This document shows positions 1 through 64,000 of a stretch of DNA of 64,000 nt, piece after piece. Positions within the stretch are counted from its first letter, which is position 1. Each line of letters begins with the position of its first letter. The notes beneath the pieces were generated by a model. It was not told where the DNA came from. It saw only the letters and a list, made by a program, of their open reading frames with translations, and made no database searches. The stretch comes from an uncultured virus (IMG/VR IMGVR_UViG_3300025921_000010) (taxonomy: Duplodnaviria > Heunggongvirae > Uroviricota > Caudoviricetes > Crassvirales): the IMG/VR virus record IMGVR_UViG_3300025921_000010, one strand, 5' to 3'. A program made the position numbers and the translations under genes.

Positions 1-164
1 TTGTATTCAACGATCGCCCCACCCCCTTTAGTAAGCCGTAGTAGTGTTAAAGGCGTTTTATTATAAATAAAATACCTAAGTTCATGATAAAAAGCTAAAT
101 CCCCTTCGCCTGTAAGATATACTTTATTCCCTATCGCTTGGTTTATAAAATCAAGGGTTTTCAT
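1..164 (-). CDS. hypothetical protein, partial (runs off window start)
   Basis: ATG at 164, open frame MKTLDFINQAIGNKV... to the edge; lies downstream of the leftward promoter of module 1. Confidence 0.55.
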   Translation of the reverse strand, partial: MKTLDFINQAIGNKVYLTGEGDLAFYHELRYFIYNKTPLTLLRLTKGGGAIVEY

Positions 165-180
165 GTTTTTATATTTTGAT

Positions 181-262
181 AAAGATATAATATGTATCTA
201 TTTATACCAAAACTTTCTCCCCCTTTTTCACGATACATAATGTATCTGTCGTTCTAATTTTG
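181..262. promoter_or_regulatory. divergent promoter module 1 (two GATACA-N3-TGTATC palindromes, TTCTCCCC-T-tract, TAnnTTTG box)
   Basis: palindromes 184-198 (one mismatch) and 232-246; TAATTTTG 255-262 upstream of TerL. Confidence 0.85.
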
Positions 263-278
263 TTGGAGAAGTATATTT

Positions 279-2288
279 ATGTTTTCACCAATAGAAAATG
301 GTTCTGAAATTACGATAGAAGGCGTAAAGTGTTACGTGCCTCCTTATGGTTATGGCACGCACTCCGAAACGGCTGAATTACAGCCTGTGGACACAATTAA
401 ACGTAGTAATAAGAAAGAAGAACAGTATTGGGAACATCAATCTTTGCCGGACGATTTTGAGGAAGAAGTCTTAGTAGAACTAAAAAGACAGGAAAGCGAC
501 AAAGATTACATCGACCCAGCCCTCGAAGCTATCCGAAGCAGGGAATGGCATCGTAGATTGTACGGTTGCTGGGTGTGGATTAACGGCACCCCTACCTACT
601 TAACAGGACTTCACTATTTCTACCTTAACTACTGGCCGCTTGATACCGGACTGCCTGACTTCCGTATTATAGACTTGGAGAAAGCCTATTTATGGCAAGT
701 CGTGGTGGAAGATCCGAAATGTATCGGAATGATAGAAGTGAGAAAGAGGCGTGACGGTAAGTCGCTCTTTGCGGGGTGTATGTTATTTGAGTGTATTTCC
801 CGAACTAAAAAAGCTCTTGGCGGTATTCAAAGTAAAACGGATAATGATGCTGCTTCTTTCTTCGCTAAGGCAATCGTAAATCAATTTAGGGAACTGCCTT
901 CTTTCTTTGTTCCGGTGTGGGACACTTCATCGGGTAATACTCCTAAAGGGAAATTGTTATTTCAGCATCCCTCTGTTAAGGGAAAGCAAGCTACCATAAA
1001 AAAAGGTGCGGAGTTAAAGTCAATGATTGATTTTAGAAACTCCAAACCGAATGCTTATGACGGTGAAAAAACCAAAAGACTGATACTGGACGAGAGTGGT
1101 AAAGTACCTACTAATGTGGTTGACCGCCACCTTATCCTGAAACACTGTTGTCTTGACCACAGAAGAAATGTTATCGGTAAAATGCTGATTACTTCTACGG
1201 TGGAAGAAATAGGTGTACGATTTAAGTTCGACAAGTTATGGTCAGAGAACGACCAACTACACAGAATGGCAACCGACCAAAAAAGAAGCGGTGAACTGTA
1301 TTGTTTCTTTATGCCCGCAGACAGAGCAGGAGATTACGACAAGTACGGTTATCCTCGCCAAAAAGAAACGCTCATAGCAATCAAAGCTGACAGGGAACTC
1401 GAAAAAAACAACCCTGACAAGTTAATAAAGATGATGCGCAAAGAGCCTTTGAGCATTCAGGAGGCTTTTAGAATTTCTACTGATTTCTGTCACTACAATT
1501 CGATTAAAATTAATGACCGTATAGATGAAATTTCCTTTGCTACCAATCTAATCACAAGAGTGAATCTTACTTGGGAAAACGGGGTGCAATGTTCAAAAGT
1601 CTTACTTACACCTTCTCCTAATGGACGCTGGCATATCTGTACCGGATTCAAGTTTGACGATGAAAGCGAATGTAACAACGTAATCAGAAGAGGAAATAGT
1701 TTTGAACCGGGCAATGTAACTAAATTTATAGGTGGACTTGACCCTTACGACCATTCCAGAACCGAAGATAGCAGACGTTCCAATGCTGCTTGCCTGATTA
1801 GAAAAAAACACAACCCTTTTAAAGAAGGCGACCCCTATAATAAAGCGTTTATAGTTAAATACAAATACAGGCAAGATACAGCGCCTTTAATGTATGATGA
1901 CATTCTAAAGACTTGCTTTTATTTCGGCACTCCTATTTTATTTGAGAACCAAAAAAACGGCATACAGAAATACTTTGAAGAGAGAGGTTGCCTTTCATTT
2001 CTTGTTCACCTTCCCGATTATAAAGAACCAGGCATTCCCTCAACAGAGGATAATAAACGCTTTGGAGTTGACCTTACCGAAGAACTCATTAACAACGACT
2101 TGGACAAAGTTTATTATTCTGACCTTCTTGAAGAGTGGTTAAAATTCGACATAAACAATACTCAAATATTCGATTTAAGCATGGCCGCTATGTGGTGTTT
2201 GGTTGGAGACCGAAACAAAGTCTATAAAAGAGACCCCGCCAAACTGCGCCCAATATCCGATTACATCAAAAAATTTAAAACTGCATGA
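279..2288 (+). CDS. terL: terminase large subunit
   Basis: Walker A-like RKRRDGKS, Walker B LILDESGK, nuclease motif GLDPY; precedes portal. Confidence 0.92.
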   Translation: MFSPIENGSEITIEGVKCYVPPYGYGTHSETAELQPVDTIKRSNKKEEQYWEHQSLPDDFEEEVLVELKRQESDKDYIDPALEAIRSREWHRRLYGCWVWINGTPTYLTGLHYFYLNYWPLDTGLPDFRIIDLEKAYLWQVVVEDPKCIGMIEVRKRRDGKSLFAGCMLFECISRTKKALGGIQSKTDNDAASFFAKAIVNQFRELPSFFVPVWDTSSGNTPKGKLLFQHPSVKGKQATIKKGAELKSMIDFRNSKPNAYDGEKTKRLILDESGKVPTNVVDRHLILKHCCLDHRRNVIGKMLITSTVEEIGVRFKFDKLWSENDQLHRMATDQKRSGELYCFFMPADRAGDYDKYGYPRQKETLIAIKADRELEKNNPDKLIKMMRKEPLSIQEAFRISTDFCHYNSIKINDRIDEISFATNLITRVNLTWENGVQCSKVLLTPSPNGRWHICTGFKFDDESECNNVIRRGNSFEPGNVTKFIGGLDPYDHSRTEDSRRSNAACLIRKKHNPFKEGDPYNKAFIVKYKYRQDTAPLMYDDILKTCFYFGTPILFENQKNGIQKYFEERGCLSFLVHLPDYKEPGIPSTEDNKRFGVDLTEELINNDLDKVYYSDLLEEWLKFDINNTQIFDLSMAAMWCLVGDRNKVYKRDPAKLRPISDYIKKFKTA

Positions 2289-4597
2289 ATACGTTCCCCG
2301 CTGATGATATAGACCCGCAAAAAAAAGGACAAGACTACTGTAAAAAGTGGGCAGAAGCTATCTATGATAACTGGCTTCATGTAGTTCCTAAGACAATGTT
2401 TGCTCATGCTGCTGACAAGTATGAACGGATAAAATCGTATGCTCTCGGTTATCAGAATACTTCTAAATACCGTAAAGGAATGGGAGTAGATGAAGAAGAT
2501 GATACTTCGTGGTTAAATATAGACTGGTCAATTCGTCCTATCGTTTCTAAGTTTAGAAGGATAGCCATAGGGAAACTCCAAAAGGCCGACTATAATATTA
2601 ATTTTCATCCTATTGACCCTTTGGCTCGTGATGAAGTCTCCAAGTATTATAGCGAGATTAAAGCAAAGATTATCCTTCGTGAAAAACTTCTTCAACAACA
2701 GCCGGAACTTGCTCAATTACCTGCTTTTAAGAAGAAATTCGGCGACCCCGAAGATTTGGAAGAATTGCAAATGCAGATAGATTACGGGAGCAAGACTAAT
2801 CTATCTATTGAAGCAGAAGAAGGTGTAGGAGTGGTATTACAGGACACTGACAATAATATTTACGAACACCGCAAACTGACTTTTGAGAACCTTTTCGACT
2901 ATGATGTTAGTGGTCATAAGGTATGGATAGATGACAACGGAAGGGTACGTTTCAGGTGCGCAGATATGAGAAATATCCTGACTAACTATTGTAGAAAAAG
3001 GGATTTTTCAGACCTCGCTTATGTGGGCGAAATTATTGACGTTCCCTTAACGGAACTCTCTAAAGAGTTTAACGCAGAGGATATGGAGAAAATCAAAGGC
3101 ATTGCCCAAACGCAACCACAACGTCCTATCGGTGGGAATACCTTTACAACTTATGCTCATGATGAATCCAAAGTAAAGGTTCTCGATTGTGAATGGAAAA
3201 CCTACAACACGATTGTAAAACGTCAATCCCAAAATGAAGAAGGGAATATCGTATTTAAGGAATCCAAATTCAAAAATTTAAAATCAGATGAAAAAACCAC
3301 TATCAACGGAGTACAGAAACCCAAATACATTGGTAAAACAGTAGAGGTAGTCTATAAGTGTAAATGGATTATTGGCTCTGACTTTGTTTATGATTTCGGA
3401 CTTGCAAAAGACCAGCCACGTTCCGCTACCAAAGCTGCACGTACTGAATTAAGTTACTCCTTTTACGCACCGGACTTCCATGAAATGCGTACCCTATCTA
3501 TTATGGAGCAACTTATCCCAATGGCAGACGAATACCAATTGCTCGTTTATAAAGTTCAGAACCTCAATAACCGTATGATGCCCTTTGGATGGGCTATTGA
3601 TTTGGATGCGATTGAAGATGTGGCACTCGGAGCAGGGGGAGCAAAATTAAAACCTTCCGAAGTACTGGATATGTTCTTCCAAAGTCAAATCTTAACTTAT
3701 AGAAAAAAAGATTTAGACAGGCAGAATGTCAACTACAAACCAATCGAAGTTATACAGACTTCCTTTGCGCAGGAAATGGTAGCCTTATATAATCACATGG
3801 CTTCTATTATCGCCCAAATCAGGGATATAAGCGGATTAAATGAGTTGGTAGATGGCTCTACCGCAGGACAAGACAGGATGCCCAACGGATTAATAGAAGC
3901 TAATGCCGAAAGTGCCAACAATGCCCTCTTTGGAATCATTGATGCTGAAAAATGTTTGCTTGAAAAACTCGCAACCTCTTGTTTTAAGAGACTTCAAATA
4001 GCCATTAAATCGGGAGACTACGGAGGATATATTAACGCGATAGGTGGTAACTCGGTAAAACTAATTAAAGTCTCTCCTGACCTTGCCTTGCATGAATTTG
4101 CGATTATATGTGAAGTGAGACCTACGGACGAAATGAAGCAGTTAATCATTCAGGAAATGCAGCCGAATATAGCTGCCGGATTTTTAGACTTGTCAGACGT
4201 GTTGATTATACTGGATATGTACTCTACCCGAAAAGCGTATCAATTACTCGCTTACAAGGTGAAGAAAAATAAACAGCAGATGCAGGATAACGCTATGCAG
4301 CAACAGCAGCAAAACGGCCAAATACAGATGCAGTCAGCACAGGCAGCAGAGCAAATGAAACAGCAGACAGCAGCTATTAATCACGAGTTTGAAATGCAGT
4401 TGCAGAAATTAATCATCGAAGGAAATTTAGCCGTTCAGGAATTAAAGAATAAGACAACGGAGACAGCAGCGGCACTCGGAGTTGCGGCAAAAGTGATTAC
4501 AGATAATATGAGCGGAGATACCGCAGCACAACCATCACAGGGAATGCCGCAACAACAACAAGGAATGCCACAAGGACAGCCAGCAATGGCGCAATAA
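2285..4597 (+). CDS. portal protein with Gln-rich C-terminal tail
   Basis: 770 aa, coupled to terL, helical, Q-rich tail; synteny terL-portal-scaffold-capsid. Confidence 0.85.
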   Translation: MNTFPADDIDPQKKGQDYCKKWAEAIYDNWLHVVPKTMFAHAADKYERIKSYALGYQNTSKYRKGMGVDEEDDTSWLNIDWSIRPIVSKFRRIAIGKLQKADYNINFHPIDPLARDEVSKYYSEIKAKIILREKLLQQQPELAQLPAFKKKFGDPEDLEELQMQIDYGSKTNLSIEAEEGVGVVLQDTDNNIYEHRKLTFENLFDYDVSGHKVWIDDNGRVRFRCADMRNILTNYCRKRDFSDLAYVGEIIDVPLTELSKEFNAEDMEKIKGIAQTQPQRPIGGNTFTTYAHDESKVKVLDCEWKTYNTIVKRQSQNEEGNIVFKESKFKNLKSDEKTTINGVQKPKYIGKTVEVVYKCKWIIGSDFVYDFGLAKDQPRSATKAARTELSYSFYAPDFHEMRTLSIMEQLIPMADEYQLLVYKVQNLNNRMMPFGWAIDLDAIEDVALGAGGAKLKPSEVLDMFFQSQILTYRKKDLDRQNVNYKPIEVIQTSFAQEMVALYNHMASIIAQIRDISGLNELVDGSTAGQDRMPNGLIEANAESANNALFGIIDAEKCLLEKLATSCFKRLQIAIKSGDYGGYINAIGGNSVKLIKVSPDLALHEFAIICEVRPTDEMKQLIIQEMQPNIAAGFLDLSDVLIILDMYSTRKAYQLLAYKVKKNKQQMQDNAMQQQQQNGQIQMQSAQAAEQMKQQTAAINHEFEMQLQKLIIEGNLAVQELKNKTTETAAALGVAAKVITDNMSGDTAAQPSQGMPQQQQGMPQGQPAMAQ

Positions 4598-4699
4598 TAT
4601 GCCGTTATCAGATAGCCGTATTTCACATTAGGGGTGGTTACGGCCCACGGCTATATCCGCTGTTGCCTAAAATGCCCTACATTATGGCGCCAATAAATA

Positions 4700-4994
4700 G
4701 TTGGGCGCAATTAAGTGTCCAACAGTTCCATTAGTGCTTCGTTGACAGATTCTCGGTATGCTTGCATTATCTCATTTCTACCCCAGCCAGTTTTTGCTTG
4801 TAGTTTCTCAGCAAATATTTCTTCAATTCGTTTTAAAATTTTTTTATTCATAACAAATTTAAACTGCGCCCAACATTTCATTGGCTTAATCGGGGCTGAA
4901 CGATATGTGCTCAACGGAAGTACTTCTATTTAGCATTAGTGCAAGGCTCGGCGGACGTACTTCGATTTCCCCGCCTGCGCCAATGAGTTGACTA
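4700..4994 (+). mobile_element. satellite attC-like cassette containing a small minus-strand ORF
   Basis: GTTGGGCGCA 4700-4709 is complementary to TGCGCCCAAC 4865-4874; ~130 bp hairpin 4865-4994 resembles the array sites. Confidence 0.75.
4711..4851 (-). CDS. small hypothetical protein (cassette ORF)
   Basis: likely ATG at 4851 (MNKKILKRIEE...); the ORF track extends it to 4914. Confidence 0.6.
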   Translation of the reverse strand: MNKKILKRIEEIFAEKLQAKTGWGRNEIMQAYRESVNEALMELLDT

Positions 4995-5005
4995 TTGGGC
5001 GAAAG

Positions 5006-5254
5006 CTACCTACTTATTTCCGGCAGCATTCCTAAGTCAGCGTTTAATTGAGAAACAAATTCCCAATTCCCGGCCTCAATATCAGACAGGGCAACCCAAT
5101 CAGTTTTACCATCGTCATATTTTACCTTGTAGGCTAAACGCCAATCATGTTCTTCATCAGGTTGTACGTTTTCCAATGCAACAACTTCACAGCGTTCGCC
5201 AGCACGAAAACAATATCTGTGAACACCAACTAAATAAACTTTTTCAACCTTCAT
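5006..5254 (-). CDS. hypothetical protein
   Basis: 82 aa ORF directly downstream of the leftward promoter of module 2. Confidence 0.7.
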   Translation of the reverse strand: MKVEKVYLVGVHRYCFRAGERCEVVALENVQPDEEHDWRLAYKVKYDDGKTDWVALSDIEAGNWEFVSQLNADLGMLPEISR

Positions 5255-5273
5255 AACTAAACTTTTGAACCAA

Positions 5274-5355
5274 CAAGATACAAATTGTATCTATTCCCAC
5301 CAAATTTTTCTCCCCTTTTTTTGAGATACATTTTGTATCGTTCATTATAATTTTG
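5274..5355. promoter_or_regulatory. divergent promoter module 2
   Basis: palindromes 5277-5291 and 5325-5339; TAATTTTG 5348-5355. Confidence 0.88.
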
Positions 5356-5386
5356 TTTTTGAAGAATATCCAACTAAACAAAATAT

Positions 5387-6508
5387 ATGTTTTTAAGAAA
5401 ATTTTACGAAGCTACAAGTGAAGGAGGCGGTATAGCCTACAATCCTTTTGAGGGAGCAAAAGCAGGTGATATTAAAATTATTGACCCCGATGCACCGGAA
5501 GAAGTAGAAGAAGTGGAAACACCGGAAGAAAAAGTTGTTGAGAAAGTAGAAGAAAAAACACCCGAAAAAGTTGAAGAAAAGGTAGAGGAAAAGACTAAGG
5601 AAAAAGAACCTGAAAAAGTTGAAGAAAAAGTAGAGGAGCAAGCGCCGGAGGTAGTAAAAGAAGCGCCTGTTTTCAACTTGGACGAAGAACTGAAAAAAAT
5701 CGACAAGTGGGAAGCTCTTAAAAAGTTGGGTTTAGATGATTTTGAAATTGATCTTTTAAAATATAAGGCTGAAACAGGAGATGTAACTCCCTATCTGGAA
5801 GCAAAGACTGTTGATTACTCCAAATTCACTGACGAGCAGATTATGAGACATGATCTGCGCAAACAGTACAAGGGTATGTCAGACAAAGCGTTTGAACTAC
5901 TCTACGAAAAGAAAGTAAACGAACAGTTTAACCTTGATGCGGAAGTTCACGGAGAGGCCGCCGCAGAACTGGGCAGAGAGTTACTAAAGTTTGAAGCCGA
6001 TAAAATTCGACAAAGAGAAATTGAGGCACAGAAGAAGTTCAAAGCACCCGAAAAACCTGTTGATGATACCGCGCAACGTCAAAAGCAGGAACAGGAAAAG
6101 AAGTTCGAAGAATACAAGAGTTATGTTAATGACAATCCCGCAACTAAAACATTGCTTACAGACAAGAGACTTGTTTACGGTAATGGAGAAACGGCCTTCA
6201 ACTACGCAGTTGAACCGAAAAGTTTAGTAGAGACTGCCCTTAATCCACAACTTTTATTTAACGACCTCGTGGACAAGAACGGAAACGCTGACCTCGCAAA
6301 AGTATACAAGGCTAAAGCCTATATAGCCAACATGGAGCAAATAGAAAAGATGCTCATAGAACATGGGAAAACTTTAGGCGCAAAAGAACAATTTGAGAAA
6401 CTGGAAAATCCTTCCAAGAAAGAAGCTGCACCGGCTGTTACAACCGAAAATTTGACACCCGGACAGGCTCTTGCGAAGTATGGAAAATTCAAGTCGCCAA
6501 ATTATTAA
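5387..6508 (+). CDS. putative capsid scaffolding protein
   Basis: acidic, VEEK low-complexity repeats, coiled coil; directly upstream of capsid gene. Confidence 0.65.
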   Translation: MFLRKFYEATSEGGGIAYNPFEGAKAGDIKIIDPDAPEEVEEVETPEEKVVEKVEEKTPEKVEEKVEEKTKEKEPEKVEEKVEEQAPEVVKEAPVFNLDEELKKIDKWEALKKLGLDDFEIDLLKYKAETGDVTPYLEAKTVDYSKFTDEQIMRHDLRKQYKGMSDKAFELLYEKKVNEQFNLDAEVHGEAAAELGRELLKFEADKIRQREIEAQKKFKAPEKPVDDTAQRQKQEQEKKFEEYKSYVNDNPATKTLLTDKRLVYGNGETAFNYAVEPKSLVETALNPQLLFNDLVDKNGNADLAKVYKAKAYIANMEQIEKMLIEHGKTLGAKEQFEKLENPSKKEAAPAVTTENLTPGQALAKYGKFKSPNY

Positions 6509-6541
6509 ACAACATTATTAAAATTTTAATTCTTAAATAAA

Positions 6542-7852
6542 ATGGGAGTTTCAAGAGGAACAACTAACAAATCCTACGTGTCCGCCCAAGACTGGATAGA
6601 CACAAGAGAAATTAACCCCGCACTTATTGATGCGGCAAACGATACCGGGTTTTTAAAAACCATGCAAATATTCGGACGTACAAAGAAAACATCACAGCCT
6701 TCATACAGCCATCACGTAAATAGTGAAATGTACGCTACTATCACAGTAGGAACAACTTCTGGCTCTGGCAGCGCAACCGTAACCACTGCATTAACTGCCG
6801 GTAATGGATTTTTAAGGGTGTCTGATACTGTTACTTTTCCTGACGGGAAACAAGGTGTCGTGTATTCAAAAACAACTACAAGTGGCGTGGACACTCTGGT
6901 TATCAAATCTACAGACGGAAGCAACCTTACTCTTGTTTCAGGAAACTCTTTGAGTTTTTCCGGATATGGAGTTGGTGAAGAAAGTGACGCAGTAGAAAAC
7001 AGACGTTATGACACCGCAAGGTACTATAACCTGATTCAGACTTTCCGCGAAATTGACGTTATTACTGATATTCAGAAAGTATCAACAGTGGAGTTCAATT
7101 ATAATGGACAGAATTTGTACGGTGTATATCAGCACGCAAGAAAATTGCAAGCATTGAGATCAGCTATTGATATTGCGATGATACAGGGCAGGCAGTCTGT
7201 AACACAGTACGGAGATGCTTCACCGGCTTTGACTGATGCAAACGGTAAACCATTGCAGTTTACTATGGGTCTTGACCAATATGTAACCACTTATGGCGTG
7301 AATGATTCTCTCACCACTACTGGTACTTTAACTTTCGATGACCTGAAAGATTTTGCATCACAGTTAAACGCAGCTAAAGCGCCTATGGAGTTTATGGGTT
7401 ACACTTCTGACAGTTCTAAAATCGTTTACGACACCTTCTTTAAGGGTATCGGTAGTTCTGGCATTACTTCCGGACGTATGAAACTGGATGGTAAAGAAGT
7501 TGACTTAACAGTTGACAAATACACTTTCGGTACTCGTACTTACGAATTAGTACCCGTGAAGATTTTCGACCATCCTAAGGTTATTTCAAGTTCTATCAAG
7601 AACTCAATTTACTGGATTCCTAAAGGAAAAGTAAACGTTGAAGGTGGTGGAATGGAGCCTCGTATTCAGATTCGCTACATGGATCATGGCATGGCTAATG
7701 GAAATGACAATATGATCGGTGAAGCACATTCTGGTATGCTTGCTCCTGTACCAAATGGTACTATTGCAAACTGGTCAACTCATTGGCTTACACATCAAGG
7801 GCTTGAAGTATTAGCGGCTAACCAATGCGCTAAACAGGCAATTAATTTCTAA
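6542..7852 (+). CDS. major capsid protein
   Basis: 436 aa after the scaffold, followed by a strong terminator; YYNLIQTFRE segment resembles HK97-fold capsids. Confidence 0.8.
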   Translation: MGVSRGTTNKSYVSAQDWIDTREINPALIDAANDTGFLKTMQIFGRTKKTSQPSYSHHVNSEMYATITVGTTSGSGSATVTTALTAGNGFLRVSDTVTFPDGKQGVVYSKTTTSGVDTLVIKSTDGSNLTLVSGNSLSFSGYGVGEESDAVENRRYDTARYYNLIQTFREIDVITDIQKVSTVEFNYNGQNLYGVYQHARKLQALRSAIDIAMIQGRQSVTQYGDASPALTDANGKPLQFTMGLDQYVTTYGVNDSLTTTGTLTFDDLKDFASQLNAAKAPMEFMGYTSDSSKIVYDTFFKGIGSSGITSGRMKLDGKEVDLTVDKYTFGTRTYELVPVKIFDHPKVISSSIKNSIYWIPKGKVNVEGGGMEPRIQIRYMDHGMANGNDNMIGEAHSGMLAPVPNGTIANWSTHWLTHQGLEVLAANQCAKQAINF

Positions 7853-7857
7853 TCCCT

Positions 7858-7890
7858 AATAAGGCGGGAATTACTCCCGCCTTATTTATT
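7858..7890 (+). terminator. intrinsic terminator
   Basis: AATAAGGCGGGA-ATTAC-TCCCGCCTTATT followed by a T-rich tail. Confidence 0.85.
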
Positions 7891-7910
7891 TCATAACTAA
7901 ACAAAAAAAG

Positions 7911-8786
7911 ATGGAAACATTTGACAATCTGAACATTAATAAAATTTCAGAAAAGTATCAGGAAGAACTGGACGGGAAAAGACTTGAAGTAGGGCAATCG
8001 GTACAGTTCTTATTCTTAGACCCAAAACTCAATCCAGACCCCGAAGAAAGACGTACGAAAGAATTTATCTGGCGACAATCAGATTACATCAGAGGTAAGG
8101 AAACCATCAAAGACCCTTATTCCGGTAAACTTGTGGATATTGTAGTAGTAAAAGAAATAGATAATAATGGTAAAGTCATACCCGACAAGCTAACAGTAAA
8201 TCTTAAAGACAGCAACGGCTATTTAACCATTGTAGGAGGTAATACGGACTTGGAAAAATGGTACGAATTTTTGTTAGCCAGCAATTACAACGAAAGCAAT
8301 CCTTATAGAAATAAAAACGTACAAGCCAGGTTCAAAGTTATTGACGCTGTAAAGGAAAGTAAAGAGAAAAAGCGCGTTCAAAACACACTAAGGGAAATGC
8401 TTGTATTGGTTGACGGTCTTTCTAAATCTGAAAGACAAGAAATTGCCTCCGCTTACGGATGGGACAGAAATTCGGATGATGATGTAATTACAACAAGGCT
8501 TAATGAGATTGTAATGAAAGACCCCGAAGGCTTCTCTAAAATCGTAGGCAATAAGATTGACCTCTCCATGAGAGCGATTATCCACGATGCAATCACAGAA
8601 AATATTATTACTTATGCACCATTGGAAAATAAGTACACCTTCACAAAGACTAATGAAGTGATCTGTACTTTAACAAGGAGTGAATCAGTAGAACCTAAAG
8701 ACCAATTCTTAGAATGGCTTAAAACTAATACAGCGGGTAAAGCAGTATTAAACAATATAAAAAAATTGCTCAAATCTTCCGAGTAA
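7911..8786 (+). CDS. hypothetical protein of the head module
   Basis: 291 aa ORF following the capsid gene. Confidence 0.6.
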   Translation: METFDNLNINKISEKYQEELDGKRLEVGQSVQFLFLDPKLNPDPEERRTKEFIWRQSDYIRGKETIKDPYSGKLVDIVVVKEIDNNGKVIPDKLTVNLKDSNGYLTIVGGNTDLEKWYEFLLASNYNESNPYRNKNVQARFKVIDAVKESKEKKRVQNTLREMLVLVDGLSKSERQEIASAYGWDRNSDDDVITTRLNEIVMKDPEGFSKIVGNKIDLSMRAIIHDAITENIITYAPLENKYTFTKTNEVICTLTRSESVEPKDQFLEWLKTNTAGKAVLNNIKKLLKSSE

Positions 8787-8874
8787 CTGAGTTTAGTTTG
8801 GGATGATTAGGGTTGCCGCCTGATTGTATTCGTATCTACGTTTATTTGAAAGGCGGTATTTTTATTATGGGCTG

Positions 8875-9126
8875 TTATGGTTCACGGCTTTTAAAAGGCA
8901 TGTCATATATTTTTGGAACTTCTATTGGTGGTTCAGGTAATTCCATCCAATGTGTAACCCCTTCTACCTGCTCCCACGCACCACTATAAAATCCGTGTTT
9001 TGGGCTGTACATACAGTCAAAGACTGTTCTACCATTGAATACTAATACTATGGTATTTAATGGTTTACAGTTTTCAGTTGCTTCCGGTAATTCAGGAAGT
9101 TTTTCTTGAACGTTTATCCAATCCAT
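8875..9126 (-). CDS. DUF551-like protein
   Basis: MDWINVQEKLPE...VTHWMELPEPP signature. Confidence 0.85.
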   Translation of the reverse strand: MDWINVQEKLPELPEATENCKPLNTIVLVFNGRTVFDCMYSPKHGFYSGAWEQVEGVTHWMELPEPPIEVPKIYDMPFKSREP

Positions 9127-9147
9127 AATTTTTTATTTTATTTTCAT

Positions 9148-9228
9148 AAAGATACATTTTATATCATATCTACCAAATTTTTCTCCCCCTTTTTTAAGAT
9201 ACATTATGTATCGTACTGTCTAATTTTG
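9148..9228. promoter_or_regulatory. divergent promoter module 3
   Basis: palindromes 9151-9165 (one mismatch) and 9198-9212; TAATTTTG 9221-9228. Confidence 0.87.
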
Positions 9229-9243
9229 TCGTAACGAAAAAGT

Positions 9244-10419
9244 ATGGATTTAAGCTCATATATTTCATTTTTAGTTAAGGCAGATATTACCGATATATCC
9301 TCTCCGATATTCGTACTGACAGACAATTCTGTTTATCCTGCGGAGGTTGTTCCTACAGGTGTTTTCACAATTACACAACCGGACGGATTGGTTAGAACAG
9401 GCACGTTTACTTCACCGGACATTGTAGCCTCCAATACTTCAAAGAGTATTAACCTTCGATTGGACTGTAATAATCTACTCCAACAAGGCGAATACACGAT
9501 TAAATATGAAGTTCATGCTACAGGTTACGACCCGACTATTCTTTCAAGGTCGTTCACGGTATCTTATACTAAGCCGACCGTTAATTTAACGAATAATATT
9601 GACGTATTTACTCCTTCGGTAGAAGTTGAGGACAACACTGTTTACAGCGAAACAGGATATACCAATACCGTCACCCGTTCATGGAGTGCGGTAATAGGAA
9701 CATTTAATTTAACCGGAACTAATTCGGCAAGTTTTGACCTCAAATACGGGGCTTATTATTACGATGCGGCTTATACGGTTAACTTTTCTTCTATTGCGGA
9801 TTTTCAATCTACGGTTTACTCGTTTCTCTCAATAAGAGACAGTTTTTCTAAAACTGATTCATTTGATGTTTATGCGCCCGAATCTTCGGCTCAACTTTTA
9901 ACAGGGCTGACGGCATTAAAAACAAAGCTCGATTCCTTAATAAACAGTTGCCAAAAATACGACACAGCAAAAGCAGATTATGAGTATGCTTATATTCTCT
10001 ACACTCATGCGATGAAACGGATTTGCGCAGGAGACAAGACAGGCGTATATACTTATTTGAATGAGATTACGGCTATTATAAATAATAACGTAAAGCCTGT
10101 TCTCACTCATACGAATACCCCTATTTCGGCTTATGTGTATGACTGTGGTAGTTCCCCTACCCCTACTGTTCCTTTTGCTCTTGATGTGGTTGCAGGACAA
10201 TCCGCTGCTATCGCAGCAGGTGTTCTCGTTGGTGCTACGACTTTTACGAATACTCAACTTGCCAGCAAATACGTATTGGTGTTCAGGGGTGGTAATAAAC
10301 AACAAAACGGAGACCCCCTTGACGGTGGAATGTTCTACACGAAATCATATTTAGATACAACTATAACTTTTTCTGCACCGATAGCGGACGGTGAAGCTAT
10401 CTCCATTTATACGATATGA
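9244..10419 (+). CDS. putative virion structural protein
   Basis: Thr/Ser-rich, beta-rich; heads the fibre operon. Confidence 0.55.
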   Translation: MDLSSYISFLVKADITDISSPIFVLTDNSVYPAEVVPTGVFTITQPDGLVRTGTFTSPDIVASNTSKSINLRLDCNNLLQQGEYTIKYEVHATGYDPTILSRSFTVSYTKPTVNLTNNIDVFTPSVEVEDNTVYSETGYTNTVTRSWSAVIGTFNLTGTNSASFDLKYGAYYYDAAYTVNFSSIADFQSTVYSFLSIRDSFSKTDSFDVYAPESSAQLLTGLTALKTKLDSLINSCQKYDTAKADYEYAYILYTHAMKRICAGDKTGVYTYLNEITAIINNNVKPVLTHTNTPISAYVYDCGSSPTPTVPFALDVVAGQSAAIAAGVLVGATTFTNTQLASKYVLVFRGGNKQQNGDPLDGGMFYTKSYLDTTITFSAPIADGEAISIYTI

Positions 10420-13400
10420 AAAAATTATTAATAATCATACTGACCTTATTTTCGGTTCAGGCATTTGCTCAATATCCTGCCATACAAGCTATTGGCAGTG
10501 ATAGTACGGTAGTTAAATCTAAGGGAGCTTTACAGGGTCGTATAATTAACTGGGCTTACCCCGATACCACTGCGGCTAATAGGGAGAGAATAAGTCATTA
10601 TCCTGGTTCTCAAATCTTCGTTAATAATTTAATTTATATAAGAGACAGTACCGCTACCAAGTGGCTTGTAAGTGAGAAGGGCACTTCAAATATTTCTATT
10701 CTCAATGATTCAACTTTAATAATATCCAATTTAAGTGGTTCTGATACATTTCATACCACTGTTTTAATTAGCAATTGGACAGTACTTTCAGATACTACAA
10801 TACAAGTATGTGGCACAGGAGGTTGTGATACCGTTTATACATCTCCAACCGTTTTTGCAAAACCTTATGTTGATTCAGTTATTATCCATAACGGAGTTAG
10901 TCTTGACACACTTTATTATTATGTAAATGGCAACGCCATAGTCGGAGGGTATATCGGAAGTCAATTCTACAATAAAACACAGATAGATTCAATATTTACC
11001 GTAACACTTCAAAACTACTACACTCAAACACAGATTGATTCTATTAACACAGTCAACGGAGTTACCAATGAATCAAATCACATCATATCAGGAGGTGTAG
11101 TCACTTATTCAGGAACAGGGCTTACTTATTACGTTTCTGTTTGTATTTATATGATAGGAGGAACGGTTTATTACTCCCCACAAGCTACAATTACTTTAGC
11201 GGCTGCGGATGCTACCAACCCACGAATAGATTTGTTTGCGGTGGACACGTTAAGCGAAGCCATTAAAATTACTGGAACGGCGGCTTCTGTTCCTTTAACC
11301 CCACAGATTAACCCCGCTTCTCAACTTGCTTTAACGACAGGGATTACACTTCCGCCCAATGCAACAACTCCCACAGGCGTTTCTTCGACTTTAATCTATG
11401 ACGAGAATGTAGAGTGGACAACAGGTGGAACAGCTACGGTAAATTATAATAACACTACCAACCCTTATCACGGAACTAAGGATGCCTTTATTTCGGCTTA
11501 CGCTAAAAACTCTACCTTAACTTTTACCGGAACCACTCAAACAGTAAACGGACAAACATTAAGAACGTTCATCAGGCTTAATAATGCGAATTACTCATTT
11601 CAGTTTCAATTCTTCAACGGCACTACTGCCGTTTCTAATCTGCTTACTTTAAATGGTTTTGGATTCAGCCCTACCCTTTACAATTCATATCAGAACGTCT
11701 CAATTCCTTTGTCCGCTTTCATATGGTCAGGAACCAGTTTCGATAAGTTGGTTATCACGATGACAGGCAAAGGAAATCAAACAGCCGGAACTTATTACTT
11801 GGATTACATTTCTCTCGAAGGAGGTACACCCGTTATCCCCCCTGCGACAGATTACTCAAATAAAGTTGATTCCGTTAAAAACAGAAACGATTCTCTCTTT
11901 TGGTACGCTAATGGTATTCCCAATTACTCAGGATTCAATGCTTACCAAAGGTCTCAGACAGATTCTATCACAGCACAGTTAAGAAGTGAGATTGTTTCCG
12001 CTGCGGGTGGTGGTGTCATCTCTTTCAACGGAAGAAACGGTTCAGTAACTTCTGATTCTACCGATTATAATTCGTTCTTCTATACTAAGCATATCACTGA
12101 TTCTTTACTCGCATCAAAAATAAGTGCAGCTAATTTAAGTCTCGGAGCAGTAACTTCTACTTCTCAAGCTATTAATAACTCGGCAGGAACAGGGGTAGTA
12201 TTACCGTCAGCCAGCATATCAACAGCGGGTTTAATGACTGCGGGGGATAAAGTATTAGTTAATACAATTTCAGGCAAGGTAAATTATACCGATACAGCGG
12301 CAATGCTTAACCCTTATTTAAGAAAGGTGGATGCCTTTACGAAGTCACAGGCAGACGCTCTTTATAAACCGATTACTTACGTTCCTTCGTGGAGTGAAAT
12401 CACAGGCAAACCTACTATCCCTGCGGCACAAATACAATCAGACTATACCCAAACAGATACTACCAAATTAGACTATATCAAACACAAACCTACTATTCCA
12501 ACTAATAACAATCAGTTGACTAATGGAATGGGGTATATCACAAGTATAGACACAGCCAATACGCTACACACTTACGATTCTACCCTTTATACGACGATCT
12601 ATAAAAACAGCCTGAAATTAAATATAGCAGACACTTCAAGTATGCTCGCTCACTATCTTAACAGTGTAGGATTTGGGCTATCAAAAACAGGACAGGTAGT
12701 TTCAGTTGATACTTCGGTAATTCATTCTTCTGCTTATAATAATGCTACATATCAGGGAAAGATAACCCTCACTACAACAGGCACAAGTGGGGCAGCTACT
12801 TTATCAGGCAACACGCTAAACATTCCTCAATATTCAGGAGGTAGTGGCGGCACAACTACCAACTCTGTAACCTTCAATAATTCCGGCACAGGAGATGCCA
12901 GCGGAACAACTTTTAACGGTTCGGTTGCACGAACTGTAAGTTCCAATACGATCGGAGCAGTAGCAAAAGCAGACAGTACAACAGCTTACGTTACACCAAC
13001 ACAATTGGCTGCAATAAATAATCACATTAACCTATATAAACCTTTATACGGGGTAGCAAGCGATACAAGTATTCATGTTTATACGGAAACTGATTCTACT
13101 CTTAATGATAACAGTGACACTACACTTCCGACAACAAAAGCAGTAAAAGCGTATGTAGATAATCATGCGGGAGGAGGCGGAGTAATAGATTCAACCAATC
13201 AAACTGGCATTCTCAAGGGTGACGGCTCTCATATTACAGCGGCAGTCAGCGGGACGGATATTAAAACAATTAACGGTAATTCAATTTTAGGCGGTGGTGA
13301 CTTGACAATAAGCGGCGGAGGTGGTACTACGACAACGGTAACAGAGCAAAAAAACTATTATCACAATGAACTGTACTTATATCAGGCAATAAACACATCC

Positions 13401-15584
13401 ACAGGTGCTTTTTCAATAGATTCTACAAAAGGAGTATCTGATTTGCTACCTATAACCGGTGGTGAAAGTATTACCGTTGTTGACAGCACTTCATCGGTAA
13501 CAATGTACGGGTGGACTTACGATTCAACTTTCACCGGAATATCAGAAATAAGAAGTAATTCATTAATAGGAACAACCTTAAACACCTATACGTTTACCGC
13601 TCCATCTAATGCGAGGTATTTATGTATTTATGTAAGATATGGCGGCGTGGATTACTCAAAACAAATTTCTATAAAAAGCACAAATAGTTTTAGTTATACT
13701 GTGCCTATAATGCCTGAAAATTACACAGGAACCGACAGGCAGAAAATACAACAAGCACTTAACTTCCAAAGGTTTTTTACAAGTCCAGTTATTTGTTACG
13801 GTACTTACTTTATTGATTCAGCCTTAATGGTGAGCAGCGGCACTAAATTAATTAACTACGGCAAAATACAGTTAGCAAGGGGAGCGAAGGATAACATTAT
13901 CAGAAATGAAGCGGTATATAACAGAAGATTTCCAAGAGGCAACAGGAATATATTAATAACAGGTACAGGGGTATTTAATGGGACAGAAGATGGATGGGGA
14001 ACAGATAATCCAACAGGTGTAGGAACTCAAAGATGGCGCTCTATTGGAATTCTTCTCGCAAATGTGCAAAACTTCACGGTTTCTGGGGTTACATTAAGGA
14101 ATACAAATAGCTGGGCAATGTGTATGGAGCAATCCAGAATAGGGATCGTGACTGGCTTGACTGTTTCTCAAAACGGACAGGTTATTAATATGGATGGGAT
14201 AGACGTTAGGCGCGGTTCCAATAGGATTAATATTAATAATATAAAAGGGTATGCAGCTGATGATATTGTTGCCTTAACAAACGTAAAAGTGGGGCCGACT
14301 ATAAATATTTTAGATAGCACAATATATGAACCGTATAAAACAGACCTTGATATTTACGAAGTAAACGTAGATAATATTCAACGAGATTCTGTTGGAGTTT
14401 TATCAGACCCTTATCAAAAAAGTGGCATATTGCTACTTACTCAAGACAGCCTGAAGATTCACGATGTTTCAATTAAGAATATTACAGGTTACCAACAAAT
14501 TATTGTTGGCTATTCAGCATATTACCGCACCACACAACAGGGTATTAATGATATGTACAACATACAGGTCAATAATACCGGCAAAGCATGGATTAGTGTG
14601 CAATATCCTATTAAAAATTCTTCATTTTTAAATATCGCAAGGACAGGCGTAAATGGGCAAGCGTCTTGCGTGTTCCTTCCGGGAACGGTCAATACAGAAA
14701 GAAGATATTATGGTTCTTATCCAGAATATTTTGAAGCTAATGGGCAAAACGGACTAATCCATCTTGACACACTTGCGAATCTTTCGCTTACACCAACAAG
14801 ATTAATTTTAGGCGGTACGGATGACGGTTTCCATAGATTACAGGTTTTAAATGGTGCAAGAATGGATACTTTATTTGGTAGCACCCTCAATAATAAGTTA
14901 ACATTAATGTCATCAGTAACACCTTCTGGTGGAACAATATTTATGCAGCCCAATGGAGGTAAGTTCTTATTTGGAAGTTCGACAAACACAGGAAATAATT
15001 TTTCAGTAACATCTGCGGCAGATGGAGATGGTATTGCTATAAACGGTTCATCTTCGATAAGTCCGGCATTACAGTTACAAGTTGGTGGGTCTCTATATGG
15101 ACTATTAGGGGCAGCACCAGCAACAGGAAAACTACTCGCGAACTCCGCAGCAGGAGATGTAATTCTTAGAAGTATATCAGGTCAGATACTATTTGGCGTA
15201 GGGTACACCAATGCTTCAATGGCCATAAAAAATGGCTTAGTAGGTATTAATACTTATTCACCCACTACCGCACTTACTACAACAGCGTTCGCAACATCTT
15301 ACGCTGCTAAATCCACAAGCTATACTTTAACCGGATCAGATCATACCATTGAGGTTACAACATCTTTAGCGACAACTCAAACGCTCCCAACGGCTGTAGG
15401 TATAACAGGACGTGAATATTTAATCACAAATTCAGGAACCGGAACAGTGACAATAGCAACGACATCATCACAAACGTTTGTAAATGTATCCGGAACACCA
15501 ACAACTTTAACCGTTGCTCAATTTACAAGTTATAAACTCATTAGTAACGGGGCAAATTGGCTTGCCTTTAAAATGGTAAACTAA
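10416..15584 (+). CDS. large tail-fibre/spike-like protein with a pectin-lyase-like beta-helix and an N-terminal signal peptide
   Basis: 1722 aa; GH28-like NMDGIDV/ADDIVAL region; fibre-type SVISFNGRNG and SWSEITGKP motifs; starts MKKLLIIILTLFSVQAFAQ. Confidence 0.7.
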   Translation: MKKLLIIILTLFSVQAFAQYPAIQAIGSDSTVVKSKGALQGRIINWAYPDTTAANRERISHYPGSQIFVNNLIYIRDSTATKWLVSEKGTSNISILNDSTLIISNLSGSDTFHTTVLISNWTVLSDTTIQVCGTGGCDTVYTSPTVFAKPYVDSVIIHNGVSLDTLYYYVNGNAIVGGYIGSQFYNKTQIDSIFTVTLQNYYTQTQIDSINTVNGVTNESNHIISGGVVTYSGTGLTYYVSVCIYMIGGTVYYSPQATITLAAADATNPRIDLFAVDTLSEAIKITGTAASVPLTPQINPASQLALTTGITLPPNATTPTGVSSTLIYDENVEWTTGGTATVNYNNTTNPYHGTKDAFISAYAKNSTLTFTGTTQTVNGQTLRTFIRLNNANYSFQFQFFNGTTAVSNLLTLNGFGFSPTLYNSYQNVSIPLSAFIWSGTSFDKLVITMTGKGNQTAGTYYLDYISLEGGTPVIPPATDYSNKVDSVKNRNDSLFWYANGIPNYSGFNAYQRSQTDSITAQLRSEIVSAAGGGVISFNGRNGSVTSDSTDYNSFFYTKHITDSLLASKISAANLSLGAVTSTSQAINNSAGTGVVLPSASISTAGLMTAGDKVLVNTISGKVNYTDTAAMLNPYLRKVDAFTKSQADALYKPITYVPSWSEITGKPTIPAAQIQSDYTQTDTTKLDYIKHKPTIPTNNNQLTNGMGYITSIDTANTLHTYDSTLYTTIYKNSLKLNIADTSSMLAHYLNSVGFGLSKTGQVVSVDTSVIHSSAYNNATYQGKITLTTTGTSGAATLSGNTLNIPQYSGGSGGTTTNSVTFNNSGTGDASGTTFNGSVARTVSSNTIGAVAKADSTTAYVTPTQLAAINNHINLYKPLYGVASDTSIHVYTETDSTLNDNSDTTLPTTKAVKAYVDNHAGGGGVIDSTNQTGILKGDGSHITAAVSGTDIKTINGNSILGGGDLTISGGGGTTTTVTEQKNYYHNELYLYQAINTSTGAFSIDSTKGVSDLLPITGGESITVVDSTSSVTMYGWTYDSTFTGISEIRSNSLIGTTLNTYTFTAPSNARYLCIYVRYGGVDYSKQISIKSTNSFSYTVPIMPENYTGTDRQKIQQALNFQRFFTSPVICYGTYFIDSALMVSSGTKLINYGKIQLARGAKDNIIRNEAVYNRRFPRGNRNILITGTGVFNGTEDGWGTDNPTGVGTQRWRSIGILLANVQNFTVSGVTLRNTNSWAMCMEQSRIGIVTGLTVSQNGQVINMDGIDVRRGSNRININNIKGYAADDIVALTNVKVGPTINILDSTIYEPYKTDLDIYEVNVDNIQRDSVGVLSDPYQKSGILLLTQDSLKIHDVSIKNITGYQQIIVGYSAYYRTTQQGINDMYNIQVNNTGKAWISVQYPIKNSSFLNIARTGVNGQASCVFLPGTVNTERRYYGSYPEYFEANGQNGLIHLDTLANLSLTPTRLILGGTDDGFHRLQVLNGARMDTLFGSTLNNKLTLMSSVTPSGGTIFMQPNGGKFLFGSSTNTGNNFSVTSAADGDGIAINGSSSISPALQLQVGGSLYGLLGAAPATGKLLANSAAGDVILRSISGQILFGVGYTNASMAIKNGLVGINTYSPTTALTTTAFATSYAAKSTSYTLTGSDHTIEVTTSLATTQTLPTAVGITGREYLITNSGTGTVTIATTSSQTFVNVSGTPTTLTVAQFTSYKLISNGANWLAFKMVN

Positions 15585-17524
15585 TGAGAACCCTCTTAAC
15601 CATATTACTTCTCTTTGTGCTGCAAAATTCGTTTGGGCAGACAACTTACTATGTAAGCACTACCGGAAGCGATGCTAACACTGGAACAATAGGGAGTCCG
15701 TGGCTGACACTTGCTCATGCAGCAACACAGGTTACCACAGCAGGAGATACGATTCAGATATTGAATGGCACGTACACTTTGACACAAGCATCTTTAATTG
15801 CTCCCGGTGTCAGCGTAAAAGGTCAAAGTATTACAGGAACAATTCTTTTGTCAAACTATAAAAACGACTGGAATTTTAATGACCCTTTATATGCACCTAT
15901 TACATTTTCAAGTAATGCAGAGGGAACAAACGGAAACCAATCAATATCAAACTTAACATTAGATGGTAATAATTTAACTGGGAATTCAGCAATTGTTGTT
16001 AGATGCAGAAGTAATGTATTTATACATGATATGACCATTAAAGATTTTTATATTAATGGAATATTTCTTACGGGCAGTTCTGTTAATAGTGAAACTCAAC
16101 CAACAACATATTCAACAGGGAATAAAATTTTCAATATAACAATTAGAAACTGTTCAGATTCTGATGCAACATGGGTTGGCGGTGGGAATATAAATATAGC
16201 CGGCCAAAAAGATTTAGAAATCTACAATTTTAATTTATCTAATACAGATAGGCCTGCTGGTAGAAATGGTGATAATATTATAAACAACAGGTTCGGCAAA
16301 GGACTTCATATACACAACGGAATTTCAACCAAACCTTCTTCAAATAATGACCATTGGAACTTTCACTTTGAAATCCCTTGGGGTAGTGGAGGCACAGAAA
16401 TAGACCACGTAACGTTTAACGGCGGTGATTGCCTCGTAGATATGGGCGGAAACGCTCCCATTGATTACAGTTATACTCACATGTTCTATGTGCATGACAA
16501 CTATGCGCAGGATTCTTTAGGAACCCAATATTCAGGCTCTCACGGCAGATATGGGTACACAGTAGAAGGTGCCAAAGTGGTAAACGTACTTGTTGATAAT
16601 AATACATTTGATTATATAGATCATATATTTTCTGTAACTGACGGCGCACCATCAGGAACCCCGGTAGTTGATTCGAATATTGTGTTTAGCCGGAACGTTG
16701 CAAACCACACGGGCTCTGGTATTTCAGGAACTTACGAGGACTTGATTGAAATTCAAAAAATAAATGCAAATAGCGTACTTACAGGACTTAAAATAATTAA
16801 CAACACTGTAAAGCCGAATGCCACTACCAATTCAACTGCAATCTCAATAGTTGCCAATAACGGCGCGAATGTAAATGGAGTAGAAATTGGGAGTAACATT
16901 TTTATGAATGCAAAAAACGGGTATTGGATGAGCGTAGATAACACAGGGAGTACCTTTAATGCGCTTACAGTTAGAAACAACGACCTGTTTAATAATCCAA
17001 ATAATAACGCAATCAATTCCACAGGAAATCCGGTAACTAATTACACCAATACAGCCAACATAAATACTGATCCATTATTTGTGTCATTAACAGACTTGCA
17101 TCTGCAAGCAACTTCACCTAATATAGGTGCAGGGTTTAACTACGGATACGGCAGTGATATTGGAGCACTACAGTACACAGTAACTATTCCACCACCTACA
17201 ATTTCAGTTTCTGGAAATCAAACTATTACCGTTTCAAATACTTCTGTTAGCGCAGTAGGAACTCCTGCAAGTGGACAAACAATCACAGGTTACACTTGGT
17301 CAAAAGTAAGTGGCGCAGCTGTAACCTTTGGAACTCCAAATTCAGCCTCTACTACAGTTACTGGACTTACAACAGGAGTTTATGTTCTAAGGTGTACAGT
17401 TACTCAAAGTGATGGACAAACTGCTTATGGAGATGTAACTATAACGGTTAATATCCCTGTTCCACCAAGCCCACCAAATGCTTACATTAAATTAAGATTA
17501 CCTACAAAATTTATAAACAAATGA
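15584..17524 (+). CDS. secreted right-handed beta-helix protein with C-terminal PKD-like domain
   Basis: signal peptide; YYVSTTGSDANTGTIGSPW motif; DLHLQATSP; YTWSKVSG PKD motif. Confidence 0.75.
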   Translation: MRTLLTILLLFVLQNSFGQTTYYVSTTGSDANTGTIGSPWLTLAHAATQVTTAGDTIQILNGTYTLTQASLIAPGVSVKGQSITGTILLSNYKNDWNFNDPLYAPITFSSNAEGTNGNQSISNLTLDGNNLTGNSAIVVRCRSNVFIHDMTIKDFYINGIFLTGSSVNSETQPTTYSTGNKIFNITIRNCSDSDATWVGGGNINIAGQKDLEIYNFNLSNTDRPAGRNGDNIINNRFGKGLHIHNGISTKPSSNNDHWNFHFEIPWGSGGTEIDHVTFNGGDCLVDMGGNAPIDYSYTHMFYVHDNYAQDSLGTQYSGSHGRYGYTVEGAKVVNVLVDNNTFDYIDHIFSVTDGAPSGTPVVDSNIVFSRNVANHTGSGISGTYEDLIEIQKINANSVLTGLKIINNTVKPNATTNSTAISIVANNGANVNGVEIGSNIFMNAKNGYWMSVDNTGSTFNALTVRNNDLFNNPNNNAINSTGNPVTNYTNTANINTDPLFVSLTDLHLQATSPNIGAGFNYGYGSDIGALQYTVTIPPPTISVSGNQTITVSNTSVSAVGTPASGQTITGYTWSKVSGAAVTFGTPNSASTTVTGLTTGVYVLRCTVTQSDGQTAYGDVTITVNIPVPPSPPNAYIKLRLPTKFINK

Positions 17525-17892
17525 AACATCTATTAGTAATTATTTTTCTTCTTATGTCCTTTGGAGCGTTTGCTCAAACAGACACAACCGTAACCAACAC
17601 CGTAATATTGGATGGTACCGGCTCCAATGATTCCTTTAATCAAAACGGGGGTATTGTTAAATATCAATGGTCGCAAACGGCTGGTCCGACAGTATCAATC
17701 CCTACCCCTTCAGCGGTTACAAATACAATCATATTATCGCAGCCAGGGATTTATGATTTCCAATTAACAGTAACGAATAAAGCGGGCTTAACCGATACGC
17801 AGGTGATGGAATTTCCGGTTATAAGCGGTGATATGAAACCTGTAGCAAAAATTAAAGTGATCGGGGTAATAAAGTTACCTCCACAAAAATGA
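17521..17892 (+). CDS. secreted PKD/Ig-like domain protein
   Basis: signal peptide ...AFA-Q; LDGTGS, YQWSQTAGP, FQLTVTN. Confidence 0.75.
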   Translation: MKHLLVIIFLLMSFGAFAQTDTTVTNTVILDGTGSNDSFNQNGGIVKYQWSQTAGPTVSIPTPSAVTNTIILSQPGIYDFQLTVTNKAGLTDTQVMEFPVISGDMKPVAKIKVIGVIKLPPQK

Positions 17893-18119
17893 GGTGGCTT
17901 GTAGTCATATTACTATTTGGGTGTAACTCAACGAAGTCGTTCGTTTTAGACGGTAGTCAGTCACAGGGAAATATCGTGAAGTATGAATGGAAAGTAAACG
18001 GCTTGCAGTACGATAACTCAAAAAGCACTTCGTTAAATATTAAACGAATTGCAACAGTAGAATTAATAGTGACAGATAATTTAGGAAGGAGCGACACAGC
18101 TATAAAAGTTATACGATGA
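17889..18119 (+). CDS. small PKD-like lipoprotein
   Basis: lipobox LLFGC; LDGSQS, YEW, LIVTDNLG. Confidence 0.6.
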   Translation: MRWLVVILLFGCNSTKSFVLDGSQSQGNIVKYEWKVNGLQYDNSKSTSLNIKRIATVELIVTDNLGRSDTAIKVIR

Positions 18120-18191
18120 AACTAAAAATAATTTTTTACCTGATAATGCTTGCGGCGGTAGCAGCGATTTTTACGTGATAATAAACATGAG

Positions 18192-18485
18192 ATGACGATT
18201 GAGACATTAATAGGCGCACTTGTTTCAGGAGGGGTAATTACTTACGCTCTTGGCTGGCTATCGGGTCGCAAAAAAAATGAAGCAGAATTGGAAGGTAAGC
18301 GTTTAGAGAACCTTGAATCCACTATTGAGATTTACGAAAGGGTACATACCGAATTAAAATCTCAGTTGGAAAACCTTTCTCAAAAATGTACCCAATTGAG
18401 CAAACAGATTTCACAATTGCAAGGTGAAAACGAAAGCCTGAAAAAAGAAATTCATTCTCTTAATAAAAAATTAAATGAACAATGA
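18192..18485 (+). CDS. membrane-anchored coiled-coil protein (holin/spanin-like)
   Basis: N-terminal TM helix plus coiled coil, in the lysis region. Confidence 0.55.
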   Translation: MTIETLIGALVSGGVITYALGWLSGRKKNEAELEGKRLENLESTIEIYERVHTELKSQLENLSQKCTQLSKQISQLQGENESLKKEIHSLNKKLNEQ

Positions 18486-18754
18486 TAAAGTTTAATGCAG
18501 CGCAATTAAAGAATCCTACTCCCACTAATTTAAGTAACGGTATTCAGGTCTTTACTGTGATTGGGGGAATAATAATCGGATGGGTAGGTACGGCGAATTT
18601 TATTCCGGTTCAAACAGCTGGAATGATACAGAGTATTCTCGGATTGCTCGTAGGGATAGCCAACGGCATTAAACCGTTTTTCGGGGTAGAGACTACTGAT
18701 ACCGAAGTGCCTATCGAACAGGTAGGCGAAATGGACACAAAAAAAAATTCATAA
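18482..18754 (+). CDS. putative holin
   Basis: two TM helices, charged C-terminus. Confidence 0.6.
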   Translation: MIKFNAAQLKNPTPTNLSNGIQVFTVIGGIIIGWVGTANFIPVQTAGMIQSILGLLVGIANGIKPFFGVETTDTEVPIEQVGEMDTKKNS

Positions 18755-18771
18755 CAATAAAACATACAAAC

Positions 18772-19035
18772 ATGAAATTCAATGTAGATTCAATCGGTGC
18801 TATTTTAATTTCGGCTCTCGTAGCCGGAGAACAGGACGCTGTTATTGCTTTCCTTCAATCTTTTTACGAGAAGGATGCGGATGAATACAAAGCAATCATT
18901 TTCCTTGCTAATTACGGACTTAAAAAAGCTGCCGAAGCTGCTACAAAAAGCGCAACAACTTTGGACGATCAAACAATTGCCGCGGCCAAATCTCTTCTGG
19001 CGGCATCAGCAACTAAAAACGGCATTACCCTTTAA
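18772..19035 (+). CDS. hypothetical protein
   Basis: 87 aa Ala-rich ORF followed by a terminator. Confidence 0.6.
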   Translation: MKFNVDSIGAILISALVAGEQDAVIAFLQSFYEKDADEYKAIIFLANYGLKKAAEAATKSATTLDDQTIAAAKSLLAASATKNGITL

Positions 19036-19042
19036 TTAATTC

Positions 19043-19071
19043 AGGAGGGCTCAAAAGTGAGCCTTCCTTTT
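19043..19071 (+). terminator. intrinsic terminator
   Basis: AGGAGGGCTCA-AAAG-TGAGCCTTCCT followed by T-tract. Confidence 0.7.
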
Positions 19072-19083
19072 AAAAAAACAATT

Positions 19084-19554
19084 ATGAAACAAACATTTTT
19101 TCAAAAACTTTTCGCCTTCAAATTTGTATGGATAGGAAAGCTATTCAAGTCGGCTAATAAACCCTTTTTACAAGCGGTAATAGATGTTACCAACACTGTA
19201 AAAGTTGCTCTAAATTCACAATTAGTGGATATTTTAACCGGCGTCATTCCCGGGACAGTTGATAATGAGATCGTAGTCATCCTTCGAAAACAGATACCTA
19301 TTTTACTTGCCGATGAACTCCTTTTGCAGTCAGCCGGCACTCCTGCAACACAGGAAGACGCACAAGCCTTAGCACAAAAACTTTTAGACAGCTTCGGACT
19401 TATCAAGGATGAAAAGAAAGGTAAAATATACACTTCTATTGCAGCCGAGCTTTACATTTTCCTACAAGAACATCAGAACGGACAAAAAGTAACATTTGGT
19501 GAAGCCGCTGCACTCGTGGAAGGATTTTATCAAGACTGGTTAGCAGCACAATGA
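19084..19554 (+). CDS. hypothetical protein
   Basis: ATG 19084, in frame with track ORF 19057. Confidence 0.6.
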   Translation: MKQTFFQKLFAFKFVWIGKLFKSANKPFLQAVIDVTNTVKVALNSQLVDILTGVIPGTVDNEIVVILRKQIPILLADELLLQSAGTPATQEDAQALAQKLLDSFGLIKDEKKGKIYTSIAAELYIFLQEHQNGQKVTFGEAAALVEGFYQDWLAAQ

Positions 19555-19800
19555 AAGCAATAATCTGTACTTGTGAGCAATGTAAAGGCGTGAAGAATAA
19601 ACGCCACAAGGCCCGCAAGAAAATCAAAAGGATGATTAATAAAAAGAGACGCAAGATGAAACTTGGGGATGTTTATAATTTTTATTACGCATGAAAAAAG
19701 AAAAAGTATCTAAAATCCGGCTTGTAATGAGAAAGGCAGAATTAAGAAAAAATGTAAGCTATTTCAGATTCACAATTTGGAAAACCACTTCATCAACGTT

Positions 19801-20385
19801 ATGATTACATCAGACCTACTCCTCAAAATAGCGCCCAACTCAAAAAGGGTGGCTGAAATTGTGCCTGATTGGTTTAATAAATTCTCTGGCCAGTACGAAG
19901 TAAACAACCAAAAAAGAATAGCCGCTTTTCTTGCTCAAACAATCGTTGAAAGCGCCTCCTTTACTGCTACGAGAGAGTTTGATTCAGGTAGTGCTTATGA
20001 GGGGCGGAAGGATTTAGGGAACGTCTTTAAAGGCGATGGCAAAAAGTTCAAAGGAAGAGGCTATATCCAAATCACAGGAAGAAATAATTACGCAGCTTGT
20101 TCTAAAGCTCTATTTGGAGATCAAACTTTATTAACGAATCCAGATTTACTTTCAACACCGCAATATGCGATGCTTTCGGCCTTGTGGTATTGGAAAGATC
20201 GGGGATTAAATGAACAAGCCGATAAACAATTTTTCTATACAATCTCTGTAAGAATAAACGGGAAAAATAAAGATGGTTTACCAAATGACTGGGTTCCCCG
20301 GGTTCACTATTATAATCTTCTTTGCTCTGAATTTAATTTACCTCTTTACGATGCTGTAACGAGGAATATAATTATCAATCAATGA
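19801..20385 (+). CDS. glycoside hydrolase family 19 endolysin
   Basis: AAFLAQTIVES, FKGRGYIQITGRNNY, SALWYW. Confidence 0.92.
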   Translation: MITSDLLLKIAPNSKRVAEIVPDWFNKFSGQYEVNNQKRIAAFLAQTIVESASFTATREFDSGSAYEGRKDLGNVFKGDGKKFKGRGYIQITGRNNYAACSKALFGDQTLLTNPDLLSTPQYAMLSALWYWKDRGLNEQADKQFFYTISVRINGKNKDGLPNDWVPRVHYYNLLCSEFNLPLYDAVTRNIIINQ

Positions 20386-21251
20386 CAAGCAATAAGCTGA
20401 ACAAACTGTGTTATGAGTTTTCTTTTAGTAAAGACGAAAAAGTTGAAATTCTATTTGCCTCGGATATTCACTTCGATAATCCCAAATGCAAAAGAGAACT
20501 TTTCTTTAAACACTTGGAAAGGATCAGGAAGAAAGGTGGGAAAGCATTTATAATTGGTGATCTGTTTTGCTTCATGCAAGGCAAATATGACCCACGCAGG
20601 TCAAAGGGTGACATCAGAGAAGAACACAACAAGAACAACTACATAGATGCTGTGATTGATGACACGGTGAACCTGTTAAGTCCTTATGCTGATATTATCG
20701 TTTTCGTATCAGATGGAAACCACGAAACAGCCATCTTGAAAAATTTAGAAACGGACACACTGGAAAGATTCGTGAATAAGTTCAACGAACGCAATAAAAC
20801 ACAAGTATTAAAAGGCGGGTATCGTGGCTGGATCATAATTAGAAAAGAAGTCAGCAAAGATGAAAATGTTACTCATAAAGTCTATTATCATCACGGCTAC
20901 GGCGGAGGCGGTGAAATGACAAAAGGTATCTTACAGCACTCACGTATGAATATGCACATTGAAGGCGCAGACGCAATAATAATGGGGCACGTTCACGAAT
21001 CCTATGTGCAAGCCGGAAAGACCGTTTACTTTGATAACAACGCAAACGCTTTTTGCGAAAAAGAACGCATTATCTGGAATATCAGAACCGCTTGTTATAA
21101 AGAGGAATTTGTTGATTCGGACGGCGGCTTTCATATTGAAAGAGGGAGGCCACCAAAACCACTTGGAGCTGTTTACGCAGTCATGGAAGAAGGAAGAACG
21201 GAGAAGTTGACTAAAAAACTTTTAGCCGATTATACAATTTGGGCGCAATGA
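20382..21251 (+). CDS. metallophosphoesterase (calcineurin-like)
   Basis: SDIH, GDL, GNHE, HHG and GHVH motifs. Confidence 0.88.
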   Translation: MTSNKLNKLCYEFSFSKDEKVEILFASDIHFDNPKCKRELFFKHLERIRKKGGKAFIIGDLFCFMQGKYDPRRSKGDIREEHNKNNYIDAVIDDTVNLLSPYADIIVFVSDGNHETAILKNLETDTLERFVNKFNERNKTQVLKGGYRGWIIIRKEVSKDENVTHKVYYHHGYGGGGEMTKGILQHSRMNMHIEGADAIIMGHVHESYVQAGKTVYFDNNANAFCEKERIIWNIRTACYKEEFVDSDGGFHIERGRPPKPLGAVYAVMEEGRTEKLTKKLLADYTIWAQ

Positions 21252-21472
21252 CAGAAGAAAAACCCATAGAAGAAGAAATTGAAGTAGAATTTACTTCCCG
21301 ATCGGAATATATTGCTTCATGCTACAATGCAATTGCGGCGGTAGATTGTGTGAATGATATGACGAATGAAGATGCCAAAAGAAAAAGAAGGATAATCAGA
21401 AAATCAGTAAAGATCATTGATAGCCTTATTTCTGAAATGTACGATGAATTATTTGAAGAAGATGAAGAATAA
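21248..21472 (+). CDS. hypothetical acidic protein
   Basis: ORF coupled to the previous gene. Confidence 0.6.
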   Translation: MTEEKPIEEEIEVEFTSRSEYIASCYNAIAAVDCVNDMTNEDAKRKRRIIRKSVKIIDSLISEMYDELFEEDEE

Positions 21473-21487
21473 TTAAAATCAAATAAA

Positions 21488-21832
21488 ATGAAAATCTATC
21501 TCGCAATCCCTTACAGCTTTAATCCTGCTTACTCTTTCAGGATAGCCAATAAAGTGGCTGCAAAATTAATGAGTGAAGGCAATGTGGTATTTAGTCCAAT
21601 AAGTCACTCACATAATATCGCTGACCACTTACCTGATAACCTACGGACTGATTCTAAATGGTGGATGGAGCAAGACCTTCCCATGATAGATTGGTGTGAT
21701 GAAGTACATGCAGTGTGCATCGGAGAGAACGGATCGGAATTAATTGCTGAATCCAAAGGAGTGGTAGAGGAAATTGAGTACGCCAATAAATTGCGTAAAC
21801 CTGTTAAAATTATAGATTATTATGGAATTTAA
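21488..21832 (+). CDS. DUF1937 / nucleoside 2-deoxyribosyltransferase-like protein
   Basis: IYLAIPYS, VFSPISHSH, SKGVVEEIEYA. Confidence 0.8.
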   Translation: MKIYLAIPYSFNPAYSFRIANKVAAKLMSEGNVVFSPISHSHNIADHLPDNLRTDSKWWMEQDLPMIDWCDEVHAVCIGENGSELIAESKGVVEEIEYANKLRKPVKIIDYYGI

Positions 21833-22190
21833 AGCACATTTTGAAAAGATAAACACTATGCCAGAATTAAAAGGACTTCGATACAATAAAGGTAAATTAA
21901 GGTGGTCTCTCGTAGATTATAAAGCATTGGAGCCAATGATAAGAGTACTAATGTACGGCGCAGAAAAATACACAACACAAGAAGCCAGCGGAGATCATAA
22001 CTGGAAGAAAGGACTTGATAAGATTGAAATTTTAGAATGCTTACAGCGCCATCTGGCTGCTTTAATGGACGGCGAACTTTACGACAAAGAAAGTGGATTA
22101 CCGCATATAGGGCACATCATGTGTAACGCGATGTTTTATTCATATTTTATGGAAGATGAAAAAGTACCTCATCATATACCTCTCCAATAA
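21822..22190 (+). CDS. dATP/dGTP diphosphohydrolase domain protein (DUF5664-like)
   Basis: GKLRWSL, YGAEKY, NWKKG, ESGLPHIGH. Confidence 0.85.
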   Translation: MEFKAHFEKINTMPELKGLRYNKGKLRWSLVDYKALEPMIRVLMYGAEKYTTQEASGDHNWKKGLDKIEILECLQRHLAALMDGELYDKESGLPHIGHIMCNAMFYSYFMEDEKVPHHIPLQ

Positions 22191-22455
22191 GAAAAAATTA
22201 CAGGTTGAAATAATTGAAAGAGATGAGCGAAAAGTTCTGACAAGATTTTACGAATCTTATTCGGGGTTTATTTTAGAGTTGAGATATTATTTTGGGTGAC
22301 TCATTTTCCTATTATTTCAATATTGTATTTAGACTTCATCCACGCTTCTTTTACCTTATTCTTGCTGTACCTTCTCATTGTTTCCCAGTGGCCGCCAATG
22401 GTGAGATAAATTCCTAAATCAACAAGGAATAAAAGAATGTTAATAATGATTAATT

Positions 22456-22878
22456 TTAGTTTTCGCATTTAATATTTTTTTCAACTTCTTGTAAAACTTG
22501 TTTATAATTAATGCAAGTGAACCGTAAAACTTTCCATCCTAAGCTAATTGCCAGGTTTATTTTATCCGTGTCCTTAGTAAAGCCTAAAAGGGTTGTATGG
22601 CCCGACTTCTCACTGTTCAATCCATCATATTCTATTGCTATTTTAAATTCAGGCAAAGCAAAATCTGCCCTGTATCGCCTTCCTTTTGCGAATTTGAACT
22701 CTTTTTCAAGTCTTATTCCTTTTTCAATGCACCAATACTTTAATTGCCAATGAATCCAGGAAACTTCTTTACAATCATTGCGTGCTTTTTTCACTTTCTT
22801 TTTTACCGGTTCAACGAAAAGGTGCTGATTCCGTGAAAAACAGGCTGATTTTTTAATATCGTCAATGGAGAAATTCAC
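22456..22878 (-). CDS. DUF559/Vsr-like PD-(D/E)xK endonuclease
   Basis: RYRADFAL, IAIEYDG, LGWKVLRFT. Confidence 0.8.
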   Translation of the reverse strand: MNFSIDDIKKSACFSRNQHLFVEPVKKKVKKARNDCKEVSWIHWQLKYWCIEKGIRLEKEFKFAKGRRYRADFALPEFKIAIEYDGLNSEKSGHTTLLGFTKDTDKINLAISLGWKVLRFTCINYKQVLQEVEKNIKCEN

Positions 22879-23190
22879 GGGTTACTTTTCCGGCGTTTCG
22901 GATAAGTGATTAATTAAACCGTTTATTTGGTCAGCATTTTGCCTAAATACTTCCAACTTCTTTTGATGTAATTGTAAGTCAGTTATTAAAGCGGAAAGTA
23001 ATTCAGGGGTTACAATAAATCTGGATTCATTAAAATTTGTTTCCGAAATAAAATCACTCTTACCGAGTTTATATTTTTTCCCGTCCAAAGAAGATTGGAG
23101 TTGAAATGTTTTTTCATTTTCTTTTTGGGTAAAGTAAGGGTTTGATCTTACAGAAATAACTTGCTTCATTTTGTTTTTATTTATGAGTGA

Positions 23191-23997
23191 TTAAACTTCT
23201 TTTTTCTGTGGTTGTGAATCCTTAAATTCTTGATAAAGGCCTACCGTTGTAAAATGCCCTTTCCCTGGAACATACCATTTTCTAAATTTTGCATGGTATC
23301 TAAACCAGCTATCTTTATTCATGTAGCCACTAATCCATTCCGCAAAAGCAATAGCATCACTAACACCTACATTATCTTTCCTTTCATACATCAGTTCTTT
23401 TATACGTTCAGTATATTTAATAATTGCTTCTTCATTTTCCCAAAGCATATACCCAGACGGTTTTTTATTCAATGATTCTTTTGTCTCTTTGGATGCAATT
23501 AATCTATAGGTAGGTAACATTGCTTTTTCTATTGTCGTAAAAGGGATATGCAATGACACTATAAGATTTTTGAATAATTTTATCGGGATGCTATTTGTAT
23601 AGCATTCGTCATTTATTAATTGAATTAATGAGCCTTGTAACCCCAATTCTTTATCAATAGTTTCAGGATTTAATTCGTGTAACTCAATAGCTTGTTTTAG
23701 AATTTGACCAACAGTTATAACTGCGTCTTTCCTTTCATTTACGATAGAGGCGTATTCACATGAACATTCCAAATCAATTTTTTTGCATTTATTACAAAAT
23801 TTATTACCATACTCATCAGTAGAATAACCATTTTCTGCACTTACATCACTTACTTTGTTTTGAAGGGCGGCTTTATTCAATAAATGATTTATGCCGTTTA
23901 CAATACTTCCTTTGATGCTGTCTCTTGTATTGCCCGGGATAGATTTTATAATCTTATCTGCTAATTTGTCAATTTCTTGTTCTGTTATTTTACTCAT
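23191..23997 (-). CDS. mosaic hypothetical protein
   Basis: 268 aa; CxxC motif; internal 13-bp direct repeat. Confidence 0.6.
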   Translation of the reverse strand: MSKITEQEIDKLADKIIKSIPGNTRDSIKGSIVNGINHLLNKAALQNKVSDVSAENGYSTDEYGNKFCNKCKKIDLECSCEYASIVNERKDAVITVGQILKQAIELHELNPETIDKELGLQGSLIQLINDECYTNSIPIKLFKNLIVSLHIPFTTIEKAMLPTYRLIASKETKESLNKKPSGYMLWENEEAIIKYTERIKELMYERKDNVGVSDAIAFAEWISGYMNKDSWFRYHAKFRKWYVPGKGHFTTVGLYQEFKDSQPQKKEV

Positions 23998-24008
23998 TGG
24001 TTTTTATT

Positions 24009-24996
24009 TTAAGGGTTTTTATAATTTAAATTTTCATTCCACAGGTAATATTTTTTCATCCCTAAATAACTTCCATTTTTAAATTGTGGAATTTCTTTTT
24101 TACAAATTAACCCACGAGAGGCAAACCAAAAACAGATAGTAAATTCATCATTCTTTTCATCCGTTGGCGCAAACCATTCGTCTTGCGGAAAAGTTTCTAA
24201 TACCGATAAATAATGGTCGTTCGTTTCATGGTCTAAAAACCCGTGTCTTTGTAATATTGATTTTATCATTTTAAAGTTTTATTGGTTTAGTAATAAAATT
24301 TCTTTATCTATTCCAGGCGTGAAAAATGCCGGATAAAATCTTACCTTATATTTATCCGTTTGTTTATGGCCCGGCCATTTACCGCCCGTTTGCTCCATAA
24401 ATTTTTTAAGGATTTCTTTGCCGAGCTCCATTTGTTGTTCTTCAGGAACTTCTTTTGTTTTTCCCATTTTATATAGTGCGTAACATCTTGCTTTTATTGT
24501 TGACATATTTTTTAATTTAATTCAGGTTTAAAAATTTCTTCTTCGATTTCACATATTTTACTTTCTGCTATTAATCTTATTTCCCACTCTTTTTCTTCAA
24601 TAATTCTTTCGTTATTTTTCTTCAATAATTCTTTCATTCTATTTACACATAATTCCCTATGCTTTACGTTTTCTTCAAAACTTAAACATCTTTCGAAAGG
24701 AGGCAATATAAACTCCTCTTCATCCAACAGGTGGCCTCTTATGTATAATTCTAATCTCAAAAGGGTAGTGCTTCGGTGAATAATTTTATTTTACAGGGCC
24801 TTGCAAATTTTCTTAGTTGCTTGACACTTTTCTTACTACTTCCGTAGAGTAAAATTGATTTACTCCCATTATTATAAACCTCTTTTACTTCTTTTTCATT
24901 AAACCAAAACTTCCCAGAGTGCCAGAAAAGACCTTCTATATTCGTGAAGTAATACCCGTTTATTTCAACGGCCTTTAATCTAAATTTTCGGTTCAT
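24009..24996 (-). other. cluster of four small hypothetical CDSs (24009-24269, 24279-24506, 24512-24760, 24757-24996)
   Basis: tightly packed co-oriented ORFs. Confidence 0.6.
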
Positions 24997-25050
24997 TTTT
25001 AATTAGTTGTTTAGAAGTTAGACGGCAGCAATACAAACGTTGTAGGCAAC

Positions 25051-25626
25051 CTACGCAACGCTCTGTAATAGTTCAGGGTTTAAGAATCGGTTTCCAATTA
25101 TCTTTTTTGATTTTACTGCTGAACCGCCAAACTGAACAGAATAACAAGCGTGGCTCTTATCGTCAATTCTTTTTAAGTGGAAGCTGCTATCACATCCATA
25201 ATCGCATATTAGTCTGATGATTGGCTTCTGTTTATCTTCGCCGAACGGATTAAACCCATTTAAAGGGTGGTCTCTAATCATTTCTTCGTGATATTCAATT
25301 TCTACAATATCATCTTCATATAATTCAATGCCATTGTATTTTTGATTAGAGAATTGGCATTTTGCAACTATTGAATATCCTGTGAGCCTTTCACATTGTG
25401 TTTTACATTCGCCATTGAATATTTGCGAGTAATCAAACACGATTGAACACATTCTTCCTGTTTCTTCATGTTGGAAAATATATTTGAATTTAATTTCACG
25501 GCTCTGAAACAGGCTGCCTACAACATTCGTATTTGCGTTAGGCTGGCTGACCTGCTGATTTTGAGCAGTTGAATTGCTATCAGCTTCGGTTTCGGCTGAA
25601 AGTTCGTTGATGTTACTATTATTCAT
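25051..25626 (-). CDS. YopX-family protein with attC-encoded leader (cassette 1)
   Basis: REIKFK, ELYEDDIV, IIGNRFLNPELL. Confidence 0.8.
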   Translation of the reverse strand: MNNSNINELSAETEADSNSTAQNQQVSQPNANTNVVGSLFQSREIKFKYIFQHEETGRMCSIVFDYSQIFNGECKTQCERLTGYSIVAKCQFSNQKYNGIELYEDDIVEIEYHEEMIRDHPLNGFNPFGEDKQKPIIRLICDYGCDSSFHLKRIDDKSHACYSVQFGGSAVKSKKIIGNRFLNPELLQSVA

Positions 25627-25707
25627 ATTTTGAAGTTTTGTTTTTTAATTTAGCTGACGTTCGGGCGAAAAGTTCTTTTATCCAGCCCAAACGCAAATAC
25701 GTGGTCG
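25515..25707 (+). repeat. attC-like site 1 (long class)
   Basis: TGCCTACAAC ... CGTATTTGCGTT/AACGCAAATACG ... C-GTT. Confidence 0.85.
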
Positions 25708-25719
25708 TTAGCAGTAACC

Positions 25720-26031
25720 TTATGCGACAATGTACAAATCATCCATAGTTCGCAAACCTTCAGCACCATCGTATTCTTCAACTTGAAATGCCGTGCCAAT
25801 AGGTAGCCAATGAATTCGCAAATCAGAAGCACCCCCACAATAAACATCTTCAATTCCTAAATTTTCTTTTATCCAATCTTCATCAATTTGGTCAGCTTTT
25901 CCTTTCTCTACCATTTCGACAATTTTAGGGCTAAATAATAATTGCTCATTGCTATTCCAAGAATACCAACCTGCACCAAACCCGTGTGAGATAAGCACGG
26001 CAACTTTTCCATCTCTAATTACTTTTTCCAT
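25720..26031 (-). CDS. conserved phage hypothetical protein (cassette 2)
   Basis: GKVAVLISHGFGAGWYSW, EEYDGAE. Confidence 0.75.
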   Translation of the reverse strand: MEKVIRDGKVAVLISHGFGAGWYSWNSNEQLLFSPKIVEMVEKGKADQIDEDWIKENLGIEDVYCGGASDLRIHWLPIGTAFQVEEYDGAEGLRTMDDLYIVA

Positions 26032-26069
26032 TTTTATATTTGTTTTTTTTACGCTGACCGAAAAAAGGC

Positions 26070-26198
26070 TACTGCTAACATTGCATTGCCAAAATTGGGG
26101 CAGACGTGGTTAATTTAAACTTTTGTACTACTATTAAACTTCATTGCTAAATTGAACATTTGGTTTTCAAAATCCCCAACTTCGGCAATGCTTCAACG
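26070..26198 (+). repeat. attC-like site 2 (129 bp)
   Basis: TACTGCTAAC complements GTTAGCAGTA at 25707; arms GCATTGCCAAAATTGGGG / CCCCAACTTCGGCAATGC. Confidence 0.88.
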
Positions 26199-26210
26199 TT
26201 ATAGGGGCAT

Positions 26211-26432
26211 TTAAAGAGCCTGCGTAACCATATCGGATTTATTTTTAACTATTTCATACTTCCCGTTAAAGGGGTAGAAATTTTCACCTTTATCACCATA
26301 ACCTATAGCCTTCATTATCCCATCAGTTCCCATAATAAAATCTGCGGCATCACCACCAACCCATAGTTGAGACTGAAATCTTTTAGTTCCATCTTTTAAA
26401 GTTCCGATATGTAGTAATTTAATTTTGTTCAT
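26211..26432 (-). CDS. hypothetical protein (cassette 3)
   Basis: likely start MNKIKLL at 26432. Confidence 0.65.
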   Translation of the reverse strand: MNKIKLLHIGTLKDGTKRFQSQLWVGGDAADFIMGTDGIMKAIGYGDKGENFYPFNGKYEIVKNKSDMVTQAL

Positions 26433-26448
26433 CGTGTTGTAAATAAAC

Positions 26449-26577
26449 GCCCTATAACATTGCATTGCAGCAAGTGGGGCAGACGGAAGTTAATAATCTG
26501 TTGTTCGTTGTTCAGCTTTAGTTCTTGTGCTGGGCAGACGGAGCGCTGAATATCCCACCTGCTGCAATGCTTCAACG
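26449..26577 (+). repeat. attC-like site 3 (129 bp; interior identical to site 11)
   Basis: CCCTATAAC complements GTTATAGGG at 26198. Confidence 0.88.
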
Positions 26578-26587
26578 TTATCGGCGA

Positions 26588-26962
26588 TTAGACACGAGCT
26601 TCGTCATTAATCGGAGCCGCATCTTCATAAAAACCACCATTAAGAACGTGTATATATTGCGCTTCTGAAAGGCAATCAAAAGACAACCTTGCACCACCTT
26701 TTAAATGTATTTTAGATGTTTCAAAATTTATTAGTTCGATTTGAGAATATGAGCAGCCAGTATCAATTTCTGTTTCATAAAATATCTTTTTCCATTGATT
26801 TTTAGTTGGCCGGTATTTTCTACTTTTAGAAGGTTGTACCATCACAAAACCGCCGATAACATGCCGTTTTGCACAAGCAGGGCTGACGTGCGAATTATCA
26901 GCAGCAGAATCATTATTCGGCTTCTGTTCCGGCTTGACGTTCTCTATTTTGCTTAAAATCAT
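26588..26962 (-). CDS. hypothetical protein with attC-encoded leader (cassette 4)
   Basis: start codon lies inside site 4. Confidence 0.65.
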   Translation of the reverse strand: MILSKIENVKPEQKPNNDSAADNSHVSPACAKRHVIGGFVMVQPSKSRKYRPTKNQWKKIFYETEIDTGCSYSQIELINFETSKIHLKGGARLSFDCLSEAQYIHVLNGGFYEDAAPINDEARV

Positions 26963-27044
26963 AATCTCAACTATTTGTTTATTTACTGTACTTTAGTTCA
27001 GGCAGAAGTTTTTCAATTGCCCTGCCATCGGCAATACCTGGCCG
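26851..27044 (+). repeat. attC-like site 4 (long class, partly mismatched arms)
   Basis: CGCCGATAAC complements GTTATCGGCG at 26577. Confidence 0.82.
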
Positions 27045-27061
27045 TTATCGGAAAGGGGAAG

Positions 27062-27340
27062 CTATTCCGCAGCTTCATAAGTCTTTTCAAAAATATCTGG
27101 CTTGCAAGGGTAGAACTCACAGTTTATACCTTTGATAATCCAATCATTAACTTTACCTATCATTATCCCTTCAAGTGTTTTTATTTGAAGATATGCGCCA
27201 GTGGGATTATCTTCTGACGGTTCAAGAACAGGACTTTCTATTATTAAATCATTTGAGAACTGTTTTATCTCATGTCCGTTGTGACCTGTGTATTGAATAG
27301 CTTCAATAACAACTGGCTTTTTTTTGAATTTCTGTATCAT
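27062..27340 (-). CDS. conserved phage protein (cassette 5)
   Basis: KFKKKPVVIEAIQY...IKTLEG...EFYPCKPDIFEKTYE; likely start 27340. Confidence 0.8.
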   Translation of the reverse strand: MIQKFKKKPVVIEAIQYTGHNGHEIKQFSNDLIIESPVLEPSEDNPTGAYLQIKTLEGIMIGKVNDWIIKGINCEFYPCKPDIFEKTYEAAE

Positions 27341-27377
27341 ATTTTTTGTTTTTAAAGTTTCTAAAATTTTGCCGCCC

Positions 27378-27505
27378 TTCCGATAACAGCCCGTTTTGCG
27401 CAAGCAGGGCAGACCTGCTAAAATCAACTTCATCTCGCTATTTTGCTTTCGTGCTTTGCTGGGCAGAAGTACTTTTAATTCCTGCCGTGCGCAAAGCGGA
27501 AAACG
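27378..27505 (+). repeat. attC-like site 5 (128 bp)
   Basis: TTCCGATAAC complements GTTATCGGAA at 27044. Confidence 0.86.
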
Positions 27506-27512
27506 TTGCACG

Positions 27513-27959
27513 CTACCTATTCGATAGGGTTGACAAATATTCTTGCTCTGTTGCAGGGAGCCATCCAGAATATGAATAACTGCAATTTTGTAATGGTGAA
27601 ATATAACTATCAGCGCAAAAAATATGTGCTGAATCATCGCGCCATTCACCATTTCCAGCACTAAAATGCTTTTTCACTTTTAGGTAAACATCTGGCAATG
27701 GATTGTCGGCACCATCTACCATGTCTGTTTGCTTTACATACGCTGGCATATCTTCTACTTTCCTTTTTTCCCACCACCCCAGTTCTTTAAACAGATGTGG
27801 GAAGTCAGATATTTTCCAAACAATACCTTCGCTTTCATCTTCATCATTAACATACCTACACCAATCTCTATCCAAAATTGAACCTACTTCATAGTTTCTG
27901 TTATTAGGGAAAGCGGCAATTACTTCCCACCTTTTTTTTAATAATTCTTCGTTTGACAT
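27513..27959 (-). CDS. hypothetical protein (cassette 6)
   Basis: likely start MSNEELLKK at 27959. Confidence 0.7.
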   Translation of the reverse strand: MSNEELLKKRWEVIAAFPNNRNYEVGSILDRDWCRYVNDEDESEGIVWKISDFPHLFKELGWWEKRKVEDMPAYVKQTDMVDGADNPLPDVYLKVKKHFSAGNGEWRDDSAHIFCADSYISPLQNCSYSYSGWLPATEQEYLSTLSNR

Positions 27960-28002
27960 TTTGTGTTTATTTAAAAGTTTATAATTCAAAGTCTGAAATT
28001 GC

Positions 28003-28131
28003 AGCGTGCAACAATCGGTTTTCTGATACGGGGGCTGACGAATAAATTCTGAACATTTTTTCCTATATTCATCAGTAGTGCTTTCATCGGCTGACGTTCC
28101 CTGATTCCCCGCATCAGAAAGCCTCCGGACG
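28003..28131 (+). repeat. attC-like site 6 (129 bp)
   Basis: AGCGTGCAAC complements GTTGCACGCT at 27505. Confidence 0.88.
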
Positions 28132-28398
28132 TTAGGCGCCATTTGACGACCAGATAATGCCTGATACTTTCCATGCAGTTTTAGCACTCAACCGCCAACT
28201 GTATAACCATTGCCAAGCAGTAGGTTTATCAATCCCTTCATAGTAGTTGCTTGTACCCCATAACTTAAAAAAGCAGATTAAACGGCGTATAACAAGGGGT
28301 TTGGCAATACTTGGGCAGACGGAATAAACCTCATCATTTGTAGTGCTATTAGGCTTTTGTTCCGGCTTGACATTAACTATTGAGCTATGTGCTTTCAT
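28132..28398 (-). CDS. hypothetical protein with attC-encoded leader (cassette 7)
   Basis: stop TAA overlaps the GTTA core; start lies inside site 7. Confidence 0.6.
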   Translation of the reverse strand: MKAHSSIVNVKPEQKPNSTTNDEVYSVCPSIAKPLVIRRLICFFKLWGTSNYYEGIDKPTAWQWLYSWRLSAKTAWKVSGIIWSSNGA

Positions 28399-28477
28399 TC
28401 AACTTTGGTTTTTTAATTTTACATTTGTTACGGCCTGACGAGCCTTGATTTCCCAAGCATCGCCAAGCCCCGATACG
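28284..28477 (+). repeat. attC-like site 7 (long class)
   Basis: GGCGTATAAC vs GTTAGGCGCC at 28131 (8/10 complementary). Confidence 0.83.
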
Positions 28478-28484
28478 TTGCCCG

Positions 28485-28913
28485 CTATTCAGTGACAGAC
28501 AGCACACGTCCAAGCGATATAATGAATATTCGACAACCTTCGTAATCCTGGAAAGAGCCAAACCATTTAGGGTTGACATCGCACAAATCAGCAAGACGAA
28601 TGCCTTTACATTCAACATCCATCTTTGGAGCGCCTTTAGCATAACCATTTTTAAAACGGACAATATCAAAGTCCTTACAGGTTTGCGAATGCCAGTAACC
28701 CTTTTTTACAAATCTATCTTTCCAGTACATTTTATCCTGCCTGTACTCTTCTTTCTTTTCGCCAGATTTAATCATATCAAACCATTTCTTAGTCAGCGTA
28801 AGATGAAGAACAGCGGGCAACATGCCGTTTTGCACAAGGCTGGCAGAAGTGCAGGATTCAGCAGCAGTTCGTTTATCTGCTTTTGTTCCGGCTTTTAGTT
28901 CATTATTTTGCAT
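28485..28913 (-). CDS. ASCH/PUA-like domain protein (cassette 8)
   Basis: LHLTLTKKWFDMIKSGEKKEEYR, VRFKNGY. Confidence 0.82.
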   Translation of the reverse strand: MQNNELKAGTKADKRTAAESCTSASLVQNGMLPAVLHLTLTKKWFDMIKSGEKKEEYRQDKMYWKDRFVKKGYWHSQTCKDFDIVRFKNGYAKGAPKMDVECKGIRLADLCDVNPKWFGSFQDYEGCRIFIISLGRVLSVTE

Positions 28914-29006
28914 TAGAATATATTTTTAAAGTTTTTATTCGTTTACTGTGCAGACGTTCCGGCGAAACGTTCTTTTAATCCAGCCCTGCGCAAAGCGGGC
29001 TGACCG
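28812..29006 (+). repeat. attC-like site 8 (long class)
   Basis: AGCGGGCAAC complements GTTGCCCGCT at 28477. Confidence 0.85.
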
Positions 29007-29018
29007 TTATAGGAAATT

Positions 29019-29279
29019 TTATTTTTTCCCACGCTCGGCAATGTGGTTAATAGCCATTTTAGCAACTTCTTCCATTTTATCTTTTGCTTCTTTTTCGGTG
29101 TCCCAACCTGTAAAATTTTCATTTATATCAAATGATAGCATTAGTTTGTGAATATCTCCATCACGCAAAAGATACATTAGTGATGTCCATTTACTTGTTT
29201 CTTTGTGTTGAACTGCCGTTATCAAAATGTCTCCATTTGGGTAGTTACTTGCAATTTCTAAAGCTGTTATTAAGTTCAT
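29019..29279 (-). CDS. hypothetical protein (cassette 9)
   Basis: likely start MNLITALE at 29279. Confidence 0.65.
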   Translation of the reverse strand: MNLITALEIASNYPNGDILITAVQHKETSKWTSLMYLLRDGDIHKLMLSFDINENFTGWDTEKEAKDKMEEVAKMAINHIAERGKK

Positions 29280-29317
29280 ATTTTCGTTATTAAAGCCAAC
29301 CCACAAAAAATAAAACT

Positions 29318-29409
29318 ATCCTATAACAAGCGGTTGGCAATATGCCACAGGATAGTGCGTGTATTGAAATTTAGTCCGTTGAAGTGGCACATCGCCAACC
29401 GCCTCAACG
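29318..29409 (+). repeat. attC-like site 9 (92 bp)
   Basis: TCCTATAAC complements GTTATAGGA at 29006; arms GCGGTTGGCAATATGCCAC / GTGGCACATCGCCAACCGC. Confidence 0.88.
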
Positions 29410-29637
29410 TTATCGGAAATATTTAACCCTTTTATTTGAGCAATCTTCACTACAAACAGGGTCACAGTTTTCTAAATCTATTTGAGACAGTCCTGTATCT
29501 TTGCCACATACAACGCAGATTGCACTTCCGATAACAAGTGCATTGGCGGCTACTTGGGCAGGCGGAATAACATCAGCTTCCGGTACTTTAATCGGCTCCC
29601 GTTCGGGCTTACCTACTCCAATCAACTTTAGATTCAT
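29410..29637 (-). CDS. small Cys-rich (zinc-ribbon-like) protein, about half encoded by the attC (cassette 10)
   Basis: CVVC...CSEDC; stop lies in the core site. Confidence 0.6.
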   Translation of the reverse strand: MNLKLIGVGKPEREPIKVPEADVIPPAQVAANALVIGSAICVVCGKDTGLSQIDLENCDPVCSEDCSNKRVKYFR

Positions 29638-29719
29638 AATATTTAGTTTTTGTTTGTTTACTGTACTTTTGTTCCGGCGAAATGTTCTCTATTTCCCAAG
29701 CATCGCCAATGCCTGGACG
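29526..29719 (+). repeat. attC-like site 10 (long class)
   Basis: TTCCGATAAC complements GTTATCGGAA at 29409. Confidence 0.84.
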
Positions 29720-29731
29720 TAAGGCGCAAGG

Positions 29732-29980
29732 CTACGACACAACAAGTGCTGCGACCTTTTCTTTTAGTTTATTGTATTCTGACCGATAAATCTCTTTTGA
29801 CTTTTCATAAGCATTCAAAAGATGATTGTAAGTCGCAAACTTTATTTCATCTTCTAATGACATATCCGAGCCATCGTTACCTTCGTTTGTACAAGGATAT
29901 TTCGCATCAAAATATTCCCTGTAAACATCAAGTGTTGGAATGAGTGCTTGTGCTTCCAACTCAATAAAAATTTTACTCAT
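29732..29980 (-). CDS. hypothetical protein (cassette 11)
   Basis: 82 aa ORF between GTAAGGCGCA and TGCGCCTTAC. Confidence 0.68.
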   Translation of the reverse strand: MSKIFIELEAQALIPTLDVYREYFDAKYPCTNEGNDGSDMSLEDEIKFATYNHLLNAYEKSKEIYRSEYNKLKEKVAALVVS

Positions 29981-30004
29981 AATTTATTTTAATTTGCCCG
30001 ACCC

Positions 30005-30133
30005 TGCGCCTTACATTGCATTGCAGCAAGTGGGGCAGACGGAAGTTAATAATCTGTTGTTCGTTGTTCAGCTTTAGTTCTTGTGCTGGGCAGACGGAGC
30101 GCTGAATATCCCACCTGCTGCAATGCTTCAACG
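30005..30133 (+). repeat. attC-like site 11 (129 bp)
   Basis: TGCGCCTTAC complements GTAAGGCGCA at 29719; 30013-30137 is identical to 26457-26581. Confidence 0.88.
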
Positions 30134-31117
30134 TTATGGGCAAGCTACCAGTCGTCTCCGTTCGGGATTGTATTCGTAATCCGACCAACTACAACTTTTG
30201 AATGTTGCCCTATGATTTACCCACCGCGTAAATGCTTTTTGGTAGCCATCGTCTCTTTTGTAAGGCATGACAAACGGCATTGCTCCCATTTCTCTAAGTG
30301 TCATTACCCGCTCCATGTCCTGATCAGGCGTTGTATCAAATCCAATCAGTACAAAAAACTGCATGTGTTTCGTTGGTATGCCAGCCTTTACGCAGCGTTC
30401 AATTCCAGATTTAACAATCTTGCCGTCTTTATATTTATCCCAGGCAAACGTTAGATACTTCTGATTGAACTTTGAATTTTGAAAATTACATTTTGCCAAT
30501 AGTTCTGCCTGTTCATCAGTTATAATTCGAATATTCAGCCCTTGCACAAAGCAAACTTTCAATTTCAATTCAATTATCCTTTCAAGGTTCACTTTCCAAT
30601 CGGTGCCGCCAAAGAAGTCGTTATCTAAAAGCATTAATCTATTGCCACCGTTAGGGTTGATAAGTATTTCATCAATCGTGTTATAATTCTTTGGTCTACC
30701 TTCTTTTTTTGGCACACAACAGAATTTGCAGGCAAAGCGGCAACCCTTCATACTAAACCCTAAATGATAATTGCAGTTAGGATAAAGAGAATAAGAAGGC
30801 GTTGCCCCTTCTATTTCTTCAGGCAAGCGGTTAAAGAAATCAATACCAGTACCACCGATCACAGCGTTTGGCGGCATTTGCGGCATTGGGGTAAAGGCAA
30901 AGATTTTGCTCATGTAAATCTTATCGTAAGTTTCGGCAAACATCAATCCATCGTACCAGCGAACTTCATCACCTAAAGCCTCATGGTAGCCGCAAATTTT
31001 CATTATTGCAAGGTTGGGTATCTTGCCATCCAAAGCAGCTACTCCGATTGCCCGCCTGCCCATAACATTGGTATTGCTGCTATGTGGGCTGACGGAAGTA
31101 ATTGAGCTTTTGTTCAT
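30134..31117 (-). CDS. radical SAM protein with attC-encoded leader (cassette 12)
   Basis: CxxxCxxC motif (GCRFACKFC), PNLAIMK, LLDNDF. Confidence 0.88.
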   Translation of the reverse strand: MNKSSITSVSPHSSNTNVMGRRAIGVAALDGKIPNLAIMKICGYHEALGDEVRWYDGLMFAETYDKIYMSKIFAFTPMPQMPPNAVIGGTGIDFFNRLPEEIEGATPSYSLYPNCNYHLGFSMKGCRFACKFCCVPKKEGRPKNYNTIDEILINPNGGNRLMLLDNDFFGGTDWKVNLERIIELKLKVCFVQGLNIRIITDEQAELLAKCNFQNSKFNQKYLTFAWDKYKDGKIVKSGIERCVKAGIPTKHMQFFVLIGFDTTPDQDMERVMTLREMGAMPFVMPYKRDDGYQKAFTRWVNHRATFKSCSWSDYEYNPERRRLVACP

Positions 31118-31185
31118 TTTATTATCTTTAGTAAGTTATTCGGCTGACGTGCTTCGATTTCCCACACATCAGCAATACCCGTCCG
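31057..31185 (+). repeat. attC-like site 12 (129 bp)
   Basis: TGCCCATAAC complements GTTATGGGCA at 30133. Confidence 0.87.
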
Positions 31186-31461
31186 TTATCTTATTATAAA
31201 TTTTAAAGTGTGTAATATCCTTGCCGCCTCTCTTAATGTCTCGTTCGTAAATCTTAACCCGGTGGCCCGGCACTCTCTTACTAATTCTGTTTTTAGTTCT
31301 TCTGGTAAATCTTCAATCTTTTTCATTCCTTCGTTTAAAAATAACTGGTACCTTCTTAATAGAACTCTTTTAGGGACTGCACTTGTAATCAAAAAATCTA
31401 ACATGCTTTTCTCTCTTTGGTACATTTCAGAAAACCTGGCTGATATTTCTATTTCAATCAT
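31186..31461 (-). CDS. hypothetical protein (backbone; its stop codon forms the array boundary)
   Basis: coupled to the DnaC-like gene. Confidence 0.65.
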   Translation of the reverse strand: MIEIEISARFSEMYQREKSMLDFLITSAVPKRVLLRRYQLFLNEGMKKIEDLPEELKTELVRECRATGLRFTNETLREAARILHTLKFIIR

Positions 31462-32327
31462 CTTCTTAAATCTTTTCCGGTAACATCAATAACATTGAAC
31501 ATTTCTTTCATCCTGCTTCTTACTCTGAATCCGTATTTTTCCTGGATTTGGTCAAAGTTTAAATTTGTAGAAATGATTAGTCTGGAATAATCGTTACTGT
31601 TTAAATAATAAGATTCTAAAAACTCTTTGAACCAGTTAATCTTTGAGCCATAATGATTTATGGTTTCTTCACTTCCAACATCATCCAGATAGATCACTTT
31701 CCCTTTTACCTGGCATCCGCCGTATTCTCTCACTTCCTCCGCCACATCAATCATTGAATGAATAGAAATAGGTTTTATGCGGTTATCTTTTACACAAGTA
31801 AACAGATATGTTTTTCCAAGTCCTGAAATTCCTCTAATCAATAACCCTTTTCCTAAAGAACCTCCAAAGCGTGGATCTTCTGAAAGAAAAAAACAAATAG
31901 CTTTTATAAGAGGTTTATTATATTCGTTTTGAATTAACTTTTTACCCTGCCTTAAACTTCCTTCTGCCATAACTTTAAAAAAATAATATGCATCACATTG
32001 TTTTTTTAATTTTTCATACTCGATACTTTCCTGCTCAGCTTGTCTTTTTAATTCCGATTTTATTTCAATTTCAGCGTGTTTATTTTCATTGGCGGTTCTC
32101 AGGATAGCTTCTGTATTAATTTCTTTTTCCCATTCGACAGATAATACTTTTAATTCGATATTAGCGGCTGATTCCCCTTTGCTCCATAACTTCCAAGCAA
32201 GATGCTTTTTTTTCGCCTCTATTGCGTTCCTAATAGCCTCCTCGCACTCTTTTTCGGTAATGATCATTTCATAATTGGTCAAATTCGATTGTTTCTCCAA
32301 CGGAAGTATGTTTTTTATTAGTTGCAT
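31458..32327 (-). CDS. DnaC/IstB-like AAA+ ATPase (helicase loader)
   Basis: GISGLGKT, IYLDDVG, IISTNL, RVRSRMKEM. Confidence 0.88.
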   Translation of the reverse strand: MQLIKNILPLEKQSNLTNYEMIITEKECEEAIRNAIEAKKKHLAWKLWSKGESAANIELKVLSVEWEKEINTEAILRTANENKHAEIEIKSELKRQAEQESIEYEKLKKQCDAYYFFKVMAEGSLRQGKKLIQNEYNKPLIKAICFFLSEDPRFGGSLGKGLLIRGISGLGKTYLFTCVKDNRIKPISIHSMIDVAEEVREYGGCQVKGKVIYLDDVGSEETINHYGSKINWFKEFLESYYLNSNDYSRLIISTNLNFDQIQEKYGFRVRSRMKEMFNVIDVTGKDLRR

Positions 32328-32997
32328 TTTTTTGCTTTTTAAAATCTTTTTTTATAATCCAGTTTATAAAATGTGAGTACACGGCTTCCTTGTCTGGGTA
32401 ATACCTTTTCCCAGTTAAATTTTGGTTTTTAAAAATATTCCACATGGTTTTTACTTCGTCTTCTTCCAGGTCCACCTGACATGTAATCTTAACCATTTCC
32501 TTTGCTGATTGAATTGTAGTTTTCGGCGCGGCGGCCAAATCTTCCGCGTGGGGCATGGAAGGAAACGTAGAATCTTTTAAAGGAATTTTTACGCAATCAT
32601 TAATAATAATATCATTATCATTTACATTAACAGTAACATTATCATTTACATTATCAGTTATATTTGTTATCGGACTTATAACCACCTTATCATCCGTTAT
32701 AACATCTTGTAACGTGGTTATAGGTTCTTCTCCTTTACCCCATCGTTTTTCCATTCCTTTTATTCCTGAATTAGATAATTTTTTCTTTTTTGTCTCAAAT
32801 TTTTTAAGGTCTCTTTTTAATTGCTGTTTAACCGGCTCAAATACCAAATCAACTACCATATCATCTATTACGGGGTTTTCGTCATTCACATAAGAAAGGA
32901 TAACCATAAACAATTCCCCAGCTTTTTCTCTTGGCATCTTTTTTACGGTGTGTATTAAATCTGCGTACAAGATGAACGAATTTTTATTTTCAGCCAT
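32269..32997 (-). CDS. replication initiator (DUF6291-like N-terminus)
   Basis: KNSFILYAD...AGELF; DNVNDNV low-complexity tract; precedes the loader gene. Confidence 0.75.
   Translation of the reverse strand: MAENKNSFILYADLIHTVKKMPREKAGELFMVILSYVNDENPVIDDMVVDLVFEPVKQQLKRDLKKFETKKKKLSNSGIKGMEKRWGKGEEPITTLQDVITDDKVVISPITNITDNVNDNVTVNVNDNDIIINDCVKIPLKDSTFPSMPHAEDLAAAPKTTIQSAKEMVKITCQVDLEEDEVKTMWNIFKNQNLTGKRYYPDKEAVYSHFINWIIKKDFKKQKNATNKKHTSVGETIEFDQL
32610..32725. repeat. iteron-like repeats, putative replication origin
   Basis: repeated CATTATCATTTACATTA and GTTAT/TTATAAC inside the initiator gene, as in lambdoid O genes. Confidence 0.5.
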
Positions 32998-33046
32998 AAA
33001 TCAGTGTTTTTATTTCTCTTTTAAATCAGTAGTTCCTTTGGGGTAT

Positions 33047-33871
33047 TTAAAACAAAACCGGTGCTATTTTTGAAATTTTTGTTTTCGCAAATCCGAGTTC
33101 TTTAATCTCCTCCCTCATTAATTTTTCCTCCGATAGCCAGTTATTGGCCTTTGTAAAAAAATCCTTCTTAATTTCAAAGCCATACGCTTTTCTGTTTAAT
33201 CTTTCGGCAGCGATTAAAGTAGAACCGCTACCGGCAACCGGATCAATAACTACATCTCCAGGATCTGTAAATATTCCTATCAATGTTTTTAAAAGTTCCA
33301 CAGGTTTTTGAGTTGGGTGTATTTTTTCACTATCATTATCGCGTGGCCAATCCATGCAATTAAAAATCATTTTACCATCATTCCTGAATTTTGGGAGCCG
33401 CTCACGGTAAAGAACTAAACCATATTCACAGTTGCCTACAATTTTCATATTCGCCTTTAATACTTGAGCAGAAAAATTCTTTCTGAAAACGAGATTTATA
33501 TAATTGTTCAAACCGTATCTTTTAGCGAGTTCAATTAAATACATTTGTTGATCAAAGGCGCAAAAAATAATCATACATGGCGCATCGCCTTTCTGTCTTG
33601 CCTCACCTTCTACTTTTACTTTTTTAGTTTCAGATTTTAGCATGGTGCTGCAGAAGTGCATAAATTCTGCAGGTCTAAAATCTTCATCAGTATCAAAAAA
33701 ATTCTTTCCAGCTAATTCACTTTCTCCGTTTTTATTATCGCCGTCCTTGTACCACGCAGGATTTGAAGCGTAAGCCTTATCGGAAAGGTTATACGGTATG
33801 TCCGCTATTATAAGTTGCGCTCTCGGTATTGCATATTTTTTGAAATTTTGAAAGTGGTCTCTGTATATCAT
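33047..33871 (-). CDS. N6-adenine/N4-cytosine DNA methyltransferase (beta class)
   Basis: IADIPY, HPTQKP, VIDPVAGSGST. Confidence 0.92.
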   Translation of the reverse strand: MIYRDHFQNFKKYAIPRAQLIIADIPYNLSDKAYASNPAWYKDGDNKNGESELAGKNFFDTDEDFRPAEFMHFCSTMLKSETKKVKVEGEARQKGDAPCMIIFCAFDQQMYLIELAKRYGLNNYINLVFRKNFSAQVLKANMKIVGNCEYGLVLYRERLPKFRNDGKMIFNCMDWPRDNDSEKIHPTQKPVELLKTLIGIFTDPGDVVIDPVAGSGSTLIAAERLNRKAYGFEIKKDFFTKANNWLSEEKLMREEIKELGFAKTKISKIAPVLF

Positions 33872-34119
33872 AATTTTCACGCTGCGTACCAATCTTTCAT
33901 GGCATCGATGTTAAAAATACTTTTATCTTCTACCTGTGTTACTTTTTTATTCCTGTTGTGCGGATATTTTGCCAGTCCCTCTTCTCTTTTAAATTTCTGG
34001 ACATGAAATCTCCCCGTACCGATTATATTGGCAATCTCCGGCTCTGTTAATTTCAGGTAGTTCATTCGGATGAAGTTCTTTTGATGATCGTTTAATTCTA
34101 TTCGCATTTGTTTATATAA

Positions 34120-34404
34120 TTAATTTTCTATCCACCATTGTTTTGCACCGCCTTTTAATGTTGTTTCCTTAATCTCAATTCCGGCATCTCTTAAATCTGA
34201 AATTCGTTTCCTGTATTCGCACATATCGAACCTTCTCATTATGTCCCGGCCTGTTAATCTTTCACCCCGTTTCATGGCATCGTAAATCAGTTTACAGTTA
34301 TGATTTAAGCGGTCGTACTGGTCGAACAAAATTTGCTCACTATGGCTATTGTTTTCGCGGGTGTGCGTTACCTGGTTCCAGTCTATTGTTAATTGCTGTA
34401 ACAT
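34120..34404 (-). CDS. winged helix-turn-helix protein
   Basis: GERLTGRD...RKRISDLRDAGIEI. Confidence 0.7.
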   Translation of the reverse strand: MLQQLTIDWNQVTHTRENNSHSEQILFDQYDRLNHNCKLIYDAMKRGERLTGRDIMRRFDMCEYRKRISDLRDAGIEIKETTLKGGAKQWWIEN

Positions 34405-34765
34405 GGTTAAAGATTTTTAATTAAAATTTTTCTATATTCCAAACCTCCATTTAAAATATGTTCCAATAAGGCAACGTTCTTTCGCTTTTTCATCAACTCT
34501 TTTAATGTTGGACGATACCATTCAATGGTCGGTGTTTGGTTTGGTGCAGCGTCAATATAGAATGTACTTTTAGCCATTCTGCCACATTTTTCACAACTAA
34601 AAAAGAACGGTGTTACACCTGAATCAATGTCTTTTGTTTTAGTGATGTGGCCACAGTCGCACTTATAACAATTAACCCGATTAGTTAAATCAACTTTGTA
34701 AAATTCATCGTTTGCAACATCGTGCATCAATTTGTTGTATCGTCTTTCGACTTCTCTTTGACTTA

Positions 34766-35128
34766 TCATATTTCTTTTTTTAATCGTGATTTTTTAAAAC
34801 CTTTTTCTCTTGCCTCTAAATCTTTTATTTCTACTTGTAAATTGCAAGAACCGCAAGAGGGAACCCATTCTGATTGATCTCTTAATTTGCTTCCTATTCT
34901 ACCTGCCGGATGATGAATGCAAACCGCTTTATTTGTACAACCTCCCATCCTTATTTTACAAAATTCATTTCCCGGTTTCGCTAAAAAGGCTTTCATTTCA
35001 GGAATGTATTTTCTCATTTCAGCAGCCAAACTTTTTGAGCGCTTTGGTATTTGATACACCTTTTTTTCTTCCTTTACTCCAAGTCCTAATTTTTGCTTCT
35101 GGCGTTCGAGTAGGTATTTATCAGTCAT
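34766..35128 (-). CDS. HNH-like nuclease
   Basis: C...C...IHHPAGR...CGSCN. Confidence 0.6.
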   Translation of the reverse strand: MTDKYLLERQKQKLGLGVKEEKKVYQIPKRSKSLAAEMRKYIPEMKAFLAKPGNEFCKIRMGGCTNKAVCIHHPAGRIGSKLRDQSEWVPSCGSCNLQVEIKDLEAREKGFKKSRLKKEI

Positions 35129-35291
35129 TCCGCTTCATTTAGTTTTTCCAGCAAATCTTTTATTGCTTCTATTTCTGTTTCGCCGTGACCGATTATAGAA
35201 TCTTCGTCTAATGTTTCATCCCATGCGCTCCAATCAAAAGTTCTAATCGGAATAGGCGGGTAATCGTAACTTGTTTTAATTGTCATTGTAT

Positions 35292-35732
35292 TTAATTTTG
35301 AAACATTGGTACTTGTGTATTCGGTGGCGGTATTACTACTCCTAACATTTCTGCTGCGAATTGAGCTATCCTGTCTATGTAATCATTAAATTCGGTTGTT
35401 GTTAATTTGGTCGTGCTGCCAATTGTTTCTATCACTTCGCCGGTTTCTTCATTGGCTATTTGTTTTTTTAAAAACATGAATTTCATTAGGTCGTGTACTT
35501 GCTCATTGGAAGTTATTTCTCTGTAACCAACATCTATTAATCCGTCTTTAACCAAAGGAATTACGCCTGACCAATAATATTTATTCTGTGGACTTGTCCT
35601 TTTCTTGCTATTCTCAATCGAAATCAAATAAGAACCGTCCTTTAATGCCTCAAATGCTTTCCTTATCACTTGCTTATTAGTGATTTGATTGTGGGTGATA
35701 TGAACAAAAATTTGAGTTTTCAAAGCTGCCAA
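35292..35732 (-). CDS. NinB-like recombination protein
   Basis: KRTSPQNKYYW, STTKLTTTEFNDYIDRI. Confidence 0.75.
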   Translation of the reverse strand: MAALKTQIFVHITHNQITNKQVIRKAFEALKDGSYLISIENSKKRTSPQNKYYWSGVIPLVKDGLIDVGYREITSNEQVHDLMKFMFLKKQIANEETGEVIETIGSTTKLTTTEFNDYIDRIAQFAAEMLGVVIPPPNTQVPMFQN

Positions 35733-36267
35733 AAATTGGTTTTGTCTTTAGGTTCAATATCGGTACACCACAAACCTTTAGTTGAATCGTAATGATGTAA
35801 TAAACTTTTTACTCTTAAAATTGCCGGTAGGTAATACTTAAAAAATGCCTTTACTTCTTTCATTTTATTTTTCATTTTAATTTTCTTATTAGTGGTTCAA
35901 CAATATGTTTCTGATAAGATTCTAAAGTGTACTTGCTTAATATTTCTTCGCTCTTTTCTTTTTCGCCTCTCAATAAACTTTCGTGTAAAAGTTTAAATTT
36001 CAGGTTCGGGATAAGAGGCTTTCTCTCGGTTCCTAATACGTTATGATTGTAGAGGTTCATTTAATCGGTTTAAAATTGCATCTGCCACTAAATCATAATT
36101 CATGTCTTTTTCTTGCAACTTGTGAAAAGTGCCGTCATTGATCTGTATCAGTACATCACCGGTAGAAGTTTTTTCAATGCCGTAAATTCTTACAGGGATA
36201 ACCGTTTCGGTCTTTACCGGCTCCTTAAACTTTACAGGTGCATGAGATAATATTTCTTTTAGCTTGC

Positions 36268-36756
36268 TCATTTCTGTAAAGTAATTTTGTAAGAACTTGT
36301 TGAAGATTTTGAAGGAGGGAAAACGGGTATCAGCTCATCATCAAACCTAATTTCCAAACCTTCAGATGGGATTGTTTTTAGAAACGCTTCTCTTTCTTTT
36401 AATGAGTTTTGGGCGCTTAGTAATTTTTGAGAATACATTCCGTAAATAGGATCTCCGCAATTTTCATAATTGTATTTTGTTCCCGTCTCGCAGCACTCTA
36501 TTTTAGCACCGGAATTTGAAACAAATCCTTTTGGATATTTAGCGGCTTCCTCTCTCACATAATCTTTGAATTGTGAGTTGTCTTTTACTTCTTTAATGAA
36601 ACTTTCCATTGCCGATAGTCCTTCGGCAGCTTTCAAGGGATTGCCCTCAGCTAATACTTTTTCAACAAATTCTTCTGACAGGTTTTTTATATCAGATTTT
36701 GTAAGTCCTTTTTCAAAGGATTCAATGACTTCCATTTGTTCAGTTTGCGTTTGCAT
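36268..36756 (-). CDS. conserved hypothetical protein
   Basis: 162 aa ORF adjacent to ERF. Confidence 0.6.
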   Translation of the reverse strand: MQTQTEQMEVIESFEKGLTKSDIKNLSEEFVEKVLAEGNPLKAAEGLSAMESFIKEVKDNSQFKDYVREEAAKYPKGFVSNSGAKIECCETGTKYNYENCGDPIYGMYSQKLLSAQNSLKEREAFLKTIPSEGLEIRFDDELIPVFPPSKSSTSSYKITLQK

Positions 36757-37327
36757 GATTCATTTCTTTTACTGCGTTATTTAATAGGGTTTCAACTTCT
36801 TTACTCACTTTCATTACTTCTCTTATTTTCGGGATAGTGGTTTGGCCGGCAACAATTTTTTTAACGGCTCCATCAAATTCTTTCGTTCCTTTATTTAACC
36901 AGGGTTTGTTGTTTTCTTCGGCAGCCTGTGGAGATTTGCCGCCATGAGTAGCCGTGTTTGCGTCATCATCTTCATCAATGTTTAACCCCAGTATAGAAGA
37001 AAGCGCATAGCGTCTTTGGTAGGTTATCACTGATCCTTTGCCCTGTGGATCATTCTTTACAGGCTGCATTGTGTAATCGCTTTGAATGTACTCACCGCTT
37101 TCACCGTGCATGAGAATTGTGGTCAATCCATTTTCGCCTGTTGGAAATTGCGTAAATGCCAACCCGCTTTCTTCTAAAGGAATCTGTATTGCATCGAGAA
37201 TGTTTGATAGTGATGCGTATTTACTTTTAAAAAATGGATTTGTCGCATCCTTTTTTACTATTTCAACTTTCGTATGAAAAAGAATTAACGCTTTCGCTAT
37301 TTCTTTAATTGAATTACTTTTTTCCAT
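36740..37327 (-). CDS. erf: ERF-family single-strand annealing protein
   Basis: NPFFKSKYASL, QGKGSVITYQRRYAL, DDDAN. Confidence 0.9.
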   Translation of the reverse strand: MEKSNSIKEIAKALILFHTKVEIVKKDATNPFFKSKYASLSNILDAIQIPLEESGLAFTQFPTGENGLTTILMHGESGEYIQSDYTMQPVKNDPQGKGSVITYQRRYALSSILGLNIDEDDDANTATHGGKSPQAAEENNKPWLNKGTKEFDGAVKKIVAGQTTIPKIREVMKVSKEVETLLNNAVKEMNHANAN

Positions 37328-38213
37328 AACTTTTTGTTTTAAGTGTTTTTTAATTGCTGTTTGCGCAGCGTTATTTCCATCCAATATGCTCGTGACTGAT
37401 AATTTCTAATTGAAATTTTGTTGAGAGATTCATTGAATGCCGGTTCTTCCGATAATAAGCATTCAGTTCTTCAGGTATGTACATTTGATTTGTTGCAATA
37501 ACCTCACGATTAGAAAAATATTCGTGCCCCTTGTCTGTGATTCTGACCTTTACGTCGTAGATGTTTTTAGGCATATTTTTAAGTTTTATTGTTGAATCAA
37601 TTTTTCATAGTCAATCTTCTCTCTTTTTTCTTTCTTGTTCCACTTTGTTCTTGATGTGAACTTCCCGGTGATCATCCGGTCAAATCCGGCTTTCTTGTTT
37701 AAGAGTAAAATAAGATGTGTGTTCATTCTGATTCAATTTCTATTTTGCTTAAAATCTCATTTGCGTAATTCCAGCTATCAATTTTCTTTTGGAATCGGGC
37801 TACCTTTAAATCTTTGCGTCTTTGTTCGATCTCTGCCGCTTTCCTGTCCTTTCTACCTTGCAAGTACACTATTGTTCCAAGTACACCCATGAAGGAAAAA
37901 TAAAAACCAGCTAAGTATATCATAAGAGTTAATTTTTAAAATTTCTTATTTCTTCTTCGTAATCAATTTTGCGCTTCGATTCTTTCCAGTCCTTCTTTAA
38001 TGTTCTTATATCTTTCAGACATAACCATGTGAAAGAAAATATTCCCATTATTATCAGAATACCAGCGAATATGTTCATTGCAGTTCCCATTTTGCAGTTG
38101 TTTTAATTGCTTTCTTAAAAATATTTTGTGTTCAAAAGAGCGCGGTTTTTCAAGCATTTCAGTATAATGTTCTATCTGAAATTTTAATAAGTCGGATGGT
38201 GTGATTACGTGCA

Positions 38214-38579
38214 TCAGCTTAATAATTCAGGGTTGTCGTGAATGTTTCCAATTACTTTTCTTCTTTCGTCATTTTCTAAAAACTGGTAAAGAGAATATTG
38301 GTAAGTAGGAAATTTTATTACCCATTTATCTTCAAACCAACTTACAACTCCAATTGCTGTTTTATTAGTATTATTGAAAATGTCGGCTTCGTAAATTTCT
38401 TTTCCTTTGCCGTTCTTATCTCTTAAGCCTGTGTATTGCATTACAATCGCGTCTGTACGAATATTTTGAAAAAAGAATCGCAGATAATCCCATTCTGAAT
38501 AATTCATTTCATTAACATAAGCATCGGAATAAAGCATTACACCGTCGTCCCATGTTCTGAATTTTATTTCTCTTTTCAT
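38214..38579 (-). CDS. YopX-family protein
   Basis: MKREIKFR, MQYTGLRDKNG, VIGNIHDNPELL. Confidence 0.9.
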   Translation of the reverse strand: MKREIKFRTWDDGVMLYSDAYVNEMNYSEWDYLRFFFQNIRTDAIVMQYTGLRDKNGKGKEIYEADIFNNTNKTAIGVVSWFEDKWVIKFPTYQYSLYQFLENDERRKVIGNIHDNPELLS

Positions 38580-38582
38580 GAT

Positions 38583-39308
38583 TTAAAATTGTATATTAAA
38601 CCCACCTGTTAAAGAATATGAACTATTAGTATAAAGTGCTTCTGCGAATAATCCGCCGTTATCTGTAATCCGCAATTGGTATTTAAGAGCATACCCTACT
38701 TCCCATCTATTCATGCTTACATCATCTGCATTACGGTAATTATACAGTGCTCCGATTGATGGAATAAAGCCGTGTAGATTATAGCCTAATTTGGCTCCGA
38801 GATAAGCCGGTGCATTAGTTTCTCTGGTGATGGTAGGCTGCAAAATCCCTTCTGCTACTACATTTCCGAGCTGATAACCTGCAGAGATCTTCATAACAGG
38901 CACTACACAATTCGGAACTTTTGCGGCCTTTGTGACTTTAGCGACACCGCCGCCAAAGTCAACAAAAGCCTGTGAAAAAGTGGTAACATAGGTAAGCATG
39001 ATTACTACTACGAAGAGTGCCTTAGTAATCATATCCATCTGGTTTTTCAATACTTTCTGATAAGCTAATGTGGGTATTTCTGCAAGGGTTTCGTTTGCAA
39101 TTTTTATAGAGTTCCAATAACCCTGTGCGGCCTGATCTGCTGCGTTTCTTATTGGTCTGTAATAAACTGGCATCTTTTCAAGTTCTGCGATGTCGATCGG
39201 CAATCCCTGAAATTCAATTGAAAGAATCCTGGTCCTGTTTTCAGACAGTGTTTCAAACTTAACTGTGAAAACTGCTGTGCCTATTGTGGCTTCGGTATAA
39301 TTTATCAT
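38583..39308 (-). CDS. putative outer-membrane beta-barrel protein (internal start ~39038 possible)
   Basis: internal signal-peptide-like segment, amphipathic strands, C-terminal GGFNIQF. Confidence 0.6.
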   Translation of the reverse strand: MINYTEATIGTAVFTVKFETLSENRTRILSIEFQGLPIDIAELEKMPVYYRPIRNAADQAAQGYWNSIKIANETLAEIPTLAYQKVLKNQMDMITKALFVVVIMLTYVTTFSQAFVDFGGGVAKVTKAAKVPNCVVPVMKISAGYQLGNVVAEGILQPTITRETNAPAYLGAKLGYNLHGFIPSIGALYNYRNADDVSMNRWEVGYALKYQLRITDNGGLFAEALYTNSSYSLTGGFNIQF

Positions 39309-39313
39309 TTGGG

Positions 39314-39574
39314 TTATTTGTTTAATTCGTTAATTAAAGCATCTGCGTGTACAACGGAGGACACTACCAAACCCTGAATCCGAGGCAATAAGTCCTCTTT
39401 TTCTTCCCATCCATCAGGATTTCCATATTTAGCTAATAATCCCTGCATTGCCATTGCTGCAAACTGTTGGCGAATAGTTAGGCCTGGTTGGGACATTTCT
39501 GCCACTGGTATTCCGTCGCGATTGTAGTCCTCAATAATTGGCATTGCCGGCTCGTTTCCTGTTATCTTTTCCAT
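39314..39574 (-). CDS. conserved phage protein
   Basis: GLTIRQQFAAMAMQGLL...ADALI signature. Confidence 0.8.
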   Translation of the reverse strand: MEKITGNEPAMPIIEDYNRDGIPVAEMSQPGLTIRQQFAAMAMQGLLAKYGNPDGWEEKEDLLPRIQGLVVSSVVHADALINELNK

Positions 39575-40142
39575 GATTAAATGTGTGAAAATGCGTTTTG
39601 AAATATTTTACCCATCCTGTCGTAGAGATTCTTCTCTATGATGTAGTCGTATAAATCTTCTTTGATTTTATAGCTTGAATTTTCTATGAAGTAATCTTCT
39701 ACTGGCAGGGTTCCGGTTTCTTGAACTGCCTCACCTGAATAATCGGCATAATCAGAAATCCATTCTAAACGACCGTCTTTTTCGAGCCATTTTTCAAACT
39801 TGTCACGGTCAATAAAAATAGTTTTCTCTTCGCCGTTCTTTAAAGTGAATACTTCTATTTCAGAATCGTATTCGTTGTATTCATCTATTTGAAATTGTTT
39901 ATCTTTGCTGCTCATGATTCTTAGTTTTTAGATTTTACCGGCCTTGTTCATAGCAAGGCTCTTTTTATTTAGGTTCTTATAGAAATTTATTTTTCTCTTT
40001 TGGATCATGATTGCGACCGGAGAAACTTTTTCTTTTTTTACTATTTTCATCATCCTCCTACCCTTCGCTGCTTCATTTAATATGGTCTTTGCCAGTGCTT
40101 CCATATTGTCTAAGTATTCTGATATTTTTTCTTCGTCAATCA

Positions 40143-40379
40143 TTAATGTGTAGCAGTTAGTTTGTTTAGAAGTTTTTTTGTACTTTGTTCTCTGATTGAG
40201 ATTATTTCCACGGCTTCTTTAACAATATCCTCATTAAAATCATCGTTGGATAGACTTAGTACTCTTCCAACATGCTCCCGTGAAAAACTTGTTTTTCCTG
40301 CTATTATTCCAATATCTCCATGACGTAATCCCGCCTGTATCATTTCTAATAGTCTTATTTGCGTTTCGTTGAGTGCCAT
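40143..40379 (-). CDS. Cro-like HTH regulator
   Basis: first gene of the leftward arm, divergent from a repressor-like gene; HTH-like segment. Confidence 0.6.
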   Translation of the reverse strand: MALNETQIRLLEMIQAGLRHGDIGIIAGKTSFSREHVGRVLSLSNDDFNEDIVKEAVEIISIREQSTKKLLNKLTATH

Positions 40380-40410
40380 TTTATTATATATTTGCGTCTT
40401 AATTACATCA

Positions 40411-40505
40411 CAAATGTATAATACATTTTTTGTTTTACAAAACATTTTTTGATTTGTTTTGTCATTTTATTGTAAAATTTAAAACAATACATGTTTTATA
40501 AAATA
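40411..40505. promoter_or_regulatory. cI/cro intergenic switch
   Basis: minus-strand TTTG-N19-TACATTTG; palindrome TGTTTTACAAAACA 40431-40444 and related TGTTTTATAAAATA 40492-40505. Confidence 0.65.
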
Positions 40506-40928
40506 TTAAAAATGGATAAGAATAAAGAAATTTTACTTGAGCTTTTCGAGGAAGCTAAAAAGCAAAGAATCGTGCTTAATCAAGCAGAGTTTGCAAAGGC
40601 TGTAGGAAAGAGTAGGTCTCACCTATTTAAGAATATGAAGGAAATACCGAATGATATCATACAAAAAGCCAGGGACTTGCTTAAAACAAAAAATGTTTCG
40701 TCTGAAACTATAAATAAGAACGCCTATGCTGGCGAGGAAATTGGAAAGCTAATAATACAAGACCTGAAATTTCAGGCAATGTATAATATTATGATGCCTG
40801 CTTTTGTTGATATTTCGGCAAAGGTTCAAGGGAAAGAATTTTCTCAAGTTTACAAAGGGCTTGTTCGTGCGATAGATGAAGAATTCGAGAATTTAAAGAG
40901 AGAGTTAAAGGAACAGGAACTTTCTTAG
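40491..40928 (+). CDS. CI-like repressor (HTH)
   Basis: NQAEFAKAVGKSRSHL HTH; located between the cro-like gene and the integrase. Confidence 0.65.
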   Translation: MFYKILKMDKNKEILLELFEEAKKQRIVLNQAEFAKAVGKSRSHLFKNMKEIPNDIIQKARDLLKTKNVSSETINKNAYAGEEIGKLIIQDLKFQAMYNIMMPAFVDISAKVQGKEFSQVYKGLVRAIDEEFENLKRELKEQELS

Positions 40929-41021
40929 CAGGTTTTTTAATATTTTTTTTTCTCATAAAAAGGTTGTTGTTAAATAGTTAGCAAATTACTAATTGTATTA
41001 GTAAATACAAAATAAAAAAAG

Positions 41022-41168
41022 ACGTGAGACAATTTTATATGAGGCCAAAGAGGTACTCGAATACCTGCAATCCAACATAGTAAAAAGCCCACGCCTTTAA
41101 AACGTGAGCGCATTACTCTTTTAGATTGATTAAATTTTCGAGTTTTCTTTGGCCTAAAAGTTCAACGC
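41022..41168 (-). ncRNA. structured RNA candidate, C4-antisense-like
   Basis: nested stems AGGCCAAAGA/TCTTTGGCCT, ACTCGAA/TTCGAGT, GCCCACG/CGTGAGC. Confidence 0.45.
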
Positions 41169-41257
41169 ATTTGCAAAGTAGAAAAAGATTTTTATCAATA
41201 AAACAATCTAAAAATATATTTTTTGCAGTCATGTATAACTATCAAAAAAAGAAACTC

Positions 41258-41507
41258 CAAAAGTTCAAACAAAAGTTCAAACAAAATGGCCCAAAAAACA
41301 CGCAAAAATGAAGAAAATAAAAAATCGTGATATTGATTATCAATAAGTTAGATAAATAAAATGCACTACCTGCAGCTTCCCAAGCTGTAGGTAGCGGGTT
41401 CGAGTCCCGTCTTCCGCTCTTTTTAAACTCAATACCAGCAAGGATTTTAGGAAAATAAAAGAAATTAAAAAATGAAAAAAATATCAAACTCAAACAAAAG
41501 TTCAAAC
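41258..41507 (+). other. attP with a tRNA-Gly(CCC) 3'-half core (about 41372-41419)
   Basis: GCAGC-TTCCCAA-GCTGT anticodon arm, GGTTCGAGTCC T-arm, no 5' half; CAAAAGTTCAAAC arm repeats on both sides; IHF-like TATCAATAAGTTA 41338-41350. Confidence 0.85.
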
Positions 41508-42665
41508 GAAAAACTTCCTAATAATTGTTCAATTGACGGTTTTAAAATCGCTCCTGCGGATCTTTCAATGGATAAAAAGTGGTTTGTTTATTATACTTTT
41601 TATGATCCGGAATATCCAAACGGTTTTCGCCGGCAAATCAGAGGTGGGATAAATCGTTTTAAGAACTTTAAGGTTCGCAAAGAAGCGGCAGAGGAATTAA
41701 TGAAGCACGAAATGGCTGAATTAACGGAAGGGTTCAATCCATTTAAGAGAAAACTTATTGTGCCTGCTGACGCGGATGTAATCCCCGACACTCCTTTTAT
41801 TCAGGCGTTGCAAATTGCCTTTAAGAAAATTAAAGGTGTAAAAGGTACTCTGGTAGATATTCAAAGTGTCATCAAAGGGACTGCTGAGGCGGCCGAAAAA
41901 TTAGGAATTGATCAATTGCCGGTTAAAAATGTCTCACGGAAATATTTTAAAATGATTTTTAAACAATGTAAACAGGATAACCCGAAGTTTTCAGATAACC
42001 GGCAAAACGTTTACCGTAAATGGCTCAAAAAACTTTACGATGAATTAATAGAAATGGAGGCGGTAGAGGTGAATCCTTTAGTCTTTATCCGGAAAGAAAA
42101 AATAGTAAAGAAAAAAAGAGTGATGCCCACCGATGAACAAAGGGAGCAAATCAGTAAATACTTAAAAGAGAACTTTTATAATTTTTGGAGGGCAATACAA
42201 ATATTTTTTGCTTCCGGTTCCCGGGAAACTGAATTAATGAACGTGAAAATAAAAGATATTGATCTGAAAAATCAGCAATGCAAATACTTGGTCTTAAAAG
42301 GCAAAGAGGCGCACGAAGTAACCAGGCCAATAAGTGACGCTGTTTTGTACTTGTGGGAAGAATTGAAAGGCGAAGATGAAGATTATTTATTTTCGTATGA
42401 CCTGACACCAGGAGCGAATAAATTAAGTACCGAAGCATTATCTAAACGCTGGAAACGGCACGTAAAAAAAGAATTAGGAATAAATGTTGATCTGTATGCT
42501 CTCAAATATCTGAATACTACCGAAATAATGGAAATTCTGGATGATACCAAAGAAGCGATGAAATTAACGGCCCATACAACAGAGGCGATGATCGTAAAAA
42601 TTTACGACACGAAAAACAAACAAAGAAAAGATGATAAGATAAAAAAAGTGGGAAGTACTTTTTAA
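41472..42665 (+). CDS. int: tyrosine integrase
   Basis: SGSRETE, VLKGK, LYALKY, TAHTT, KIYD; adjacent to attP. Confidence 0.88.
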   Translation: MKKISNSNKSSNEKLPNNCSIDGFKIAPADLSMDKKWFVYYTFYDPEYPNGFRRQIRGGINRFKNFKVRKEAAEELMKHEMAELTEGFNPFKRKLIVPADADVIPDTPFIQALQIAFKKIKGVKGTLVDIQSVIKGTAEAAEKLGIDQLPVKNVSRKYFKMIFKQCKQDNPKFSDNRQNVYRKWLKKLYDELIEMEAVEVNPLVFIRKEKIVKKKRVMPTDEQREQISKYLKENFYNFWRAIQIFFASGSRETELMNVKIKDIDLKNQQCKYLVLKGKEAHEVTRPISDAVLYLWEELKGEDEDYLFSYDLTPGANKLSTEALSKRWKRHVKKELGINVDLYALKYLNTTEIMEILDDTKEAMKLTAHTTEAMIVKIYDTKNKQRKDDKIKKVGSTF

Positions 42666-42674
42666 AACACAAAT

Positions 42675-42875
42675 ATGAAAGCCGTTTGCAAGCGATTTAA
42701 AGAGATAAGATTAGAGGCTGGATTAACTCAGCCTCAATACGCGAAGAAATTAAAGATCACTCGTGTATCTGTAAATGCTATTGAGAATTTTAGGTATGCG
42801 CCCAAAATAGAAACAATCAAACGAATTAAAAAAGTATTCGGAAAATCTTATGATTATATTATAGAAGGAAAATAA
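42675..42875 (+). CDS. XRE-family HTH regulator
   Basis: RLEAGLTQPQYAKKLKITRVSVNAIEN. Confidence 0.88.
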   Translation: MKAVCKRFKEIRLEAGLTQPQYAKKLKITRVSVNAIENFRYAPKIETIKRIKKVFGKSYDYIIEGK

Positions 42876-42906
42876 TTTGTTTATAACGATACATTATGTA
42901 TCTTTA
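42876..42906 (+). promoter_or_regulatory. promoter with a single GATACA-N3-TGTATC palindrome
   Basis: TTTG-N19-TATCTTTA; palindrome 42888-42902. Confidence 0.7.
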
Positions 42907-42924
42907 CTTTCACAATTGCTCTCC

Positions 42925-43260
42925 ATGAGATTTGATTACGGGCGTGGGCTGCTAATTACGAAAGATGAAACATTTAACCTTGATGACCTCCGGGAATACC
43001 TCCTGCACCACGCTAAAAAAATCTGCTCTACTTATTTTATAGGAACTTTTTTTCGTCCTGGTGTAACGGTTGAGGATTCTGTAACGGTCATTAACGGCAT
43101 CAGTTTCAAGAAAAGAGAAATAAACCTTACAGGACAATATGTGAATACCTACGATTGGGATGCAATATTTTTTCAAGCCTTAAAAACTAACTTAATCCAA
43201 GATTTTATCAATGACTATTCAAGAGATCGAAAAAGCGGTGCTGAGACAGTTGCCGTTTAG
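42925..43260 (+). CDS. hypothetical protein
   Basis: ATG 42925 downstream of the promoter. Confidence 0.55.
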   Translation: MRFDYGRGLLITKDETFNLDDLREYLLHHAKKICSTYFIGTFFRPGVTVEDSVTVINGISFKKREINLTGQYVNTYDWDAIFFQALKTNLIQDFINDYSRDRKSGAETVAV

Positions 43261-43741
43261 AAAACAACACTTACCACCTGCGGGACAGGTTACAAAAGAT
43301 TTTTCACCGGAAAATATACTCGTAATTATTTGTGGGTTAGCCAGTATCTACGTGACAGATCCCCGAAAGAAAATAATTGAATTTTACGACATTAAGCCAC
43401 GAGTATATGATAATTATATTCGGGAGTTTTACGCCCATATGGATAGGGTTAAAGAACTTTTTGAAAGCTACGGCGTAAGGTCAAAGATGTACAAAGACTT
43501 TAGTGAGGCGTTTTGGGAGAAACACAACACAGATTATATGGGAGAAAAATACAAATGTGGTCTTATATTGAGCCACATTTTAAGTTCCAAGAGAGAATTT
43601 CGGGAACTGGTGAAGAAAGGAATTTTTAAAGAAGGCGATTTTACTTCCTTTTTTGTATATAACAAGTCTCAGTTAACTAAAAACTTCCTTAATCTCTACT
43701 CTAAGAAGCATTATGTTGACTTTTTAGAGATGGCTTATTAG
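43211..43741 (+). CDS. hypothetical protein
   Basis: 176 aa ORF. Confidence 0.6.
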   Translation: MTIQEIEKAVLRQLPFRKQHLPPAGQVTKDFSPENILVIICGLASIYVTDPRKKIIEFYDIKPRVYDNYIREFYAHMDRVKELFESYGVRSKMYKDFSEAFWEKHNTDYMGEKYKCGLILSHILSSKREFRELVKKGIFKEGDFTSFFVYNKSQLTKNFLNLYSKKHYVDFLEMAY

Positions 43742-44000
43742 GCCGGTACTTCAAGAATTTAACTTTCGGAACAATACCCATAGCTCTACACACTTTGATA
43801 TAAGTACCCATCTTAAAGTTTCCTCCGGTCTCAATTTCGCTAATTACTTTCTGGCTCACTCCGGCTTTCTTTACAAGTCCAAGCTGCGAAAGTTTCTTTT
43901 CAGCACGTTGTTGTTTAAGGGCTTCCGTGAAGTGTTTAATAGCTTCTTTTGTTTCGAGGTCGTCCTCTTGTTTTTCGGGATCGTCAAATACTGAGTTCAT
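43701..44000 (-). CDS. XRE-family HTH regulator
   Basis: LSQLGLVKKAGVSQKVISEIETG. Confidence 0.85.
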   Translation of the reverse strand: MNSVFDDPEKQEDDLETKEAIKHFTEALKQQRAEKKLSQLGLVKKAGVSQKVISEIETGGNFKMGTYIKVCRAMGIVPKVKFLKYRPNKPSLKSQHNAS

Positions 44001-44334
44001 ATTTTTTAAATTTACTTTGATTAGGTTTTATGTGTCGTTCATAGTACCATTCTGCCATTTCTTGTACCATCTTAACTAAATTTCCGGTTCCTTCTGCTGA
44101 TATGTAAATTTTACCTTCCATGCTGCCCGCTAAGATAATTAAAATTGAATATCCGCTTACCTGTTTAACTATCCATAACTTCTTATCGTTGTTGAGCGCA
44201 CTCACTAAATCCATTTGATTGCCGAACTTTACTATTCTCGCAAAGTGGTAAGGTCTTTCTTCACCGTGAAGGATATAACCGCAACCTGGCAAGTCGGTAT
44301 CAGATTGAACGAAAGAGAATTTAGGGAGTTTCAT
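43984..44334 (-). CDS. hypothetical protein (paralogue of 44538-44858)
   Basis: shared PGxGxIL, GYSxxI, MAxxY motifs. Confidence 0.65.
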   Translation of the reverse strand: MKLPKFSFVQSDTDLPGCGYILHGEERPYHFARIVKFGNQMDLVSALNNDKKLWIVKQVSGYSILIILAGSMEGKIYISAEGTGNLVKMVQEMAEWYYERHIKPNQSKFKKYELSI

Positions 44335-44537
44335 TGGTATTATTAATATAAATGTCTGCGGAAGATGCTGTTACTGAACGTAGTCTTATCGTTCCTTTCC
44401 CTTCGTCTAAATCTTTTTTACTTCCATAAAAGTCTGTAACAACAAAAAATTCTTCTTCCAGTTTATCAGCTCGCTTTATTGAAAGCACATTACCTACACA
44501 TAACCGGAATGTGTGTGAAGTTTTGATAGTTGTCATT

Positions 44538-44858
44538 TTAAATCCTGTACCTCCTGAATCTCGGTTCATATTTTTCAATTTTAAATTTTAAATAATAGTT
44601 AGCCATCCTATTTAACATAATTCTTTCATCCTCTACCCTTTCATTTAACAGGCTTCCGGCTCTTAATATTACCACGCTGTACCCTTCGCAATTCGATAAT
44701 TCACTTTTTTCACGGATAGAAAGATTATTATATTGTTCAGCCTCCATTTTTATCACTCTGCCGATATAAAACGGTGGTGAAGTGCTAAGTATAAAACCGG
44801 CTCCGGGAATACTTTCTGTGGCTTCTACAAAAATAAACGGCTCTTTATCAAAAATCAT
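44538..44858 (-). CDS. hypothetical protein (paralogue of 43984-44334)
   Basis: shared motifs with 43984-44334. Confidence 0.65.
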   Translation of the reverse strand: MIFDKEPFIFVEATESIPGAGFILSTSPPFYIGRVIKMEAEQYNNLSIREKSELSNCEGYSVVILRAGSLLNERVEDERIMLNRMANYYLKFKIEKYEPRFRRYRI

Positions 44859-45343
44859 AACGTAAAGGTATTAAAAATGTGTGGTATTTGTTTGTTTACT
44901 GTGCAATGCCATTGCCCCAAACTATTGATTTGTACTTGCTTTCGATTTTGCTGTGTAAAGCGTTTGAAACTTCCATCTTATTTCCAAGTGCTTCGTTCAC
45001 ACATTCGGCAGCAAATCTTTTTGCAACATCTGCTGCATACATTTGCATTAATTCTTCGGTAGTCATATTCTCTTTAATTGAATTGTAAAATTCTTTTGCT
45101 GTTTTTAATTGATAAATTCTCATTTTATTTTATATTTTATTGTTTAAATTAACGGTTAATTTATTAAATCGAGGTATGCGAACTTGTACATACTGTCATC
45201 GGACGTGTGTATTTCTGATGCTGTTTTAAGTGCTAATTCTTCGGAATCTCCAAGTTTTACTAAACTTATGAAAACTTTTAGCTGTTCAGGGTTTAACTTT
45301 TTGATTTCTGTTGATAAATCTTTCATTGTTTCTAATTTATAGT

Positions 45344-46402
45344 TTAAAATAATAATTTCAATTCTTGTTTTACTTCCTGCGGTAATGAGATAGTTACCGG
45401 CATATCAATATTAAAGAAGTCGTGGTTTGCTATCTTAATTGCTGATTGCATTGAATTAGACCTGATATACCGATAAAAGGATGTTGTTGTTTTGTGGCCT
45501 GTTATCATCATTATATCCCTTTCTGATAATCCCGATAAATGCGCATTAGTCGCAAATGTTCTCCTGGCTGTGTGGCTGCTCATTAAATCACATTTTGGAA
45601 TTAGTGTGTCTATTCGCTTTCCTCCTTCAGTTCTTGTAAAGACTATTTTTTCAGTTATTCCGGCGCGTCTGGCAATTTCTTTTATCGCTTCGTTGTAGTA
45701 CTGGTAAGAGAAGATCTCCCCGAAGTTCCACTGGTAACGCTCACAAACCTGTTTAACTGTTCGTGAAATGGGGATGAAAACTATTTCACCTGTCTTTTGT
45801 GTTTTGATCTCAAAATAAAGTTTGCCGCCCATTTCTCTGAGGTAGTTTTTAGGTTCTGCAAGTATTAAAGCCAAATCGCTGTACCTAAGTCCTAAAAAGC
45901 AATGTAAGACGTAAATATCCCTCACTCTGTCATAGCCTGGTGTGTCTGCAAAGTCAGCTTCTAACAAGATTTTAATTTCTTCAATGGTGTTAAATACTGC
46001 TGTGGTTTCTTCCGTTGCTGCGCGGATGCCTGAACCATCAAAGTTAGTTTTCCCTTCATTTTTTAACCGGCGCAATACTGCTTTTATGCGTTGTAAAGTT
46101 CCCGCAATAGTGTTTTTAGAATACTCTTTATCCATCATCCAAATATTAAAATCTGTCGCCCATTTGATGCTAATATCTTCTAAGAATATCGTTTCAGTTT
46201 CTTGCTCAAACAGTTTTAAGATTTTAATATCTGTGGCGTAATTTTTAGACGTATTAGGGCTGTATTTGTTCCCATCCGGTGTAAGTACCTTGCCGCCCTC
46301 TATTTGTTCCTTAATAGCTTTAAATAGCGGTACAAATTCGGTTCCCTGTTTAACTGTCGGTTGAACGGTTGGAATGTTTGCGGTACTGGTTGAGTAAAAC
46401 AT
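45344..46402 (-). CDS. second tyrosine recombinase (Bacteroidota type)
   Basis: LGLRYSD, KTQKT, SSHTARRTFAT, TGHKT, FYRYI. Confidence 0.92.
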   Translation of the reverse strand: MFYSTSTANIPTVQPTVKQGTEFVPLFKAIKEQIEGGKVLTPDGNKYSPNTSKNYATDIKILKLFEQETETIFLEDISIKWATDFNIWMMDKEYSKNTIAGTLQRIKAVLRRLKNEGKTNFDGSGIRAATEETTAVFNTIEEIKILLEADFADTPGYDRVRDIYVLHCFLGLRYSDLALILAEPKNYLREMGGKLYFEIKTQKTGEIVFIPISRTVKQVCERYQWNFGEIFSYQYYNEAIKEIARRAGITEKIVFTRTEGGKRIDTLIPKCDLMSSHTARRTFATNAHLSGLSERDIMMITGHKTTTSFYRYIRSNSMQSAIKIANHDFFNIDMPVTISLPQEVKQELKLLF

Positions 46403-46412
46403 GGCTTTTAGT

Positions 46413-49400
46413 TTAATAAATTCTAAATCCAGTCATTTGTAAAAGGTAATAAGAAACGGAGCTATTTCTAAAGTTTAAATATTCTGAACCCAAATCTTCT
46501 ACTATCTCATAGAAGTCCGGCGAATAATTACCCTCTTTCCTATCTGTTTCTTCATATTCTTTTAAAATTCTGATAGCGTCTTCAAGAGTTAGGTTATTTT
46601 CAATAACATTTCCTGCTTCTTTGTCTTGAATTTTGTACTTTTTTTCGTTGTTCATGATTTTAGTTTTTTAGTTTGAGAAGATTATACCAATTAGTAAAAA
46701 AGTTATTACAGTTACTATTGCGGAAATTATTTCAATGTTGCTGTAAGTGTTTTTAAAATACCTCTTTCTTCCGTTAATTATTCTTATCATAGTATTTGCC
46801 ATTGGTTGGGCTGCTTAGGCTTGCAGGGGTTAAATGATTAAAATTGCTCCCAAGTTTCATCAAACAGTTTTATTGCCTCATCCTCTTTTGTTTTATTCCT
46901 GATAGCATTATAAAGAGCTAAGGCAATATCTTTCCAATCAACCAAAGTCCACCATCCATACATTTCTTTTTCATTGTTTTTACCGTAAGAAATACAAAGT
47001 TCTCCACTTGTAAATCCCTTTGCGATATAAGATTCAAGATGCTCAATAGTTGAATCATCCAGTTCTTTGACTTTATTGTCATATACCCACCATGAAATAT
47101 CATGTTCTAAAACTTGGGTAATATGTTTTTCTGTTTTTCCGTTTTTGGTTTTTTGAGTTGTCATGATTTTTATTTTTAAGATTTAATAAATACTGTTGCT
47201 AAGTTTTTAGAATAAAGGAGTTTAGTATAGTTTTTATGGGTGCGCTCAATCTCTTTTATTATTTCTTCATCTGTCATGGATCTGAACTGAGGTTTGTAAA
47301 CTTGTTCGGTTTGCGGCGGCTTTTCAGTCCATTTAATGTGAATAAGTTTCATGAGGCCTCGTTTTCTTCATACATGAATTTATGCCCAAAATTTCTCATA
47401 AAAGCATTATGTTCAAATGAATTAGAACAATAAATATTATTCTCGTTCTTCATTTTATCTACTGCTTTGTATGATCGGTATAGTTCTAATTGCTTTTCTT
47501 CTGGCATTGCTTTTACTTCTGATACCAATTTAATTTCTCTTTCTTTTAAACTTTCTGAGGTGTGGCCTCCTGGATTAAATGTTTGCCCTGTCATTCTGGA
47601 TTTATTTTGCAAGCGTTGAATTTTTATTTCTCTTGCTATTGACATTTTTCTCATAATTACTTTTTTAGATTGTGAATTAATTTGAAGATGTAAATTGCCC
47701 ATTCATTAAATGTTAATTGTTCCGGTGGTTGTGTTGTTTTCATTTATTGCGATTTTTGGGTGCGCCTCCCTGGTTAATTAAAAAAAATGTTTATATTGCT
47801 GCCGAATCGTTGGAAGATTGCCGGTTTTTATTCGGCTTTCCTCCGTTGTGATTTGCCGGTTGCCCGGCGTTGGTTCGATTGATTAGAAAATATTAAGAAT
47901 TCATTTGTTCAAGTTCCGCATCAAACGGCTCATTGTCAATCCAGTTATCACGAAATTCAGGAGTGTAATTTTCAGGCTTTTCTTTGCCCTCGTGGTAAGT
48001 GGCTATTACTTTTGCATCCCAATTATCCCATGCCCAACGGATATTTTCGTCTGCCTGGGCGGCTAAACTACCATCATTTACATGGTTGCAATTAGCCAGT
48101 TCATTTTTTAATTCTTCTCTTAATTCTTGTACTTTTTTCATTTTAATAATTTTTTGATTTGAATAATAATTTTACAATCCTTCTTTTAGTGGATAAATTC
48201 CTTTGCCGGTTGCCCGGCGTTGGTGCGATTAATAAGTTTTTATAGTGCATCTATTATTTCCGCATTAAGAATATCGTTATTTGTGAAATCTTCATCAGTA
48301 TTGAGGTCAAGAACAGCCTTCTTAAATCCTGTCGCTTCGTTTAAAATCTTTTGAGCACTTTCCCAAGTTTGAAGATTCCCATCCACAAAATCAAATAATT
48401 CTTGTTCAGAAATTACACCGCTGTTTACTAATTCAATTGCTTTCATTTTAATAATTTTTAGATTGTTAAATAATTCCTCAACGGTGCGATTAGAAAAACC
48501 GTTCATATTTAACCCACTGTTAAGAGAACGGCGAACCTGAAATTAGTTTTTAAGATTTTGAGTAAAAAAAGATGTAGGTATGCCATTTTTGTTCATTAGC
48601 TGCAAAGTTTTAGAAGCAATGAACGGGAACCAATTAGAAAGAATTTTATCTTCTTCCTTTGCGCTCATTGTTTCCGGTAAGTTACCGAAGGATTTAGCAG
48701 CCTCTAAAATATCGCAATAGTTAAAGGCAATATTAAAACATGAAGGTAAACCGCTAATCCATTCTGTTAATACATTTTGAACGCTGCCGAATCTTTTAAA
48801 ATTAGCTGTGTAGCAATATTCACTTTTAAAGGTTGTAGCAAGGAATAACAGTTTTTGTTGTTCTGTTTCAGGTGTGCGTTCGTAGCCTTCGCCATCAATA
48901 GCATTTAAAATGTACTGATTGATTTTTGCTTTTACTTTGCTGTTTGCTGTTGTCATTTTTAACCTGGTGTTTTAAATGCTTTTATTCCAGTAGCATTTTT
49001 TTAGTTAGTGCTGCAATTTAATTCGATTAACGGCGTAATTTTCACCGATTGCAGCGGGGGGAGTTAATTATATTTTAAATACAATGGTGAATATTTTAAA
49101 TTAATGCTATCAGCGTATACTTTTGCATCATCCTTATTCAGAAATGCGCAAATAGCTGTTTGTTTATTTTGTAGCCTGTCCTCAACCTCAACACAATAGC
49201 AACCTGTTTTCACAAAGCCAAATTTTTCTGAATTGTTGGAAGTCGGGTAAGCGTATTCTATTGTTTTAAAATATCTGTGCGGGTTCTGCAATGCTATATT
49301 TAATATATTTTTTGTCATGGCAATAATATTTAAAAGTGAGCAATATAAACTCCGTTAGAAAATACTGTAAAACATAAGATCATAGTAATTATTGCTACTG

Positions 49401-49730
49401 CTAAAATAGCCGGAATAATTACATCGAAAGGGTTTTGTTTGGCTGTGTTGATTATCTTTTTCATGTTTGTTGTTGCGCCTGTTGTGTTCTGCGCATGAAC
49501 TTTTGATTTATGAATTATTTGATAAACAAATTAGAATCAGTTGGTAAATTTTCTATTTTTGGTGGCTTAACTGTTAGTTCGTTGGTGAAATAATACCCAT
49601 CCAACGTTTTATCCCTCTTATTATCTGTATATCCTTCACAATATGTTTCTACGATTGACGGATAGTAAATAGGTGAAAGGTATTGATTGCCTTCTAAGGC
49701 GACTGTTGTTAATTTTAATTTTGTTTTCAT
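46413..49730 (-). other. cluster of small hypothetical early-type CDSs with long spacers
   Basis: ORFs 46413-46655, 46838-47164, 47349-47702, 47893-48141, 48240-48506, 48543-48956, 49064-49318, 49515-49730. Confidence 0.6.
47852..48230 (-). repeat. two copies of a 29-bp intergenic hairpin repeat (47852-47880, 48202-48230)
   Basis: minus strand GCCGG-GCAA-CCGGC; one mismatch between the copies. Confidence 0.8.
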
Positions 49731-49890
49731 GACTTTATTTTTTAAAAATGAAATTGATCTTTATTATTATTTAAATGTTGTTTGTGTGCTATGCTTACAA
49801 GAGCAATCAAGGAGAAAAGGAAAGTTGATATTATTGCTGTTATCATTTATTGCGCTTGTTTTATTGGTGCGCTTCCTGTTATACTATAAT

Positions 49891-49906
49891 TCAAATAGCG
49901 TGCCAA
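49891..49906 (-). promoter_or_regulatory. sigma54-like -24/-12 promoter
   Basis: minus strand TTGGCACGCTATTTGA (GG-N10-GA). Confidence 0.5.
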
Positions 49907-50048
49907 AGTTATAACGTTGAAGTTATAGAGAAATAATAAATAAATGAGGAAATAATTCTACAATATGGGGAACGATGGTAATATTTTACACATTATGTGG
50001 AATAATGTAACGGTAAATATTTGGCATGTAATTAAATTAAGGCAAAAA

Positions 50049-50363
50049 TCATTTATCATGCCTCTCTTTTCTTAGCCTATTTTCGATGTATTTTAATAAA
50101 GATAATCCTGAATCAGTAAGAGAATAAAGCCGGTTACTATCGCGAATGATATAACCAGCATCTAAAAGATAATTTATTCTATCATTATAATAATTAGCTC
50201 CCCATGTCCTATTTACTTTCTTTAATTGCTTATGAAGTGCAAACCAGGAACAAGGCTGGATTAAATAAATAGCATACATTAAATGAATGTAATGAGCTTT
50301 TATCTTGCTCTTTCTTACTACCTTATCGAATAGGAATGATCTACTAAGATAGGAGAGTTTCAA
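50049..50363 (-). CDS. winged-helix protein
   Basis: RINYLLDAGYI...YSLTDSGLSLL. Confidence 0.65.
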   Translation of the reverse strand: MKLSYLSRSFLFDKVVRKSKIKAHYIHLMYAIYLIQPCSWFALHKQLKKVNRTWGANYYNDRINYLLDAGYIIRDSNRLYSLTDSGLSLLKYIENRLRKERHDK

Positions 50364-51090
50364 TGTATATTATGTTAAGTAGAAAAATGTAACCTTAAAT
50401 TATTATGTTAGTTGGTTGAATTGGTTGCACCACATTTCCGCACTCAAACGTTTCCAATAAACGAAATAAACGAAACGGTTTTCCCATCATCACATTTACT
50501 TTTTTAATCATCTCAAACTGGATTTTAGTTTGTTCAAAACAAAGGACATCGTTGTTGTTACTTCTTAGCGAAGTATTTTCCAACGTTCAAAATTTAAAAA
50601 CCCGACCCCACCCGGTCGCCGAAAATCCGTTTCCCATCTGGATTTGCCCCCTCGCTTTTATGCGTCTACCCCACCTATTTAACTACACAGTAAATCATTG
50701 ATTATGAATTAAAAAATTACCTGTGCCAGCTTTTAAACTGTTTAGCTATAGTCCATTTCTGGGGGCTCACACAGGTAAATATTTTATTTATTTTTAATAA
50801 TGTTACCACATACATCACCCCACATATCATTTATTGTTACTTCTAAAAACCCTTGTTGTTACTTGCTAAATTAATTCCTTAAATTTTGAGGTTCAGGATA
50901 GAGTTTAATGTTATAAAAAAGAACTAAAAAAGGGTCGGTGGTGTCCAGTTATTCCCCCACATGGGACACTCCACGCTATCATTTAGATTTCGAGGCGTTA
51001 CTCTCTCATCAGGCGTTAAAAAAGTGGGGCAAGATGTTGTCAGACCGACCCTATTCGACAACCCACGCATCTTCAAGTTAAGAACTTAGT

Positions 51091-51160
51091 AGCGGCGGAC
51101 AGGATTCGAACCTGCATTAGCTGTAAAAACAGGCGTGTTCCCGTACTTACACCACGTCGC
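51091..51160 (-). tRNA. degenerate tRNA-like gene, identity uncertain
   Basis: T-arm GCAGGTTCGAATCCTGT; imperfect acceptor stem; abnormal anticodon arm. Confidence 0.45.
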
Positions 51161-51369
51161 ACCACAAATATAATAACTTCCCTTGAATAACGATACAATT
51201 TGTATCTAAAATGTTTAGATTTGTGTGATTTATTTTCAGACAGATTTACTACCCACTGGATGAGGTCTAATAATATTAAGAAAGGAATGTTCGTAATTAA
51301 TTGATTATCAAAGGTAGGTGCAGTCAGTTCTGACTGTCAGATGGACAAATATGGCACTAAAAGTAAAAT

Positions 51370-51822
51370 ATGGAGTATTCTGAAAGCCCTTTTAAGGTTA
51401 TCGAAGGGAAGATAAAAGAGGTCTTTAAGGAAAGTAAAGGCGCTCCTTTTGAGATGGCTGATGTAAAGACTGGTGAGGTAAGTTTCTTCCAAAAGGTAAC
51501 AAGAGTTAGCAACGCAATAGTTGACACGTCCAATTATACCAAAGTTTACAAAGGCAATTCAGATGTGTTTTATGAGTTTGGGTTGAAAGAGTTCTTACTG
51601 TTCTACTATATTGTTGATAATCTTGGCATTCATACAGACCGTATAATGCTTTACCCTGAGTTGCTATATGATGCTTGTAAAATGAGTGAGAGTACATTCA
51701 GAAGGGCTTTAATCACCTTACTCGAAAAGAACATAATAGCCCGAAAGAAGGGAAGTAGTATAGAGTTCTTTGTGAATATTAATTATGTGTTTAATGGGAG
51801 CAGATTGAAGCTGAAGAGTTAA
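51370..51822 (+). CDS. RepL-like winged-helix DNA-binding protein
   Basis: MSESTFRRALITLLEKNII, FFVNINYVFNGSR. Confidence 0.7.
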   Translation: MEYSESPFKVIEGKIKEVFKESKGAPFEMADVKTGEVSFFQKVTRVSNAIVDTSNYTKVYKGNSDVFYEFGLKEFLLFYYIVDNLGIHTDRIMLYPELLYDACKMSESTFRRALITLLEKNIIARKKGSSIEFFVNINYVFNGSRLKLKS

Positions 51823-52235
51823 TCATACAGTTTAATTAATGCCTGTTCTGTCAGATATTCAGTAAGGTAACAGTATAATTCTTCGGTATGTACGGTTAAC
51901 GGAATTCTTCGGTCTCTTAACAGATAATGAGTAACATGGGTTATCTCGTGTACTAATATGCTTACGAACTCCCTGAAGTTACCATTCTTGTTTTTTACCA
52001 GTATAATAAAGCCGCCAAGAAAATCTATTTTCCTTCCTTCATTAGTGATGTGATCCCATCCTTTAATTGCCCTCTGGTCAAATTCTTTAAAATTTTCTTC
52101 TCCTGAGAATCTTTTTATATGAATAGGTATTTCACTCTCTGACAAATCGCACAGGAATAGAATATCCACCTTAAAAAGAGGTACTTCAACGTGAAAACTT
52201 TTTTTATCATCCCAATTATTTTTCTTCTTTGCCAT
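51819..52235 (-). CDS. putative zinc metallopeptidase-like protein
   Basis: LVHEITH plus downstream EE. Confidence 0.55.
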   Translation of the reverse strand: MAKKKNNWDDKKSFHVEVPLFKVDILFLCDLSESEIPIHIKRFSGEENFKEFDQRAIKGWDHITNEGRKIDFLGGFIILVKNKNGNFREFVSILVHEITHVTHYLLRDRRIPLTVHTEELYCYLTEYLTEQALIKLYD

Positions 52236-52440
52236 ATTCTTAATTTTAAAAAATTGCCTTATTTCGCAGCACCCCAATAAAATTTATCTGGATGACAATG
52301 CTCATTGTAGCTTCTGTGTGACACATAATGCTACATGGTCTGCTTATTCGTGCAATAATATCGCTGCCAGTTCCCGCGTCTCAAAAAATAATTATAAACT
52401 GGTTAAAATTAAATTAGTAAAACACCGGCAGCGAATAAGA

Positions 52441-52899
52441 TTATTTTGATTTATCAATAACTACATAGATGGTGTCAATTACCTTTCCTTGTCTTTGAGT
52501 ATCGCTTCCTAATTGGGATTTCATTGACATATTTTTATCTAATACCTCAACTTTTGTGATAAAGTGGTTTGTCTCGCCCCTGTTTTTAAACCAATTTTTA
52601 CCTGCGGTTTCATGGTATGTAAGTTTAATTTTCCATCCATGTTGTGCCGCGCTATCAATCTGATTAATTATTGAAGTATCTTCATGGTCATTGTCAATAG
52701 AAAATTCAAAGTCTTTCATAGTGCTGTTCATTCCTGTTTGGGTAACATGCAATTCTCCTTCCCATGACTTCCAAATAATACCTGTTCTTGAAAACTGTGT
52801 AACCAAACCTATTCGTTCACCGTTGGAATAGTTTTCAGAGCAACTTGAAAGGATTATTAGCATTGGAATAATTACTAATAGATAAAATAATTTTTTCAT
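52441..52899 (-). CDS. lipoprotein
   Basis: lipobox LSSC; YSNGERIG, KSWEGEL. Confidence 0.75.
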   Translation of the reverse strand: MKKLFYLLVIIPMLIILSSCSENYSNGERIGLVTQFSRTGIIWKSWEGELHVTQTGMNSTMKDFEFSIDNDHEDTSIINQIDSAAQHGWKIKLTYHETAGKNWFKNRGETNHFITKVEVLDKNMSMKSQLGSDTQRQGKVIDTIYVVIDKSK

Positions 52900-53166
52900 T
52901 TTTTTGTTTTTATAATGATTAATTGGTTACAGGTAAATATTGGTCGAAATAAGGCACTACTTTAAACTTGAACTTATTAAGTGTATAAACCCTGTGTAAT
53001 TCTTCATCCACTTCTGTATCTGCGAAATATTGGATTACCTCAAACTGATCTCTTGTGATAATAATTTTCTGTTTAGGTTCATTAGTTTGTGTTTCTGGAT
53101 TGAACACTTGACCTATATGTATCTCATACTTTTCAGCCCAAATATCGTTAAGCATATTATTAAATT

Positions 53167-53526
53167 TTAGAACGGTAAATTATCCACGTTTTCATCTACC
53201 ACTTCTGCTTCGGATATAAATTCTTCTTTTTTAGCTGACAGTTTTTCAATCTTCCAAGCATCAAGGTTAGTAAAGTAGGACGTTTTACCATCTTTCTCCC
53301 ACTTAGAGCCTCTTAAATTGAAGTGTACCTTTACTTCATCTCCGATATTAATATCGTCCAGTACGCTTGTCCTTTCATTGGAAGCCTGTAGTTTGACTAA
53401 TTGAGAGTAGGTTTTATCCCTTACTTCTTCTGTTACTTCCACTACAAACTCACGTACTTTAAATTTCTCTGTACGTTGTTGGGTTTCTGTTTTAAAGACT
53501 AATCTTCCGGTTAATTCGTATTGCAT
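53167..53526 (-). CDS. DUF3127 single-stranded DNA-binding protein
   Basis: FKVREFV, YFTNLDAWKIE, acidic tail ending LPF. Confidence 0.85.
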   Translation of the reverse strand: MQYELTGRLVFKTETQQRTEKFKVREFVVEVTEEVRDKTYSQLVKLQASNERTSVLDDINIGDEVKVHFNLRGSKWEKDGKTSYFTNLDAWKIEKLSAKKEEFISEAEVVDENVDNLPF

Positions 53527-54086
53527 GGTTTTATTTTTTAATTGCTTTTATAAATTCATCTATTTCGTTTATAAAATTATTAGCACTATCAATGCTACTT
53601 GCTACATTGTGATAAGGGATCCATATACCAAAAAATAAAAATGTTTTTTGCCAAAAATATTTCGTGATTATTCCACCTTTTTGAATCACCTTAAATTTTC
53701 TCACTTGTGTGCTCATGGTTTTATTGTTCTTTTAATTTTTTAAATGCACATTCTGGACAATAAACGTTTCCTTTCTTTGTTGCTCTCCAACCTTTTTCAA
53801 AGAAATCTTCTTCGCTGCCTTCTCCCATAGTAATATCTCCTTTGCCACAATTTGTGCATTGAATAGAGGCTTCCGTTTCTATGAAGTCGTATAAATCCAT
53901 TGGTTCGTATTTCATGGTTTTATTTTTATTTTTTATTTGAAATGTCAATGCCTATAGAACAACAAACTAATCCAAGTATGGAGATTAAAACTACAATTAT
54001 GCTTAAATTTGTTCTTTCAGGTCTTATAGTTGCACAAATTAGCGCAAAGGCAAAAACAACATATGATACTATATATGAAATTGTTT

Positions 54087-54623
54087 TCATTGGTATATTA
54101 ATTTATCCGTTAATAATCCTTCAAAATTTGTCTTTGCCCGCTCTACATCACTATATCCGCTGTATTGAATAGCTGCGAAGGGGTAACATACATGGTAATC
54201 GCCTTTACCTTTGAGTTCGGTGTCTAAATGCTTCTCCTCGTTGATGCTTAAGAAGGTGTCGTAGAACTTTTGTTTGATAATATATAGATGAAGCCCTGAA
54301 AAATCATCCGTCTTGCCGTCTTTTATTTCTCCTCTATATATTCCTCCTAAATACAGGTCGAAATCTTCCGGTTTCCTTTTAAGGAAATACTTAAATCCAT
54401 CTTCGGCAGGAAATTTAATATCATCTTCGGCTATAATTACTTCGGGGAGGCCAACATCTTGGGCAAACTGCACTATTTGTTTGTGCGCTCTTGATACTCC
54501 CTTACAAATAGGACTATCGAATACCGATGGCCATATCCTGTATTCGGTTATTCCCTGACGGTTTAATTCGTGCATCAAGTTATCCCATCTGTCTGGTCTG
54601 TACTGGTTATGGATTATGTTCAT
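54087..54623 (-). CDS. glycosyltransferase, family 25-like
   Basis: RPDRW, SRAH, IAEDD, LYLGG. Confidence 0.75.
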   Translation of the reverse strand: MNIIHNQYRPDRWDNLMHELNRQGITEYRIWPSVFDSPICKGVSRAHKQIVQFAQDVGLPEVIIAEDDIKFPAEDGFKYFLKRKPEDFDLYLGGIYRGEIKDGKTDDFSGLHLYIIKQKFYDTFLSINEEKHLDTELKGKGDYHVCYPFAAIQYSGYSDVERAKTNFEGLLTDKLIYQ

Positions 54624-54837
54624 TTTTTTTTAAATCTTCCGGTTTTAGGGTCACGAACTATTGTTTCTTCATTACTTCCTTTTATTTCTTCAAGTATGGA
54701 AACAATACCACTACAAATCACCGTAAAAGTCATATAATATTTAAATCCACTATCGTCTCCTTTAATTATTGAGAATATTCCACCTATAAGGCAGGTTATT
54801 GCTAAAAGAGCATACAAGTATTTCATATATTTAAGTT

Positions 54838-55473
54838 TTAAAACATTCCAAATAATTCTCTTCCGTATTTTTTATTATACTTTCTTACCTGTTCATGGGT
54901 AAGGTCATGTTGATTATCCACTGTTATTAAAGTCTTACTCTCCAAATGCTCTACAATGGCCGTTGGTACTATCATTGGAGGCACTTCAACTTTGATTAAT
55001 TGCTCCATGAGCGAGTTATCAGCACACCAAAACTTAAAATCTTCATCAAAGCCGCCTATTTTCTTCCAAAGATCTCTGTGAATCATAAAACACCAACCGG
55101 ATAGATGTACTCCTGTCTCATATCCGGTGGTGTTTACGGTGATTGCAGATTGCCTTTCATCGTTAGGACATTTAGGGCTTACGATAGGATATTGGGGTTT
55201 CAGAAGTTCTTCAAGCCATCCATCAAAGAACACTACATCGTTATTAGATATTACTATCCAGTCAGTATCTGCTATTTCTACTCCTCTGTTGGCTAAGTAA
55301 TTGTAGTTAAAAGGCTCAACCGTAAAGACTGTTTTCCCTCCGATGTAATTAGGTACTTCTGGGTTTTGCTCCAGTACTATTACGTCTGCTTTGGCAAATA
55401 GTACTGCTTCCTGTGTCATGTTGTACAGTTGTCGGCTCTTAGCGTTGGATATTATGATAACGGTGGCGTTCAA
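54838..55473 (-). CDS. glycosyltransferase, family 2
   Basis: FNYNYLANRG, SNNDV, IGGFDEDF. Confidence 0.85.
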   Translation of the reverse strand: MNATVIIISNAKSRQLYNMTQEAVLFAKADVIVLEQNPEVPNYIGGKTVFTVEPFNYNYLANRGVEIADTDWIVISNNDVVFFDGWLEELLKPQYPIVSPKCPNDERQSAITVNTTGYETGVHLSGWCFMIHRDLWKKIGGFDEDFKFWCADNSLMEQLIKVEVPPMIVPTAIVEHLESKTLITVDNQHDLTHEQVRKYNKKYGRELFGMF

Positions 55474-55696
55474 AATGATTGTATTTTTAATTTAACTTCC
55501 TCCCAATATTCTGAAATTTTTTCATCAGCAAAAGAATAAACGCCAGCTCCTCCTAAAACATCAATTATTTCCTCAACACAAATAAGCGCACATTGTTTTG
55601 CGACTTGCCAATTTCTTTCCATTACTACACCAAAGAATACAGGAGGTACTGTTTCTGCAAAACTTTCAACAAGTTCTTTAGCCTTATCTTCTGTTT

Positions 55697-56293
55697 TCAT
55701 TTTATACTTTTTAAATGAAATTGAGTTTCAGTTGTTTCTACATTCCAAACATAATTATAGAGAACTTTATCTATATTGTGTTCGGTCTTTAAATGTGCTT
55801 TTAATCTTTTAGAATAGTCTGCATCTTCACCATAAAGTATAGGGCGGTATTTAACAGCCATTGCAAGGTCTTTCTTTACACACATGATATGGTTAGGAAG
55901 CCTGTAATAAGTTGCGGGTGTATCGAAATCATGTTCGTACTCTATCGAGTAATAACAATTTTTCGGAGGTTCGCCGTTTAAAGTTACCCTCACCGGAAAC
56001 GTAATAATATCGCAGTTAGTTTCGGTGGCTTTTAATAGTGACAACAAGTAGTCACTTTCTAAAACATCGTCATCATCGGCAAAGGCTACATACTCACCTT
56101 GCGCTATTTCGAGCATCTTATTCCTCTTTGTGCCGAGCATTGTCTTTTTATTATCCAGTAATATTAAAATCTCTATTTCATCCTGTTCTGATTGCTCCAA
56201 CTTATCATATTGGGCGAATATCCTAACCATAAAGGTCGGCAGGAAGGTTGCAGACCTTGTGTGAGTGGAGCAAATTAGGATTGATAGCTTCAA
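55697..56293 (-). CDS. glycosyltransferase, family 2
   Basis: LSILIC, GTKRN, GEYVAFADDDD, GEDADY. Confidence 0.88.
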   Translation of the reverse strand: MKLSILICSTHTRSATFLPTFMVRIFAQYDKLEQSEQDEIEILILLDNKKTMLGTKRNKMLEIAQGEYVAFADDDDVLESDYLLSLLKATETNCDIITFPVRVTLNGEPPKNCYYSIEYEHDFDTPATYYRLPNHIMCVKKDLAMAVKYRPILYGEDADYSKRLKAHLKTEHNIDKVLYNYVWNVETTETQFHLKSIK

Positions 56294-57048
56294 GGATTGG
56301 TTATTTTGGATTTTGATTTTTCAAAGACTGCATCTAAAAACTTAGATGTTGAACTTCCGTTATCCCTGAATAGATTGAAGACGTCATTCCAACTTAAGGA
56401 TGGCTTGTTTCTGATTATATAATGTAGCCTTACTTCATCAGTTGAAAAATATTTCCATGCCGGATTTAATGGCGTAGAAAAACTACTCCTTTCTTTCATT
56501 CGTTTTACGGTATCTTCCCTTGTTTCCCATTGCGCTTTGGTTAGGACTGCGTACAGTGTTTGCTTTTCGTCTGTTATTTCTACTCCATCTTCGGTAGTGA
56601 ATAAGGGTTGCTTAACTTTTTCTAAGCTATACAATGAACTTAAGGAACTCCCTTTATGTGAAATAGCACATAATCCACCATTGAACTCAGTATCTATTTT
56701 AAATCCTTCAATCTTACTACTACCGTAATCATCTCCGACAGTAAAAATTTCTCCATCTGAAAGGCGTTTAACCGAATAAATGGTTTTCATATATTCTGGA
56801 TGCAAAAGCAAGGATTGTACAGGCACATCAAAGCCACAACAAAATTCTCCAAAATTATTTTTGTTGTAAACTCGTTTTTGAAATGTGTAAGAAAGTATCT
56901 CATACTCCCTCTTTGGTTCTTTGGATTTTTTGTGTTTAAAGTAACTAAGCAACACTTCTAAATTCTTACCACCAATGACAGGGGCGGAAGTATTAAAATA
57001 CTTGCCTATAAATTCTTTAACGTTTTCGTCCGTCCATTCAAATTCCAT
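56290..57048 (-). CDS. hypothetical protein
   Basis: SVKRLSDGEIFTVGD, PLFTTEDGV. Confidence 0.65.
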   Translation of the reverse strand: MEFEWTDENVKEFIGKYFNTSAPVIGGKNLEVLLSYFKHKKSKEPKREYEILSYTFQKRVYNKNNFGEFCCGFDVPVQSLLLHPEYMKTIYSVKRLSDGEIFTVGDDYGSSKIEGFKIDTEFNGGLCAISHKGSSLSSLYSLEKVKQPLFTTEDGVEITDEKQTLYAVLTKAQWETREDTVKRMKERSSFSTPLNPAWKYFSTDEVRLHYIIRNKPSLSWNDVFNLFRDNGSSTSKFLDAVFEKSKSKITNP

Positions 57049-57253
57049 AAAATAAGTTTTTGATTTTGATTGCAGTTATTTGGAAACACCTAATGAATTT
57101 ATATTTTGAAAGCCTTCTAAGAGTAACAGAAGTTAAACACTTTTCATCATTTACACTTAATACGATATGTTTTGTATCGTTGATGTTTATTATATCAAAC
57201 TTCTTCATTCCTTTAGTTAGTGTTAATAAACTTAGTTTGGATTGCTTCATTTT

Positions 57254-57790
57254 TTAATCTTCAAAATCTTCTACCAACTGACTTTCAGAAACAGCGTATA
57301 TTTCACTTTGGTTTAAAATAATATTATCTTTAACTTTTACGCCTAAATTCTTAGGGTAAATAACTACATCTCCGACTTCCAGTAGCATGGGCTCTGACTG
57401 TGTCCCGCTTCCGGTGGCGATAACCTTTCCTTCGGCTATGGTTTTATCTTCGAGTAAGACTACGCCACCTTCGGAAAGCGTTTCGTCTTTTTTAATGGGT
57501 TCAATAAGTACTCTTGCGTGAAGTGGTATCATAGTATTGTCTTTTATAGTTCCTAAGATGAAGTTGTGATTAATAGATAAGTATTTTTTATCTCCGTATT
57601 CTGCGATATATCCGGTGCGGTGGTTGTAGAAAACGTGATCGCCGTCTTTTAATTCGTGATCCGGTGATATTGAGATAATTATTCCTGTGTTAGTAGGTTT
57701 TCTTGCTTCTTCCGGTATATGGATGCCGTTTATTTTATCCGGTGGAGTGTCTGGAAGAATGACCGCCTGTAATCCGTAGTATTTCAGCAT
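57254..57790 (-). CDS. tandem GroES-like co-chaperonin
   Basis: GIHIPEEARK...KDGDHVFY and PLHARVLIEP...EGGVVL...VIATGSG...VGDVVIY. Confidence 0.8.
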   Translation of the reverse strand: MLKYYGLQAVILPDTPPDKINGIHIPEEARKPTNTGIIISISPDHELKDGDHVFYNHRTGYIAEYGDKKYLSINHNFILGTIKDNTMIPLHARVLIEPIKKDETLSEGGVVLLEDKTIAEGKVIATGSGTQSEPMLLEVGDVVIYPKNLGVKVKDNIILNQSEIYAVSESQLVEDFED

Positions 57791-57813
57791 TTAGTGGGAA
57801 TGAAATAAAAAGT

Positions 57814-57905
57814 GAAGATACAAAATGTATCGAATCTACCAAATTTATTTTAGAAATTTCTCCCCTTTTTTTACGATACAATTTGTATCTACCTGTCTAA
57901 CTTTG
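57814..57905. promoter_or_regulatory. divergent promoter module 4
   Basis: palindromes 57817-57831 and 57875-57889; TAACTTTG 57898-57905. Confidence 0.87.
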
Positions 57906-57912
57906 TTCCAAG

Positions 57913-58482
57913 ATGAAATCTCCTTTTAAGTTTATAATCAACATAGAAAAGCCTTACATGGATGAAGCGCCAACAGCTTCCGGTATAAAATTATACCGTG
58001 ATACTACGTTTCATCCTGAAAACTACGCCCAAACTCACGGTGTAGTAACAAGCACCCCTCTAAAAAATGATTTGGATGTTCAAAAAGGCGATGAAATCTA
58101 CTTTTCTTATCAGGTAGTAGAGGATAAAGAACAAAGAGACCGCGATACTGACGTTCATAAAAATATGATTTTTTACAACGGGCAAAAATCATGGATGGTT
58201 AATACCGACCTCGTGTATTTCAGAGTTCGTAATGACCAAATAGGAATGCTGAATAAATATGCTCTCGTGGATTTAATGGAAGAAGAACAAACGTCCTCTT
58301 TAGTCATTCCTGATTACTTAAAAAAAGTGAAGTTGTTAGGACAGGCACGAATCATTGCTTCCGCTAATCTAAAAAAGGGTGAAGTGATCTTATTTGACAA
58401 GCGGTTTATAGAAACTTATGAACTCTTTGGAAGGGAGTATTACATTTTGCACGAAGAAAGAATACTGGCGAAATTAGGTTAA
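57913..58482 (+). CDS. divergent tandem GroES-like protein
   Basis: TASGIKL...GVVTSTP...KGDEIYF and SSLVIP...KGEVILF...HEERILA. Confidence 0.6.
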   Translation: MKSPFKFIINIEKPYMDEAPTASGIKLYRDTTFHPENYAQTHGVVTSTPLKNDLDVQKGDEIYFSYQVVEDKEQRDRDTDVHKNMIFYNGQKSWMVNTDLVYFRVRNDQIGMLNKYALVDLMEEEQTSSLVIPDYLKKVKLLGQARIIASANLKKGEVILFDKRFIETYELFGREYYILHEERILAKLG

Positions 58483-58488
58483 TTAATA

Positions 58489-58854
58489 TTATTTAAAAAT
58501 ATTACTAATATTTTCAGTTCCCACCGGATTCATTGAATGAATGAATATAACTGGCAAATCCGTTTTCATTTGTGCGTAAAATTCTTTCATCCATTTTGCA
58601 CAATCAAGCCCGGTCTTTTCTAAGTACATAGGACTTTCCCATGTCTCTGAATTATAATGTTCATCAGCTAAATCATGGTCAAAAGAAACATGGGTAATTA
58701 AGTCAATATTTTCTGAAATTACTTTTACAAATTCATCATAGTTCTTAACTAACTCCCATTGCTCATAATAAATTGGATTCTTTGCTCCAATTCTTCTGTG
58801 CATATATCTACCTGCTTCTTGTGGTATTCTGTAATCATCTAGAAAGACTTTCAT
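58489..58854 (-). CDS. cyclic-phosphate-processing receiver-like domain protein
   Basis: VFLDDYR, SFDHDL, TGLDCAKW, IHSMNPVG. Confidence 0.8.
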   Translation of the reverse strand: MKVFLDDYRIPQEAGRYMHRRIGAKNPIYYEQWELVKNYDEFVKVISENIDLITHVSFDHDLADEHYNSETWESPMYLEKTGLDCAKWMKEFYAQMKTDLPVIFIHSMNPVGTENISNIFK

Positions 58855-58875
58855 CGGTAATGAGTTTTGAATAGT

Positions 58876-58956
58876 AAAGATACAAATTGTATCGAACTAT
58901 CCAAATTTTTCTCCCCTTTTTTCAAGATACAAAATGTATCATTCATTCTAATTTTG
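58876..58956. promoter_or_regulatory. divergent promoter module 5
   Basis: palindromes 58879-58893 and 58926-58940; TAATTTTG 58949-58956. Confidence 0.88.
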
Positions 58957-58969
58957 TTCAAAGAGGATT

Positions 58970-59629
58970 ATGACCATTCAAGACATACATAACTGGATAG
59001 ACTTTCTCACCAATAAAGCGCAAGGGGTTTACTTTACCCACGAAGAAAAGGATATGGCTCTTGACAGGGCACAGATGCAGTATTTTAATGAGCAGTACGG
59101 TTATTATGCGCTTGCTCAAAAAATACAGGAATCTCTTTCTCCCTTTAAAACTAAGTACTCTTTTTTAGATACTCCAAGTGGACTAATAACTGCTCCGGCA
59201 GATTATTTATACCTCACAGGGGGTAAAATCGTGTACATGGAAGGTTCTCATACTCGTTATAAGGCTTTAAAAGTCCTTTCAGATGATGAACTGGCTTATA
59301 GATTAAACTCTCAGTTGCGTCCGGTAACAATCACAAGTCCGGTAGCAGTAATGGCAGGGAAAGTATCGGGCATCTCTCTGATTCAACTATATCCTAAGCA
59401 AACATTTGCAGGAGATATTGATTATCTGAGGCGACCCAAAGCACCTAAGTACGCTTATACGCAATCAGGTAGAACGTTCACTTATGATAGTGCAAATTCT
59501 GTACAAATAGAATGGGGCGAAAGTGAACTCAATGAATTAATCATGCGTGCTTTAAGTTTCTTAGGTATCTCAATAGATGACCAGTTGGTAACTCAATATG
59601 CGGAAGCAAAAAGTAAATCAGTGAACTAA
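58970..59629 (+). CDS. putative tail ring/adaptor protein
   Basis: NKAQGVYFT..E, DYLRRPKAP; resembles crAss-like ring proteins. Confidence 0.65.
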   Translation: MTIQDIHNWIDFLTNKAQGVYFTHEEKDMALDRAQMQYFNEQYGYYALAQKIQESLSPFKTKYSFLDTPSGLITAPADYLYLTGGKIVYMEGSHTRYKALKVLSDDELAYRLNSQLRPVTITSPVAVMAGKVSGISLIQLYPKQTFAGDIDYLRRPKAPKYAYTQSGRTFTYDSANSVQIEWGESELNELIMRALSFLGISIDDQLVTQYAEAKSKSVN

Positions 59630-60261
59630 TGACTAAATACAAAATAGCCGAACAAATTCTTCTCATGCTCAAAGGAGGCAACATAAAAGCTGCCACCACT
59701 ATTGAGTTGGAAGATATTATGGAGGCAGTAGGGCAGTACATTAATTCACACTTCAAGCAGGAACAACTTTCAGTGAATATGCCATCGGGTGAAACTATTC
59801 CCGAAGGTGTTATGCTTACCTATTATGATGGGCTTGTGCCTGTACAGTATAAAGGGGTTTCTAAAGTTACATTGCCGGTTACGCCAATTTCTTTGCCGAG
59901 AAATATGGGCATTATGCACTTATCAAGGTCAAACGATATAAATGATGGATTTATCCCTACGCAAAACGGGCAATTAGCCTTACTAAAAGGAGAAAGGTTA
60001 ATCAGCGATATGTCAGGACAGGTTAGTTATACTCCTTTTGGGAATGATTGTATTTTAAGCAAAGACCTAACAACAGAGACAGGAGTTACTGTAATTGCAG
60101 GATTGGTAGTCATGGATATTTCTAAGTATGGAGATTTTGATCCGCTTCCATTACCCGCTGATATGGAAGCTACTATCATTCAGGAAGTGTTTAAATTATT
60201 TTCAATGCAGATGCAGGGTGCGAAATTAGATGACCCAAGCGCAGAAAGACAACCAAAATGA
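59629..60261 (+). CDS. putative virion structural protein
   Basis: coupled to the ring-like gene; PLPADME motif. Confidence 0.55.
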   Translation: MTKYKIAEQILLMLKGGNIKAATTIELEDIMEAVGQYINSHFKQEQLSVNMPSGETIPEGVMLTYYDGLVPVQYKGVSKVTLPVTPISLPRNMGIMHLSRSNDINDGFIPTQNGQLALLKGERLISDMSGQVSYTPFGNDCILSKDLTTETGVTVIAGLVVMDISKYGDFDPLPLPADMEATIIQEVFKLFSMQMQGAKLDDPSAERQPK

Positions 60262-60268
60262 GTTATTA

Positions 60269-60454
60269 TTAAGCATTCTTAGCAGCTTCGGTAAGTATAG
60301 CCCATTCTTCATCTGTAAACTTAACCTCTGAAATGCCTCTCTGGTCTAAATCTAAAACATAATCTACGCCTTCAATATCACGTATGTATTGAATGTATTT
60401 AGAAAGGACTGTATTTGAAATTGTATTGTCCTTAATAGGTTCCCCTTCTTTCAT
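60269..60454 (-). CDS. hypothetical protein
   Basis: likely ATG 60454 downstream of the leftward promoter of module 6. Confidence 0.6.
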   Translation of the reverse strand: MKEGEPIKDNTISNTVLSKYIQYIRDIEGVDYVLDLDQRGISEVKFTDEEWAILTEAAKNA

Positions 60455-60474
60455 TAAGAATAGTTTTATTAAAT

Positions 60475-60557
60475 AAAGATACAAATTGTATCAAACCAAC
60501 CAAATATTTTTCTCCCCTTTTTCTTAGATACAAAATGTATCTCAACTTCTAACTTTG
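60475..60557. promoter_or_regulatory. divergent promoter module 6
   Basis: palindromes 60478-60492 and 60527-60541; TAACTTTG 60550-60557. Confidence 0.88.
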
Positions 60558-60572
60558 TTGGAAGAAAAATAT

Positions 60573-61334
60573 ATGAGATATACTACGCTCGATAATATTT
60601 GCAGAAGCACATTAATGCAAGCCGGTTACAGCCTCCATTGGTATCTACAAGCCTTAAAGAGTGCAAGTGATTGCCTTCGTGAACTAACTTTCGACACTTT
60701 ACAAAATGTAAATACAGTTAACCTTACTTTATCTGATTCCGGTTCGGCAGACCTGCCTTGTGATTATGTTGACTTCGTAAAAGTTGGTGTTCCGTATTCT
60801 CAATATGTCCGTCCACTTGTGCAGAAAGATTCTATCAACAGGCTTCAAAACAAAGATACTTCCGGCAATCCTATACCTTATTCCAATGCGATTGATGTAA
60901 CGTATGGAGATACCGTTTCCGTTCCTCCATTTTTTGAAAGCGACTACATAAATGATAATGGTGAGCCTTTAGGAAGGCTATTTGGATTTAATGCAGGTTG
61001 GATTCAGGACGGCTTCAAAATATTGAGAGAAAGAGGACAAATACAGGTTGACCAACAATTATGTGCGACCTCAATTTACTTGGAATATATCAGTGACGGA
61101 CAATGTTCGGATAATGCTACTAAAGTTCATCCTTACGCCCAAAAAACTATTGAGGCTTATATCTTATGGCAGTTCAAACAACATAGTCGGGCTTACGGAA
61201 GTCAGGAAAGAGAATTAGCGAAGGATGAATTTAGTTCCCAAAGAAGAATATTGAGGGCACGATTAACCGGACTTACTGCACAGGATATTAAACGGATAGT
61301 AAGGAAATCTTATTCAGCAACTACTAAAGGTTAA
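60573..61334 (+). CDS. putative tail ring/adaptor protein
   Basis: LPCDYVDFVKVG, LEYISDG, VHPYAQKTIEAYI. Confidence 0.65.
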   Translation: MRYTTLDNICRSTLMQAGYSLHWYLQALKSASDCLRELTFDTLQNVNTVNLTLSDSGSADLPCDYVDFVKVGVPYSQYVRPLVQKDSINRLQNKDTSGNPIPYSNAIDVTYGDTVSVPPFFESDYINDNGEPLGRLFGFNAGWIQDGFKILRERGQIQVDQQLCATSIYLEYISDGQCSDNATKVHPYAQKTIEAYILWQFKQHSRAYGSQERELAKDEFSSQRRILRARLTGLTAQDIKRIVRKSYSATTKG

Positions 61335-61355
61335 ATCATCTTAAAACATACAAAA

Positions 61356-61502
61356 ATGAAACATCCGGGATTCAAAAGTGTACAATCCTCAATCGCAAGA
61401 AAAGAGGGAGTATCTAAGAAAGCAGCAGGAGCTATTCTCGCAGCAGCAAGTAGAAAAAATGCAAAAACCTCGTCCAATCCGAGACTAAAGCGTGTTAAAT
61501 AA
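61356..61502 (+). CDS. small basic protein (48 aa)
   Basis: MKHPGFKSVQSSIARKEGVSKKAAGAILAAASR...; below the ORF-track length cutoff. Confidence 0.7.
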   Translation: MKHPGFKSVQSSIARKEGVSKKAAGAILAAASRKNAKTSSNPRLKRVK

Positions 61503-61563
61503 TTTGACATTAAAACAGACTAAACTTTAAAGCAGGAACCGGCTAAGCGGTTCATATATAAAC

Positions 61564-61968
61564 ATGAATACAAAAGAAAAAGCAATCAGATTTTTTACAG
61601 AGAAAGTAGCAGATAATGTAAAGTTTGCTTATGGTTCAGAAAAAGAGATGATGACACATCTTTTTTCTGGAGAAGTTACAATCCCGTTTACAGATGCTAT
61701 CGATTATGTGACTGAACTGATTGGAGAGTGTAATCTTCCTTCAAGACATAAGCATGGTGATAAAGTTTTATTTGGTATGCAACCCTCAGATGGCGGATGG
61801 ATTTGTCCGATGACAGGAACTGTTACAGGAGTGCATTTCTACCAAAGTAAGGTTAAATACGATTTAGAACTTGGACTTGATGAAGAAAAAACCAGAATTT
61901 ATAACGTGGATTCTCTTTATGTGCAACCATTTTCGGAAGAAGCATATAAATGTTATGCGCTGAAATAG
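61564..61968 (+). CDS. hypothetical protein
   Basis: 134 aa ORF. Confidence 0.6.
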   Translation: MNTKEKAIRFFTEKVADNVKFAYGSEKEMMTHLFSGEVTIPFTDAIDYVTELIGECNLPSRHKHGDKVLFGMQPSDGGWICPMTGTVTGVHFYQSKVKYDLELGLDEEKTRIYNVDSLYVQPFSEEAYKCYALK

Positions 61969-62015
61969 TAAACAAATCAAAACCTTTCTGTGTATAGGTC
62001 AACAGAATTAAAATT

Positions 62016-62255
62016 ATGGCAAGAATGAGAGCAAAATTTACAGTTCAAACTATTGAAAAGTATGAAGGAGGAGAAACCCTTTATTTTTCCGCTGTTTGTC
62101 CAGACAAATTTGGAGAAAACGGAGAAAATGAAGATAATGATTTCGCAAGATGGACACCATCCGGGAATCTTTCAATGAGTGTTACCAATCCAAATTTATT
62201 GGGAACTTTTAAGGAAGGTGAGAAGTATTATTTGGACTTTACAAAAGCAGATTAA
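62016..62255 (+). CDS. conserved phage hypothetical protein
   Basis: MRAKF...FARWTPSG...YYLDFT. Confidence 0.7.
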   Translation: MARMRAKFTVQTIEKYEGGETLYFSAVCPDKFGENGENEDNDFARWTPSGNLSMSVTNPNLLGTFKEGEKYYLDFTKAD

Positions 62256-62259
62256 ATAA

Positions 62260-64000
62260 TTGGATAACTACCGCAAAATATTTAATGAGGGCTTAAATGC
62301 TGACGATGACTTCTCGGTAATATCGAAAGGGCAATGGGTGAACGCTTCCAATATCCGCACATTTACTACTGATAGCGGCGCAACAGGTCGTGTAGAAAAT
62401 GTTGGCGGTACTTCTTTAATCTTTAGCTCGCTTCCTGCGGGAACGAATAAATGTATCGGGGCGGTGGCGGATGATTCGCAAAAGTTTATTGTATTCTTTA
62501 ACTGGAACGATACGGAGGCAACCGATATTCGTGACACACAAACAATCGTACATAAAAGTCACGGAATATACTGTCTTTATAACGGTGTTCCTTATACTGT
62601 ATTATTAGATGTGGACGCTGTAGGGGGGCTTAATTTTGACAAATACTACCGCATAGATAGTAATTGTAAGATTAGCGGCGACCTCCTATATTGGACTGAC
62701 AACAAAAACGAACCACGCAGACTTAACCTGAAAGCTGCGATAAATGCGTACCACGCCAACACTTTCCCAAGTGTTACTCCTTATGCTCTACGTTTAGCAC
62801 CTGAAAACATCACAGTTATAAGACGTGCGCCTCAACTTCCCTTAGAATGCACCAAAGCAGTAGGAGCAGATTTAGGTGTTACCGTAGTGCAGAATTTCAT
62901 TAAGAATCTTTCACTTCAATTTTGTTATTATTACGTTTTTAGAGATTATGAAACTTCGGTTACTTCTACCCGCTCTCTCCTATTTAATTACAATTTCGAT
63001 GAAGAGAATTTTGACGTTATAGACATCAAGATTCCCTTGTTAGAGAAAATCCAACAGGACGTTTCAGAAGTATATCTTGTGGCTCAAAATAAAGAATCAA
63101 CGAAGTATTTCATTATTAAAAAATGGAGCAAAGAAAACACTTCTGATTTAAGCGCCATTAATCTTCATAATTCAGGAACAAAACAACTTGAATTTATCTT
63201 CAAAGGAGATTATTTCGGAGCTGCCTTAGACGATGTATTTTCAACGAAGCTGTATGAATCAATCCCGCTCCTCTCAAAGACGCTTGAACTGGCTAAAAAC
63301 AGGCAATTCTTCGCTAATAATCTTGTAGGATATAATACACCCGCAATAACTTCGCTAACCACTTCAATATTGCAAGGGGGTACTACCTCAGAGACCGACA
63401 ATGTTTATTGGACGGACTTTTTTATTAGTATTCACGGTACGCCTCAAAACATGGGCAGTGGGGCTATAAATTTTGACTACCATTATAATGTAGTCAAACT
63501 ACCGTCCGCAAGTAACGGATATTACACATTAGCTGATAACACTATGCCCGCTACTGCTGATTTTTCTGATATGATTTTTGCGGGCAATACACTCGATGAA
63601 GTAAGCCAGTACTTTGTATTCGATATAATGAGGTTGAATCCTGGTTACGATATTGATGTAATGGACAATTCTTTAAATGACACCACTACACCTGTTACCG
63701 TATCTAATATTGGCCTTATTGTTCCGCTTACCGGACGATTCTTTAAAACGGATTCTACCTATAAGGTAAGTATTGAGTTTTTAGATGGCTTCCAGAGGAA
63801 ATGCGGGGTAGTTGATGTAACCAACACGATAACAATTCCAACAAGGAAGTTTACTTACGATTCGTACTATACGTATATAAAGTGGACTTTAAGTAATTCT
63901 AACGCTTTAATTGAAATACCGGAGTGGGCAACACATTATCAGATAGTAATAACCCAAAGCCGGAATATTCTATTTTTTATTGAAGGAGTAGCGACCAAGT
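62260..64000 (+). CDS. tail stabilisation/nozzle-like protein, partial
   Basis: TTG start; GLNADDD, NASNIR, LYWTDNKNEPRRLN; appears open to the window end. Confidence 0.7.
   Translation, partial: MDNYRKIFNEGLNADDDFSVISKGQWVNASNIRTFTTDSGATGRVENVGGTSLIFSSLPAGTNKCIGAVADDSQKFIVFFNWNDTEATDIRDTQTIVHKSHGIYCLYNGVPYTVLLDVDAVGGLNFDKYYRIDSNCKISGDLLYWTDNKNEPRRLNLKAAINAYHANTFPSVTPYALRLAPENITVIRRAPQLPLECTKAVGADLGVTVVQNFIKNLSLQFCYYYVFRDYETSVTSTRSLLFNYNFDEENFDVIDIKIPLLEKIQQDVSEVYLVAQNKESTKYFIIKKWSKENTSDLSAINLHNSGTKQLEFIFKGDYFGAALDDVFSTKLYESIPLLSKTLELAKNRQFFANNLVGYNTPAITSLTTSILQGGTTSETDNVYWTDFFISIHGTPQNMGSGAINFDYHYNVVKLPSASNGYYTLADNTMPATADFSDMIFAGNTLDEVSQYFVFDIMRLNPGYDIDVMDNSLNDTTTPVTVSNIGLIVPLTGRFFKTDSTYKVSIEFLDGFQRKCGVVDVTNTITIPTRKFTYDSYYTYIKWTLSNSNALIEIPEWATHYQIVITQSRNILFFIEGVATK

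Follow-up and report, generated by a model that had tools for sequence, protein, structure and literature searches.

An array of 12 integron-like single-gene cassettes in the genome of an uncultured phage

Anatomy of the array

We analyzed a 64,000-nt stretch of DNA from an uncultured soil phage, hereafter the window. Twelve cassette units span positions 25039-31185, each with a single open reading frame (ORF), and all 12 ORFs lie on the minus strand according to the ORF list. A further, lone cassette lies in the structural module. The features are given below; H denotes the hairpin of each unit, and profile matches refer to a profile built from the window's own 12 hairpins.

4691..4990, plus strand: single additional (13th) cassette, inside the structural module; ORF of ~46 aa on the minus strand, within 4711-4852; site ~4865-4990; profile match 4866-4986 (E 1e-14); own inverted 10-mer at 4691 and 4866
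24757..24996, minus strand: p79, left flanking gene; first gene past the array in the direction of transcription (ORF list)
25025..25038, plus strand: lone right-arm site remnant, directly left of the first G/TT; complementary to the left arms of H1 and H12
25039..25706, plus strand: cassette 1; ORF 25051-25626 (minus), weakly YopX-like; H1 25515-25716 (202 nt); self-match 10/10
25707..26197, plus strand: cassette 2; ORF 25720-26031 (minus); H2 26070-26207 (138 nt); self-match 10/10; profile match
26198..26576, plus strand: cassette 3; ORF 26211-26432 (minus); H3 26449-26586 (138 nt); self-match 9/10
26577..27043, plus strand: cassette 4; ORF 26588-26962 (minus); H4 26851-27053 (203 nt); self-match 10/10
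27044..27504, plus strand: cassette 5; ORF 27062-27340 (minus), phrog_419 (4.7e-32); H5 27378-27514 (137 nt); self-match 10/10
27505..28130, plus strand: cassette 6; ORF 27513-27959 (minus); H6 28003-28140 (138 nt); self-match 10/10
28131..28476, plus strand: cassette 7; ORF 28132-28398 (minus); H7 28284-28486 (203 nt); self-match 8/10
28477..29005, plus strand: cassette 8; ORF 28485-28913 (minus), phrog_625 (4e-18), weakly ASCH-like; H8 28812-29015 (204 nt); self-match 10/10
29006..29408, plus strand: cassette 9; ORF 29019-29306 (minus); short H9 29318-29418 (101 nt); self-match 9/10
29409..29718, plus strand: cassette 10; ORF 29410-29637 (minus); H10 29526-29728 (203 nt); self-match 10/10
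29719..30132, plus strand: cassette 11; ORF 29732-29980 (minus); H11 30005-30142 (138 nt); core GTA...TAC; self-match 10/10 including the changed core base
30133..31184, plus strand: cassette 12; ORF 30134-31117 (minus), radical SAM, phrog_9298 (2e-68); H12 31057-31194 (138 nt); self-match 10/10
31186..31461, minus strand: p91, right flanking gene; its stop codon abuts the last G/TT (ORF list)

The first coordinate of each cassette is that of its opening G, and the first coordinate of each hairpin is that of the box complementary to the unit's own first 10 nt. Checks of position and self-match confirmed the original prediction of 12 one-ORF units at these positions, each with its own inverted 10-mer. 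The match is 10/10 in nine units, 9/10 in two and 8/10 in one, within the predicted range, and the second-best match to a unit's 10-mer inside any unit is at most 7/10. As predicted, the 10-mers mostly differ between units; those of the units starting at 27044 and 29409 are identical. A G/TT start had been claimed for every unit and is found in 11 of the 12, the unit at 29719 reading GTA with TAC instead of AAC in its partner box. In all 12 units the box opens a long hairpin that runs to the following unit start, with lengths of 137-138 nt (six sites), 202-204 nt (five sites) and 101 nt (one site). A 13th G/TT at 31185 closes the last hairpin, and the array end first placed at 31190 was thus corrected to 31185/31194. 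The remnant at 25025..25038 has no left-arm partner and sits at the array end where the attI of an integron would be.

The hairpins fall into discrete size classes and are present in many copies per genome. Size classes and copy number are also what selfish miniature elements of the REP or MITE type, inserted between pre-existing phage genes, would give. However, the inverted 10-mers flank the genes rather than the hairpins, no transposase is linked to the phage arrays, and in relatives that share the flanking genes, hairpins and intervening genes are both missing. We regard insertion of such elements as highly improbable.

YopX, ASCH and radical SAM proteins had been named as cargo. Only the radical SAM assignment of the cassette 12 ORF proved solid, whereas the YopX match of the cassette 1 ORF (Pfam, E 0.003) and the ASCH match of the cassette 8 ORF (E 0.019) are under the curated cut-offs.

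Site rules, gene orientation and translation starts

An inverted 10-mer specific to each unit is characteristic of cassettes that circularize through a split recombination site. We compared the seven variable start bases with the unit's own box in 150 adjacent site pairs from the window and from viral and bacterial DNA. The mean match was 5.7-6.4 of 7. Random pairs gave a chance level of 3.4-3.5, and comparing the two ends of a single hairpin gave 2.6-3.6. The third core base belongs with the right-hand unit in all four GTA units, so that the crossover falls 5' of this base. AACA and CGTT do not vary among the 44 phage sites aligned, in which compensatory changes occur in 12 of 15 stem pairs and an invariant unpaired A faces a nearly invariant C. 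The sites have an asymmetric internal loop after the box. The sites had been described as attC-like. This holds for the AAC/GTT core and for the own-box pairing, but not for the classical attC consensus: the extended motifs RYYYAAC and GTTRRRY were found in 0 of 12 and 1 of 13 instances in the window, and in 20 and 26 of 233 sites overall. A search of Rfam gave no match.

The bottom (minus) strand, which is the mRNA sense, folded better in five of six cases. The folding z-scores of single hairpins were modest, ranging from -0.1 to -5.1; the lowest belonged to the bottom strand of H9 (-22.3 kcal/mol). H3 and H11 are 99% identical over 129 nt. Near-identical cores beside unrelated genes and with different boxes were found in this pair and for an H5-like core in sequencing run X5, and the simple cassette model does not explain them.

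In the array of the window the sites are all on the plus strand (12 of 12) and the cassette genes all on the minus strand (12 of 12), so that the genes are antisense to the sites. In classical cassettes gene and site share a strand and the site is 3' of the gene, a trait absent from the 12 units. Antisense units also dominate the viral contigs (26 antisense, 1 sense; n = 27), whereas bacterial loci show the opposite orientation (107 sense, 4 antisense; n = 111).

Several genes of the array depend on start codons within the sites. The gene bodies of cassettes 7 and 10 contain no Met, and their ATG is found in the site loop with leaders of 35 and 34 codons, respectively. The gene body of cassette 1 has no start codon before residue 59, with an ATG in the loop and a 34-codon leader; cassette 4 likewise has an ATG inside the loop and an in-frame leader of 34 codons. 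Thirteen of 20 site-internal starts were in the frame in which GTT is a codon. One 34-codon leader is fused to unrelated proteins, in cassette 1 of the window and in phage record G009. Since the loop gives a start codon and a leader of 14-35 codons in many phage cassettes, the site doubles as a translation start module.

These features could be read as regulatory stem-loops (RNA structures, terminator or promoter modules), the genes between them being swapped by homologous recombination as proposed for T4-type phages. On the transcribed strand the hairpins form part of 5' leaders and contain start codons, the mRNA-sense strand is the one that usually folds better, and identical cores stand beside unrelated genes. 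However, homologous exchange yields neither unit-specific complementary boxes nor a core base linked to the cassette, and the same sites head recombinase-linked bacterial arrays in which the genes are on the other strand. Terminator-like sites were not enriched (6 vs. 6.2 expected), none of the six coinciding with a hairpin, and neither were promoter-like sites (16 vs. 19.4 expected). We consider this reading very unlikely. The promoter-early stem-loop modules of T4-type phages, treated by Arbiol, Comeau and Krisch in 2010, reportedly act by homologous or illegitimate exchange and carry promoters. The window resembles them in having small accessory genes between intergenic stem-loops, within a variable early-operon region for which shuffling is proposed. 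It differs from them in its unit-specific complementary boxes, its fixed crossover point and its recombinase-linked bacterial counterpart.

Related arrays, recombinase and turnover

Among loci fetched with one degenerate pattern, the 12-hairpin profile matched 41 of 124 viral and 82 of 135 bacterial loci. Uncultured phages of soil and freshwater often carry this site family. By a hand tally of record titles, 73 of the 82 matching bacterial loci carried Bacteroidota labels, mostly Chitinophagaceae. The profile matched the sites of bacterial arrays over their full length, with E-values down to 1e-26. Bacterial arrays of the family comprise 40 or more units: in G012, 38 kb of chromosome held no fewer than 41 sites, and in G013 there were dozens in 34 kb. 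In G013, a repeated cassette of ~362 nt was 87-97% alike from position 0/-1 of one G/TT to the next, in different neighborhoods. In G014 and G015 the array starts 105-470 nt after a co-oriented recombinase gene. By these profile matches, the window hairpins are assigned to the site family of long, recombinase-headed cassette arrays in Chitinophagaceae chromosomes. Chitinophagaceae are the likely hosts of the phage. Our literature search found no paper on integron-like arrays of Chitinophagaceae. A comparison of 151 unit proteins at 1e-6 revealed no cassette protein common to arrays of phages and bacteria, and thus gave no sign of exchange between the two stores.

The recombinase of the bacterial arrays is a Xer-like tyrosine recombinase of ~410 aa. 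It was found in 47 of 121 Chitinophagaceae genomes (E ≤ 1e-60), and a same-strand site was found at 12 of 30 recombinase loci within the 1.5 kb searched downstream. We rejected an integron integrase as the likely enzyme: in the bacterial enzyme next to the arrays, 22 aa stand in place of 62 aa of IntI4 (PDB 2a3v), so that ~40 residues of the IntI-specific segment are missing, and the array recombinase scored ~97 + 91 bits against TIGR02249, below the cut-off of 265 bits. The integrase of the window scored 24.5 bits against the same model. No array-type recombinase was found in the window, whose two tyrosine recombinases are of ordinary integrase types. Of the phage records with arrays that we checked, G009 alone carries a recombinase of the array type, a 263-aa relative. 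As the window encodes no such enzyme, the array recombinase of the host is the one most likely to act in trans. At the left end of the window's array the bacterial attI motif, CGTATATTTAnGT/GTT, is absent, so that entry of new cassettes there would need site-by-site recombination. Phage L322 carries an attI motif like the bacterial one.

Comparison of related phages revealed the same flanking genes around a different array or around none. In phage G011 a p79 homologue (86% identical) lies beside the array, on the same side as in the window, and p91 homologues (52-71% identity) were found at the same place in G011, L328, L002 and L003. The window and G011 have p79 in common and share p91 with L328, and the arrays of all three differ; L002 and L003 have the same flanking genes and no array. 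Cassette content was wholly different between phages with flanking genes 67-86% identical. A homologue of the cassette 6 protein (40% identical) was found in L003, where the profile finds no site. The radical SAM homologue of cassette 12 (89% identical) is also a cassette in L322. There it adjoins an attI-like motif, and both of its end boxes have changed in a compensating manner and are self-complementary again. A comparison of short metagenome contigs at 90% likeness, a method prone to cross-organism joints, placed a break at 29718/29719, the left edge of cassette 11, in contigs from two further soil runs. Circles, excision products and recombination events were not observed.

The array could also be a relic of integron-like origin that no longer recombines in the phage, its hairpins persisting only as translation starts or other expression signals. 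The missing array-type recombinase and attI motif are in keeping with this, and dependence on site-internal starts could by itself keep the sites under selection. On the other hand, none of the 12 sites is truncated, their boxes are intact and paired, and a lone cassette is present in another module. Wholly different cassette content in phages with similar flanking genes, the compensating box changes of the radical SAM cassette, and the wide occurrence of phage arrays in nearly always one orientation also argue against a relic, which we consider unlikely.

Proposed cassette system and comparison with known systems

We consider it probable that the array consists of 12 mobile cassettes, each with one gene, that belong to an integron-like system of site-specific recombination native to Chitinophagaceae (Bacteroidota), are mirror-oriented, are served by a host enzyme in trans and form an exchangeable accessory-gene store. 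Recombinase-headed bacterial arrays, repeats that run from G/TT to G/TT and shared flanks around differing cassettes support the predicted integron-like reading. A cassette extends from one G/TT to the next and comprises the ORF, the box complementary to its own first 10 bases and an imperfect hairpin of 100-200 nt. After excision as a circle, pairing of the two boxes would close the hairpin, and a tyrosine recombinase, most likely the host enzyme acting during lysogeny or replication, would cut at G/TT on the folded single strand. Phage cassettes are mirror-oriented, with the site upstream of the gene on the transcribed strand. The array occupies a fixed hot spot of the early operon and turns over between related phages. 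The proposed shuffleable accessory-gene system in a phage early operon is supported by turnover at the conserved locus, and we infer shuffling in this phage.

Tentatively, the phage cassette pool may be a mirror image of the host pool, with the same sites and the host's non-IntI recombinase, antisense genes, and a site that supplies the ribosome start and leader. Cassettes landing in the other array, from phage to host or from host to phage, would then be read backwards and be silent. This would create an expression barrier between two gene stores on one shuffling machine, an idea that seems to us possible and rather doubtful. The orientation split and the site-internal starts lead to testable ideas on the expression of promoterless cassettes and on two gene pools sharing one enzyme. 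Cassette-specific boxes around near-identical cores bear on how cassettes are made.

Integrons are known as bacterial gene-capture devices. The system proposed here would link the turnover of accessory genes in phages to recombination machinery of the host. In the phylum concerned, integrons had been considered nearly absent; the IntegronFinder 2.0 paper gives a single complete integron in Bacteroidetes (PMC9024848). Phage-borne attC clusters have already been published: according to the accessible portion of Qi, Rajabal, Ghaly, Tetu and Gillings (Front Microbiol 2023; PMC9892861), integrons or their components occur in 21 of 10,705 phage genomes, 17 of them CALINs, clusters of attC sites that lack an integrase. 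Clusters were counted there from two predicted sites up, with IntegronFinder and HattCI classical attC models, and sites were tested with IntI1. Like those phage CALINs, as that portion describes them, the array in the window has no integron integrase, carries non-resistance cargo and is expected to be acted on by a host enzyme. Unlike the CALINs surveyed there, it has 12 cassettes, non-classical sites (101-204 nt), a Xer-like associated enzyme and antisense genes. Phage-borne site clusters have been reported only recently and as small clusters. The array in the window is large and intact, with 12 cassettes whose sites belong to a non-classical family.

The likeness to classical and sedentary chromosomal integrons lies in the G/TT crossover, in the pairing of the cassette start with its own inverse core and in the imperfect hairpin with what appears to be an unpaired spacer. 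The bacterial members also share with them long chromosomal arrays of near-uniform sites and a recombinase gene at the array head. The system differs from classical integrons in its 10-nt boxes with their own consensus, its sites of 137 or ~200 nt, an A.C mismatch where flipped-out bases would be expected and a recombinase without ~40 residues of the IntI4-specific segment. The array in the window has the same site profile, core and start-to-own-box pairing rule as the Chitinophagaceae arrays. Those are headed by a recombinase and an attI motif and have sense genes, whereas the window has neither of these elements and its genes are antisense.

The cassette array and its genomic setting

The window carries a real, intact, integron-like array of 12 cassettes in a phage. 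Its DNA is that of a phage: large plus-strand genes, including those for a PKD-domain protein and a chitinase-like lysin, occupy 279-22190, and the array lies between two small genes, p91 and p79, in an early operon on the minus strand that extends from 40445 to 22456. The following features are referred to below.

Early-operon products, minus strand: Erf-like annealing protein, NinB-like protein, DNA methylase, DUF6291 protein, and DnaC-like loader
24757-24996: p79, small gene flanking the array
31186-31461: p91, small gene flanking the array
41472-42665: tyrosine integrase

The last gene of the early operon (22456-22878) is DUF559/homing-endonuclease-like (phrog_503), with 64-77% identity in three relatives (G011, L002, and L003). 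The region to the right of the integrase encodes another tyrosine recombinase, of the Phage_int_SAM_5 type (45344-46402), a RepL-like protein (51370-51822), two diverging Cpn10-domain genes (57254-58482), and a protein whose N-terminus is crAss muzzle-like (62260-63999). This stretch (45344-63999) could represent a second element, or else more of a large phage. The window contains no tRNA, and hence none as a marker of a prophage end.

The original prediction held that each unit opens with a 10-mer whose reverse complement recurs within the same unit, and that each unit holds one ORF. Both were borne out in 12 of 12 units, and all 12 ORFs are on the minus strand. Nine units had a self-match of 10/10, two of 9/10, and one of 8/10; the next-best within-unit match to the opening 10-mer was at most 7/10 in all 12. 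The unit at 29719 starts with GTA and its partner box ends in TAC, the core triplet being altered on both sides. Each partner box opens a hairpin that extends to the next G|TT and measures 137-138 nt (six sites), 202-204 nt (five) or 101 nt (one). A thirteenth G|TT, at 31185, adjoins the stop codon of p91. An Rfam scan of 24000-32000 (E ≤ 1) and a megablast of 24000-32400 against deposited phage genomes gave no match, and promoter and terminator scans gave no enrichment.

We also searched the window with a profile built from its 12 hairpins (H1-H12), and found a lone cassette outside the array, in the structural module, with a site at 4866-4986 and the inverted 10-mer at 4691 and 4866. This lone cassette (4691-4990) consists of the site and a minus-strand ORF of ~46 aa, and is flanked by a 770-aa structural gene on one side and by an 82-aa ORF on the other. 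The 7-mer TTGGGCG is present at either end, and the right junction reads GAC|TAT, not AAC|GTT. The 770-aa protein was not found in five relatives.

The site family, its pairing rule, and gene orientation

One degenerate pattern from the left arm retrieved at least 124 viral and at least 135 bacterial stretches; among the matches listed, 41/124 viral and 82/135 bacterial ones were confirmed by the profile (E ≤ 1e-3). By a hand tally of record titles, 73 of the 82 confirmed bacterial loci listed carry a Bacteroidota label, most of them Chitinophagaceae or genera thereof (the genera include Ilyomonas, Ferruginibacter, Terrimonas, Ginsengibacter, Flavihumibacter, Flavisolibacter, and Lacibacter), and the other nine are metagenome bins whose labels differ or are missing. 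Flavihumibacter fluminis RY-1 (L170) has site arrays (9 sites), and Ilyomonas limi and Lacibacter cauensis also have sites. On bacterial chromosomes the family is arranged as very long arrays, with dozens of sites in 34 kb in one record (G013) and at least 41 near-uniform sites of ~200 nt in 38 kb, running off the contig, in another (G012:C10 95000-133333; L283, L284). Arrays in phage records hold 2 to 12 sites.

We compared the seven variable bases of each unit start with the unit's own box in 150 non-identical adjacent site pairs. The mean match was 6.4 of 7 in the window, 5.7 in viral, and 6.2 in bacterial arrays, against 3.4-3.5 for random pairs and 2.6-3.6 for the two ends of one in-array hairpin. 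The pairing of unit start and own box is a general rule, not a product of chance. Among rule-obeying pairs with GTA-starting units, the own box has TAC in 4/4 and the hairpin ending at such a start has AAC in 3/4. The third core base thus goes with the unit on its right, and the crossover falls 5′ of it, as in integrons at G|TT. The G013 array contains a ~362-nt cassette repeated in differing neighbourhoods, with copies 87-97% alike. Counted from G|TT, the likeness begins at 0 or -1, and it stops at the next G|TT, which shows that in bacteria the mobile unit is a gene plus the site on its right.

RNAalifold predicted a 15-pair stem for 44 distinct phage sites of ~137 nt, with pairing kept through two-sided changes in 12 pairs. 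An invariant unpaired A stands opposite a nearly invariant C, and AACA and CGTT are invariant at the site ends. In DNA folding the minus (bottom) strand was more stable than the plus strand in 5/6 window sites (z-scores -0.1 to -5.1), as expected if an A.C mismatch on one strand appears as a G.T pair on the complementary strand. The classical extended cores RYYYAAC and GTTRRRY fitted 0/12 and 1/13 window boxes, respectively, and the 10-nt box of the family follows a consensus of its own.

Two features are specific to the phages: gene orientation and translation starts within the sites. Among 111 ORF-bearing bacterial units, 107 have the longest ORF in the sense direction relative to the site; in viral units the longest ORF is antisense in 26/27, and all 12 window cassettes are antisense. 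In all five ~203-nt sites and in H12, an ATG in the loop lies on the transcribed strand, in frame with the gene via 17-35 codons. Cassettes 1, 7, and 10 need such a site-internal start: Met is absent from the bodies of 7 and 10, and in the body of cassette 1 the first Met comes only at residue 59, within the YopX-like domain. The cassette 1 leader is nearly unchanged in another phage record (G009), where it is fused to an unrelated protein with the box as the switch point. In 13 of 20 rows, cassette 12 being entered twice, the site-internal start is in the frame that reads GTT as a codon.

Cassette turnover and shared site cores

Among related phages, cassettes turn over at a fixed position. 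One relative (G011) shares p91 (67% identity), p79 (86%), p140 (76%), and p76 with the window; its interval from p91 to p79, which crosses the permuted ends, contains 12 profile hits. None of the 12 window cassette proteins was found in it at 1e-4, except for the leaders that the sites encode and a weak cassette 7 match (34% over 70 aa, spanning leader and body). In a further relative (L328) the order is loader, p91, then sites. The loader (73%), p91 (about 70%), p82b, and p140 are present in L002 and L003 with no site detected by the profile, and L003 has a cassette 6 homologue where the profile detects none. No site was found in 18.9 kb of a Terrimonas rubra prophage whose loader is 46% identical. 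Likeness between relatives ends within ~10-16 nt of the outer G|TT on both sides. G010 and G011, which have the first cassette's end and site in common, are too diverged for a clean breakpoint. The nearest public record (G001, L001), from the same virus, stops within the array at a duplicated site (window position 26582), probably an assembly break due to the repeat. Many other arrays are likewise situated at contig ends.

The duplicated sites H3 (26457-26585) and H11 (30013-30141) are 99% alike over 129 nt, a likeness bounded by the AC of the inverse core and GTTAT, and their genes and end boxes are unrelated. Almost identical cores with cassette-specific 10-nt boxes were also found throughout the G012 array. 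Near-identical cores next to unrelated genes, with differing boxes, are not explained by a simple cassette model, in which a site would keep to its gene. The cores may have been homogenised, or else new cassettes may arise when genes are joined to an existing core. The G012 array is a good data set on how cassettes are made.

A homologue of the cassette 12 radical SAM gene (89% identity) is present in a complete phage record (L322), where it is likewise antisense to a site that lies upstream of it. The boxes at its two ends differ from those of the window at the same three positions, so that they stay mutually complementary; the other end adjoins sequence fitting the bacterial attI motif described below. 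Two more homologues (66-67%) are bounded by another self-complementary box pair, and a fourth (63%) has no site. An all-against-all comparison of 151 unit proteins gave three weak phage-phage pairs and no phage-bacterium pair.

Short contigs from other soil metagenomes (runs X2-X5), placed across repeats at 90% likeness, serve as hints only. In X4, 11 non-fitting letters are followed, from 29718 on, by a piece identical to cassette 11. A 1156-letter contig of X5 joins a diverged H6-like site to cassette 11 (28123 to 29718, five letters between). Run X2 has difference-free pieces on both flanks and over cassettes 3-7, another over cassettes 2-3 with four other letters, and one contig that passes from about 27048 back to 25692; none of the X2 cover listed falls on the bodies of cassettes 1, 8, 9, or 12, and these uncovered parts and several joints with short sides were set aside. 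One contig of X2 and one of X3 have a joint of 25580 to 31191, which may reflect a form in which a truncated site stands beside p91, as in G011 and L328. Anatomy and comparison lend good support to the proposed integron-like mechanism of the array, as read from sequence.

Recombinases and relation to known integrons

Some cassette arrays of Chitinophagaceae are headed by an Xer-like tyrosine recombinase of ~410 aa (array enzyme). In G014 its 410-aa gene ends 105 nt before the first cassette, co-oriented with the cassettes; in G015 a broken copy immediately precedes an array that gave eleven profile hits, and G013 has a 422-aa copy 3.5 kb from a diverging array. The three are 42-56% identical to one another. 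Homologues (E ≤ 1e-60) were present in 47/121 sampled genomes of this family, and 12 of the 30 recombinase loci listed have a downstream same-strand site within 1.5 kb; several others end at a contig edge just past the gene. The motif CGTATATTTAnGT|GTT stands upstream of the first cassette in most recombinase-headed bacterial arrays. CGTATATTTAnGT directly precedes the first G|TT in L282 (12933-13036) and is found at the first-cassette junctions in L293, L303, L309-L311, and L317; a GATAATCAAT-like box lies ~45 nt further upstream. CGTATATTTAnGT and the GATAATCAAT-like box are candidate attI and enzyme-binding sites.

In the window, the integrase scores 24.5 bits on the TIGR02249 integron-integrase model and is an ordinary phage integrase, being 46% identical to that of G011; the recombinase at 45344-46402 is of a common Bacteroidota integrase type. 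A PF00589 search of ten array-bearing phage records gave matches in four, three of which are ordinary integrases. Only G009, a 20%-complete record, has an array-enzyme relative (263 aa, 38% identity), which adjoins its array. This recombinase (L131 1237-2028) is without the ~135-aa N-terminal extension of the bacterial enzyme, and the end of its phage-like array resembles the bacterial attI motif. No tyrosine recombinase was found in the complete records G010 and G139. No protein family was common to all six array-bearing phage sequences (blastp 1e-5), which leaves no candidate phage-encoded enzyme. Since the phages are mostly without the array enzyme, the most economical reading is that a host enzyme would act in trans on phage arrays.

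Over its full length the array enzyme can be aligned with archaeal XerA (PDB 4a8e, 1.7e-33). Its alignment with the Vibrio integron integrase (PDB 2a3v) falls into two blocks, separated by 22 residues in the array enzyme and 62 in 2a3v, and on TIGR02249 it scores ~97 + 91 bits (cut-off 265) with positions 182-239 unmatched. It thus heads cassette arrays yet falls outside the IntI family, because it is without the IntI-defining segment. We found no published account of a Chitinophagaceae or Bacteroidota integron-like system in the full-text literature, most subscription journals being outside reach. The IntegronFinder 2.0 paper, in the passage concerned, gives just one complete integron in Bacteroidetes (PMC9024848). 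According to the relevant passages of Qi et al. (2023; PMC9892861), 21 of 10,705 phage genomes screened by means of classical attC models carried integrons or integron components, 17 of these being site clusters with no integrase, and IntI1 recombined 5/6 sites tested. Phage-borne clusters of cassette sites are, on these passages, already known, and the window array is a variant.

What the first reader, a model, noticed from the sequence alone, without database searches (positions are those of the whole stretch)
25051..31117. All cassette ORFs are inverted relative to attC polarity
Seen: on the + strand the sites read AAC-A...C-GTT like classical attC top strands. Arm mismatches in sites 2, 3 and 9 are A.C on + but G.T wobbles on -, as expected if - is the folded bottom strand (site 6 is mixed). 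Yet all 12 ORFs are on -, with stop codons 1-18 nt from the GTT core; TAA overlaps the core at 28132, 29410 and 30134. Known: classical cassettes carry the ORF on the top strand upstream of attC. Inference: a distinct inverted cassette class expressed from the phage leftward operon rather than from a Pc promoter.
Basis: partly seen in the sequence, partly recalled or inferred. Interest (0 to 1): 0.8.

Follow-up and report, generated by a model that had tools for sequence, protein, structure and literature searches.

The report
Phage gene cassettes built backwards
This phage carries a row of twelve swappable small genes bounded by folding DNA sites like those of bacterial integrons, but each gene faces the opposite way to the genes at the same kind of site in bacteria, so the site lies in front of its gene, not behind it.

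Summary
A covariance model finds 12 sites at 25516-31193, plus a 13th at 4866-5002, all on +. All 12 ORFs lie on -, with stops 1-18 nt from the GTT core.

- Two related phages share exactly GTT-gene-AAC-site-GTT, with unrelated DNA on both sides.
- In viral contigs with a 294-aa Xer-like recombinase, arrays start about 40 nt from its start codon. Homology breaks at GATG|TT there, and ORFs are antisense to the sites.
- In Bacteroidota genomes the same model finds the same sites with ORFs sense, 17 of 17 intervals.

These are not classical attC sites. The extra unpaired bases lie on the arm opposite to the classical one, and the linked recombinase lacks the IntI insertion. The window has neither recombinase nor docking site, so its array is an orphan.

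Expression from the leftward operon is inferred only.

Earlier notes of this scan describe the same reversed design in other phages. My four literature searches found no description of it.

The parts
25039..31193 (+). Orphan array of 12 cassettes. Site polarity is +, genes are on -. It runs from the bare GTT junction at 25039 to the last site.
25020..25041 (+). Half site at the left end of the array: a right-arm-like box, a spacer and GTT, with no left arm. It is followed by cassette 1.
   Evidence: read; shares a 9-nt box with the right arm of site 12
25516..25715 (+). Site 1, long class (200 nt). It holds the ATG at 25626 of the ORF to its left.
   Evidence: (49.4 bits)
26071..26206 (+). Site 2, 120-nt class.
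   Evidence: 121.1 bits
26450..26585 (+). Site 3, 120-nt class. 129 nt of it are 99% identical to site 11.
   Evidence: 101.2 bits
26852..27052 (+). Site 4, long class, holds the ATG at 26962.
   Evidence: (42.7 bits)
27379..27513 (+). Site 5, 120-nt class. A soil-metagenome contig shares this site alone, bounded by both cores.
   Evidence: 99.2 bits; X5 record 21
28004..28139 (+). Site 6, 120-nt class.
   Evidence: 110.4 bits
28285..28485 (+). Site 7, long class, holds the ATG at 28398.
   Evidence: (70.8 bits)
28813..29014 (+). Site 8, long class, holds the ATG at 28913.
   Evidence: (52.9 bits)
29319..29417 (+). Site 9, short (83 nt core to core).
   Evidence: 44.1 bits
29527..29727 (+). 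Site 10, long class, holds the ATG at 29637. Its right core is GTA instead of GTT.
   Evidence: (50.4 bits)
30006..30141 (+). Site 11, 120-nt class, a twin of site 3. Its left core is TAC.
   Evidence: 93.7 bits
31058..31193 (+). Site 12, the last site. It abuts the stop codon of backbone gene 31186-31461.
   Evidence: (120.2 bits)
25051..25626 (-). Cassette ORF 1, 191 aa, weakly YopX-like (phrog_98). It has no ATG between the core and the matched part.
25720..26031 (-). Cassette ORF 2, 103 aa, no family match.
26211..26465 (-). Cassette ORF 3, 84 aa as listed, no family match.
26588..26962 (-). Cassette ORF 4, 124 aa counted from the ATG inside site 4.
27062..27340 (-). Cassette ORF 5, 92 aa, phrog_419.
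27513..27959 (-). Cassette ORF 6, 148 aa, no family match.
28132..28398 (-). Cassette ORF 7, 88 aa. Its only ATG lies inside site 7.
28485..28913 (-). Cassette ORF 8, 142 aa. phrog_625 matches residues 35-137.
29019..29279 (-). Cassette ORF 9, 86 aa.
29410..29637 (-). Cassette ORF 10, 75 aa with a Cys-rich tail. Its only ATG lies inside site 10.
29732..29980 (-). Cassette ORF 11, 82 aa. A soil-metagenome contig keeps it joined to site 11 but puts a different site on its left.
   Evidence: X5 record 23
30134..31117 (-). Cassette ORF 12, a radical-SAM protein (phrog_9298, E 2e-68). The same gene is the left-most cassette in L007, L008 and L009.
4866..5002 (+). A 13th site, inside the rightward structural gene block, between two - strand ORFs (4711-4881 and 5006-5254).
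   Evidence: 108.5 bits
31186..31461 (-). Backbone gene at the right edge of the array. It is conserved in L002 and L003, which have no array.
45344..46402 (-). Tyrosine recombinase of the phage. It is not the array's recombinase.
41472..42665 (+). Second tyrosine recombinase, of the phage-integrase type. It is not the array's recombinase.

Best explanation
What it is. The region is a recombinase-less ('orphan') array of 12 cassettes. It belongs to an integron-like gene-capture system of Bacteroidota and their phages. The recombinase of that system is a short Xer-like tyrosine recombinase without the insertion that marks integron integrases.

The sites. They are imperfect palindromes of about 120 or 200 nt with fixed polarity:
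- left core AAC, a 2-4 nt spacer, a 15-19 bp stem, a loop with GGCWGAC repeats, the stem again, a 5-7 nt spacer, right core GTT;
- conserved A.C mismatches on +, which are G.T wobbles on -.

The crossover. It lies at the right-hand G|TT. A mobile unit therefore reads, on +: TT, cargo, AAC, site, G.

Bacterial and phage versions. In bacterial platforms the cargo gene is sense, so the gene is followed by its site as in an integron. In the phage version, this window included, the gene is antisense. Each gene then carries its site in front of it, ends at or near the unit's first bases (TAA overlapping the core), and points toward the docking site.

Shown: site polarity, gene orientation, unit borders in relatives, position of the docking site.

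Inferred:
- The - strand is the one that folds and is cut.
- Transcription comes from the leftward operon.
- The long sites supply the start codon and an N-terminal extension.
- A recombinase from a host or a co-infecting phage moves the window's cassettes in trans.
For: Polarity and orientation in the window.
- 13 of 13 strong model matches are on + and all cassette ORFs are on -.

Mobile unit.
- L008 against L009 share exactly GTT-gene-AAC-site-GTT.
- Soil-metagenome contig X5 record 23 keeps cassette 29719-30013 joined to site 11 on its right, with 3 differences in 344 nt. On its left it has a site 6-like site instead of site 10. The joint is at 28123 to 29718.
- In L007, L008 and L009 the left-most cassette starts at a bare GTT with no site.

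Platform.
- L064 has a 294-aa recombinase: PF00589 119 bits, PF13495 36 bits. Its best NCBIfam match is XerA (198.6 bits). It scores 133.9 against TIGR02249, cut-off 265, in two stretches. Against the solved IntI4 structure only the C-terminal stretch aligns, offset by 43 residues.
- Its relatives lie next to arrays in L129, L130, L131, L132, L136/L137 and L139. 32 of 34 model matches are upstream of the start codon, and all 34 are on the opposite strand.
- Homology among L129, L130 and L131 stops right after GATGTTA.

Bacterial calibration.
- In 16 of 80 loci there are 33 matches, all on the recombinase strand and all downstream of it.
- ORFs are sense in 17 of 17 inter-site intervals and 16 of 16 recombinase-to-first-site intervals.
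- Homology among L188, L190 and L192, and between L155 and L189, breaks at GTT. The first cassette's start is complementary to the left core of the first site.

Viral contigs.
- ORFs are antisense in 28 of 30 intervals and in 15 of 15 plus 5 of 5.

Folding.
- The - strand is more stable in 18 of 23 sites, by a mean 1.86 kcal/mol.
Against: - By the classical rule, extrahelical bases sit on the arm opposite the cleaved AAC of the bottom strand (Nivina 2016, passages). Here the extra bases are on the 3' arm of + in 12 of 12 window sites (by hand) and 30 of 30 bacterial sites. That rule would make + the bottom strand.
- The window has no cognate recombinase or docking site. Unit borders were therefore shown only in relatives.
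- Between the window and L007 the radical-SAM gene is 81.6% identical, but the sites in front of it are only 58% identical.
- Sites 3 and 11 are twins with unrelated cargo. Sites can therefore be exchanged apart from genes.
- ORF 5006-5254 beside the 13th site has no site in front of it.
- The conserved A.C mismatches on + could themselves be the mark of the folded strand.
- 'Phage' and 'bacterial' rest on the labels of the collections.
- Expression was not measured.
Confidence: 0.75

Rival explanations
1. An ordinary cassette array lacking an integrase (CALIN) in canonical orientation. The - strand is the top strand, each gene is followed by its own attC, and nothing is inverted.
For: - The extra unpaired bases lie on the 5' arm of -, as in classical top strands (rule from Nivina 2016).
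- Gene-then-site is the default in integrons.
- At the 13th site the right-most ORF (5006-5254) has a site behind it and none in front.
Against: - Unit borders in L008/L009 and in contig X5 record 23 put the site in front of the gene.
- Arrays start at a bare GTT on the stop-codon side in L007, L008 and L009.
- The docking site and recombinase lie on that same side.
- Bacterial arrays with the same spacer asymmetry (30 of 30) carry genes on the other strand.
Confidence: 0.1
2. The sites are real recombination sites but functionally two-sided. The recombinase can cut at either core, so 'polarity' is only a sequence habit, and phage and bacterial arrays differ by which core is used.
For: - Sites 3 and 11 are identical from core to core with different cargo on both sides.
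- Contig X5 record 21 shares site 5 alone, bounded by both cores.
- IntI can use the top strand at low rates (Nivina 2016).
Against: - In both phage and bacterial platforms the docking site lies on the same side of the model-defined site, to its left.
- The first junction is a bare GTT in both. One core therefore serves in both kinds of platform.
Confidence: 0.1
3. Not recombination sites at all, but intergenic hairpins such as terminators, RNA-processing signals or REP-like repeats that spread between phage genes.
For: - On - the hairpins would be part of the mRNA in their more stable form.
- A metatranscriptome contig spans site 5 and the neighbouring ORF. That library may hold DNA.
Against: - Each cassette has its own inverted repeats at its ends.
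- Exact GTT-to-GTT unit borders.
- Homology breaks at GATG|TT beside a tyrosine recombinase.
- L002 and L003 share the backbone and have no array.
Confidence: 0.05

Closest known systems
Classical integrons (IntI, attI, attC cassettes; class 1, Vibrio chromosomal integrons)
   Same: - Single-gene cassettes are bounded by imperfect palindromes with AAC...GTT cores.
- The crossover is at G|TT.
- Each cassette has its own complementary ends.
- The docking site lies beside a tyrosine recombinase gene, and new cassettes enter there.
- G.T pairs and lower folding energy fall on one strand, as Nivina 2016 reports for bottom strands.
   Different: - The recombinase lacks the IntI insertion.
- The extra unpaired bases are on the other arm and next to the core, not in the L box.
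- Sites are long, with internal GGCWGAC repeats.
- In the phage version the gene is antisense to the site, so the site precedes the gene.
CALINs (attC clusters without integrase) in phages (Qi et al. 2023, PMC9892861; abstract and section 3.4 read)
   Same: A recombinase-less cassette cluster inside a phage genome. DNA methyltransferases are frequent cargo in the related arrays here too.
   Different: Those sites were called by classical attC tools, and five of six were recombined by IntI1. Most of those arrays were described as co-oriented like bacterial arrays. Divergent site directions were noted in one Polaribacter phage, without further analysis. A systematic inversion and a Xer-like recombinase are not described there.
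Treponema-type integrons with intI transcribed toward attI (PMC3607928, passages read)
   Same: [quoted passage not shown]
   Different: Those are true IntI integrons with classical cassettes. In the phage arrays here the recombinase points away from the docking site and the cassettes point toward it.
Xer recombinases (XerC/D, archaeal XerA)
   Same: They are the best sequence matches of the array-linked recombinase. The protein is short, with the SAM-like N-terminal domain.
   Different: Xer enzymes resolve chromosome dimers at a single dif site. They are not known, from my recall, to sit beside cassette arrays with folded sites.

Membership tests
Classical integron / attC cassette array | An integron integrase (IntI) with the family-specific insertion in the catalytic domain | tested here: not met
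   The window's two recombinases score 24.5 bits and nothing against TIGR02249, cut-off 265. The array-linked recombinase of relatives scores 133.9, in two stretches with the middle missing. Only its C-terminal stretch aligns to IntI4, offset by 43 residues.
Classical integron / attC cassette array | Palindromic sites with AAC and GTT cores, and cassette ends that pair with each other | tested here: met
   12 sites; 13 of 15 stem pairs covary; cassette ends match at 10.8 of 13 positions.
Classical integron / attC cassette array | Extrahelical bases on the R''-L'' arm, which is the arm opposite the cleaved AAC of the bottom strand | tested here: not met
   If polarity is set by the crossover side, the extra bases lie on the L'-R' arm in 12 of 12 window sites (by hand) and 30 of 30 bacterial sites. 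The rule is taken from Nivina 2016 passages.
Classical integron / attC cassette array | The cassette gene is on the top strand, upstream of its attC | tested here: not met
   The gene is antisense in 12 of 12 window cassettes. The unit is gene plus the site in front of it.
Classical integron / attC cassette array | Recognition by IntegronFinder's or HattCI's attC models | not testable with these tools
   Rfam holds no match in the window at gathering scores. The attC models themselves are not on hand.
Bacteroidota integron-like system with a Xer-like recombinase (not found in the four literature searches; noted before by this scan) | The site family is recognised by one strand-specific model in phage and bacterial arrays alike | tested here: met
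Bacteroidota integron-like system with a Xer-like recombinase (not found in the four literature searches; noted before by this scan) | A cognate recombinase and docking site at the array's end | tested here: not met
   Absent from the window. Present in relatives. The window's array is an orphan.
Bacteroidota integron-like system with a Xer-like recombinase (not found in the four literature searches; noted before by this scan) | Recombination of the sites by that recombinase | not testable with these tools
   Only comparative footprints are available.

The most novel reading that the evidence does not exclude
Phages and bacteria of Bacteroidota share one recombination chemistry but keep two mirror-image cassette pools. 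A phage-type cassette (site in front of the gene) would be read backwards, and so stay silent, in a bacterial array. A bacterial cassette would be silent in a phage array. Phages would thus have a private, recombinase-driven market of accessory genes. In the phage form the recombination site also serves as the gene's leader: the long sites supply the start codon and an N-terminal extension.
Probability: 0.35. Interest if true: 0.9.

Novelty: new variant of a known kind. Interest (0 to 1): 0.8.

Why it matters
Integron biology rests on one rule: the folded site fixes the direction of insertion so that a promoterless gene faces the platform's promoter. Here the same kind of site, calibrated on bacterial arrays, carries its gene the other way round in phages.

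Three things follow.
- Standard integron finders, which require IntI and classical attC geometry, probably miss these arrays or mis-orient them. I could not test this.
- How cassettes are made is an open question, from my recall. It now has a natural contrast to study, because a gene cannot be flipped relative to its own site by cassette recombination. The two forms must be made separately.
- Phage accessory genes seen in related arrays, such as DNA methyltransferases and a radical-SAM enzyme, appear to be traded as discrete units with exact borders. That makes them easy to mine.

Tried and rejected
- GenBank phages. blastn of the whole array found only a short match to one cassette gene, at 27075-27194, and no related array.
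- The window's own assembly is not held. G001 is the same phage, cut at the site 3 / site 11 repeat, so it adds nothing.
- Rfam gave no match and ARAGORN found no tRNA.
- Pattern scan of viral contigs. Of 113 stretches, 80 loci were fetched. Only 12 of those 80 hold model matches at E <= 0.001; I take the other 68 as chance matches to the pattern.
- All-against-all tblastx of cassette bodies found only two cargo families shared between arrays: the radical-SAM gene, and a methyltransferase too diverged to use.
- Whole-site counts of G.T pairs in minimum-energy folds were noisy (46 on + against 57 on -). I relied on aligned stem positions instead.
- Between the window and L007 the sites do not track the radical-SAM gene.
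tblastn and short blastn gave only chance-level matches.
- G002 is a complete 61-kb relative with a large array. Its only tyrosine recombinase lies about 12 kb from the array.
- RNA. One metatranscriptome contig covers 27373-27742, but that library may hold DNA, so it shows nothing about transcription.
- Parts of the array without contig cover in X2, X3 and X5 are not evidence of absence.
- I did not scan for Bacteroidota-type promoters in the sites.

Full report
Context. The window is a phage genome of 36.6% G+C. It has a terminase (279-2288), a portal (2285-4597) and an endolysin (19801-20385), and then a long block of genes on the - strand from 22882 to 40445. That block includes a DnaC-like loader, a DNA methylase and an Erf-like protein. 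The finding lies inside this leftward block.

The observation. Between consecutive - strand ORFs lie imperfect palindromes that run from an AAC core to a GTT core. A duplex search gave 12 of them, with strikingly regular core-to-core spans: about 120 nt (6 sites), 185-187 nt (5 sites) and 83 nt (1 site). I aligned twelve 120-nt sites, six from the window and six from related viral contigs. The 15-pair main stem has compensatory changes in 13 pairs.

A covariance model built from that alignment finds 13 matches on the + strand of the window, at 42.7-121.1 bits. Seven of them were not used to build it. On - it finds only two weak echoes, at 28.9 and 18.3 bits. The site family therefore has a clear polarity, and all window sites share it.

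All 12 ORFs in 25051-31117 are on -. Their stops lie 1-18 nt from the G of the GTT core. The two ends of each cassette are complementary at a mean 10.8 of 13 positions, against 6.7 of 13 for the two ends of one site. This is the integron pattern.

Which strand is which: evidence within the sites. Here the evidence conflicts.

- The base next to the core is A after AAC and C before GTT on +.
- One stem position is an A.C mismatch on +, so a G.T wobble on -, in 10 of 12 aligned sites. A second is A.C in 5 of 12.
- A third such position sits at base 11 of the cassette-end repeats.
- The - strand folds more stably in 18 of 23 sites, by a mean 1.86 kcal/mol.
- Nivina et al. 2016 (passages read) report the same trends for the bottom strand of classical attC sites: 1.24 against 0.39 G:T pairs, and 2.12 kcal/mol.

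- The same paper places the extrahelical bases on the arm opposite the cleaved AAC of the bottom strand.
- In this family the spacer between core and stem is 2-4 nt on the left arm and 5-7 nt on the right arm in 12 of 12 window sites (aligned by hand).
- That puts the extra bases on the 3' arm of +, so by that rule + would be the bottom strand.

Site anatomy alone therefore cannot settle the question, and I turned to comparative evidence.

The mobile unit. The radical-SAM cassette (30134-31117) recurs in viral contigs L007, L008 and L009. The alignment of L008 with L009 shows four zones:
- The two are unrelated up to GTTATGTGC.
- They are about 93% identical through the gene and its upstream leader.
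- They are about 72% identical through the site, with compensatory stem changes.
- They are unrelated again after ...CGTTAT.

There is no site on the stop-codon side in either contig. The shared unit is GTT, gene (reverse), AAC, site, GTT. The gene travels with the site in front of it, and both borders are GTT cores on +.

A second case comes from a soil-metagenome contig, X5 record 23. It keeps cassette 29719-30013 joined to site 11 on its right, with 3 differences in 344 nt. On its left it has a site 6-like site instead of site 10, with the joint at the G of the core. In L007, L008 and L009 the left-most cassette starts at a bare GTT. In the window the left end is a half site and the right end is a full site that abuts a backbone gene. 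Relatives L002 and L003 share the backbone and have no array.

The platform. The scan's earlier notes gave me the lead to look for a recombinase beside related arrays. L064 has a 294-aa tyrosine recombinase at the array's end:
- It matches PF00589 at 119 bits and the SAM-like N-terminal domain.
- Its best NCBIfam match is XerA at 198.6 bits. It scores 133.9 against the integron-integrase model, cut-off 265, in two stretches with the middle missing.
- Against the solved IntI4 structure only the C-terminal stretch aligns, offset by 43 residues.

Nineteen relatives were fetched from viral contigs. In L129, L130, L131, L132, L136/L137 and L139 the model finds 34 sites, all on the strand opposite the recombinase, and 32 of them lie upstream of its start codon. 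The four loci with no upstream DNA, and the eight distant or fragmentary ones, have none.

Between the start codon and the first cassette lies a conserved stretch of about 40 nt ending in GATG|TT. Homology among L129, L130 and L131, whose recombinases are 91-100% identical, stops right after GATGTTA, and different first cassettes follow. An ORF-length gap of 460-2680 nt always separates the recombinase from the first site. The docking site is thus on the left of the + oriented sites, the crossover is at G|TT, and every gene points toward the recombinase.

Calibration on bacteria. A profile of these recombinases found 80 loci in genome contigs, nearly all labelled Bacteroidota. The same site model finds 33 sites in 16 of them. 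All are on the recombinase's own strand and downstream of it. The longest open frame is sense to the sites in 17 of 17 inter-site intervals and in 16 of 16 recombinase-to-first-site intervals; two of the latter are close calls.

After the recombinase's stop codon, close relatives (L188, L190 and L192; L155 and L189) share about 100 nt and then diverge at GTT. The first cassette's start is complementary to the left core of the first site. The spacer asymmetry is the same as in phages, 30 of 30.

In viral contigs the longest frame is antisense in 28 of 30 intervals, in 15 of 15 plus 5 of 5, and in 10 of 11 in the window. The eleventh window interval is open on both strands, and its - frame matches phrog_625.

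Relative to one and the same site polarity and docking side, bacterial cassettes are gene-then-site and phage cassettes are site-then-gene.

How it likely works. By analogy with integrons and Xer enzymes, a recombinase binds the folded site and cuts at the AAC on the 5' arm of the folded strand. With the crossover at the right-hand GTT of +, that strand is -. This fits its greater stability and its wobbles, but it is an inference. The absence of L-box bulges goes together with the absence of the IntI insertion. That insertion is reported as essential for integron function (Smyshlyaev et al. 2021, passage read). From my recall, it contacts the extrahelical bases.

The window has no cognate recombinase or docking site. 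Any movement of its cassettes would need an enzyme supplied in trans. Soil-metagenome contigs show the same cassettes and sites in other orders, for example a joint from 27045 to 25063 in X2 and the X5 contigs. This suggests turnover among close relatives.

Transcription from the leftward operon is plausible but untested. In the five long sites of the window, an ATG 87-101 nt from the right end opens a frame that runs through the left arm into the cassette. For ORFs 25051, 28132 and 29410 there is no other ATG. Across ten long phage sites this holds in nine. In eight long bacterial sites the corresponding frames are short, at 17-55 aa. The conserved DNA motif is read in different frames in sites 7 and 8 (read), so the peptide itself is not conserved.

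Points that do not fit:
- Sites 3 and 11 are 99% identical over 129 nt but have unrelated cargo.
- The site in front of the radical-SAM gene is only 58% identical between the window and L007, while the gene is 81.6% identical.
- ORF 5006-5254 has no site in front of it.

Sites can evidently be exchanged or homogenised apart from their genes.

Comparison with what is known:
- Cassette clusters without an integrase are known in phages (Qi et al. 2023; abstract and section 3.4 read).
- IntegronFinder 2.0 reports few integrons in Bacteroidetes (passages).
- Treponema integrons have intI pointing toward attI (passages). That is the topology of the bacterial arrays here.
- Four full-text searches found no description of a Xer-like cassette system in Bacteroidota or of systematically inverted phage cassettes. 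I saw only listings for most of the papers returned, and no supplements.
- This scan's own earlier notes describe the same reversed design in other phage genomes. They are unchecked AI notes, and I tested their main claims here on independent DNA.

Verdict. They are the phage-type, mirror-image cassettes of a distinct integron-like system.

Noticed in passing
window 4575-5254: A 13th site (4866-5002, 108.5 bits) lies with two - strand ORFs (4711-4881 and 5006-5254) inside the rightward structural block, just after the portal gene. A right-arm-only half site overlaps the end of the portal gene, and a collapsed mini-site lies at about 4680-4702. The right-hand core of the full site reads TAT or is displaced.
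   Followed up: partly
window 25626, 26962, 28398, 28913, 29637 (inside sites 1, 4, 7, 8, 10): All five long sites hold an ATG with an A/T-rich leader. Its frame stays open through the left arm into the cassette. Nine of ten long phage sites do this, and none of eight long bacterial sites does so comparably. The shared DNA motif is read in different frames in sites 7 and 8, so the peptide is not conserved.
   Followed up: partly
window 26457-26585 and 30013-30141: Sites 3 and 11 are 99% identical over 129 nt, exactly from core to core, yet have unrelated genes on both sides. The related record G001 ends at this repeat.
   Followed up: partly
window 25545-31142: GGCWGAC occurs 15 times on + and never on - within the array. 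It falls right after the left stem and again 55-56 nt later, with a third, degenerate copy in the long sites. It looks like an internal repeat unit of 55-65 nt or a protein-binding box.
   Followed up: no
window 25020-25041; L008 (reverse complement) about 7490-7512: Right-arm-only half sites (a GCAATAC-like box, a spacer and GTT) stand where a full site would be expected. They may be decayed sites that fix a former cassette in place; gene 24757-24996 may be such a cassette.
   Followed up: no
window 30134-31117; L007, L008, L009: The radical-SAM cassette (phrog_9298) is the right-most cassette in the window but the left-most in three other phages. Left-most is the position next to the docking side, and so the most recent under integron logic.
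   Followed up: partly
L041, L064, L090, L035 (related viral arrays): DNA methyltransferases (N6_N4_Mtase, N6_Mtase) are frequent cargo or neighbours of these arrays, in line with what Qi et al. 2023 noted for phage cassette clusters.
   Followed up: no
window 24800-31400 against contigs of runs X2, X3, X5: Soil-metagenome contigs hold the same cassettes and sites in other orders, with joints at or near the cores. Some have conserved cassette ends but a replaced interior, for example 25081 to 25474.
   Followed up: partly
window 41472-42665 and 45344-46402: Two tyrosine recombinase genes lie 10-15 kb from the array. Neither is related to the array-linked recombinase family. Their own role, for example lysogeny, was not examined.
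   Followed up: partly

Follow-up and report, generated by a model that had tools for sequence, protein, structure and literature searches.

Attachment sites resembling attC as candidate start modules for the genes behind them in a cassette array of a Bacteroidota prophage

Gene array and site architecture

The window, i.e., the whole stretch of 64,000 nucleotides analysed here, carries on its minus strand, between 25.0 and 31.2 kb, 12 attC-like hairpin sites and a terminal half-site set between 12 small genes (Table 1). Each site has the form AAC-G, arm, loop, arm, (A/T)TG-TT, with self-complementary arms and a variable loop, and AAC-G and TGTT were invariant across 54 aligned sites. RNAalifold predicted 15 pairs in this alignment, with compensatory changes at 14, and GU/UG cells counted from the same result numbered 41 vs. 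3 AC/CA cells. A covariance model scored the sense strand far above the antisense (e.g., 124.7 vs. 28.8 bits) and gave 248 matches overall: 121 across the window, 22 viral loci and 10 other fetched loci, and 127 among bacterial loci, mostly named as Bacteroidota. A second locus of the window proved to be a member of the array's site family (52.9 bits), and site C was matched weakly, in its loop only (E 0.64).

Table 1. Coordinates of the sites and leader-fused ORFs in the window
Feature	Position	Strand	Description
Site A	31064..31187	-	124 nt (AAC to GTT); opens the array; loop ATG 31117, 51 nt 5' of core G; 106.3 bits
Radical-SAM-like leader-fused ORF	30134..31117	-	327 aa; leader of 17 residues
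Site B	30012..30135	-	124 nt; 99% identical to site J
Site C	29533..29721	-	189 nt, long class; loop ATG 29637, 102 nt 5' of core G
Cys-rich leader-fused ORF	29410..29637	-	75 aa; 34-residue leader and 40-aa Cys-rich body
Site D	29325..29411	-	87 nt, short class; no leader into next gene
Site E	28819..29008	-	190 nt, long class; loop ATG 28913, 92 nt 5' of core G
ASCH-like leader-fused ORF	28485..28913	-	142 aa
Site F	28291..28479	-	189 nt, long class; loop ATG 28398, 105 nt 5' of core G
88-aa leader-fused ORF	28132..28398	-	putative 53-aa body
Site G	28010..28133	-	124 nt
Site H	27385..27507	-	123 nt; loop ATG 27433
Site I	26858..27046	-	189 nt, long class; loop ATG 26962, 102 nt 5' of core G
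'YRPT' leader-fused ORF	26588..26962	-	124 aa
Site J	26456..26579	-	124 nt; one open frame throughout, from TTG 26575
Site K	26077..26200	-	124 nt; no leader into next gene; 120.7 bits
Site L	25522..25709	-	188 nt, long class; loop ATG 25626, 102 nt 5' of core G (25524)
YopX leader-fused ORF	25051..25626	-	191 aa; no start codon ahead of conserved REIKF
Terminal half-site M	25025..25050	-	R'' box complementary to site L R' box, spacer, about 10 nt of 5' arm
Separate site of the same family	4866..5000	-	between two small minus-strand ORFs in the late-gene region

As in attC sites, these elements are imperfect inverted repeats with AAC and GTT triplets, whose structure is kept more than their sequence, and complementary core boxes lie at both ends of a cassette, from which one complete site would be restored if the cassette formed a circle. 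The 7 nt after the GTT of one site were complementary, at least at 6 of 7 positions, to the 7 nt before the AAC of the next site in 112 of 150 pairs, and in 8 of 150 when the site's own AAC flank served as the control. Within the window, the core of site B is GTA, and a compensating TAC is found in the R'' box of site C; the R'' box of site A contains the TAA stop of the upstream backbone gene. Clear bulges corresponding to the extrahelical L-box bases, which in attC mark the strand that recombines, were not seen in the alignment or by RNAalifold, and a conserved G.T position and an asymmetric spacer (6 vs. 2-3 nt), which were present, might be their equivalent. This spacer, the site length (87-190 nt), the R box extending to about 10-11 bp and the conserved terminal half-site set the family apart from integron attC. 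These data support the assignment of the window sites as recombination-type sites.

ORFs beginning in the loop

Six ORFs begin within their own attC-like site: the ATG belongs to the A-rich loop, and the frame then crosses the 3' arm and the GTT core. Translation of these minus-strand ORFs gave the same leader endings as quoted in an earlier, sequence-only reading of this DNA, and four of the ATGs (sites C, I, F and L) stood 102-105 nt 5' of the core G, the distance that this reading had given from the AAC. The motif NVKPEQKPN was indeed encoded by both site I and site F. The resemblance between leaders that had been reported resides in the DNA and not in the peptide: the leaders are alike because the hairpin-arm DNA is conserved, different cassettes use all three frames of one arm consensus, and at site E the shared DNA motif is found in another frame.

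The same reading had proposed that the site gives a start to headless captured genes. An A-rich initiation region, an ATG and a leader were found at many sites, but only three of the six window cassettes were headless. In the YopX cassette (..NVVGSLFQSREIKFK), no ATG, GTG or TTG occurs from the core to REIKF, and the 40-aa Cys-rich body likewise has none of these codons within its cassette; the 53-aa body is effectively headless because its first in-cassette start codon, a TTG, is 102 nt past the core. The other three have a start of their own. In the 327-aa ORF, which matched Radical_SAM with an E value of 9.7e-6, under the cut-off of Pfam, an in-frame ATG is the first codon after the core (GTT ATG), and thus the leader may be optional. 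In the 142-aa ORF, the core of site E is read as ATG|TTG, and this in-frame junction ATG, whose G is the core G, gives MLPAVLHL.., so that this leader may also be dispensable; no Pfam family was found for its body, which we read as ASCH-like, and a related body stands behind a different leader in P0087. The 'YRPT' ORF has a GTG-ATG five codons past the core, coinciding with the N-termini of leaderless homologues. A seventh case was observed at site H, whose loop ATG is in frame with the next gene, the own ATG of which is at 27331; this site was fully covered by one RNA-library contig, a weak hint of transcription that could also stem from contaminating DNA.

When the YopX cassette was aligned with its homologues, a check put forward by the sequence-only reading, similarity to leaderless YopX proteins began 6 residues past the core. 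These relatives begin where the cassette body begins: three leaderless homologues and the backbone YopX (38579..38214), which starts MKREIKFR as had been read, carry M plus 0-3 residues ahead of REIKF. Nine leader-bearing database relatives share 36-85% identity with the window protein and, like it, lack any Met from the core to REIKF. The window protein scored 18 bits against PF09643 (cut-off 22.4) and aligned with leaderless YopX proteins too, and its leader-bearing relatives scored 45-80 bits; in 6 of their 15 matches, position 1 of the profile fell on residue 42-46. Two methyltransferase bodies (L012:7377 and L034:1320) similarly have no ATG, GTG or TTG before their conserved N-terminal motifs. 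The search for the leader motif in other proteins, also suggested by the earlier reading, showed that leaders head many unrelated proteins: the 38-aa YopX leader matched 29 cluster representatives, from residue 1 in 26 of them, and the 33 leader-bearing proteins comprised 15 YopX proteins and 18 without a Pfam family. A second leader type was found on four other bodies. The same leaders thus stand on many unrelated bodies, and homology starts right after the core.

We then compared reading frames on both sides of the core. In 98 related sites, the loop ATG was in frame in 42 of 59 core-crossing ORFs, as against 19.5 ± 3.3 expected under shuffled pairing, a value reached in none of 5000 shuffles, and the bacterial loci replicated this (13/36 vs. 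5.5 ± 2.0, P 0.0012), with the proviso that shuffles and binomials overstate independence because the sites are homologous and partly of shared ancestry. Among 124 sites of the bacterial loci, only 27 have the start of the longest sense ORF in their loop, and at 37 no sense ORF of 50 aa begins in the vicinity. Protein searches favour in-frame leaders because they were seeded with leader plus body, and this bias is avoided only by the tests of ATG position, open frame and stop counts on 19 metagenome sites picked by a 20-nt arm word, i.e., by arm DNA alone. In this set, the ATG was found at 102-105 nt in 18 of 19 sites, the frame remained open for at least 150 nt past the core in 16, and the leader frame was stop-free in 18, with 2 and 0 sites free of stops in the other two frames. 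Over the 34 codons preceding the core, stops totalled 3, 19 and 82 in frames 0, 1 and 2, and in the A/T-rich loop-encoded part 3, 19 and 62. Stops at random frequency in the leader frame, named in the sequence-only reading as evidence that would tell against it, were not seen; the frame was stop-depleted in these homologous sites ascertained by DNA. The 20 nt before the six loop ATGs contained 59% A, compared with 53% upstream of 24 backbone genes and 35% upstream of all 153 ATG triplets in the array, and the predicted RNA unpaired probability was 0.66 at the loop ATG vs. 0.19 at the core, with the loop higher in 42 of 42 sites. Collectively, the frame of the loop ATG is matched to that of the gene, and stops are depleted in the leader frame, beyond chance; judged from sequence, the loop ATG is probably where translation begins in the cell.

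Polarity of the mobile unit and a possible mechanism

Integron biology regards attC as a signal for recombination at the 3' end and as an obstacle to translating the cassette that follows. The classic arrangement, with attC 3' of the ORF and the crossover at G|TT of the 3' core, is probably not the one present here. An orphan AAC box followed the last full site in 41 of 55 arrays, and an orphan GTT box preceded the first site in 13 of 46 (Fisher 3.7e-6). Moreover, identity between L025 and L035 begins exactly past ..TAAC, and the block common to L023 and L025 spans one AAC box to the next. The asymmetry of the terminal half-sites and the breakpoints at AAC|G would place the site before its ORF, and indicate that, unlike integron attC, it moves with the gene downstream of it, probably with the crossover at AAC|G; as a consequence, each cassette would bring along a start module of its own. 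Not all of the evidence agrees, as identical site centres occur with both flanks different (B/J; L019/L034), one body family stands behind several leader types, and the block common to L012 and L029 is the ORF only. The picture would be one of a cassette with a built-in start module and not of a resident site that rescues a captured headless gene, as array ends and breakpoints indicate that the site belongs to the mobile unit of the downstream gene; the idea that start modules are a clue to how cassettes form is speculative.

With TIGR02249 and its 265-bit cut-off, no integron integrase was found in the window, whose two tyrosine recombinases scored 24.5 and 16.5 bits, in 22 viral records or in 20 host genomes. 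Two-piece matches to this model among the viral records and host genomes miss its middle, which we take to be the location of the integron-specific insert. In a complete integron, an attI site and a Pc promoter mark the end next to the integrase. A conserved half-site terminates the present arrays, and recombination is probably carried out by a site-specific enzyme. In the window, this half-site lacks the loop and the 3' arm, and we propose it as the primary insertion site.

The region at 25.0-31.2 kb is best explained as part of the early operon of a Bacteroidota prophage, where about 12 small gene cassettes form an integron-like array, and we give this account as a whole a probability of about 0.7. 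The hairpin would sit 5' of the gene that it moves with, and the crossover would fall at AAC|G. A start codon at the edge of the cassette would be hidden in the stem, which may be why the start was relocated to the A-rich, unpaired loop. The ribosome would begin in the loop, cross the 3' arm and then the core, and go on into the gene, and the protein would gain a leader of 14-37 residues whose sequence would be dictated by the DNA hairpin and not by a role of the peptide. More tentatively, and at somewhat less than even odds, Bacteroidota phages and prophages may own a 'head first' cassette system without integron integrase, in which genes that lost their own start have received, at the 5' end, a standard hairpin module made up of a recombination site, an initiation region, an ATG and a leader. 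Each cassette would then be a self-translating N-terminal fusion, inserted by a recombinase at the conserved half-site at the promoter-distal array end, and the arrays would be swap libraries of anti-restriction and DNA-modification genes.

Alternative explanations and related systems

The loop ORFs might be translated only to melt the hairpin, by translational coupling as for ORF-11 in attI1, with the functional proteins starting in-cassette, some at non-canonical codons, and the fusion a tolerated side effect. There is precedent for this in the sections of PMC8876359 drawn on here, which describe ORF-11, ORF-17 and ORF-18 of attI1 as well as short ORFs of attC that relieve a stem-loop barrier; the initiation region helps cassettes lacking one, about 20% of cassettes. 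In the window, three sites fit this pattern of a short ORF ending near the cassette start: the site-spanning ORF of site B, which has no fused leader, ends 4 nt past the next gene's ATG, the TGA of the open frame of site J overlaps the next ATG (ATGA), and the GTT-frame loop ORF of site G ends 24 nt past the core, 24 nt short of the next ATG (27962). The ORFs of sites A, C, E, F, I and L, by comparison, run on into the gene. A start at the core or close to it, as coupling would allow, is present in three of the window cassettes. However, coupling alone predicts no preference for the gene's own frame, contrary to the 42 of 59 observed; 16 of the 19 DNA-ascertained L-type sites were fused, and the YopX and the two methyltransferase bodies have no start codon before their conserved motifs. 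We regard it as unlikely. A disfavoured and very improbable explanation is that the leaders are ORF-calling artefacts, in which G+C-rich arms are stop-free by chance, the longest ORF extends upstream as far as an ATG that occurs by chance, and the loop is no site of initiation. No stop occurs in any of the three frames of the arm consensus, gene callers favour long ORFs, and some loop ATGs belong to a repeated loop motif, ACAAATGTTCAAT. None of this would account for the scarcity of stops in the A/T-rich loop-encoded part of the leader frame, the fixed position of the ATG in 18 of 19 sites, an upstream region as A-rich as that of real genes, or frame matching above the shuffles both in related sites and in bacterial loci.

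The sites could also be regulatory stem-loops (terminator, stabiliser or start modules) between which neighbouring genes are shuffled by homologous recombination, like the PeSL modules of T4-type phages. The outcome of the integrase search is in line with this, as are the excess of G.U pairs, which favours folding of the sense (mRNA) strand, the exchange of site centres independently of both flanks, and the ERF-type annealing protein encoded by the phage. Homologous exchange leaves unexplained the cassette-specific complementarity of flanks, including the compensated core-triplet change between sites B and C, the breakpoints exactly at AAC|G and the systematic terminal half-site, and we consider this possibility improbable. 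According to the parts of PMC2839356 and PMC4122927 used here, PeSLs share with the present sites that repeated stem-loop or expression modules flank small variable genes in hyperplastic regions, but they are promoter-terminator motifs acting via homologous exchange, whereas here the flanks pair cassette by cassette and breakpoints fall at a conserved triplet.

Clusters of attC sites without integrase (CALINs) have been reported in phages (Qi et al. 2023, PMC9892861). As far as that source was covered, the present arrays resemble integron cassettes and CALINs, including those of phages, in their imperfect inverted repeats, AAC and GTT cores, covarying arms, co-oriented small promoterless-looking genes, stops often inside the AAC box, a cargo that includes orphan DNA methyltransferases, and a phage without integrase (PMC9892861). 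With attI1 and attC ORFs they share a recombination site that has an initiation region and a short ORF crossing the crossover point; in those systems, according to the part of PMC8876359 used here, the peptide terminates, the gene re-initiates by coupling and the module lies in the platform site, whereas here the ORF runs in frame into the gene, and the module is present in every long attC-like site and conserved across many cassettes.

Clusters of attC sites in phages, and short ORFs translated inside integron sites, have thus been published before. The present analysis would add a widespread site family in which the hairpin doubles as the module for expression at the 5' end of its gene, a common N-terminus dictated by DNA structure in dozens of unrelated proteins, and a design rule by which the start codon may lie in the loop because the stem occludes the boundary. 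For annotation, it is a warning that shared N-termini here are not protein domains. It also suggests that cassettes are formed here by joining a standard site to 5'-truncated genes. The cargo of arrays of this family, which includes DNA methyltransferases and Mom, looks like counter-defence, and the finding points to an unexplored phage gene-shuffling system in a phylum, the Bacteroidetes, where integrons are reported to be rare in the portion of PMC9024848 cited here.

The array and its site family

The window represents a prophage or a viral contig, and the nearest viral record (G001) is identical to part of it and stops inside the array. The plus strand encodes the late genes and the minus strand the early genes, the early region including ERF, a DNA methylase, a DUF6291 protein, the backbone YopX and a tyrosine integrase. 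Relatives of a helicase-loader-like neighbour gene occur in viral contigs as well as in genomes of Bacteroidota, for example Terrimonas, and two close relatives retrieved through this gene (loci L002 and L003) had no array at the corresponding place, nor any empty site obvious by eye. At several positions, the stop codon of the upstream gene falls within the AAC box of a site, and this is also true of the backbone gene ahead of the first site. A second, tiny cassette module was found in the late region, where another site of this family stands between small ORFs of 82 and 67 aa on the minus strand, and an orphan AAC box matching this site lies 164 nt downstream of it.

Table. Coordinates of the features discussed; L numbers are fetched related loci
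Record	Position	Strand	Feature
Window	about 40.4 kb down to 22.4 kb	minus	Early genes
Window	41472		Tyrosine integrase
Window	31.2-25.0 kb	minus	Array: 12 small genes, 12 sites (A to L) between them, half-site (M) at the end
Window	31185-31190, 30133-30138, 29409-29414, 28131-28135		Upstream-gene stop codon within AAC box (TAA inside ..TAAC)
Window	25580 joined to 31191		Joint in contigs of metagenome runs X2 and X3
L007	955-1030		Similar joint
Window	27062-27331		Cassette, 89 aa, MIQKFKKKPVV..
Window	25524		Core G of site L
Window	4711-5254		Second module, between 770-aa and 373-aa plus-strand ORFs
Window	4866-5000	minus	Site of the second module, 52.9 bits
L142	1216-2340		Tyrosine recombinase 3' of array
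L048	14471-15340		Tyrosine recombinase 3' of array
L079	957-1790		Tyrosine recombinase 3' of array
L075	12193-13044		Tyrosine recombinase 3' of array

The sites have the form ..(T)AAC-G, spacer, arm, loop, arm, (A/T)TG-TT.., and those of the window measure 87, about 124 or about 189 nt. A pattern derived from them matched 25 stretches in viral contigs, many with co-oriented arrays. A simple scan for hairpins overlooked 3 of the 12 window sites and was replaced by a covariance model, generated from an alignment of 54 sites in which 14 of the 15 predicted pairs showed compensatory changes. The model recovered 11 sites of the 12 in the window, the twelfth, C, being detected only weakly, along with that of the second module. 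It gave 121 matches in total from the window together with the viral and other fetched loci, with the sense strand scoring far above the antisense; a further 127 matches were found in bacterial loci, mostly named as Bacteroidota, and the record titles include strains of Sphingobacterium, Pedobacter, Runella and Flavobacterium. The 7 nt after the GTT of one site were complementary to the 7 nt before the AAC of the next in 112 of 150 pairs, whereas they complemented the AAC flank of their own site in 8 of 150, and the deviant core of site B, GTA, is matched by TAC in site C. Pair covariation, cassette-specific flank pairing and this core compensation are hallmarks of integron-type cassettes. When 50,697 isolate phage records were searched with blastn, no site of this family was detected, and the sole match was a conserved small gene.

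The loops of the 124-nt sites contain about three imperfect copies of a 13-nt motif, ACAAATGTTCAAT (site alignment A1, columns about 45-100), which includes a core-like AATGTT, and many loop ATGs belong to copies of it. In the same alignment, the loop starts with a copy of CGTC(A/T)GCC, the motif that precedes the 3' arm. No promoter motif of Bacteroidota type was evident in the loops by eye.

No integron integrase above the cut-off was found in the window, 22 viral records or 20 host genomes. A gene of the Phage_integrase family lay within 3.5 kb of the terminal half-site in only 2 of 43 arrays with a terminal element, and one recombinase candidate had homologues near three loci besides its source array. 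Four bacterial arrays have a tyrosine recombinase on their 3' side. In L142, L048 and L079 it is no more than about 0.3 kb from the terminal half-site, and in L075, where the half-site was not found, it lies about 2 kb past the site. In the L142, L048 and L075 genomes, the enzyme matched the integron-integrase model in two pieces, with the middle part missing. Neither these enzymes nor any other neighbour of the half-sites was accepted as the cognate recombinase, as the association was too sparse.

Phage attC clusters and integron parts, with methyltransferase cassettes, have already been published (PMC9892861), short translated ORFs in attI1 and attC are reviewed as helping cassettes that have no initiation region (PMC8876359), cassette translation is described as influencing how the entire array is expressed (PMC11511950), and integrons are reported to be rare in Bacteroidetes (PMC9024848). 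In the main text of openly available papers, we found no description of in-frame leaders starting in attC loops, or of an attC 5' of its gene.

Probable start codons in the loops and the leaders they would begin

The sequence-only reading had described six ORFs that start inside a site and are fused to leaders encoded by it, and this was confirmed at the sequence level: all six begin at a loop ATG and continue through the 3' arm and core into the downstream gene, and their leaders end as first read. In four cases the distance from the ATG to the core G, on its 3' side, is 102-105 nt (102 nt in site L, which heads the YopX cassette). The A-rich initiation region was likewise borne out, since the 20 nt ahead of the six ATGs are 59% A, against 53% for backbone genes and 35% for all ATG triplets in the array. 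Among 98 distinct sites, the frame stayed open for at least 150 nt past the core in 59, and 42 of these had a loop ATG in the same frame; when sites were shuffled against cassettes, 19.5 ± 3.3 matches were expected, and 42 were reached in none of 5000 shuffles. An independent bacterial set gave 13 matches in 36, against 5.5 ± 2.0 expected (P 0.0012). The loop held the start of the longest sense ORF in 41 of the 98 sites from the window and viral loci, and in 27 of 124 from bacterial loci; the feature is thus frequent, not universal.

As a control for the bias of protein searches, sites were also sampled solely through a 20-nt word from the 3' arm, which gave 22 loci and, after removal of two duplicates and one that was too short, 19 for analysis. 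In 18 of these the ATG stood at 102-105 nt, the remaining one being at 63 nt, and the frame extended at least 150 nt beyond the core in 16. Of 12 distinct bodies, about 10 were judged by eye to be fused (binomial against 1/3, P 5e-4). Stop codons at random frequency in the leader frame would have argued against translation from the loop. Over the 34 codons before the core, that frame was free of stops in 18 of the 19 loci, compared with 2 and 0 loci for the other two frames (3, 19 and 82 stops in total), and this depletion therefore leaves the proposal standing.

The leaders are portable. A search with the YopX-cassette protein returned YopX variants that bear the leader, with 36-85% identity to the window protein and all reading ..NANTNVVGSLFxxREIKF, and unrelated small proteins that have the leader alone in common. 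In the sequence-only reading, the domain follows the core with no methionine of its own; three leaderless homologues and the backbone YopX begin with M plus 0-3 residues before REIKF. The 38-residue YopX leader, when searched on its own, matched 29 cluster representatives and began at residue 1 in 26 of them; of 33 leader-bearing proteins, 15 were YopX and 18 had no Pfam family. The leader of site I was found on four other bodies, but within the family of its own body there are leaderless homologues whose start coincides with the GTG-ATG of the window cassette. In the YopX protein P0028, two leader types stand in tandem, that of site E followed by part of that of site L, which suggests a fused or hybrid site.

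Which gene a site moves with

Flank pairing is compatible with a G|TT crossover and a site 3' of its gene, as in a classical integron, and also with an AAC|G crossover and a site 5' of its gene. We favour the latter, at a probability of about three in four, because of the array ends, a breakpoint between loci L025 and L035, and a shared block running from AAC to AAC. At the 3' end of 41 of 55 arrays, a single gene stands between the last full site and an orphan AAC box that matches this site, often with a conserved short motif and no 3' arm behind the box, and half-site M is one such terminal element; an orphan GTT box ahead of the first site was found at the 5' end of only 13 of 46 arrays (Fisher, 3.7e-6). 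In L025 and L035, two contigs that are 98.9% identical over 5.7 kb, agreement begins exactly after the ..TAAC of a site, and to its left the boxes differ, each fitting its own preceding cassette. A block common to two different contexts spans one AAC box to the next, and thus contains a site and the gene downstream of it. Nearly identical arrays that differ by a single cassette gave only 2 clean cases. Shared-cassette blocks were few (four at ≥88% identity), and one of them contains the ORF alone, which speaks against a unit of site plus downstream gene, as do site centres that are identical while both flanks differ (B/J; L019/L034) and a body family found behind several leader types. With these points weighed, a site is most probably part of one unit with the gene that it would start.

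In classical integrons, the folded bottom strand is cleaved at AA|C. If this applies here, the coding strand would correspond to the classical bottom strand, and the skew of G.T pairs on the sense strand of the 54-site alignment (41 GU/UG cells against 3 AC/CA cells) fits this.

Terminal half-sites (e.g., L054, L084, L109, L113, L058 and L048) share the motif ..TCATAAATATACGCAA.. after the AAC box, and their neighbours are housekeeping genes in bacterial genomes (chaperonin, Hsp70, ribonucleotide reductase) and phage genes in viral contigs. Metagenome contigs gave mostly partial matches to the repeats, and no clean gain or loss of a cassette was found in them apart from one joint; uncovered window parts in four metagenome runs and runs with a small share were left out as evidence. 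At that joint, and in L007, the backbone gene of these related phages leads directly to the ATG and 3' half of a site, with the 5' arm missing and the ATG-led leader of the first cassette still in frame.

Cargo and proposed initiation from the loop

As judged from domain matches, the cargo of related arrays is mainly of DNA-modification or anti-restriction types: mostly DNA methyltransferases, and also Mom, a PAPS-reductase-like protein and DUF4326. A scan of 26 fused ORFs from viral loci L011-L035 gave 13 N6_N4 methyltransferases, a C5 methylase, Mom, the PAPS-reductase-like protein and DUF4326. The 89-aa window cassette has 72-76% DNA identity to short hypothetical genes of isolate phages from many unrelated hosts (Bacillus, Streptococcus, Enterococcus, Cellulophaga and Pasteurella).

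The likeness among leaders is put down to DNA structure and not to peptide function, one arm consensus being read in three frames in different cassettes. The string NVKPEQKPN is indeed present in sites I and F, but it comes from a DNA motif that also occurs in site E, where the reading frame is a different one. The loop-encoded part of the leaders is hydrophilic and variable. As the arm-encoded part is conserved and the arm consensus read in three frames, we read the leader as a probable by-product of the hairpin that is tolerated, and not as a functional peptide.

Bacteroidota rarely rely on Shine-Dalgarno pairing for translation initiation and prefer open, A-rich regions. For the surroundings of the loop ATG, the predicted RNA accessibility was 0.66, compared with 0.19 for those of the core, and the loop had the higher value in all 42 of the 42 fused sites. 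If placed at the boundary between cassettes, a start codon would be held in the stem, and the loop would offer it an open, A-rich initiation region. The idea that sites serve headless captured genes was largely right, in that the site would supply the start and the leader, although only half of the six cassettes are truly headless.
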